The notes under the pieces were generated by a model, which had not been told where the DNA came from, made no database searches, and saw nothing but the letters and a program-made list of their open reading frames with translations. Shown here in pieces: positions 1-64,000 of a stretch of 64,000 nucleotides of DNA. This stretch comes from Lingula anatina (lineage: Eukaryota > Animalia > Brachiopoda), in assembly GCA_051362555.1 (NCBI GenBank), contig CM120642.1, positions 18,910,001 through 18,974,000 of the forward strand. The letters are read 5' to 3'. The position numbers and the translations under genes are program-made. The first letter of the stretch is position 1. Each line of letters begins with the position of its first letter.

Positions 1-52
1 TCTTCCTTGTGGAGAATTTAGTTCAAATTTGTGTTATTTTCATCTGTCTAAT

Positions 53-16265
<16,213 letters not shown>

Positions 16266-17559
16266 ACTGAACGAGTACTTTGAAAACTACATGTTGGTTA
16301 AATTTACTCTTTCTTTGCGACTTGCGGAATTTTCAAATATGACACATTTGTAGGTGGGGCTGCGATCAAGAGACACCAAAAGCAAGGTTATTCAGATTGT
16401 GTTAGCTGTGCCAAGAAGCGCGTTGGACAGCTGCAGCATTCCAAGACAGCTAAGCCACAAAAACTTTTACGTTAAATTTATGAGACTGTCCCTAAACGCA
16501 TCGTTGCATGCGCCCCTGCAAAACACCATACCAATATTTGGGGGGTAATTTTTTTTTTGCTTCGGATATAGCCTATTTTCAGTCTCCAGAAGAGTTGCGA
16601 GTATCAAATAAGTCATTTCTAAAAACTGTTGGTGAAATAATGAAGACTCAGTAATGCAAGGATTTGTTATCAATATTTATTTATATATGGTTACCGTACT
16701 AGTAAGCATTATCACATATCATTATGACACAATAAAAGTTAATTGACTTAACTCCGAGTAATAATATTTTCTAACCCATTTTCATATCCCGAACACACAC
16801 TCACTTAGCTGCCACTTATCATTTTCCGGATTCACATCCTTATTTTCCGAGTACATATTGTTAATTTGCACACACATATTATGCACCATATATATAAAAA
16901 GACATCAATAATTAGAAGAGGAGGTGGTATGACGTTATTGCAAAGGTCTATACCAATAGGACTACATGTATTTTGATCCGCCTCCGCCCCCTTTTTTAAT
17001 CAAACAGTAGGATTCGAGGATTGATTTGGACATTTGGAAGATTTCCTTAATCTTTGAATACTGTTGGGTATTAGCGCACCGTCTACTTCATCTCTGTTTT
17101 TGATTATGCCTCAGTGTCTGTGTCACAAAAAGGCCCCAGGTTCTGTGCCACGAAAGAAGTATAATCTTTGCTAAAACGAGCTTTGCTAATCCTGTGAAGG
17201 ATCTTACCGTCTTCGCCGACTAATTTGCCATTTCTGGAGGACTCCACAATAGTTATACTCGTTTTTTACCTTTATCTATTTATTTATTGGACATCTAACT
17301 AGTCCATCAGCTTAAAATATGATTGTCTGTGACATTTTTGATATGCCAACCTGATGCATTGGGTCGATTTTGTTTATAAAACACTCTGTTTAAATTGATG
17401 AAATATATACATCATAGTTTTAAACCTTTCTACATTAAAAGAATCTAAATATTGGTTATATAAAATCACATAAACTCACTTCGTTGTTACTTCCGACATA
17501 ACACTATTAATACTTCTTACAATAAAAAAAAAGAAAAGAAAAAGAAAAAGAAAATTGTT

Positions 17560-19731
17560 TCAAAAAACAAAAAGCAGGAAGCTCCCAAAGACGACATAAA
17601 GTGATGCCACAAACTCGGCGTTCCCGTTCCCCGTTCCGACAGTGGTGGAAGGGGGAGGGCGGCTGCTACCCTGTTGTCCGCCAGAATTGGTGCAGTTATT
17701 ACCCGGACTGGACGTATAGGTTTTCCCGTCAGGACACGAGCACATGTGCGAGGCTGAAGAATGAAAAAAGGGGGAGATTATTATTATTATTCCTCCTTTT
17801 GTAAATAACATGAATTCTATTCAATAAATAAAAATTGACATTTTTTGGGTTTGCTTTCCTCGGGAGAAAGTGAAAATCGCTGAGAAGAATATGGGTGTGA
17901 TGAGAGGGCTGTGGCATTCAATTTGAGTATCTTGTGACGGTGTTTTAGGTGAATTTATGAATGAACGTTAGTTATGTCATTGTGCTGGTGTTACGTGACG
18001 GAGAGTCCCGCATAACAGAGTCCGCTTCCCATTCATTTGTACAGGTGAGCCTCGCCTTAGATTTTGACCCAGATTAACCCCAACCATTGTAACTATATGG
18101 AGGGCGGACTTTCTGTTGCACGGACCCTCAGTTTCGTTACACCGGTTGTGACAGTGCGTTAGGAGTGCGGGTGTGACAGATGTGTCAATGTGTCGGTCAA
18201 TGACGCTATGTCAGGTGTGTCAAGTACCTATTTCGGATGTATCAGACTGTCAGTAGCTTACCTGCTGTGTTAGTACAAACGACCGAGGTAGGCACGTTCA
18301 ACATTGTCCCCGATGGTTGGCTGAGAATGCTTCCTCTGAAACAGCCAAGGTAATATGGCCACTCAGCTGTGACATGGTAGCGATACTGGCCATTAACGGT
18401 CCTCCCATGGCATTCGTCCAAGTCGGCGTTCGTAATGTTGCGATTAAGATCGGAGGCATAGGTGCCGTAGATTGGGAAACCGTCAAAGGCGACAGCGATG
18501 AGTTGGTCTGCTGTGCCTGTAATACATCAAATATATATTATATATATGTAATGCATATGATACATGTATGAGTAAACAGCTACCATACGAGAAATTGCAA
18601 TGTTTGAGTTGTGATATATTTACTGCGTTGAGGAAGGTTTATAAATCACTTTCAGGTTATGAAAAAAGGGAGGAAGAAGAAAAGGAGAAAAAGCGGAAGA
18701 AAGAGGTGAAAAAGAAGACGGAGAAATATGAAGAGAAACAAGGGAAGAAGAGGGAGGGGGGAGAAAAGGAATAAAGCAGAAGAAAAACGATTTCTAGAAG
18801 AAGAGGGGAAATTAAACTATCGTAGACCATTACGATTATCCAGAGTAAGATTCAGTTTATATTCAGTGAGAGTGTGATTGAGTAAATCCACTAATTGACG
18901 TTGGTTGCCTTTGGTCCGATAACAAATCGCATAAAATGAGCGTGTTACACACCGTTGTATACGCAAGCCGGGGATATGTGGTAATGATAGGCCCCTCTAG
19001 TATCGGGATGTCCACTGCACGAGTCGAAGGTCTCAGCGACTGCTGCATCACAATTGGTGCTGGTTAGGGGGTTAAAAACCGCCACGCCGTTGACACCTGG
19101 TGGAAAATACAGGAAACCATAATTTGCATTTTGGGCCCTCCGCTATCTTGTCTATTCTCTCTCCCTCTCCAACTCTCATTCATTTGTTATCATTGTAATC
19201 AATGTAACGGAATTGCTTTTTTTTTTTTTCAAAATTGATGGACCTTCGTATGAGTCTTGGGGTTTATTTATTTATTTATTTATTTTTATTTTTTTTTTGG
19301 GGGGGGGGGGCAATCTGTACAAATAAAAAATCATATTATTCAAAGCAAACTACAGTATTCCTGAAAATCATTCGGCGTAGTCGTGACACATACTGGTAAA
19401 TCAAAACTACATGTATAAAAGGAATAACGCAATGAAAAACGGAAAATATACAGGTACCTATTCCGATTGGTCCCATTGGTAAGCAGTATTTGTTCGAGCC
19501 GGATGGTGTTTGCGGTATCTTGTACTTGTAATTCTGGTTCGTTGCGCTGTTCGGATTCACGGAGCTGGTATGATGATCCGGTAATCCGGTGCTATTGATC
19601 GTGTAATCCGATGCTCCGGTGGTGAAGGTCACAGCTGTTGAGAAAGCGTTTTTCTCACTGTTGGTCAAGCCGGACACTGGCCGCATAAAACAAGTGAACG
19701 CCAGTAACAGGAAGCTGGTCGAAATTGCCAT
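17560..19731 (-). CDS. Secreted, probably GPI-anchored YHYH-domain protein, about 288 aa
   Basis: Exons 19458-19731, 18953-19096, 18262-18516, 17560-17753 (all phase-1 GT-AG introns). Signal peptide MAISTSFLLLAFTCFMRPVSG; motifs STGLPDH, GPIGIGVNGVAVFNP, DSCSGHPDTRGAYHYH, IAVAFDGFPIYG, DLDECHG, YRYHVTAEWPYYLGCFRG; S/T/G-rich linker and hydrophobic C-terminal tail. Confidence 0.9.
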
Positions 19732-19824
19732 TTTGGACCTGTCAAATTAAAAATACAACTGATAATTGATTAAAAAAGTATCTTGATAGGGTATTGGATG
19801 ATTGAATATCTGATGCTCAGAGTT

Positions 19825-19924
<100 letters not shown>

Positions 19925-21806
19925 GCACACACGCTTTCCATTCACCACTTTTCTCTTAAATTAAACGCCACCGATCGAAATGCTGAAGAGGAGAGGGTTT
20001 CATTCAGCAACACAAGTACAATATCTTTAAATCTAGGCTCCACTCTGCGTTGACTATTGAACATCAAGGTGCTCTGCAAACCAGCTGTTTTCTCTAAAAC
20101 AGTATGTTTACTAAAGCATGGAGGACACAGTTAAGATGGTCGATAATATACAGTAAGTCACCAACTTTAACAGTAATCCAACAACAAGTAGCATTTTTTT
20201 TATCCCAGGTGATTTACTCATAAAGCATCCCAGGGTGTGGCACTGAAATGCTTATAGAGCTGACCTCAATTTACACATGTATTCTTCTTGCATGATGTGA
20301 AGCGATTATACTCTTGAGTTTTCCTTTTCTTTTTTTTTCTATAAATTGATTGAAGGTTCACTGATTTACTCAAATATCACCCTAGAGACTGAATTGCTAA
20401 TAGAGCTGATCTCAACTTATCCTCCTTGCATAACCTGAACTGAATAGACTAGTGAGTATTCTTCTTTTTTCTTTTTATCTTTCTATAAAATGACTGAGGT
20501 TCACTAACTGCATTGCAGTGATTGGACATTCGGAATCGCATTAATGCCCATGCAGGGCTTTCCTAGACGGAATCACTCGGATAACTGCAGTATGCCGAGC
20601 AAGCTATATGCGACGTACTTAACAAGATTCATAAGAATTCTGTGATTCTTGCTTTTCTCAGCATTAGCTAAGCGGATAAGGACTTGGATTGAAACGCCTT
20701 AAATCTTTAAAAAGATAAAAATTTTATTATGCCACACCCTCACCAGTCGCAACTGGGCCGAGCAAGCCACGTGTGCACGTACATATAAGTCACCAGATTC
20801 TGCAGATTTTGCCTTTCGAGACGTACGGGAATGCTTAAAAGATATACCGCATACTATTATCAACACCAAAAATTATTAAGCACCTTGCACGGTACAACTG
20901 CACTTCTTACCTGTATGAGACGCTGTGCTAATGTCAACGGGCAGACGAGGTAAAAATGACGCGCCGCTCTCGTGACTCTTTTTTTTTTTTTTTTTCTATT
21001 TGAGTTAAAGAATTGCCCTGACTCCAGTTCACATTCAATAGCTATATTATTGATCGTAATGTTTTCATGCTCCAGGTCAGGCATAAATGTTTTGCTATTG
21101 CTAGGTCACCCGCTTCGCGCTTTGTTCAGTGCTTTTGTTAGACAGTCACGAGTTTTCTCATATTGAACGGGTGAGAAGACAATAGCTCTTGTCAATATTA
21201 GGGCATCTGTCCTAGAAAAATATTTGACTCGCTATTAGCTTTGCATATTTCAGTAGCCCCTGATTATGAGCGTGAGTGTTAGCGAGTGCGTGCGCTTACA
21301 AGTGCATGTGTGTGCTTGTCAGCACAAGGGTTAGGGCAAACTTTCATTAAATACATAGTTCTGTTGGTAACTAAAATTTGTCAACTAAAATGCTTTAACT
21401 CGTCTCATTTTCAAAACGAGAAGTATTCTGCGGTTGCTCCAAGCATTTTCCCATAGAAATAGGTACAGTTAAGTTCTCTCAATTTCATATCTGAACTTGG
21501 AGAATGTTTATCATAAGTGTACCAACGAGACAGTGATTGTATCGCTGATATTCCTTTCAGTTTAATGTGTTCCTCTATCGATGAGAAGTGATATTGTTCA
21601 GATGAATTTGAAATTTAATTTATTTTCCTTGCGCTTATCAACGTGCAGTCTTTGTCCCATTAAATGTTCTCACGACAGGTGAAGTTGGTTTTCTTCGAAT
21701 TTGAAATTTTTGACGTCAAAGTCGGAGCTGCAATCCAGAAACTTATTGATAATAAGAATGAGCGAAAGCTTCGGCAGCAATTTATGTTGTGGATCTGAGA
21801 GTAAAG

Positions 21807-23290
21807 ATGTCGCGTAAAAGTAAATATTTCATCGTTCTTGTAATGTTAATTGCACTATGGTCGTCGGTATACGCGCAGATATCAAGCAGTAAGTAGTATT
21901 AAGTCTACTACAAGCAATCTACCATTATATTTAATTGTAGTTTTGCTAATTTTGCTTCATAAATAATTTTTTTGAAAAAAACTGATTTACTTTATAACTT
22001 ATAATGTGACGTACTTAATACTAAAGTATACACGGAGTAAAAAAAAAAAAGAAAAATCGATATGTCTTTTAAACCAATGGTATTAAATCACGCTATAGAC
22101 ATAATTTGACTATATAACAAAATACACTGTATCATTATCAGCTGCTCAAACATGGCAGGCGATTTTTTATTTAAAAAATCTAGGTGAGCTGATCAAATTT
22201 GTTCGTGACGGACTGGACGAAACCATCCATGACGACGGCAAGGCCCTGTCGGCTGCTTTGGTGGAGTCATCCAATGAATGGGTGAAGCTGGATGAACGGT
22301 GGCCGGCGCTGGAAAATCTTTGGCAATATCTGGGCACCAGCGTGGTTGAGGAATTCGAAGAAAGAAATAGGTGGAGCAAGAGTGCAGTGGATTGGTCAGA
22401 GAAGGTAGATTCCCCTTGTCTTCCGTTATTGTGCTTATTTAATGTGACCGGTAAAGAAACCGAGCAAAAAAAAAAAAAAACTATCAACACAAACAAACGA
22501 ATAAAAAGCTTGACAGGACGATGTCTTTTATGCCTAGACAAAAAACATCAGAAAATGTTTTTTCATGACAAGCACGTGTATATTTTAAATTTTCCTATAA
22601 GAAAAACCAAATACTTTCTTTTTCTCTTAACTTTCATTATATTTCATTATATTTATATAATAAACTCTTTCATTATGCTTATTTATTTTTGTTTTTAAAT
22701 ACAACAGGTAAGACACGTCAAAAATGTCATGATATACCTCCTTTCCACATTCAAACAATTCACAGAAAGTGATTGTCAGATACAAGAAATGTACATTTCC
22801 AATTTACGCTGTCTATTAAACTGAAGCAAATAATAAACTGGGGAGAAAAAGCGCCATAATAAACATTTTAGAAAGGTTTATAAGGAGGACATCGGTAAAG
22901 ATAATTCACGATAACATTGACGACGGTTATTCGAAGTAAAAAATTGCAAATGAAAGATTGAAATTAATATGTCGTTTGAACATGTCGTTTGTGGCGAGCA
23001 TAAAAGAGAATATGTATCTATGGGATACGAAGATTGATGGTGTTATAATAATAGCATTCATAAGATCGAGAATCAAATTCCGTCATCGAAGAAGCAAGTT
23101 GAGAGAAAAAGAAGGTATTTGGTCCTTTTTAAAGAACAATTTAAGATATACATGTACTTGTTATGAAAAAAAAACTTATTCTCACGCATAGGTTTTTTGT
23201 CTGGGCATTGAAAAATAGTCTTTTCAAGCTTTTTGTTTGTTTGTTTGTGTTGATAGTTTTTTACTCGGTTTCTTTACCGGTCACATACCT

Positions 23291-23321
<31 letters not shown>

Positions 23322-24460
23322 CAAAAGACGAATATTCTTTGATTAGGCCAATAGATTATACATAATGTTTACATATTATAATATCTCATTAACAGTCAAA
23401 ATTATGAAGCGTTTTTTTTTTAAACTTAGGACCCCTTATTTATTTATTTATTAATTTATTATATTGTCAGGTGATCGAATGGATGTCAAAACTGATGAAA
23501 ATCATCACTGCCCTCCAGATCCCCTGCAGCGCTGTGCAGGATACAGCTCTCATCAACCAAGCTCTTGCAGACATGCGGAAAGCCGTAGACATCAATACTA
23601 AGGAGGGGCTGACAGTGACACTCGGAAAGATATCGGAATCAGCCCGACTTCACTCGAATGCCTCCGACAAAATCCGTGGCCTTTCGGCAGACTTCGTCGT
23701 AGTGACGTACATGCAGTTTCTTCCTTTTCTGGGCAACTTGTCGGATGTTGCAGTGCGTTTGGAGGACGTGGTGAAGGACTGCAAAGAACCACTCAAGAGA
23801 GATGTTCATTATGAGAACTTGCAAGAGCTTGTTTGGGATTTAAGAGAAATTAAGAATAATGCTGACGCGTTGCAAGAAGAGAGCAAATCCAATGTGGAGC
23901 GTGTAGAGATGTTATACGAAATGTGTAATGGTGAGTTTTTCTGAGACTTTTCAAAGTAAGGGATGAATTTGGAATTATTTTGAACATTTCTATCTAGCAA
24001 AAGGAACCTCACATTTTTTGATAAACTTGTAATTATACACTCGTTTAATTTATGTACATATTCAATCTTAGTAAAAGAAATCGTAAATTGTTACATACAA
24101 AATGCAAATATGTTATCATATACTAAAAGCCTTTTCTCGAGGGGGGGGGGAGGGCAATAATCGCACGCAAAAATCCCCCGCTCTGTCAAATTCTAATATT
24201 GATAGCTGACAGACATTATTTGTTGGGAAATAATCCGTTCTCACTATATATCAGATGCCGGCCGAGTTCGACTGTGCGAAGCCTTCAGTCGAATCAGCCA
24301 GAACAGGACATCTTCCACGTCAAACCCAGGCAGGAGGCGGAATGGAAGAGAAGCCCGATCGTTACCCGCCCCAAGATTCTTCAGTAACTGGATCTTCAGA
24401 GGAAACAGAAAGAGGTCTATTGCAGGCACCAGTAAAAAACGTTCCTTCAGCAAACCGTAG
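21807..24460 (+). CDS. Uncharacterised secreted, probably helical protein (~322 aa) with a basic C-terminus
   Basis: Phase-consistent exons 21807-21888 (MSRKSKYFIVLVMLIALWSSVYA signal peptide), 22184-22404, 23471-23930, 24255-24460. GC-rich exons in AT-rich introns. The tail contains GRRR, RKR and KKR. Confidence 0.78.
22442..23286. mobile_element. Non-autonomous DNA transposon with ~150-bp imperfect TIRs
   Basis: ATGTGACCGGTAAAGAAACCGAG...CTATCAACACAAACAAAC versus GTTTGTTTGTGTTGATAG...CTCGGTTTCTTTACCGGTCACAT. Confidence 0.8.
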
Positions 24461-25280
24461 GGCAGACAGTTCCGAATCTTTGTCGTGGGAAAAGAGATGG
24501 TCGTCAAATAATGAAAATGATGCTGGGTTTTAAGGTAATAAATGACTTTAGAAGAAGATTGGGATGGTGAAGACAAAGCGTCAATGTAATGAAATAATTA
24601 TAATACATTTAAAAATGTGCGTACATTTAATTTGTCACAGTCACTAATAATATAAAGTAATGCTGGTTTTGACTGGCAACGTGTCAACAAGAGACTTGCC
24701 TGTGCACAAATACACATGAATTATTCAAACTATTTTTTCATTAACAATAGCGTTCAACGCAAGATGGAAATCAAATACTTGGCTTTAATTTTCTTTATGC
24801 TGAAAAATAGCACTGTGGGCAGGTTTTCGACAAAGCAAACAGGGGAATAAAAAAAATCAGAGTTGTCATGATATTAAACTAAGATGCATCATACTTAAAT
24901 TTTTTGAGGTAGAAGAAAAGAAACATTATAAAACTTCAGTTTCAGGGTTTAACAGAGGTTTCAAGACCCAGTGGAAACATTACATTTTCAATTATGCTTA
25001 TCCTTCCTTGCCACAATATTTACTTTTTTCTTGTAATCCTATATTTTTGATGACAATAGAGAGATTATACAGAGACAAGTGACGGAAAAACAAGTGATTA
25101 TAGCAAAGTTAAGAATCTTGGTCAAAATTGATCAATTTCTTAATTAATTAATAAAAAACAATCAAAATGAATTATATATTTGTTCAATACTAAACACTTC
25201 TCTTCCTGTATAAATCTACTTTATAATAAACTTATTTTTTTCATTTCTGACATCTTGTTTGACTAGGTTATTTTTCCGTA

Positions 25281-28200
25281 TCAATTGGTTGGTGTTTTAT
25301 TCTGATTTTTGTGACTCCTCCAAAATTTTCTCTTTGAATTGTGCCTTTTTCTCCTTCCGGTGCAAATACCTGCAATTAAATATTGAAAAATGAATCAATA
25401 CAAAAACCACTTCATACGAGCCAAGCTCTTATTTCAAACTGTTTTTATAATTGTACAGGTAGGCATTCTCTATATGCAGGACCTACATGTATATCCTCCA
25501 CCTAAACTTATGAAACCATCTTCATCGGACAATAGAACCAAAAACATGCTGATGGTCAAAAGAATAACGTGAACTCCGTCTTCCATGATCATATTTCTAT
25601 TATCATATTCTATCCTCTATGGCATATATCTTTCTGTAAAACATTTAATGTGCTTCATCACCACGGCAGTGATATATTCGGCTTCAATAAACTATATTTC
25701 TTTAAATACCTATCTAAATATCTAAATGTTCGAAATTACACTTAGATATTAAAATCATACAACGAAAAGAAACGACTTACAGTCTGATAGTCTTTCTTCA
25801 AGCACAGAAAGCTGAGCACTCATCGAGTAAAACCTGGTCTCCATCTCCGTCTTCATGTCTTTGAGGTTAGAAAATATAAAGGAGACCTCGGACTCTTGTG
25901 GAGAACGTGTTGGTTGCATTGTGGTAGTTGCGACAGGCGGCAGTTTGCCGGTTGTGATCACCACTGTTGCAGCGGCTTCTTTCGTTGTCGGTTTCGTTGA
26001 CGAAGTTTCTGGTGTTAAGAATTCCTTTAATCCGATGGGATCTAAGTCCACTTTTGTAGCATTGTGAAGAATTGCTTTCAAGTCACTTTTCAGCGCTTTC
26101 TGAAATAAGGCATTTATTAAATCAGGTAAAATAACATCACAGTGATGCCCTGATATTGAATCTTCTAAAGTTTTTACTCTGAACCTTACAAAGTCGCACC
26201 TTCTTTTTTTGAGATTACACACGGCCTTTTCCAACAATTTGTGTCTACAACGCTCAAATCTAGAAATATCCTTTCTGTTCTTAGCTTTCGTACCGGTACC
26301 AACATATTCGTTAATTCCGACTTTATTATTATTATTATCATTAGAATTATTTGTGATTGGTTTCTGAATGAAAAATCATGTTCAGTATTTTTCTAAAACT
26401 CACATTTTCTTGTTGAAGATTCTCCACTTCAGAAGAAAGTTTTTGGAGTTTTTTATCCAACAATTTATATTCTTTGGAGCATGACAAACAAACTGAAAGA
26501 GAAAACGAATAAAGCGTTAAACAAAGAAACACTAATAAGAAATGCAGCTGAAGAACAAATCAGGCCCCAAAAAGCACATAAATCTCACCATATTTTTTAT
26601 TCATATTCAAATGGCTAATGTGTCAGCAAAATTAAAACAGTGAAGGGAACAGTAATCGTTTATTTACATTGAATAAATTAACATGATAATTAAAAAATAA
26701 TCGTGGAAGCTCAATAGATTAGCCAGGAAATCAGACTCAGAATATTTATATAAACCCCAAGTTGAAGAAGAAATATTGAGTAAATTCAGTTTTACCAATA
26801 TCAGCTCTTACATTCACAGGATTTTCCATCCGCACCAAGAGAAAATCCATCACTGCAGGTACATGAAAAACTGCCTTCCGTGTTGACGCATTTGTGGGAG
26901 CAGCCATGCTCACCAGACTTACATTCGTCTATATCTGTCAGGAAAAATGGATTTAATTTTAAATTCTAATTTTTAATTTTGAATGACACAAAGGCTTGAA
27001 ACTTGTTTACGATTTGCGGAAAAATAATTGTCGAAAAAATTTCGGCACATGTTAAAATTTATTCGGATTCAAATCAACTACCTTCCACCTCCTCAGAAAA
27101 AGTCAAATTATCATATTTAAAAAGATGTCTTTCCCAGAAATGATACGTATTTGTTGTTGATGAAATGTTTGACCGTTTTAATTTGAATTGAAATGATCTG
27201 AAAACTTAAGAGTGCAAACCTGTCTTGCAGTCTTTCCCCGTCCACCCAGCAGGACACTTGCATCTGTCTGGCTGGACGCAAAAACCACTGCCACATCCTT
27301 TACTGCACACAGCTGGAAATAAATAAATAAATAAATAAATAAATAAAAACACGCCTTAGCGTGTTGATTCATAGTAATTTAAACGTACATGTACATGTAA
27401 ATATGTCCTATGTAATTATCTTATTTCTTTTTGAACTACGGCGACCCGCTGCATTAGTCTGTAGTCAAAATTTGTAGACTATACGAATAATAAGTGGGAT
27501 TAGGGGAAAAAGAAGAGAGAGAGGAAGAAAGAGAGAAAAGAAAACAATACGAAGTAAAAAGAAATTAATCTAAATTGTTGAGCTACAAGGGGACAGATAC
27601 TTTACGCAAGGGCGGATCCAGGATTATTTGAAGGGGGTCCGCGGATGCGAAGCCAACCCTCCCCCCCCCCCCCCCCCCAATTTGGTATTAGAGGGCGAAC
27701 GGTGCCATTTGGTACGGTGTGATTCAGCTAGTCAAAATTCTATTTTTAGAAGAGACCATTGGTGTTATTTTTTTTCAAGAATTGAAGGTGTGGGGGGGGG
27801 GGGGGGGTCAGGTCCTCCTAGCATGACCCCCCCCTAAACCCGCCATTGATACGCACGTTTCATGCAGGAAGTAGTGTAGGGCGTGACCCTTTTCCAGCCA
27901 TGACAACAGTTATATACTCTCTGCTTCTGAACGTGGTTTTGATAGACCTTTCTGTAAGCTAGCTGGTAAATCAACCTGGTAAGAAAACAAAATAAATAAG
28001 TTAGAAAATAAACAGATCATCAACAGAGAGAGGAATAAATAGATAACGGGATAGTTAAAAAAATAGATGCGATGCAATGACTGAAAATGAATGCCTCTGC
28101 ATCTAATTCTATTTGTTGTTCTCAAGGACGCACGAAATTCTTCAAAAACATATAACCGAGTTAATTTGCTTTTACAGGTTTTCAAAAACCAAGTACGTTA

Positions 28201-31200
28201 ATAAAAATATAACAACGAGGAACCAAGCAAAATGTATAAAATATATAGTTCGGAAGCTTCACTTTTCTAAGGGTGTAAATTTACTAAGTGGACAAAATGT
28301 TCGATTTGTAATTTTTCGTATTATTGCAACTACTGTCATTTCGTTTCAGGATAAAGCAATAGGAAATTCTCAATATATTTTCATAAACCCCCTTGTTTCA
28401 AGCTTAAGTTTTTAATAGCATGGAATACTTAACCTGAAAGTCGAGCACATGCCATAGTAGCCGTTATTGCAGGAATGCAAGTATCTCTTGTACTCCGGCT
28501 TGCAGTATGTCTGCGTCACTTGTACAGGAATGTTCACGAAGCGGTCTCTAGCGCACACGTGTCTCCTATAGAAATAGAAAATATTTGGGGATTTATAGAA
28601 ACCGCTATCTTTATTTTGCCCTTAAAAACTATAGCAAGGAATCATAATAACGATTTATGAATTTTTTCGTTTAGTTTCGACAGTTTCTTTCAATTGATGG
28701 CGAGCTCTCCACAGTCAGTTGCAATTTAAATGATTTAATAAATACCACAGCGTTTTACGTTTTAAAACCTAGATAAGACTTTTGTGAGCAAGGTATCTCA
28801 TTGTTTTCGAATGACGCTTGGGTTCTTTAGCGCAATGAAACGTAGGTTAGAGCCCGAGCAGATTTTGAGAAAAGGAAAAAAAATCATTCCTTAATTATAA
28901 ATAACATAAGTTAATAAAATATGTTCAAGAAATATGTGACGTGCATCCAAAGTGATGATCATTGTAATAAAAAAAATGTGAATCAAATCAAATGTAAATC
29001 CGATCGCAGTTGTCGATGGTGACCACCCTCGAGCTCAGCGTGAAGTGAACAATATCAACCGCATTAATTCCAGAAAATTCTAAATTAATTTACTACTGCA
29101 TTCTTTGTTAAGTGCATGGGTCAAATAAGACGGGATCATTGCATTGCCTTCTTTGCACCGTGATATACGAGACCACATACTCATCGCTAAAAAACACAGA
29201 ATTGCTTTTAAAGGGGAAATGTAAATGGGCCGACCAGAAGAGGGTCCTTTCTTTCATGGCGCAATGCACTCAGATCTAAGAAAGGTACTCCTTTACTTTT
29301 CTGTTCAGCACCTGTATCCTCTCAAAACAGTGACGCCATGCAGAATCGGAAACGATCGCAGAATAGATCAAATTGTCCTAAATAGATCACTTGAATAACT
29401 CTATATCTCGGTGAAATACGATGATCTCTGCAATATTGGGGAATGTAAGGACTGAGGAAGCGGTTGAAGGGGGAGGGGAGCGGGTAAAATGACACCAATA
29501 GTAAGTTTAGACAAAGTTTACATTGCCTTCGCGCAGTAGGCCTCATAACTAGTCGTGACTTTATTTATCGTAACACATTATACAGTGTCAATGAAGCCAA
29601 TGAAAATATCAAAAAGCCTCAAAAATCGATTGAATTTTTCACAACATACAATTTTTTTAAAACTGTTATTGTAGTCCATAAAACGACAACCTTTAGAATA
29701 AACCGTTCCGCTGTGGGACTAATATTTTTGAGACTTCTTTGGCCTGGAGACCACATCCATACATTGGGTCCTAGATTGGCTGTATTTCAATCAAAATATA
29801 TTTATATTTACACAGGTTGCGCTGACAATTCTCTCTTGCTGACACCTCCATTATCTGACCAGCTATATGTTACATCAATTACAATAAAACAATTGTTCGC
29901 CCGTTGGTTTCAATCTGCCTAGGAAAACAATTATAAAATATAATACGTTCTTAGGTTGTTTACTTTTTGCTTGCCTTTTCAAAAAGGGCTATTCAATTGA
30001 TATTTTCATTTGAAAAAATAATGAGTTCCGTTTCTCAACAGTTGTATTCCCTAACAATTTTCTGGCATAGATTTCACATATTTTATCTATTATTTGCACC
30101 ATTATTTTTGATAATTTTGAATAAAAAATATTTGCTGCGCACGTGAGAAAGAGCCGTCTCGTTATCTTGAAGCAGCACTTTTGCAGGATAAACCTCTCGA
30201 ATTTCGACCTCCGGTGGCTGAGTAAATAGACCGTACATCGTCTAGTCCTGAGCACCCTGGCGTTCAATTCCAGATTCTTTCATAATTCGAGGAAAGTTTA
30301 AAAAAAAGGATTCCTCTTTATTTTTAAGCGGAGATTTGGACACCTGAATTGAGAGATATCAATTTAGGCTCAAATAGGATTTATTGGATTCTAACACGTT
30401 TACTCCCCGTGGAACACAGTTTCCAACAGAGAGGTTTTTTGACTAAGTTTGTGGACATTTCTAAAGTGTGAGATAAATTATGACCCAGCGAGCCTACAAG
30501 ACACCCCCACCCCCCTCAGACATTCCAATAAAAATGGTGTGAAACTCAGGGTAGGGCGACCTTTCATCTCATCGAAAGTGGTAGAGGGGAACAACTATAC
30601 TCACTTCCCCAATTATTTGATTGGGCTTACATAATCCTATTGAAACATTGAAAATTGCTGCTGAATGTTACAATCTGCACTTTATAATACATTAAGTATG
30701 TCTACAAGCTATAGAACATATTTTCACTGTGGATGTTAGACTGCGCAGCATAGCCTGGCGACGTGGTAAAAATTAATTTTGAATTTTTGAAGGCTATTAA
30801 TTTGTAGTTTTAAGAATACAGTACTGTACCTCCTTTTACTCAATTAACGCTCCAAAATAAATATACTGTGGGTTACCTGTGCAAATTACTTGGTTAAAAC
30901 ACGCTAAAAACACTGTTCTGACGTTAAAACCAAAATTCCACAGCTTCATATCACTAGATTCAACTAACTTCAACCAACAACAATACTCTGAATATTTTAC
31001 AAGAAAAAAAAAACGCTATAAACTAGAGTCGGTATTTCAAGCTGCAAATATTTATGTTAGAGCAATTTAAAATCGAAACATTCTACCTCGTCTTCAAATT
31101 TCTGATCGTTGTGATCAAAGATAAGTTCCAGTATGGATAGCCTTAGGGATAATTATATAATCGCCCTTTTTCGGTAAACACTTTAAACTCCCACTTTGTC

Positions 31201-31870
31201 AATGCACAACTATTCTTCTATATAGTGTATTCAGTGTATGGGGTGGAATTTTAAAGCATGACAGATGCATAACTAAAATTCGATTAACAGTTAAATTAAG
31301 TTTATAAATCTTGGAAAACATTTGGGATATATGTTTTTGCTTACATTTTGTCTTTATAATGAATATTATAAACATTTGATATAAGATTTAGGCTTAGAAG
31401 CTATATTTCAAAGCTTGAGCGATATTTTAAAGCTCAAACGCGTGAGGAAAAACGTGCCACGAATAAGAAATGTCAAATATAAAATAGTAAATATTTTCAA
31501 GGTAAACAGAGAATTTAGAATAAAAGTATGTGTTGACTTAAAAAAATCCCTCTGTCCATTAAATTAGCCACTTGACGGTTTTCATCGCAACGTTACTCGG
31601 AGGTACATCCTAGCCCTCCCCCCCCCCCAAAAAAAAAAAAAAAAAAAAAAATTTTTTTAAGAAGAAGAAGAAGGAAAACTTAGCATGTGTATCCTCTTAG
31701 CCTTTCCAGACACCAGGGAATCTTCACCCCCTTTAAATTCAAACTCACCCGGCTGCAACTCCATACCCTTGGACCTTCATTGCGCTCCGACATGACGGTA
31801 AACCCCAAGACCATAATAACAGCAATATTTTCACTGCATTCCTGTACACACTCCCCGTTGAGGAACACAT
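25281..31870 (-). CDS. EGFL7/EGFL8-like protein (signal peptide, EMI, EGF, cbEGF, coiled coil), about 355 aa
   Basis: Exons 31767-31870, 28434-28565, 27857-27975, 27220-27312, 26812-26934, 26404-26492, 25781-26099, 25281-25369. EMI GRHVC...[13 protein letters not shown]...CCHGWKR; [30 protein letters not shown]; cbEGF DIDEC...[10 protein letters not shown]; EGFL7/8-type tail [18 protein letters not shown]. Confidence 0.88.
27607..27848. mobile_element. MITE related to the CAGGGGCGGA family
   Basis: ttacg|CAAGGGCGGATCCAGG ... CTAAACCCGCCATTG|atacg (near-perfect 5-bp TSD), with internal poly-C and poly-G tracts. Confidence 0.6.
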
Positions 31871-33084
31871 GGTGAATCCGAGAGTGCGCTCGACCTGCGA
31901 GCACCGACTCTTCACTGAAACTGCACTACCTCTGATGTAGGAGTGCCAATGCCTTACGTACCCCGTGTAAGAAACTGGTGCTGCTACTGGCGAGTTTCCT
32001 TTCGTTTGGGTCCCTGAATGCAGATTCCTATATTTTGAGTTTTACAAAGAAAATGACACGTTTGGCGACGAAGGGAATTGTTCAGTTCGTGTTGATGCCA
32101 CTGGTTTTGAAGTCATTTTTGATTTTTGGTGCACAGTAGGGCCTGTTTTGTGTATTTTTTTTACCTTTCAAAACAACTTGCTTAATGAAGGAAAGAAAGC
32201 AATTATTCGTACAATTTCAAAACAATTCCTCTTCTAAAATCAACTCGAACGAGACAAGAGCTACGTGCAGCCATATACTTGAAAAATAATGAATTGTACG
32301 GAGCACTAAAGATATCCGGAAAAGAAACCAGGTTGCTATGCGGTTGTCAGACTGCTTGGATATAATAAATTTTTCCTGTTCTCCTTTTAGCATAAGACTT
32401 AATTATACTCTAAAGTTAAGTCTTAGTGTCACATCCGTGGGTACGCTCAAACAGGTACGCATGTACGTGCGGTTAAAGTCGAAAAGCCCTTAATATTACA
32501 TGATACATAGTTCTTTTTTTAGAAGAATAATTGTTACAACTTCGGTCTAATCGATTTTTATTCCTGCAGCACTGAAACCTGTTTTATGTCTAATGCGTGT
32601 ATTTTTTTTAAAGAACCGCTTATAGGCAGTGTGTCTCGCACATCAGCATAGATCGTCTAAAAGTGATGCTTAGCAGTATCCTCAAACCTGTAGGCCTACC
32701 GGTGTGTCTCTTAATTCGGAAGAAATGCTTCAAATCAGACCAGGTGAAACGGCTCTCCTAAGGTAAAAAGTACACCGGCGAGACGGTATCTGCAAATCAG
32801 CAAAAGAACTGGTTTACGCTTGCTTGCTGTTTAATTTGCCTCCTCGGTGGGATAGTAAGTTTGAAAAAAATAACATACAGTGATATGAAAATTGCCCAGT
32901 TGTCTGCAGAAGCACGAATTGATCGAATTGCACTATCTCAACTCCTTGATCCACTTTTTAAGCTGCTTTTCAGACTTGTAGAGAAAAACGCACAGATGAT
33001 CATTCGCTGTATTATAGAGTCCAACGAATGTACGGCTGAGTGCAGAGTGTACTCCGTGTACATTCAAACATCTTAGCGCTTTTC

Positions 33085-33092
33085 TTATATAC
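33085..33092 (-). promoter_or_regulatory. Candidate TATA box for the EGFL7/8-like gene
   Basis: TATATAAG on the minus strand in a CpG-containing region about 1.2 kb upstream of the ATG. Confidence 0.3.
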
Positions 33093-33652
33093 AAACACCT
33101 TAGGCGACGCATGCGCTTGCTATTAAAACCATGACAGTGATCGCTCTCTCTCTCTCCTCAGCGCTGGTTCTGACACGACATTTTAAAGCAAAGATGAACG
33201 CTTAGATCACCGCTGGTCAATCCCATTATTAGCCCTTTGTGCCACCCACCAGTTCACCAAACCAGGCGTCCAACTTGAAACGCATTCTTCAATTTAATCG
33301 ATTTTAAGAGCTCGCTTTCAAAAGAGGCTACAGCATTGGGTATCAAGAGGCAGATTTTCAAGAAACCACAAGTATGTCCGACTGCATTTTTGCACATTTG
33401 ACACCGATTAGAATGTTTTCTCCCCCATTAGCTTTTTGCGACACAATAACAATGGGTTCTCGCTGACAAGCAATATGGTCCATGTCTTCCTAACCGTTAC
33501 ACGTTTATTCTCATTAGAAACCATCGGATCTTAGTAACATCTTGGGGATGGGGGGGTGGGGGTGGGGGGGGGGGGGGCAGAAGTTTCCAACTCCTTTTCG
33601 CCATTATAATTTTTTTGTTTTTCCCTCGGCATTTCATTTTTATAAAATCAAA

Positions 33653-33692
<40 letters not shown>

Positions 33693-34211
33693 ACACGGGG
33701 GGGGGGGGGGGGGGTACATGGCATTTAAAAAATATATTAAGGTTAGAATTGTCGAAACTCTCCAATACTTCTTCATGGAGGAAATTACTGTGAAAAAGAT
33801 CCTGACATGGGAAGATATTTCAAATGTCCGGATCATCTTACGCTTTGAGTTCTTGTATAGAAAAAGTTTGAAGGGTTATTATTGTTTTAATTGTCGTTAC
33901 ATTCTAAGCTCATTCTAAACATTTTTTTTTTAGTTTTCTTTTGCTGTTTTTGACAAATCCCATAACACAGGTGTCAACTTCATACCAGTGACGTTTTTCT
34001 TGCACATACATGGGTGAATGCACCAAATTCAACGCAATCAATACCAAAAGTTAGTAGTAACTAAAAATGTCGAAAGCGAAAATGATATTTTAAGAGTTTG
34101 GAGGTACCGAAAACCCGACCAAAATTTTAAACCCTTTTTTTATGAAACTCGACATATTCGAAGTGAAGACACGTGCATCAGCAACCTTACATAATTTAAG
34201 CCCGTTTTTTT

Positions 34212-34243
<32 letters not shown>

Positions 34244-35326
34244 GGGGGGGGGGGGGGGACTTTAGGGCAAGTTCAACGTCCAAAAGCAGGGATAATTATC
34301 AGATCCTTCTGACATGGGTGCGTGCGACGAAGGTAAGACGAGGTGACGACTTTTTGACATGGGTTATCTGCAACGGAGCAGATCCAAAGCGCGTACTTAG
34401 TTCCCAAGGTATAAAAACAGGAAGAATGAAATTCGTTTTTGCCAATTAGTATTTCAGTGCGCTTCCCTCTGCTTCGGATTCGGGGGCTGCGCGTCACTTT
34501 GACTGGCGTCAGATCGTATCTACCTCCCTCCGTTTTCCTCTATGAACTTTGCCTTTATTTCTTTTGGAAAAACAAACTACACACAACAAAGAAAAAAAAG
34601 GTACATGTGCATACTGCATGCCTGTGAAAGTTACCCAAAGCTCGATTTTCGTCTAAATATGCTTGAAAGCTACCCATCTTTCTATTTCGAGCTTAACGAC
34701 AAACGAAACCCCGTCACATTAGAAACCGATGCGCGTTTACTTCTGTCAACTTGGGAAGACGTGTTGCATTCTTAACAAATAGCTTTTATCTGGAACCAAG
34801 CACTTTAATATCGCAGTTGCAGGTACGGACCAAGCAACGATCCTTAATAAATTTTCCTCGAAATCATACTTCAATTTTGGTTTAAAAATCCTTCACAAAA
34901 TACCCTTACTTTCACATGCGTCCTCACTGAAAATCTAATACCATGCCCTTTAATTCGTATACAGTAACTTCGTTCTAAATTCTGTACTATATACAAAGCC
35001 TCCAATAACCATAATCATCCTAGGTTACTTTAAACAAGTTTAGAAGAAAGATGCCTTTGGAATTTAAACGCAAGGAAGGTCTTTTTCACATAATTTATTA
35101 TATAATTTGACATTTAAATCATCTTCCCCCATTTGAAAGTCCGTTACTCTTTTGGTCAGAATCGTACACCTCGTCTTTTGCCGGTGTTCTCCTTCCTAAA
35201 AAATAAATAAAATCAGGAATTAAAATACATGCAGCAAAATGTAAACCCGGGTTCAAACTGACATGCATAAATGAAGTTTTAAATTAAGTGTAGAGAAAAC
35301 ATCGTCAAGACAGCTGAGAGATGAAG

Positions 35327-35400
35327 ATGCAATTCAGAAGACAAGATCAGATCACGGTGTTCATTTGTCCCTATCTGTCTATACACTCATCATTTGCATC
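35327..35400 (-). ncRNA. Box C/D snoRNA, SNORD74 (U74)-like
   Basis: Terminal stem GATGCAA/TTGCATC, box C ATGATGA, box D CTGA. D' guide AGATAGGGACA is complementary to 28S TGTCCCTATCT. Confidence 0.75.
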
Positions 35401-35884
35401 GTCACAAACTCTCGTCATTCCACGCGAGATTCAAAAATACATGATTACGCTTTTCTTTTTTTGCTTTTGCCGATTTCAGAAGAAGTAAGAAATGGACCAA
35501 CTTGGAATCGATTAGATTTTGGCAACGGTCCTTTAATCAATCAAAATGAGAAATAAGCTGCATTGGCAGAAATATGTGCCTCGAATGTTTCTTTAGTTTA
35601 ATATACTTTAAAAAGTCATAAAAAGAGTATAGTTAAGCATATGTTCCTACAGTTGTGTTAATTTTTAAACACACAACAAAATCCACATAAAAAAAAAAAA
35701 ACTTACCAACTTTAAAGATAGCTTTCCAAAACCCTGTGCTTGAAACCGTTTAGTCATTTCAGTTCCACCAGAAAATTTTCCAAATGGACACACACTTACG
35801 TGGGACCTAGAAATTGCAAAAGTGAGCTCAAAAGTTAACTCGTTCTAAAACTGCATGACACCACAAGTACCCTCAAAAAACCAC

Positions 35885-35970
35885 TGGCACTTCAGACAAA
35901 AAATGGAACGGTAAAGGGTTAATATCACCACTGAGTATCATTTGGCAGAATATTATCATCATAAAAGCCA
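35885..35970 (-). ncRNA. SNORD47: Box C/D snoRNA SNORD47 (U47) homolog
   Basis: TGGC/GCCA stem, ATGATGA, ATTCTGCCAAATGA (28S guide plus D'), ACCGTTCCATTTT, CTGA. Both internal motifs match my recollection of vertebrate U47. Confidence 0.88.
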
Positions 35971-36312
35971 GCGTCATCAAACAACTTAATGTTAAAGAAA
36001 AAAGTTGATGCTTATTTATCTCATTCTTACACCAAAAGAACTGAGAACACCTTGGACTGAATGCAATACAAAGAGAAGACATACCTCCTCCTCCTCCTTT
36101 TAGCCCTTCCCGATGCCAATGTTGTGAAGATTCATGAAGACTACAGAGATACAAATGGTCTCACTGGTTCATGGACATTGGTGTTGAAAAACTTCCAATT
36201 CTCCCAATCCAACATAGCTGTCAATATAATAATAATAATAAAACCACACCACAAAGAATTATTACAAGGTAAATACACAGTAAAATTAGTTTCAGAATTT
36301 ATATAAAAGATG

Positions 36313-36421
36313 TTGGCTCAGACTTCCAAGGAAGGACTAAAACCATCTCTGACAGTCTGAGAGACTGACCGTCTCTGGTGGAAACCGCGAATGATGGCAA
36401 AATGGTCTTCATCATCACCAA
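36313..36421 (-). ncRNA. SNORD14: U14 snoRNA (SNORD14), copy A
   Basis: Box C TGATGA; domain A CATTCGCGGTTTC (complementary to 18S GAAACCGCGAATG); domain B CCTTCCTTGGA (complementary to 18S TCCAAGGAAGG); GTCTGA; TTGG/CCAA stem. Confidence 0.93.
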
Positions 36422-36628
36422 CTTTTCATCTAATTTAACAAACATTAATGAAAAGATATATTGGTGTACCCACCACTCTTGCCCATAATTTGTTCCATAG
36501 TGCTTTTTCTTCCTTAGCTCCATCTAAAAATACAAACTGCCATTAATTGAATGGTATGTGCAATACATGCAATTTTATAGATTTTGATTAAAAAATACAT
36601 TTAACTTATGGTTGCACAAGAAGAATTA

Positions 36629-36734
36629 TTGGCTCAGACTTCCAAGGAAGGACTAAGACCATCTCTGACAGTCTGAGACTGACTGTCTCTGGTGGAAACC
36701 GCGAATGATGGCAAAAAGTCTTCATCATTACCAA
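36629..36734 (-). ncRNA. SNORD14: U14 snoRNA (SNORD14), copy B
   Basis: Near-identical to copy A with the same boxes and guide domains. Confidence 0.93.
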
Positions 36735-37060
36735 GACCCTCAAATTCTCTATTTTCTTTGGGTTTTTAAATTCTTCTTTTAGAGAAATGCAGTAGTCTCA
36801 AAGAATACTTTCTCAATTAATGAGTATGCGCAGTCTCTTTAAGTTTCGTAATATTGCAGTATTGAAGTACTACATGTATCAAGACTACATGTACCTTCCA
36901 CAAAAAATGAGCGATGAGAACAAGAAAATATAAATAAAATATACCTCATCTCTTTATCCAGCAGAGGCCTGGTCATTCAATTTCTAGAAGAAAATCAGAT
37001 GGGAATTATGGTTTTTGTTCCATCGAGTTCACAATACAATTTCACATCTCACTATAATTT

Positions 37061-37130
37061 CTGTATCAGATAGGGGCGAAAATAGTATCTTCACTTTAAC
37101 TCGAATGAACTATAAGGTCATCATATACAG
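37061..37130 (-). ncRNA. Box C/D snoRNA SNORD80/SNORD77 (snR60-like), copy A
   Basis: CTGTAT/ATACAG stem, ATGATGA, guide ATAGTTCA (28S TGAACTAT) and guide TTTCGCCCCTAT-CTGA (28S ATAGGGGCGAAA). Confidence 0.88.
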
Positions 37131-37380
37131 TCATGCTTATCCCAAGTTTTAGGTTTCAATCATCATTTCACTGTTTCTAATTATGTGACACTATTTTAAG
37201 AAAATTAATAAATACTTTAAGTAAAGATTAAACTTACCAGTGAGTTATCATTTGAAAAGCTTAATCATCTGTAAAAGAAAATCAGTATTTTGTGATATCT
37301 TACTGTCAACTATCATCTGAACTGCAAAATCTGCAGTTTAAAATAGTGATTTCAGCATTACAGACAAACATGCATTTAAT

Positions 37381-37453
37381 TGCTGTATCAGATAGGGGCG
37401 AAATTTTATCTTCACAGCCAATCGAATGAACTATAAGATCATCATATACAGCA
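37381..37453 (-). ncRNA. Box C/D snoRNA SNORD80/SNORD77 (snR60-like), copy B
   Basis: TGCTGTAT/ATACAGCA stem; same boxes and both guides as copy A. Confidence 0.88.
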
Positions 37454-37740
37454 ACAATGGTTCAAGTTGAAGGAAAATTTGGGAAGGCACAAAAGCTGCA
37501 GGAATTTTGTTTCAATCAATATTATTATGTTCCTTCCACAAAATTATACAGAAAAAAGTGCTTACCTCTGTTAAACTCTTTGTTTCCTCTGAACATCAGC
37601 AGTTCAACAAAAGGCTGGAATTGCACAATGGGCAAATATTTTTAAAGATGTTGAAAATAAAATTTTCCGTGAATTTAAAAATCAGGCATCAACATGTTTA
37701 ATATGATCTTAAATTTGACAAAAACTGATAATGATAATAC

Positions 37741-37822
37741 TGCTTGCCTCAGTCTTTTGTGGTGATTTTATTCGTCATACAAGCAGTCAAGAGTAGCAAA
37801 TATGGACACATCATTGGCAAGC
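37741..37822 (-). ncRNA. SNORD76: Box C/D snoRNA SNORD76 (U76) homolog
   Basis: TGCTTGCC/GGCAAGCA stem, box C AATGATG, guide TATTTGCTACTC-TTGA as recalled for vertebrate U76, box D CTGA. Confidence 0.85.
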
Positions 37823-38045
37823 AATGTTGAGTTAAAAGGAATGTTCCTCAAGTCATTCTTGATTAACCTAAATTATATTTTTTGTGATTTTTCAACAAAG
37901 AACAGCTTCATTTAAATCTAGCTTGTCTAAAAAGGCAAATTAGCTTGATGTAATATTCAATTTGTAATTTTTTTTTAATTTCCAGATTACTTTACATAAT
38001 ACTAACCTTGGATAATTGAACCTTTCTTCACATGGTAACGATAAA

Positions 38046-38134
38046 ACTGTTCTTCAGTGCCAGTTTGTGTGGTCTTGATGCATCATCTGAAAACGTCAAA
38101 ATTAGTGTAAATCACAAATTGTATCATTAACAGT
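38046..38134 (-). ncRNA. Candidate box C/D snoRNA, unassigned
   Basis: ACTGTT/AACAGT terminal stem, degenerate box C (ATGATAC), D' TTGA, C' ATGATGC, box D CTGA; intronic position matches its neighbours. Confidence 0.5.
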
Positions 38135-39006
38135 AAAATCCCAAATTTAAATTTTGAAACCTTCAGGAGTCCTACTGAATATTTTACAACAGGAAGAACA
38201 TGATTAATTTAAGTAGTGCTGTCCCCAGTTACACAGTGATTGCGAAAGAGATTGAAAACTTACCAGACATGTGGGCTGGAGCAAATTAAATTTTGTCTGC
38301 CCACACCTTTTTTTACCGGCCCACAACAAAATAATTAAGCTGTTTATTTTCACTTCATTTTTGATGAATATTATTGTCTGGCATTTTAAATCGCTGCTTT
38401 TTAATTTTAAGGCCAGATGTAATAGGATATTTAAAGGTTTAAGTTTAAACGTCTTTCATTTTGGTTGCTTTCTGGCATCCTTTTTACATCTGGGTTGCTT
38501 ATCTTAATTTCTAATCTTTTAACACAAGATCATGTATCCTTTGTAAATTTTATTCCAATTTTTGAGTAAAATTAAAATATAAGTCATAGTGAAGTGGAGC
38601 TTCCAACTTATCTAACTTTTTTTAGATTTTCACTCTTGGAAAAATGCTTGTCTGTTTGTTAGCAGGGATTGTCCTGGGTCAAAATCTGGTCCGGCCATTT
38701 TGGACCACTTGGCCATTTTTTTTTAAATGTGTGCCGTGAATTATTTAAAGAAAATTCATTGTATTTCAATATTTTTTATATGATTAAATTCAATGAAAAA
38801 AGGCTTGATGCTACTACTCTGAAGTCCTAAATAATTGTAGTGTGTGGAAAAATCTTCCAAAATAAACATACTGTCCGAAAAATTGTACAGTATTTAATGA
38901 AAAAATCTTCAGAATTGATAATTGCACTATGCCAAATAATTGCACTACATGGAAAAGGTAGACAAATTCCATTTTTATTGTAAAATAAAGCTATTGCTCT
39001 CATAGC

Positions 39007-39155
39007 AGGCCCGTAGCCAGCAATTTTAAAAGGGGGAGGGTCTTTTTCCATAAAAACGCCGTGTACCTAGATCAAATTTTACCAAGAGTGGACCTTTTGT
39101 CAGCATAAGAGGCGGTTCTTTCGAAACCCCTGAACCATCCCTGGGTACGGACCAG
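39007..39155. mobile_element. Short MITE-like element
   Basis: Imperfect inverted ends CAGGCCCGTAGCCAG / CTGGGTACGGACCAG. Confidence 0.45.
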
Positions 39156-40848
39156 AGTCTGAAAAGAATCTTTATTCAATATCTAAGCTAGTTCGTTTAG
39201 ATGAATATAATGGACAGTTTTGCACCCTGACTGTGCCATTGCGGATTTTCCTCATTGAAAATGATGTTGTCCCTCATTTTGACATATAGCACCGCTAAAG
39301 GTGCAATATTACTTAAATATCCGTTAAAATTAGTTAAGAGCACCCATCTAAAAAGCAAATGAATATTTCTCCTTTTCACTTATCGTTTACTCAACATGCA
39401 GTCCGACGGAAGCCATACTTGTTTACCCAGCACGTGTAGTTAGGTGTTCTCAGAGGTCCGCGCGTGGCCCGTCGTAAGCAGTTTGAGCGACCTGTTTTCA
39501 GTCTTGAGCAGTACGATTTTCATTGACCTGTAGTTGTTTCAGTTTCGATACATTTTTTTGTGAAACGGGTCACATGTCAGCCCTCACACCATCGCTACGC
39601 ACACTTCGAGCGACATTTAATGTACATAGACCTTTATTACAAAAAATAGTGTTTGCTATTTGTACGCACCAGTATGGCGCAAGTTAAAGTTTTACTTGCG
39701 CACAGTGCGTACTTAGAGCTCTACGATAAGTTCAAATATGAGGCGAGGTGTCTGTTAAAGAAACCGACTTTAGTCCGTCGGACATGTGGGCCGATGAGTT
39801 AAAAGGGTTGTCCAGCCCACAGAATTTTTGCCGGCATATGGCCGTGGTCCGACGGCTTTCGCAATCATTGCCAATATATCAGATTTCTACCCATTTTTAC
39901 AGTGCATGCTGCTTTGAAAATATTGCTTTGGAAACTGAAGCTATGTTGAAATCTGACTAAGAACAGCTAGTATTACTTGAACAATGTTAAGTACTACTTG
40001 AACGATGTTTTACTCGGCTTCGGAAAATTCTACAATAAAAGCTCGAGTTGCTTATGAATTTATCTTGCTTGCTTTCTCAGTTGGTTGAATCCTGCACTTG
40101 ACTCCCACACTGTTTTTCAGGGTCAAGAAAGTAATCATCATTGAAAGTAAGCTTTGAAAACACGTTTTCGACAAATGAGCAGCGTCGTTTGGGTGCAGTT
40201 TGAGACAGATTGAAAGACCACATGAGGGCACCGGTCTTGGTACCAACACCTTTTTAACATGCCTTTGTGCAAAAAATACGATACATAAACGACATACCAT
40301 AACTGGTTAAGATAGATGGATGTTTTCTTAATCTCATCCTGTCTCGAAATGTCTTTCTGTTCTAAAATGAAGACGATGTTTGCCGATTCTTGTGCACCCT
40401 CTTCCTCGTTTCATGCTGTGCGGTAAAATGAGACAGATGTATAAATGTTCGCTAGAGGGCGGTACATACAAGACAACACTTTTCGAGAATAGTCATCCAT
40501 GAAAAAGACTCGTTTTCGAGATACAAAATATCCACGCGTTTTAACACTAGCATCTGTTAAAATTATAGAAACGAGGTACACGCCCCCCCCCCCCCCCCCT
40601 TCTTGAACCTTCCAGATCTGTAACGTTACTTTCTTTATTTCTTATTCGACGGTCTGGTGAAGCCATTTCAGTAAAGCATTCACCTGAAAAACCAGGTAGA
40701 AATTAGGAAAACAGACTGTCCTATCAAATGCATCTTAGTAGGAAGTTAATTACGCAAATTATCGATTTCCGTCGAACGTCACGAAGGAAATTTCACTCGC
40801 AAGTACACGTGTATTAATCGAGGTCATGCCGCATGTGACTAAATGTGA

Positions 40849-40899
40849 CCAATCAGAGGAGCGCACGTGCGAGGTTTTGACCAATCCGCTTTCGACACG
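40849..40899 (+). promoter_or_regulatory. Two tandem ER-stress response elements (ERSE-like) of HSPA5
   Basis: CCAAT-N9-GCACG (40849-40867) and CCAAT-N9-ACACG (40881-40899) against the consensus CCAAT-N9-CCACG. TATA-like ATATATTA at ~40959; non-coding first exon ends at ~41074 (AG|GTAGGT). Confidence 0.75.
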
Positions 40900-41408
40900 A
40901 CCGGTACTATCATCCTAAAGCCGTCTTAGTATAGTACGAGTCACCATTAACGGTGACGATATATTAAGAACGAAGGTGCAGGATTGTCATTAATCGGAGA
41001 CAAGACACTGGAGAAAGAGTTTCATAACCGTACCAGCAAATACTGAGGCACATATCACAGTCAAGAAATACAAGGTAGGTATCTTAAATATCTAAATATA
41101 CGAGTTTTACAGTTCGCGTCATTTGAGGTCAACTTGCCGGCAAACATGTGGAGTGAACACGTTTTGTTCAACGATTTCCTGATCATGAATTTATCTTGAA
41201 TATAATATGTCGCATTTTGTTAAGAATCAGCTATCACAGCTGTTCTAAAATATTTTATGTATTTGTAGGTGTGTATGAAAATATTGTTATCGTCATATTA
41301 TATGTTTTCATACCAGTTATTATTAAACCATATCAAATATGAAATAAAGGAAAAGACACCTCGTCACCTTTTAATAGAGAATTGAATTTAAAACGATTTT
41401 TTTTTCAG

Positions 41409-44948
<3,540 letters not shown>

Positions 44949-47292
44949 AAAAACTTCAGACTTAAGTTTTGTTATATAGTAGTTATGTATTTGAAACCAA
45001 ATATTTGAGGTTGTTGTGCTTGAGGAACAAGCTGATGAGTATAATTTTCAGTATTATGGAGAATTTGTGCCTGTGAGATTGTTTCTCGAGTATCTGTACA
45101 GTCGCTGAGTAAAAAAAAGCTGTGATTATGCTTTGCTTTGTGACTTAAAACTATTGTCCATCTCTGCCAATTCCATATTTGTACAGATAATGTCAAATTG
45201 TGTATGTTCTTCTTCAAAAGTAATAGTAGTTGAGATTAGTTCTTGTTCACAGGTTTCACTTGTTTAGAAATAGATTTTTGAGTGAATATTGTAAAAAAAA
45301 AAAATCATTTCCATTGTGATCTCTGTGGAGGATCGAGGTGTATTGTCATTCATTTGAATAAAAAATTGTTATTTATGTAAAAAAAATAGACTTGGTTATT
45401 TGTTTCTTTAATATTGGCAAAAACACCTAATTAAATTTAAAAATCTAAATGTTTGTTAAAGTGGAGTTCATTAAGCTTTGTACATTTTTTTTTATGTGAA
45501 AATGCTTTTAAATTTGAGAGAAAATGGCAAACAAATTATACAAAAACTAGGAGCTCTGCAGTGTGAAAACAGCAAAATGTCATTACTTGCCAGGTTTTAT
45601 AAGCATCTAGTACTGAAAAACCTTTCAACTTAAGCAATATATTTTAGAATATTTAGTATAAATCGGATAAAAGTAAGATTTTGATAATTTCCATATAATT
45701 CTTTCTTCAATTCATTGGCACTTTATTTTTCATCCATTCAAAATGTTTTCAAGATTAATTTCCTATTATACCTTGACCCAACTGATGTTGGTACATGTAA
45801 TCTGTTCATCCCCAGGTCAGTTAACACTTAGGACAAATTCAGTCATTTTCAAAAAATTTTAATTTGACATGTCATTAATATACAAAAGAAGCTTCTGTTT
45901 AATTCATTATTAATTTAATTCTGTGAAATTCCTACTGTGTCTCACATTATTATGACCATTGAATTCTTTTTCTAAAATTTTTCCTTTAATTATCTGACCA
46001 CAATTTCTTTCTGGACAAAACAAGTATGACAAAAGTTTAAAATGTGCACAAAGGCTAGATTTTTCTAAACATATGCCCTTATATTCAATATAACTAAAAT
46101 ATAATTAATATATAGCATATATATATGTCTTAGCAGATTGCTGATATTATCTTATGACTTCATGACTAAAATTACAACTTATAAAACAAAAACATAACAA
46201 CATGAACCAAGGTCTAGAGACAACAGAACAACAATTTCAAGACCCAACCTCAAACTAAGAGAATTAATTTCAACAGTCAATTTGGGCCCTTTTCGCACTG
46301 TGCGATGCACTTCCCCTTTTTCCCACCATTATTGGAGATAGACGACTTCTCTGTCTGGCCATACGCTAGTGAATGATCGAAACAGAACTCCCAATGCTTA
46401 ACATGGCCAATTACAAGATTCATTTCTATTGGCCAAAACAGTGTGAATAGGACTTATATGATGATAACAAAAATAGGTGTTGCAAATTTAATTAGGATTG
46501 AGCTATATTAATTTTATTTAAAATGAATTTGCAGGCCAAAAAAAAAAGTGTTGATATTGTATCCACAGAATTCTTTGATATAACTGCTGCCATACTTGCA
46601 TATCATTCAGTATAATTATCTAAATGCTCTTTATTAGTACTAATATATTTGATATTTTCTTAAAATTGCCCATATTCCACAAATGCTGAAATATGTAATA
46701 TGACTTTATAATTGCTATGTAATATAAAAATGCTGCTCACACATTTTATGATAAGCTTTTTAAACCATCACCTGTTCAGCAGAATACATGATGTAAAAAG
46801 AAAAAGTTTTTCAAAAGGGACAATAAACATTAAACTAAATGCATTTGGACTGTGTTTTCAATTTTTTTAATATTAAATGCCTACTGTGAAACTCCTCAAA
46901 TCAACCAAAAACACCAAATCTGAATGTGCATTTTTGATTAATTTTTGAAACCTCACACAAAATGCTTCCTTTCTAAATGTAAGTCTTACTGTATAAGATG
47001 CTATTACAGCTTAACTATTCCACGTGCATGCACCAGACCTTAAAAGCTGAAAGAAGAAAATTATGGGTTGAATCCCTTGAGGTACGTGACTTTGATATTT
47101 GTATCATATCTGTATTGCATTTTCATAAAATTCACAAACAAGTTCTTGACTATCACTGACAGTGTCGCTGCTCATGACTAATCCAAAATCCTCTGGTATG
47201 GAGGTCACAAAAAATTCTTAAATGGTGACTTCACAATATCCCTGAATATACAAGCAGCAGTTTGACGATGTTAATTTTCATTCATTTCTCTC

Positions 47293-50200
47293 CTACAGTC
47301 TAGACTTGACATTTCTTTCTAGTACTGCACGTATGTTGCCTGACGGTTTGTCAGCTGGTTGGAATATCTGAAAAGACAATACAAAACCCACCTTAATGCA
47401 TGATGTAAAAACGACGGCCCTACATGCTTTTCTCAGCATAAATTAATGTCTAAATGTTGTCCTACTTGGTTACCGTTTTTCAGTATAAATTAATGTTTAA
47501 ATGTCAAAATTAGAGTCTGTGTATAAGGAATCCTCCACATAGCACCTTAAATTACATGAAAATATGTATGTGTCAAAGGCCCGGATCAAATCTAGTCCTA
47601 TGCATAAAAAGCCCAGACCCCATGTTTAATACGCCCTGGCTGGGCCCATTCTTTATGGTGTCTTTGCATTGTTAACAGCATATTGGGCAAGTTAATTAAC
47701 AAAGTTAATTGGCCAAGCTGCCAGTTTGTTTGTATGGCATGTGCAGGGGATGTCTTAGATCAAGGCACATATTATTATTCTTACAGGTGTGGCAAATGAG
47801 ATATAGTATTTCATTACCTGTGATTTGTAAAATACATCTGAGGATCATACTTTTAAAGATGTTTAATGTTTAAAGAAAAGACGTAGATTGATTTAGTCAC
47901 ATTTACTAAAGAAACGGTTAATTAAAGGTGGGCTCCATTTGTTAGTGTGTTATTTTAGTTATCTAGATTTTATACAGATTGTAGGAAAAAGTTTGCTCTT
48001 TAATGTTTTGTTGACCTTTTGGGAAAATCTCTGCATTTTCTTAAGGATAATTAAAGATAGGTGTGAATTACTAGTAAAACTTTGCTCTATTTGCAGGCAC
48101 AGCTATAAAAAAACTCCCTAAAGTTATATTTTTATTTACATCATAATCTATGCCAGTTTAGAACACTGATAAAGTCGATTTATTAGGATACATTAGGATA
48201 CATCTTCAGATGTATTTTACAAATCACAGGTAATGAAATACTTTATCTCATTTGCCACATCTGTAGGTCTAATAATATGTGCCTTGATCTAAGGCATTCC
48301 CTGCACATGCCATACAAACAAACTGGCAGCTTGGCCAATTAACTTGGTCAATTAACTTGCCCATTATGCTGTTAACAATGCAAAGACAACATAAAGAATG
48401 GGCCCAGCCAGGGTGTAATAAACATGGGGTCTAGGCTTTTTATACATAGGACTAGATTTGGTCTGGGCCTTTGACATATATATTTCTTAAACATAATGCT
48501 ACTTATAAGTTCATTTAAAATGTGCCAATGATATAAAACATGTAACTGTGCTATCAGATTAGTAAAACATCCTCAAATATAAGTATTTTCTCTCACTCAC
48601 TTCATTATTGTCTGTGATTCCCAATTTTGTAAACTTGCTGAAGTCAAATTTGTAGGCGTGCACATTTGGCAGCACCAATTCTATGCGGCTGATCTGAAAG
48701 ATGATACGAGACCAATTACAGTACAGCATATTCGCAGCATAAATGATTCTAAAGGAGTTTCACCTTCACTCAATATACTGCAGGTGAAATTGTTTTGACA
48801 AGACAGATTTTAAATACACCTGAACTTAATGGGAAAATAAAGAAATAAATAAAAATTATTTTACATAAATATGGTCCCTTCTACACATTGATGACAAGGG
48901 TACCTATTATGAAAGACCGTAAATCATGTAAAACACTACCTGGTAACTATTAACCAGAATGCCATGAGGAAGAGGAGAAGGAAGAAGAAAACTTACCTGT
49001 GGGACCTTGGACAGAGCCTGCTTTTGAGCAAGATAAAGTGTATGCTGGACAGAGGGAGAGAACAATCCTTGGTCGGGAGGACCAGCAAATTTGTCCAGGA
49101 TGGCACTTTTTACTGCAGACCTGTAAAAATATAAGAATATATATAATATTACCTAGTATATAAATTTGTTGTGTACAACTTTGGAGGCTCAAATGCTGCA
49201 AGCAAATGGCAACAACTGTTCCTCTACACAGGATAGCAAAATGCGATTTAAGTTTCTCCAGATACAAGAATGATATGTTCATTGAATGATTTTTACACGA
49301 TTGATATATTTCGCCCCAATCAGTGTTCTTATTTTTTGATAGAAAAATAATAGTGAAACAAATGTCTTATCTTAAATTAAATTTCAAAGCAATAAATAAA
49401 TGGCAGCAAAAGAAAGCTTTCTTTTGGTTGAAAAATCAAGTTGTAAAAAGAATCTGTTTATGGCTCACTGATATGCAGATTTAAAAACGAAGACAAGGGC
49501 ACACCTTCGATTAAAACACGGGTCACCTGCATTCACTTTATTTTAAGTTCTTACCATGAATTACAATAAGCTAGCCCCTCAGTTGTGCTGTAATCCCACT
49601 TTGCCTGAACCACAGTGCAAAAGATTCGATCACTCATGTCTGGCAAGATGCGATACTCGTCATCCACAAAATTGACAAAGGAAGAGGCGGTGGTTTTCAG
49701 AATCTTCATGCCCTTCAATCCAGCGCTGACCTTGGGAACACCTAGAACCATGAGGCATGTTACAGAAGAGGTACAATAAATCTAATGATTGACTTTCTTA
49801 TTAATAAAGCTACGGTCCATTGTTGTGATCAGTACCACTGATCTTCAACAGGTGCCAGTTTCCTAAAAAAATTTAAGTTAGTTAGTTCCCTGGCTTAGCT
49901 GACTACGATTTCCATGAGGGTGCTGTTACACTGCTCCTGATAGGGTAAGATATGACCATGTAGCCTTGGTAGTTAAGTTCTCAGCCAGGGAACCTGATTT
50001 CAGTTTTTTGTGAAACCAGGGCCAGGGAAATGAGTGCGAGTGACTTGAGGGGTAACTAAAGATAACAATGTAAATTTGGATTTTCTACTTTTCCTCTTAA
50101 TTAAATGATATCACACCATTGGATGAATAAGAATACTCCCTCCTTTGTGATATGTATTGCTGGTCATGTGAAAGTAAGTTTCCTTACAGTTACAAGTGTA

Positions 50201-53200
50201 ATGAAACTGACAGTTTTTGTTCTGTAGTCATACAAAAAAATGCTCAAACTTTTAAACAGAAAAACATACACTTTTCCTGAATGCCCCAAAGCAATTTAAT
50301 TAGGCATAGCAAATGTTTTTTAGGCATATGCACATATTATGCATTAGGTTAGTTGAAATTAATTTACCCATCCTACCAGTCATATTACTTAATAATGTTT
50401 CACCAAATCACTTCTGAAAAGACTGAAATAAATGTTTTTCATTGTTTTTAGCATAATTTGATCTCCAACACTTTTCAATTTTTTTTTATGTTTCTGAGCT
50501 TCGTCCATCTCCTCTTGAGTCTACATGTAATCCAGAATTTCTTATTAGACCGGACATATTAAAGGATATCACGCTAGGCTATGGCATTTCATGATGACAT
50601 GTGAGACTAGAAAATGTACAGCAATCACGTGAGTTTTCAAGGTGAAACTCTATGCATCAGAAATCAAGTTACTGTATAAGAAAGCAATGCAGTGATACAT
50701 TTTGAGAAACAACCCAGTTTCTAACTAGACCTGACATCTGTATAAAACAGATAATGATGTAGATCAGGAAACCATTAACCTGCAATCAACCTTTGAGTTA
50801 TTAATAATTTCATCTGTGGTTGTCTGATTATTCTCAACAGGGAAAAAAAATCAATAAAATTCTCCTTAGGCATCATATACGAAACCAAACCATTTTTATG
50901 AAGGAATTATGTAATAAATGTGTTTTTCCTTTCCATAAAGCTGATTATAGAGGTTTAATACAACCATATACATATCATTACCTTATCATTATCATTCTCT
51001 TACTACAGTACAAGTATATTTTTACAATTACTATAGGGTCTCACAATATATTCTATAATACTGCAGTATTGAGACTACAATGACAGTTTTGAAATAAGTT
51101 TACACAAAAACAGATACAAAGACAATGTTCCATCAAGGTATATTGTTCCAAAGTTATAGTGGATGAACACAGTAAAAGGGCTAAATGAGGGTAGATACAC
51201 ATGTACTAGTACATAATTGAGAACCAGATGTTAATTACATAAGGTTTAAGTTACTCCCTGAAACTTGCTAAAATTGTTGATTAGTGTTTGTGGTTCCATG
51301 TTATAAAATTAATATAAAAAAATCCTGCAGTCACCTGCAGTTCAGATCATTCAAATCTAACTGCACATGTATCTATAATCCATAATAACTGTCACTGATA
51401 GGAAATTGCATTGTCAATGTGAGGAAATAGGTTTTCATGGGTTCTCTAAAAAAATATACTTAAGACAGCATGTTTGGTCCAGGAAAACAAAAGTCAATAT
51501 TTCAGTTGTAACAGGGCTTTTCTTAAAGGTCTAAGGCTGTATTCCCAGGGCTTTTAGATCGATCTATCCCCGCGGGGAGTCTCACTAGATTACTGTCAGA
51601 TAATCCGGCTTAAATGTCCGTCCCGCCTACTACAAGCTGTAAGGGGGTAATTAACTTTCGTGTCCGTCCGGCTGACAGCTATTTAGCGTGAACCCCCAGG
51701 GAGTTAGGTCGATCTAAAGTAGATCGATCTAATCTCTGGAAATGGGGTCTAACTGTATCTCTGTCCAATAGATGAATAAATCTAGTCTTTTTTCTCTATT
51801 CAATTTGGTAGTGCATGGACAACATTGTTTTTATCCTTCAGCAGGGAAATCTAACGCTGAAGGTAGGGGCATTTCATTGTTTCTATTTAGAACTCTTATC
51901 AGTCTGGTGCTCATATTATCTTGCTTGTTTCATCAAATATGACAAATTTGGTTGTTTTATTTATAAAATTTTGACTCGGTCACTTCATAGCTTTTCTCAG
52001 CCAAATTAAAGAAAGATCCTGTATTTCCTTGCACTGTCTTAAGTGCTTGCATGGATCCTAACCTAAACAAAATTATTCCTTGATAAATGGACTTACCATG
52101 TTTTTCCTGTATAACATCACAGAATCGTATGCATTCAGGGCTAGAGATGAATGCATGCACATGTTCCCGTCCTCCCTGAAATGAAATAAAAATGCCAGAA
52201 TGCTTTGAGAAAACACAATTCATTTTTAACTTGCACAAGAAAATAATTCATTATGATCAGTTTGCTTTCTTTATTTCAAAATTTTTTCACAAAATTTATA
52301 CAATCCTGAAAAATATAAATAGAGGCTAATGAAGTTTGCATCAAGTTGAAAAAAATTAATAAAAATATTAAAGTATTTATTTACTTTCTGAAAAAGATTC
52401 AAAACAGTTCAGCCGTGAATTAACTATTATAATAAATTGGGTTTACCTGCTGTATCCTCTTCCAAGGAGCCTGCTCTATATGGATATTTGCCTTAACCAC
52501 CCATGGATACTTGGTCAAGAAGTGATTGGCTAAAATCTGAGCAAACACTTCAATGGTATCTATCTGAAGAAAAGAAAGTCTTCATCAGGTTATTTTTCAA
52601 TTCATCAAGATACACCCTGAGTTTAAAGTAACTCAAAATGGGTATGATATAGTGTAGAGGTAAGTTTCAAGTTATCTCTGAAACTCAGGTTGTCAAAATA
52701 AGATGGGCGAGAGAACATACAGTCTTTATGCAAGTTGGACATACTATAATGTTGTATTTGTAAACAGGATATAAATAAAAATTTCCAAAATATTTTGTCA
52801 AAATGAATGTACAGAAAATCAAATTGAAAAACTCTCCACTGTCTTTATAGTTTAAGTTAAACCCTCCTGGATGTTTTTTTCCCCTATTCCCTTTTATCAA
52901 GGAAGAAAATGCAGACACATCATACGTATAATGGTATATAGAACAATCAAATTAATTTCTCCTCTTATTATTACTGTCTAAACAATTGTGCAACAATAAA
53001 GAGCTTATATATATCCATCACCATCCAAGTAAATATTTAATTTGTATTGTCAGATCCAGCTACACCTGTCATTTAACACAAATGTATGGATGCTATCAAA
53101 GTCTAGGTATGAAACTAACTTAAGTGATGTTGTGTTACTTTTAGGCACCACTGCAAATATTGACATTATCCTAATGTCAAATTGCATTATGTTATTAAAA

Positions 53201-53874
53201 TCATTACAACTTATCCTTGGCAGTTTGGACTATGATATCAATATTAAAACAATTCAACTTTCACAAAAAAGGAATATTCACATTTATACTGAGAACAAAA
53301 GATGTGGTGTATTTTACAAGCATATATTAAATGCGTGAATTCATGACACACTAAGTCTAGACTTTTTGTTTTAGACATTACAGTAAATGTCACACTCAAT
53401 TCCAACACGAATTTGCAATGGTGATGGATATGTGGCATCTGCTCATGCTTCATCCTCTGGGGTATATCTTTCTTATTATTAAATATCAGAAAAGAAAACT
53501 ATTAATTCTACCTAAGATCATATTGCTGTATCAGTTTTCTTTAACGTGCATCTTACATTAAAAAGTCTATTCAAAACTTTGAATTTTAGAGTCTAAATAA
53601 ATAATATTTATTATCATAATTATTATTATCATCACCACATACTGACCCCATTCTGTTTAGCCAGAATATAACAGGTGTTCTTCTGTGAATCAGTCGCAAT
53701 GACATCAGTGTTGTCACCTCTTAGATAGTCTTTCTTTGAGCTCAGTGTCAAGGCTGTGTTGATTTCCAGCTCCTGTACATGGTGCACCCGGCCCTCGCGG
53801 CGTACTTTAAGTAACTTGACATAGTTCTTGCCATAGTCACTGTCTGCTATCTGCACTTCATGGTCTGATAACAT
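47293..53874 (-). CDS. UOX: Urate oxidase (uricase), about 300 aa, intact
   Basis: Exons 53647-53874, 52447-52563, 52097-52175, 49555-49741, 48997-49120, 48601-48693, 47293-47367. Motifs YGKNYVK, IATDSQKNT, ILKTT, SPSVQ, LPNVH, DKPSG; peroxisomal PTS1 -SRL*. Acceptor 4 nt before the ATG; probable 5'UTR exon donor at ~56421. Confidence 0.96.
47569..48478. mobile_element. Foldback-type non-autonomous element with ~270-bp TIRs in uricase intron 6
   Basis: 47569-47842 is the near-perfect reverse complement of 48201-48478 (TGTGTCAAAGGCCC ... GGGCCTTTGACATA). Confidence 0.88.
49851..50024. mobile_element. Degenerate MITE
   Basis: Inverted subterminal repeats GTTCCCTGGCTTAG / CTCAGCCAGGGAAC. Confidence 0.45.
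51532..51752. mobile_element. PIF/Harbinger (Tourist)-like MITE
   Basis: TAA-flanked; inverted ends ATTCCCAG...AGATCGATCT / AGATCGATCT...CTGGAAAT; near-identical copy at 60288-60507. Confidence 0.75.
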
Positions 53875-54556
53875 GGTGCTTTAAAAACATGCAAGAAATA
53901 CAGACGATTCAGATTAAAAGACTACAAAAATGTAACAAGTTATATATGGTAGTCAGTTGCAATAATATTGTTGACCTCTTTTTTAACCCAGTGAAATACC
54001 TATGTGAGTTGGAAAAACTTGGTAATTTTTTAAACAAATGATAATTAAGAAACAAAATAGTGTCAAACCAAGTCCATAAGGGAATCTTGGTTATTAATTT
54101 ACAACAAAACATGGATAGGAAATAGAGGTTGAGCTTCAGAGACGAACGATGCACGGTTCTTTATTTTCACACTTACTGGATGCCCACACGTAAAATTTCT
54201 GTTATATACAAAGAATTAAAATTTTTGAATGCCCTGAAACAGCTAGGACAGGTAGAAATGTAATCCCAGTCACTTCTACCTGTCCTAGCTTTCAAAGCAC
54301 TGCACTAAGTCTGTCTCCAAACCATCACGTGGTTATTTTTCACAGTCGTCTCGCCATGAAATAAATTATTTCTAGACTGCTTTTAAGGCACAATTTAAAA
54401 CATGCATGAACTAATGACACTGCTGCATGCTGAGGGACATCTAGGCAAAGAAAAAAGGATTCTGTAGTTTAGCTTCTTCCATATAGCTGAACAAATTCAA
54501 TTATTGGACCTGGTATATTTATACACTGAGTGCTGTGTGATTTTTTTTTAAATTAA

Positions 54557-54893
54557 AGGGATAATAACTCTTCGTTTCGGCCAAAAAATGAATTTTCCTG
54601 GAGTAAACAACAATTTTCCCATACTTACCAATGGTTAATGAATCCATTTTTACATTCAAAGTTAGTCCCTGGTTTTTTTCTAAAAAGTTTGGTTTTTTGT
54701 TAAAATCTCTTAAGAGATTTTAACAGAGTATAGCCATCAATGGAGGTCACGTGGTCTAAAGACAAGCTCAGATATCAGAATAATAGCTATAACTGCCGTT
54801 TTTGTGGTAAAACAGGATATATTATATTTCTATGAGTTATTCACAATGTTTTTGTTGTGAAATATAGATTTCATCCGAAGAGTTATTATCCCT
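54557..54893. mobile_element. TTAA-flanked MITE (Kolobok-like)
   Basis: TTAA|AGGGATAATAACTCTTCG ... CGAAGAGTTATTATCCCT|TTAA: perfect 18-bp TIR and TTAA target-site duplication. Confidence 0.85.
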
Positions 54894-57340
54894 TTAATCT
54901 TCCCCAGTATAAAGTTATACATAACCAATAAATAGTGCCTACCCTTTATTAGTCTGTAAAAGATGTTCAGTGTTTTGTTAATGAACCAGTATATTTATAT
55001 ATTATTAACATTAAAGTGGAAGTGTGGCCCAAGCCCACATCTGACATGTTTTGACAATGTTCATTCCTAGCCTGCAAGGTTTTGTGTCAGGAAAAGGTCA
55101 AACATTCCATATTCAATTGACTATGTTTATGAAAATGAAATAAAACTTGTTTCATATAATTAAAGGCAGACTAAAAAACAGGGGTTCATTCACATTTTTA
55201 CCTTTGAAATTGATATTTTCTAACCATAGTTCTTCATGTTACAGTTAATTTACTAGACAGTAATACGTACACTGGTTTCTTCTCTATATGCAGTTACATA
55301 GTTATATATACTTAAGATCAATGAACACCTTGAGAACATTTATCAATACTTTGACTTGAACCACTGAACCTCTGCAGATAAATGCCAGATAGGTATTATA
55401 AAAACTAGGTTGTTTACTAGTTAAAGACCTTTATAAGTGAAAGTGATTCAAATTGACCTTGATGCTGGTGGCCTTGGTACAGGGACCCTAATCACCTTTG
55501 AGTTGGCTCATTTTTTGTAGCACTAATAAAGTGCGGATGTCCTTGATGTTATCAAGAATATTTTACCAGTATTATGAATAATGCTAAAAAATATTCATTT
55601 CAATGACCCTCTCCTGCACTTTTATTTGCTGTACCATGAAACACTGGCAGAATTCCAACTTGCCATTTCTGATAAGGTTGCATGTTATTTCTGCACACGA
55701 TGGTCACTTTTTGCTGACCAGTCACGGCTGCATACATGTTCAACAACATGTGCAAATGGTCTACAGTGCATGTATACCTCAAGTTGTCATGGTGATCCCA
55801 TCCATCCCTTACTACATGCATCATCTGCAGGTATCATTTCATTATCTGAGTTGCTTTATAACATCTCAAGTATTAGGGTCTAAAATGTTGTTTCCAACTG
55901 CACTTAAATAGCATTAGAGATTGACAGTACAATATGTGTGCTACATGAATAGTCACCCGGCCTTGGTACTTAGCACCACTGTCCATTTTTCAATTTATGT
56001 GTGTACTATTTCAAGGTAGCACCACTCTTAGACAAATGTCGAAGGCAAATATCCAGGTTGGCTTTTCAGCAGTAAGGTGAGGGGCAAGCAAAAGATTGGC
56101 AGCTGACATGCAGATATACATGCTGTCTTTCGTTTTATAGTTATGTGCACCTTAACATGTATATCTTGTGTGTGTATAACTATATAGTTAGGAAATATAC
56201 TCAAGTAAATAATTCAACCAATTTGTACACATAAGGAAAGCAAAAAGAAATACATAAAATTGTATAAACAGATGTCAACAATTAACTTGAGTATTTAGCA
56301 AGAAAATTGACCTCCTTTTGTACTACAGAGTACGTCTTCAAAGTGATTTTTTAGATTTATGAAATAAAAATTATTCTTAACACACATTTGCGTTATGTTT
56401 GTCAAATCACGCTTTGCTTACCTTGGTTATGATGACTCTGTGTGAAGAGATTTTTACAGACAGAGAGTGATCAACACAATAGTCAGTATTTTTAAGTCAG
56501 CGATGTACAGTAATGCCAATAAATGCCCAGTAAAGTCAGTAAAGGCTCAGTTCATGCTTGACTGAGATAAGACATCGATCTGCTACAACTATCACTTTCT
56601 AAGTCTCAGTCCCAACTCACTACAGCTAGTTAGGTTAAAACTTAATGTCGTTATGTAACTTGTTTACAATGTGCACAATCCTCACCTGTTTTAGATTGGG
56701 TCAAATGCACGTATCGTTTAAATCAATTTGGGTAGACTAAGGTTTCAGTTCTGTCGATCAACTGTAGCAGCAAGCGGTGAGCTTCGGAGGGTGGGCTACG
56801 TGACTTTAAGTCCCGGCGTTGAACTTGAGAGGCATGGGTTGAATGCATGCTTATCTGAGTAAGAACGGAGCCCTAAAGTGGGATTTTATATGGGATTTTA
56901 GAGAAGGTTAGGAAAAATAACAATCATGAACTTTGCAAAACTAAAATACGAAGTAAAATTTAAAGAAAGTAAGCATAAAAAGTTTAAATTACTGATGCAC
57001 AAAAATTTCAAAAATTAAAATCAAGGCAGAATCTTTTTGTTACGGAAAATAATATATCATTTTGGGCTTTGAATAAAATCATAGGTTAAAAGAGGTCAAA
57101 GTTGACTCAATATTTACATGCGCCATAAAGTTGAACATTGCATTAATTTTATTTGAGACATTACAAAAGAAATAAATAAGATGCTTATCTATTTTTATTA
57201 TTAATTTTTAAATGATTTTATTTTTGAATACATAAAAAAGTATCAATTTTTAAATGGTTTTATTTTTGAATACATGAAAAACGTCTCTGGTTACGAATTT
57301 CAATTAACGTCAAATTTAGACACGCGGTATACTCAGTGAC

Positions 57341-57350
57341 CTCACGTGAC
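57341..57350 (+). promoter_or_regulatory. CLEAR-like E-box upstream of DNase II
   Basis: CTCACGTGAC (consensus GTCACGTGAC) ending 38 bp before the ATG. Confidence 0.55.
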
Positions 57351-57387
57351 CTTTAAGTTTCAGGCGAGCAAGTAGCCGAAAGCAAGG

Positions 57388-58460
57388 ATGGAAACACCTT
57401 TCGTGTTGCTGTTTATATGCTGTTTATCTATCTACATCAACAACTGTTGGTCGAGCCTACAGTGTGTTGGTGAGAATGGAAAGGCAGTAGATTGGTAAGT
57501 GGTGTGCAAATGGACTGACACCTGTTTTTTTATTGGGGAATCGCCGGAGATATCTCAAAGATTCTTCTCAGCCTTCGCTGCGGTGTAATTATATTATTTT
57601 GCTTCCTGGCTAAGATAAAAGTGTAGTGTAGTAGTCGGTGTCCAACCTTCGACGTATTTTTTTTTTTTTTTTTTTGAAATAGATTTAATGATTTTATAGA
57701 TTTACAATTTTACAAATCACATGATGATGATGGTGTTTCTGTAATTGAGGCAAGAATGTGGATCGGTCTTGCCAGGTTAAGGTTAATGCCTAGTCAGCTG
57801 ATCTCTCTTCCATGAGTCATGTAAAGAACAGTGCCTATAGCCGATCATACACCCCAGTTAATTGTAAACATGCAGAGACTATGCACCAGTAGCCTTTATT
57901 ATCTTAACTTGTTGTTATGAATCATCAGAATGGTACAAATCACATGATGGAGCATTACAGGATTAGTACAAATGAAAGCCCTTTTTCGCAATGTGGGGTA
58001 CACTTTAAATTTCTGTTCCAGGCCATTTTGAAAGATTGACAACATAATAACCATGGCTATTACAGAAGAGTGTCATATAGATAAAGTCTCCACATATCTT
58101 ATTCTACGTACCACACTTCTAAATACTGTACAAGTGTCATTATGTGTGTCTTTATAAGGATGAAATATTTGCAAAACAGACAAGAAATATATATTTTTTA
58201 ATTCAAATCTTATTTACAGGTTTATTGCCTACAAGATTCCAAAGATAGCCGAAAGCTCGAATCCATTTGTAAAGGAAGGCTTGGCATATTTCTATATGGA
58301 CAATAATACTGTGTCAGTGGCATGGGCACTTTCAAATAATTCGTTAAACGGTACTGGAGGTGCCATCTATAAGACATTAGAGCCACTTTACAAAGCTGAA
58401 AACACCACGGAGGTAAAAAGTATTTTAACAGTATTAGCTTCAATTGTTATATTTTGTATC

Positions 58461-58545
<85 letters not shown>

Positions 58546-61500
58546 GTTCAAAACTATATTTTGAAGTCATTTTAGGTATAGTCAAAGTAATTTGATAATG
58601 AATTTGAATTAAGTATTTTTTAAATTAAATAATATGTTAGGACAGGTTTAGTCAAGTGAACTGCTGCATGGGTGTAAAATGGAGTCACCTGATATTGACT
58701 AAATTGAATATCTTAATTAAAGGAAGTGGCATTTGGCATGTACAATGATGAGACTCCGAGTGGAGAGAAAACAGAGGAATATGGACACACTAAAGGTAGG
58801 GCAATGGATCTTTACCATAATGCTGTGAGAGCAGTGGTAATAAAAGCAAAAAAAAAAATGTTAGACCTCTAAATTATAGCATACACATATTTCCAGGAAA
58901 TTTTAACAATTTTCCTTTATCAATAAGGTACATGTATTCAGTATCCAAAAATGTTGAGAAAATGACATTTTTGCATTTAAAATTATGAGAATTAAAAAAA
59001 TCAGAAACTGTTAGAAAGAGCTGAAAAGCCAGTTTATGGATTGCAATTTTGTAAAATGCTTTTCAAGTGCCAATAGTTTCTAAGGATCTAAGCCCAAAAA
59101 GTTACTGAGAGAATAACGTTCCTGTAGTTCCAAGCCAAGTCAGATCAAGTCACCAGCTGTTACTTATGCATGTTCAGATTTACAAATGGTGAAAAATATT
59201 TTATTCCAAAGGAAAGGAGAATGTATAGTTTTTATAAATCATATATTTCTTTTATTTGCAATATTAAAAGGTGTCCTTGCCATGGATGTTTACACTGGGT
59301 TCTGGATGGTGCATAGTGTCCCCCGATTTCCAGAATTCAAGAAATACTCATGGCCGGATTCTGCTAGGGAAAATGGACAGTCATTCCTGTGTATTTCTAT
59401 AACACATCCAGAGGCTGACACCATTGGTAAGTGATTCCTGTGTATGTCCATAAGACACCCTGGGGCTGACACCATTGGTAAGTCATTTCTGTTTGTCTAT
59501 AGCACATCCAGAGGCTGACACCATTGGTAAGTCATTTCTGTTTGTCCATAGCACATCCTGAGGCTGACACCATTGGTAAGTCATTTCTGTGTGTGTCCAT
59601 AACACATCCAGAGGCTGACACCACTCTTGATGAGTGATTTCTCACGTAAATTGTCACTACCTAGTTAAAATAATCTTTTAATCAACAGAGAGATTTAAGT
59701 CTTCCCGAGTTATCCAGAAATGTGGGTATTTCGGTGTTGTATTTATGCCCCCATCTAGAGATGACTAGCTTTGACACTGGCACCTTCAGGGTTTTTTGTC
59801 TCTTTCATTTCTGCTATACTGAGCACTACACATTTTTTTTTCAAAATCTATCCAAATTCATTTTATTAGAAGTTTTGGGATTAAAGAATAGACATACTTT
59901 GAGTTGCTTTAAAGTCGTGTCATGTATTTAAGTTTAATTAAGACCCAAACTTTTCAATTTCTACAGCTCAACAAATGACATACAACCGACCATGGATCTA
60001 TGGCAAGAACTTTCCAGCTAAGTTTGAGCACACTGACCGTGCATTCCTGGGCATGCTGCATGGCAAGTTCCGTAATGGGAACCGCACAAAGATGATCAAT
60101 TCTGCAGGTGGAGAGAAATTCCTTGTCTTTGCCAAGGATGCAGATTTTGGAGCTGGTGAGATTCCATTATTGTTATTATCATCACTGCATGCACCTTGTT
60201 AGTCAATTTTTTTATACCCTTCTATATTCTTATTTAATTGTTTGTAATTTTCACACTGCCTCCTTTTTATTTTCTGCACCACTTATTTAAGGGTGCATTC
60301 CCATAGATTTTAGATCGATCTATCCCCGTGGGGAGTCTCACTAAATTACTGTCAGATAATCTGGCTTAAATGTCCGTCCCGCCTACTACAAGCTGTAAGG
60401 GGGTAATTAACTTTCGTGCTCGCTCGGCTGACAACTATTTAGTGTGAACACCCAGGGAGTTAGGTCGATCTAGTTGGATCGATCTAATCTCTGGGAATGG
60501 GGTCTAAGACTAACTAAATCTAAATCACATTCAAGATTGTAATATCATTGGAGTAATCTCAGTTAATATTGAAACATGGAATTCATTAAAATTAGCTGTG
60601 CTTGAATTGAAAAATTGCTTGAAAAATGCTAGAATTATGTCCTCTCTTTTTTCACTTATCAATAAGGCCTAAGCGAGACAAACCTGAAATGTGTTTGGCT
60701 CTTATTTATATTTATTTCAAGAAGAAAGAGTGTTTTACGTATCCAAGTGTGGGGTGTGAAATACTTTGTACTTGCAGGTCCAGGATGGGGGTTGGGGGTG
60801 GCGGGGGGAGGGAGCGTTACATAATGAAGTGGCACGGTCAAGGGAGGGGGAGTGTTCCTACTCTACCAACCCCTGGATCCACTTCTGTCTTTTTAGTCAG
60901 GGAATACATCATGAATTTCCTATGTTATATCATAGCCCTTGCACCAAAATGCACTATTATCAGTACAAGAATAAAAAAAGATTTTTTTTTTCACTAGACT
61001 TGTATGATTCCTATGTTGGCCCATACCTGGCCAGCAGCTTGTACACAGAAACCTGGCAGAATGGACCGGGGAAGACACCATCCTACTGCAAGGGCCCATT
61101 CCATGTAAGTGCTAAGGCTCCATTCCCATAGACACATCGGCCTATGTGGATTGACTTGGCTCTGCGGGACTCAAGCTGAGTGCCAACAGCTTAACAGATT
61201 AACGTTAAGTCGAAAACAGAGAAGCTGGTGATTATGCAAAAGGAGGCCTGCCATGCAAGTTAGCTGATTGCACTCAGCGAGTGTCCTTGCAGAGTTGGGT
61301 CGAGTCCCTGCAGAGTTGGGTCAAACCACATGGACCCGTGGTGTTTATGGGAATGCACCTTAAGTCTATGGCCCTATTCAGAATAGGAGACTAAGTAGTC
61401 CTAGGGTCAAATATGGTGACCCACTACAAAGCTTGCCGTCCAATCTGCTAATAATCACTGCATGAAAAGATATCGCGTGGAGAAGTATTTGACCCTCAGA

Positions 61501-62421
61501 CTAGTTAGTCCCCTATTCTGAATAGGGTCTATAATAACAACACACAGTTTATATTTGTGTGAACCTGCGACAATATTTCCTACTGGAATGTACAGGAAAA
61601 CATGTCTTTGTGTTTGGCCTGTCATTTATGACTAAATAAATTGAATTACAAATGGTACAGAACATAGAAGTGCGTTATTAATTTGTGAGTGGGAGATTAT
61701 TTTACTTTCTTTTTTTTTTTTTTTAGGTCTGGAAAATTTGACTTGATGGTAAAACCATGGATTTGGTATCATAGAATACAATGGGTTATTTTGATATTCC
61801 CTTTTTTTTTGTTACTGTTTAGGTGGAGAATATCCAGAATATTTCATTCCCTAAAACAGAGATTGCCTTCAAAGAAACCAAGGACCATTCCAAGTGGGCT
61901 GTTACAGTCAAGTCTACACAGGGAGACTGGACTTGTATTGGCGACATAAACAGACAGGTGACATGTCAATATTTTTCTTTTGTTTAAAGATACTATATTA
62001 TACATAATTACGTGTTTGTAAATGTCCCAAAGATATGTCTCATGTCTTCAGAACCTGTATGATGGTATTTATCTTTCCCAATTCAGTATTTTAAATTGAT
62101 GAATACCCACATTACAAATAAAAGCATCTGATGTTGAAAATTCCCTTTTGAAATGCACAGTTAGACATTGTTGTCTTAATGTCTGACCTGCCATTTAGAA
62201 CTGAATTATTTATTAATTAAGAATGGCATAAAACATCAAATCCAAGTGCAGAGAGTGTTGCTTTGTGTGAAAAAAGGTTCAATTTTAAGTGAAAGTTTTT
62301 TTTTGTTCTCTTCCAGGAAGGTCAGCTTCACAGAGGAGGAGGCACAGTGTGCATGAACAACCGCCAGGTCTGGAAGTCTTTCAGTGGCTTGGTGGGTGCG
62401 GTTGAGCATTGTAAAGTATAA
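57388..62421 (+). CDS. DNASE2: Deoxyribonuclease II (plancitoxin/DNASE2 family), about 354 aa
   Basis: Exons 57388-57494, 58220-58412, 58723-58795, 59271-59426, 59967-60155, 60998-61104, 61823-61957, 62317-62421. Signal peptide; VDWFIAYKIP, GHTKG, WMVHSVPRFP, DHSKWAV, CIGDINR, RGGGTVC; both PLD-type HxK motifs intact. Confidence 0.95.
58467..58543. repeat. (TA)n microsatellite
   Basis: Direct read. Confidence 0.95.
59381..59625. repeat. 49-51-bp minisatellite, about 5 copies, spanning the DNase II exon 4 donor
   Basis: GGCTGACACCATTGGTAAGT is repeated, with CCATTGGTAAG at 59421, 59472, 59521 and 59570. Confidence 0.9.
60288..60507. mobile_element. PIF/Harbinger-like MITE, copy of 51532-51752
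   Basis: Near-identical interior (GGCTTAAATGTCCGTCCCGCCTACTACAAGCTG); TAA flanks. Confidence 0.75.
61113..61343. mobile_element. PIF/Harbinger-like MITE with related TIRs
   Basis: TAAGGCTCCATTCCCATAGACAC ... GTGTTTATGGGAATGCACCTTAA. Confidence 0.65.
61370..61530. mobile_element. MITE related to 6323-6500
   Basis: GGCCCTATTCAGAATAGG ... CCTATTCTGAATAGGGTC. Confidence 0.65.
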
Positions 62422-62578
62422 AGGATTATACTAATCTCCGAAATGGGTTGCCAAATATCTCAGCAAAATGAATATGCTGCTGAGTTCAGTACTCATACAA
62501 GATACACAGTTCAAAGATTTTAACACAAACAAGGCATTTGTACAGTTACTGAATATTTTGTTAGTCACGCAAGGTTCA

Positions 62579-62924
62579 AGGGATAACAACTGTTCATTTT
62601 GGCCAAAAAATTAATTTTTTGCGGGGGTAAACAAAAATTTTTCCATACTTACTAATGGTTATTGAATCCATTCCAATATTCAAAGTTAGTCCTGTTTTTT
62701 TTTCTAAAAAGTTTGGTTTTTTGTAATACTCTCTTAAGAGACTATTACAGAGTATAGCCATCTATGGAGGTCACATAGTCCAATGAAAGGCACAAATTCC
62801 AGAAAATTGCATTTAAGTAACTGCCTTTTTGGTAGTAAAATAGAATTTATTATTAAATTTCTGTGCCTTGTTTACAATGTATTTATTGTGAAATATCAAT
62901 ATCACATGAACAGCTGTTATCGCT
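62579..62924. mobile_element. Kolobok-like MITE, third copy, just downstream of the DNase II stop codon
   Basis: AGGGATAACAACTG ... CAGCTGTTATCGCTTTAA; interior collinear with the 2972 and 54557 copies. Confidence 0.7.
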
Positions 62925-64000
62925 TTAATTTTATTTCTGAAGCATATGAAGTTTTAAGGTTCTTAATATTTTCTCAGCTCGAAGAAATTTCCTGTTATTT
63001 TAATCTCAATTTTAGTATCCTAATTAATATCCAAAGTCAATATGTTATAATTGGAGCCCATCGTATGTTAAGTAACTATGCATAAAGAGTATATCCATTT
63101 GTTGCATTTTCCCTTGACTAAATTGTGAATTCTTCTGAAGACTTTTAAATGGAATCATTTTGCCTGCATTATATAATATAGAATATTAGAGTATAAGAAT
63201 TCTTTCCCTGTTCAAAATATTTAATCTTATTATCACCTCTGCTAAGGAGCTCACGCTTTTGTCTTTGCATGTTAACTGCCTATCTCAGTAAGATATGGAC
63301 AGTTTTATTATTTTTTTAATCAGGATACTGAGGTGATGACAATATTCTCAGAGTTTTTTAGTAAAGCATTTTGTTATTAGTGCATTTGTCATTTATACTA
63401 TTATAGTCATGGTGTTTGGATCTTTGTAATCTCCATCTTTGTACACTTTTCACTTTAAAAATATAAGTTTTACTTTTATATTACTAGTAAACAAACAAAC
63501 AGTAGATGAACAATTTGTACTTTGGCAGCTATATAAAACTGACAAAAACTCTTTGGAAGTAATTTTTACATATAGGACAGTGTTTTTTATGTCCAGAAAT
63601 GCCTGTCAAATTATCTTGTTTTCAAGTTGTATTCTTTTCAGAAAAGTTTGTAATAATATATTTTTCAATATCTGCAGCCATGTTACTCAATTTGGATACC
63701 ATATCCTTGTTGGTATCATAAAAATTTTGTATAACTGATCTATGTGGATTTAGTCTGCTTTAACTGATCTCTGTGAATTTAGTCAACTTGGACACATTTT
63801 GCTAAGAGGTCAATCAGAGTTGAAGAATTAAAAAAAAAATGTTTTTACCTCCGAGTCAGACTTCACTTTTAAAGCACTGCTGAATGTATCTGTGATGCAT
63901 TTAGACTACATTGTTGCTTGTGAAATTGCCACTTTTCCATCTTAATTCTGTTATGCAATTCTTATTGAAAAATTTAAAAACTTTTGTTGGTTACTTTTTA

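Follow-up and report, generated by a model that had tools for sequence, protein, structure and literature searches.

The locus raises the question of whether an invertebrate genome holds a non-coding snoRNA host gene that descends from the same ancestor as vertebrate GAS5. To our knowledge, alignment of lncRNA exons fails across such evolutionary distances; with four GAS5 snoRNA families in one protostome host, the survival of a lncRNA locus from the bilaterian ancestor can be tested concretely and cheaply. GAS5 has been traced in the literature only through jawed vertebrates, section 18 of PMC4408788 describing it as conserved 'at least across the gnathostomes', and our literature search, which covered few subscription papers, found no report of an invertebrate GAS5. 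If the kinship is true, GAS5 would be among the oldest traceable animal lncRNA loci; it would also suggest that the snoRNA cargo is the ancestral function of GAS5 and that the tumour-related functions of its exons came later.

A spliced minus-strand transcript

An earlier note on the window (the whole 64-kb stretch of DNA analysed here) had proposed a non-coding invertebrate gene at 35070..39405, with eight minus-strand C/D-box elements, each in its own GT-AG intron. The invertebrate source is borne out by the adjoining BiP gene, whose protein is identical to Lingula anatina GRP78 at 275 of 278 positions, which makes the source a brachiopod rather than a bivalve. RNA-seq, from poly(A)-type or unspecified long-RNA runs, reveals a single spliced minus-strand RNA that extends from about 40510 to 35075 and has one C/D-box element in each of its eight GT-AG introns. 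Junction reads support all eight introns in three of four runs, and two of the introns also in the fourth, on a single strand (read strand was calibrated on the BiP gene), so that the transcript expected to link the elements does exist. The proposed extent stops short at 39405 and so leaves out the first snoRNA (40077-40141) as well as exon 1 (40298 to at least 40500).

Exon 1 (40298..40507, 5' end approximate) uses a donor at 40297, with 10, 9, 9 and 3 junction reads in the four runs. Reads cover 40500 in three of the four and none extends beyond 40576, which places the transcript start between these positions; coverage fades at a pyrimidine run (40507-40501) that, from its sequence, is a candidate 5'TOP/TCT start. 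Intron 1 (38087..40297, 2211 nt) appears to have been lengthened by repeat-like DNA 3' of its snoRNA. Both-strand reads with loose ends lie over 38230-39800 inside it, and a search of the intron for repeat structure gave nothing of note. According to the junctions, exons 2 to 7 occupy 38007..38086 (80 nt), 37566..37614 (49 nt), 37238..37268 (31 nt), 36945..36983 (39 nt), 36474..36523 (50 nt) and 36085..36217 (133 nt).

Exon 8 (35707..35806, 100 nt) is alternatively skipped (junction 35194/36084; 1, 1, 6 and 0 reads in the four runs) or cut to a 7-nt micro-exon at 35800-35806 (junction 35195/36083 with 5 letters between; 0, 9, 8 and 0 reads). In runs X2 and X3 the skipped and shortened forms account for the majority of junction reads, and when the exon is skipped the last two elements fall in one common intron. 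The last exon (35075..35195, 3' end approximate) carries AATAAA at 35099, and depth is 0 below 35070 in three of four runs; an RNA also ends near 35246.

Eight C/D-box elements and their predicted targets

In transcription order, Rfam and target mapping identify the elements as an orphan, U76, U80, U80, U14, U14, U47 and U74, which is the order and set of families that the earlier note had given, save that it had called the third and fourth 'U80/77'. We take the orphan, E1 (40077..40141, C box to D box, no Rfam family), to be the element it left unassigned, no other candidate having been found. Five matches at gathering level were obtained in the whole 64 kb, all within the host gene. E2 (37749..37814), of U76 type within the U24 family, matches SNORD24 (37745-37819, 45 bits), and E3 (37388..37445), a U80/snR60-type double guide, matches snR60_Z15 (37380-37454, 44.6 bits). 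The second copy of the latter type, E4 (37066..37124), is identical to E3 in 50 of 59 columns and scores 40.4 bits for snR60_Z15 (37058-37133, E 4e-4) against a cut-off of 41. The two U14 copies, E5 (36634..36728) and E6 (36318..36418), match SNORD14 (36630-36733, 69.5 bits, and 36314-36420, 65.7 bits) and agree in 92 of 101 columns, while E7 (35892..35962) matches SNORD47 (35888-35967, 57.4 bits). E8 (35334..35393), of U74/snR64 type by target mapping, is under every Rfam cut-off; its match to snoR44_J54, of the same clan, reaches 21.9 bits, and it has a guide in common with Afu_335. The Rfam check proposed for these families thus returned SNORD14, SNORD47, snR60_Z15 and SNORD24, but not SNORD74 or SNORD76 by name, and it is target mapping that assigns these two.

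E1 and E8 score below all family cut-offs, yet both have a C box, a D box and a terminal stem. A blind scan for these three features (stem of at least 4 bp) on both strands of the window gave seven distinct elements, all in the host gene; it missed U47 and gave none on the plus strand. The distances from D box to acceptor are, in order, 1990, 134, 119, 82, 110, 100, 85 and 138 nt, so the predicted range of 75-130 nt holds for five of eight, with two slightly over and the first far outside. E3 stands out with a folding z-score of -3.8; the scores of the other elements are weak, which is normal for C/D RNAs.

Guide targets were mapped on rRNA loci of other eukaryotes rather than on Lingula rRNA, and the predicted spacings (91, 46, 12 and 2 nt) agree with human numbering. 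The D' guide of E2 pairs in an 11-12 bp duplex that puts the D+5 position on the A that corresponds to human 28S Am2350; the two U24 sites lie at distances of 12 nt and 2 nt, the same spacing as in Table S4 of PMC11014333. An assignment of E2 to U24 itself was rejected, since this guide places D+5 on A2350 (the U76 site) and there is no D guide for C2338; U76 appears without an Rfam accession in Table 1 of PMC3511168. E3 and E4 carry guides for the sites equal to human Am1521 and Gm1612, which together define U80, and the U77 half of the earlier call was therefore dropped. The D' guide of these elements pairs over just 9 bp, and their D' box is non-canonical; the two targets of E3 are 91 nt apart in all four rRNA loci checked, as in human.

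For E5, a D guide of 13 bp with C at D+5 points to 18S Cm462, and the element also carries processing domain A. The D' guide of E7 has its D+5 position on a C, the counterpart of human 28S Cm3866. In L007, the sole locus with a matching site, this C and the U74 site are 46 nt apart, as human 3820 and 3866 are; E7 has a further conserved antisense element ahead of box D. The D' guide of E8 forms an 11-bp duplex in L007 and L015 with D+5 on the C that corresponds to human 28S Cm3820, and the U79 site is 11 nt away. No rRNA target turned up in the loci checked for the D guides of E2, E7 and E8. Seven elements are thus predicted to guide known rRNA methylations, and five of them to mark rRNA sites of vertebrate GAS5 guides.

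By established snoRNA biology, trimming of each spliced and debranched intron would leave a C/D snoRNP whose fibrillarin would methylate the nucleotide that pairs with the fifth base upstream of box D or D'. The sites would be the equivalents of human 28S Am2350, Am1521, Gm1612, Cm3866 and Cm3820 and 18S Cm462, with U14 acting additionally in 18S processing. The spliced exons, rich in short ORFs, are likely a by-product cleared by nonsense-mediated decay. Individual Lingula snoRNAs may already be present in RefSeq or Rfam genome annotation.

Probable kinship with GAS5, and other snoRNA hosts

GAS5 of jawed vertebrates, as described for chicken gas5-like in PMC2653536, resembles the Lingula gene in its short exons, its single C/D snoRNA per intron and its lack of a long ORF, and both contain U74, U76, two U80-type double guides and U47. 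In the chicken account, introns 3-5 hold U76-U80-U80 with two double-guide U80 copies and U47 follows later; the same run is found in Lingula. The differences are that the Lingula host is without U75, U44, U78, U79 and U81 (within the 64-kb window), adds two U14 and the orphan, and has U74 last instead of first as in chicken. Its position differs too: it faces BiP head to head, whereas mammalian GAS5 lies between DARS2 and ZBTB37, a pair not found in the 64-kb window. Besides BiP, the neighbours are kinesin, uricase, DNase II, a YHYH gene and an EMI-domain gene, as judged from a Pfam search of 145 frames, the longest among 199 non-BiP frames of at least 62 aa, in which shorter exons could be missed; an atlas search of one neighbouring ORF gave no usable match.

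GAS5 families make up four of the five assignable families and five of the eight elements; the GAS5 set itself has about nine families, of which these four are present. Drawing at least four of them by chance has a probability of 1.5e-4 to 3.3e-3 (60-100 families, 5-6 draws), a post hoc figure with assumed family counts and uncorrected for the number of comparable host pairs. The order U76-U80-U80...U47 is kept as claimed, with U74 moved to the end, but order alone is not significant: 10 of the 24 permutations of the four shared families are as good, and the U76-U80 adjacency is expected 1 time in 6. The claim of a GAS5 orthologue predating the protostome-deuterostome split accordingly gains from the cargo enrichment and loses from the last place of U74 and the different flanking genes.

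Hosts with several snoRNAs are ordinary, being found in flies, fungi and protists. Could this one have been assembled independently, as a UHG-type host that gathered ancient families by intron-to-intron movement and overlaps GAS5 by chance? U76/U24, U80/snR60, U74/snR64 and U14 are given as pan-eukaryotic families in section 6 of PMC3511168, which also reports snoRNAs as mobile. The closest parallel is Drosophila Uhg1-3 (Table S6 of PMC11014333; PMC4430873), invertebrate non-coding multi-snoRNA hosts with tandem duplicates, in which Uhg1 has a U76-type snoRNA, Uhg2 two genes named U14 and Uhg3 a U74-type one. Tables S4 and S6 of PMC11014333 place the U76, U80 and U74 types in three hosts, Uhg1, the coding Nop60B and Uhg3, and because the fly scatters them in this way their co-hosting is not obligatory; Lingula has them in one gene. 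That fly hosts combine the families differently fits independent assembly, as do the absence of flanking synteny, the displaced U74 and the three of eight elements outside the GAS5 cargo. Against it, random draws are unlikely to take four out of five assignable families from a single vertebrate host that has nine, and the U76-U80-U80 run agrees with the chicken description. Moreover, the U47 site, which PMC11014333 does not list as methylated in Drosophila and gives for just two of its six species, human and Xenopus, has its guide in this Lingula host, which extends U47 to a protostome. We consider independent assembly unlikely, though a serious contender.

We therefore favour GAS5 orthology, with some confidence: this is a non-coding host with eight likely released snoRNAs, which probably comes from the same ancestral cluster as vertebrate GAS5. 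The U74/U76/U80/U47 grouping likely predates the split of vertebrates and most invertebrates. The bilaterian ancestral host would have held at least U74, U76, U80 (duplicated) and U47; the brachiopod lineage would then have lost or moved U75, U44, U78, U79 and U81, placed U74 last and acquired the orphan and two copies of U14. Elsewhere, the U47 pattern gave four loci in metagenome contigs, none with an Rfam match at E 0.5, which points to chance, and rRNA, U14 and U80 patterns had no match in viral contigs.

Coding potential, the BiP promoter and the orphan guide

The longest ATG ORF has 60 aa, spans exons 8-9 of the full isoform and could in principle encode a functional micropeptide or be what remains of a decayed or cryptic protein-coding gene. 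Its start lies some 640 nt inside a transcript that has 28 ATG triplets, and neither the skipped nor the shortened form of exon 8, which prevail among the junction reads of X2 and X3, retains it; the longest ORF in the two other splice forms has 33 aa. The searches covered parts of the ORF and long frames: its 43-aa last-exon part had no candidate homologue among proteins of 23-76 aa, and neither this part nor 11 long frames over 35275-40641 had a Pfam match. A coding gene is thus very improbable, and the data support the claim of a gene without a convincing protein, a multi-snoRNA host of the UHG/GAS5 type.

On the opposite strand, reads of the BiP gene are present from at least 40969, and the gap between the two genes (40510..40965) is likely a promoter common to the host and BiP/HSPA5. 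Motif scans of the gap gave two near-ERSE sites (40849, 40881) and two CACGTG motifs (40806, 40864); across the window, ERSE sites are no more numerous than chance would give, since 11 of 100 shuffles reach their count. The head-to-head start and a read depth below that of BiP in runs X4, X5 and X7, though comparable in X1, fit upstream antisense noise of the BiP promoter, with relic elements, but the accurate splicing of eight introns, the intact boxes, stems and guides and the Rfam scores above cut-off leave that account with hardly any credibility. Chicken U14 is located in HSPA8 introns according to PMC2653536, and in both cases transcription of the U14 copies is linked to a locus of the Hsp70 family; in Lingula they sit in a separate non-coding gene with only a likely promoter in common with HSPA5/BiP, and the link may be a coincidence.

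As for the orphan, it is not U75, U44, U78, U79 or U81, none of which gave an Rfam match near cut-off (the best was SNORD79, with 16.3 bits of 47), and its D' guide had no consistent target among the rRNA loci checked. Its D guide is predicted to pair with 18S rRNA nt 5-17 through 13 bp with one bulge, placing D+5 on U8, with a duplex of -20.8 kcal/mol in both loci that hold the 18S start. This stretch lies within 18S 5-22, listed as a U3 target in Table 3 of PMC2655684, which likens E1 to pre-rRNA chaperones of the U3/U14 type. Unlike them, E1 is an ordinary 65-nt C/D element without an Rfam family, and its pairing is placed like that of a U8 methylation guide. A literature search found no report of snoRNA-guided Um8 in 18S, and the predicted pairing with the first 18S bases would be a new observation. 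More tentatively, GAS5 might be a bilaterian gene over 0.5 billion years old, known in the brachiopod by its snoRNA cargo only, which came under the BiP stress promoter, acquired U14 and has a guide, not described before, for methylating or chaperoning the 18S 5' end at U8. E1 predicts a methylation site, 18S U8, that is absent from a six-species table; in each of the two rDNA loci, none of 300 shuffles and none of 300 18-mers from the window scored as well as its duplex.

A transcribed host with one C/D element per intron

By mapping the reads of four RNA-seq runs (X1, X2, X3 and X6) on 34880-40576, we found junction reads for all eight introns of the host gene, which are linked in a spliced transcript as an earlier note had proposed. 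The counts in X1/X2/X3/X6 were 10/9/9/3 for junction 38086/40298, 11/8/4/0 for 37614/38007, 17/9/7/0 for 37268/37566, 15/10/15/0 for 36983/37238, 10/12/14/0 for 36523/36945, 15/17/12/0 for 36217/36474, 17/4/4/2 for 35804/36083 and 17/2/6/0 for 35194/35706, all on the minus strand. The first mate of host junctions always lay on the plus strand, opposite to the junctions of the neighbouring BiP gene in stranded runs, hence the host RNA is minus-strand.

Exon 1 extends on the minus strand from 40298 to at least 40500, with no reads past 40576 and a candidate TOP start in the pyrimidine run 40507-40501. The internal exons measure 80, 49, 31, 39, 50, 133 and 100 nt, and the last exon ends near 35075, preceded by an AATAAA at 35099. 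The span first given to the gene, 35070..39405, leaves out exon 1 and the first snoRNA.

Every intron is GT-AG and contains exactly one element (E1 to E8 in transcription order). At gathering threshold, Rfam identified five RNAs in the 64-kb window (SNORD14 twice, SNORD47, SNORD24 and snR60_Z15); all are minus-strand and lie within 35888-37819. A second snR60_Z15 element fell 0.6 bit under the cut-off. E8 (35334-35393) and E1 (40077-40141) matched no Rfam family at cut-off; each has a C box, a D box and a closing stem. A blind box and stem scan of both strands gave seven distinct elements, every one inside the host gene, and overlooked only U47. The clustering of C/D elements here is not due to chance, and the eight intronic elements described from the sequence are borne out by Rfam, box scan and junction reads. 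The distance to the acceptor, put at roughly 75-130 nt for all, is 82-138 nt for seven, but E1 lies 156 nt past its donor and 1990 nt ahead of its acceptor. Within intron 1, repeat-like DNA at 38230-39800 draws reads on both strands with loose ends, and probably represents mobile-element fragments that put 2 kb between E1 and its acceptor.

The longest ATG ORF has 60 aa, begins about 640 nt into the transcript and drops to 33 aa in both alternative splice forms, in which exon 8 is skipped or shortened to a 7-nt micro-exon. For its 43-aa last-exon portion, a search of proteins 23-76 aa long gave no candidate homologue, and Pfam gave no match, in line with the claim that there is no coherent ORF. 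We conclude that this is a real, expressed snoRNA host of ordinary architecture. Eight snoRNPs would be released from the spliced introns and direct site-specific ribose methylation, the U14 copies would assist 18S processing, and the spliced exons would be removed by NMD.

Regarding exon 8 (35707-35806), its use as full, micro-exon or skipped form in X1 was unlike that in X2 and X3; sequence variants at 35166 and 35186 accompany this difference, which is possibly allele-dependent. Besides, in three poly(A) runs from one study, minus-strand depth at 35246-35400, over the U74-type snoRNA and some 85 nt of downstream intron, equalled or exceeded that of the last exon (35/20/20 at 35285, 4/0/0 upstream at 35455; other runs 4, 5, 4 and 0). 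Many fragments terminate at 35246-35247, and this RNA looks like a snoRNA-capped, 3'-extended precursor, possibly adenylated.

Guide targets and family identity

To place the guides, we used rDNA contigs of eukaryotes other than Lingula (53 loci, mostly short) and read the target nucleotide by the D+5 rule. Many prokaryote genome records hold contigs with eukaryotic LSU rDNA, i.e. contamination (at least 53 of an estimated 270 or so).

The D' guide of E2 (37749-37814) pairs over 11-12 bp with loci L011, L020, L015, L036 and L007, pointing at an A 12 nt after one U24 cytidine and 2 nt before the other; the human U24/U76/U24 sites are numbered 2338/2350/2352 in Table S4 of PMC11014333. Since this is the U76 site and the D guide had no target in the rDNA loci, we assign E2 to the U76 type, despite its Rfam filing under SNORD24. 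E3 (37388-37445) and E4 (37066-37124) each carry two guides, with targets 91 nt apart in the four loci checked, the spacing of human Am1521-Gm1612; of the 36 loci that cover its site, 26 match the D guide exactly. The double guide for both sites rules out U77, so that of the earlier label U80/77 only U80 stands. In L007 and L015 the D' guide of E8 pairs over 11 bp; the C that it indicates, 11 nt past the adenosine of U79, is the U74 site. The D' guide of E7 (35892-35962) points at a C 46 nt beyond that site in L007, as in human (3820 to 3866); L015 differs at this U47 target. The guides of E5 (36634-36728) and E6 (36318-36418) are directed at the C in 18S that U14 targets. Target mapping thus upheld the families named at first reading (U76, U80, U80, U14, U14, U47 and U74).

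Ahead of box D, the U47 antisense element (35895-35912, minus) closely matches the Rfam SNORD47 consensus and had no convincing rRNA target in the rDNA loci, which hints at another conserved target. Two stretches of LSU rRNA close to the region targeted by U80 are, in addition, exactly complementary to both U14 copies, one over 10 nt (raw count, 24 of the 53 loci) and the other over 9 nt (26 of the 53).

In both loci that contain the beginning of 18S, the D guide of the orphan E1 pairs with nt 5-17 of that rRNA over 13 bp, with a single bulge (-20.8 kcal/mol). When 300 shuffles and 300 random 18-mers from the window were scored against two rDNA targets of 7 kb, none reached the score of this guide on either target; the scoring rule was set after the match was seen, which makes the true odds somewhat weaker. 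The predicted D+5 position is 18S U8. In trypanosomatids an Um8 is reported for the small-subunit rRNA, and rRNA ends are poorly read by RiboMeth-seq. No paper that combines Um8 with 18S and snoRNA turned up in the literature searched, and the first 18S site in a six-species methylation table is position 27/28 (PMC11014333). One could argue that E1 acts as a chaperone on the 18S 5' end instead of guiding U8 methylation, since 18S 5-22 is given as a pairing target of U3 (PMC2655684). We regard E1 as an undescribed guide.

Comparison with GAS5

GAS5 families account for five of the eight elements and four of the five assignable families. The chance of at least four is 1.5e-4 to 3.3e-3, assuming nine GAS5 families among 60-100 and before correction for several comparable hosts; U78 and U81 we take to be GAS5 families, following the earlier note's list. 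The chicken gas5-like gene, as described in PMC2653536, carries U74, U75, U76, U80 and U80 in introns 1-5, U44 in 7, U79 in 9 and U47 in 11. Both genes have consecutive U76-U80-U80 and U47 later, whereas U74 is first in chicken and last in Lingula. Five GAS5 families are missing from the Lingula host, which holds U14 twice, while chicken U14 is hosted by HSPA8 (PMC2653536). The relative order pointed out earlier, U76-U80-U80-U47, recurs in chicken; taken by itself, the order of the four shared families has no statistical significance (10 of 24 permutations are as good; adjacency, 1 in 6). In fly, according to PMC11014333, the U76-type guide sits in Uhg1, the U80-type guide in Nop60B and the U74-type guide in Uhg3. 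The U47 site is not listed for fly, hence these guides need not travel together.

Mammalian GAS5 lies at DARS2-ZBTB37 (PMC6789762), a neighbourhood that Pfam did not see in the 145 longest of the window's 199 open frames of at least 62 aa outside BiP. SnoRNAs move (PMC3511168), and GAS5 is described as conserved at least across gnathostomes (PMC4408788). We found no report of an invertebrate GAS5 in the mainly open-access literature searched. Taken together, we favour common descent with GAS5, with reasonable though not strong confidence. The enrichment stands behind the proposed orthology, but as the flanking synteny was not found we file this GAS5/UHG-type gene only as a probable, not proven, orthologue. 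Judged by its snoRNA cargo, the gene is a good candidate for a GAS5 that predates the vertebrates.

Neighbouring genes

BiP/HSPA5 (plus strand, about 40965-44948) adjoins the host head to head over the short gap 40510-40965. Over its last exon, 275 of 278 residues agree with Lingula anatina GRP78, as does the N-terminus read from the window; the next best full-coverage single-copy BiP matches are 85-87% identical. This places the window in Lingula, a brachiopod and thus a protostome. The host start lies about 400-460 nt from the BiP 5' end, and motif scans of the gap found two near-ERSE and two CACGTG sites. At fly Uhg promoters, Myc is bound at E-boxes according to PMC4430873. Host and BiP may share their regulation. 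Vertebrate U14 resides in another Hsp70 gene, HSPA8.

The open frames at 22105-23941 had no Pfam match, and one of them also no atlas match. Pfam identified a kinesin motor (8797-11649), a YHYH protein (18245-18526), an EMI domain (28415-28621) and a uricase (48910-53880) on the minus strand, and a DNase II (58164-61128) on the plus strand.
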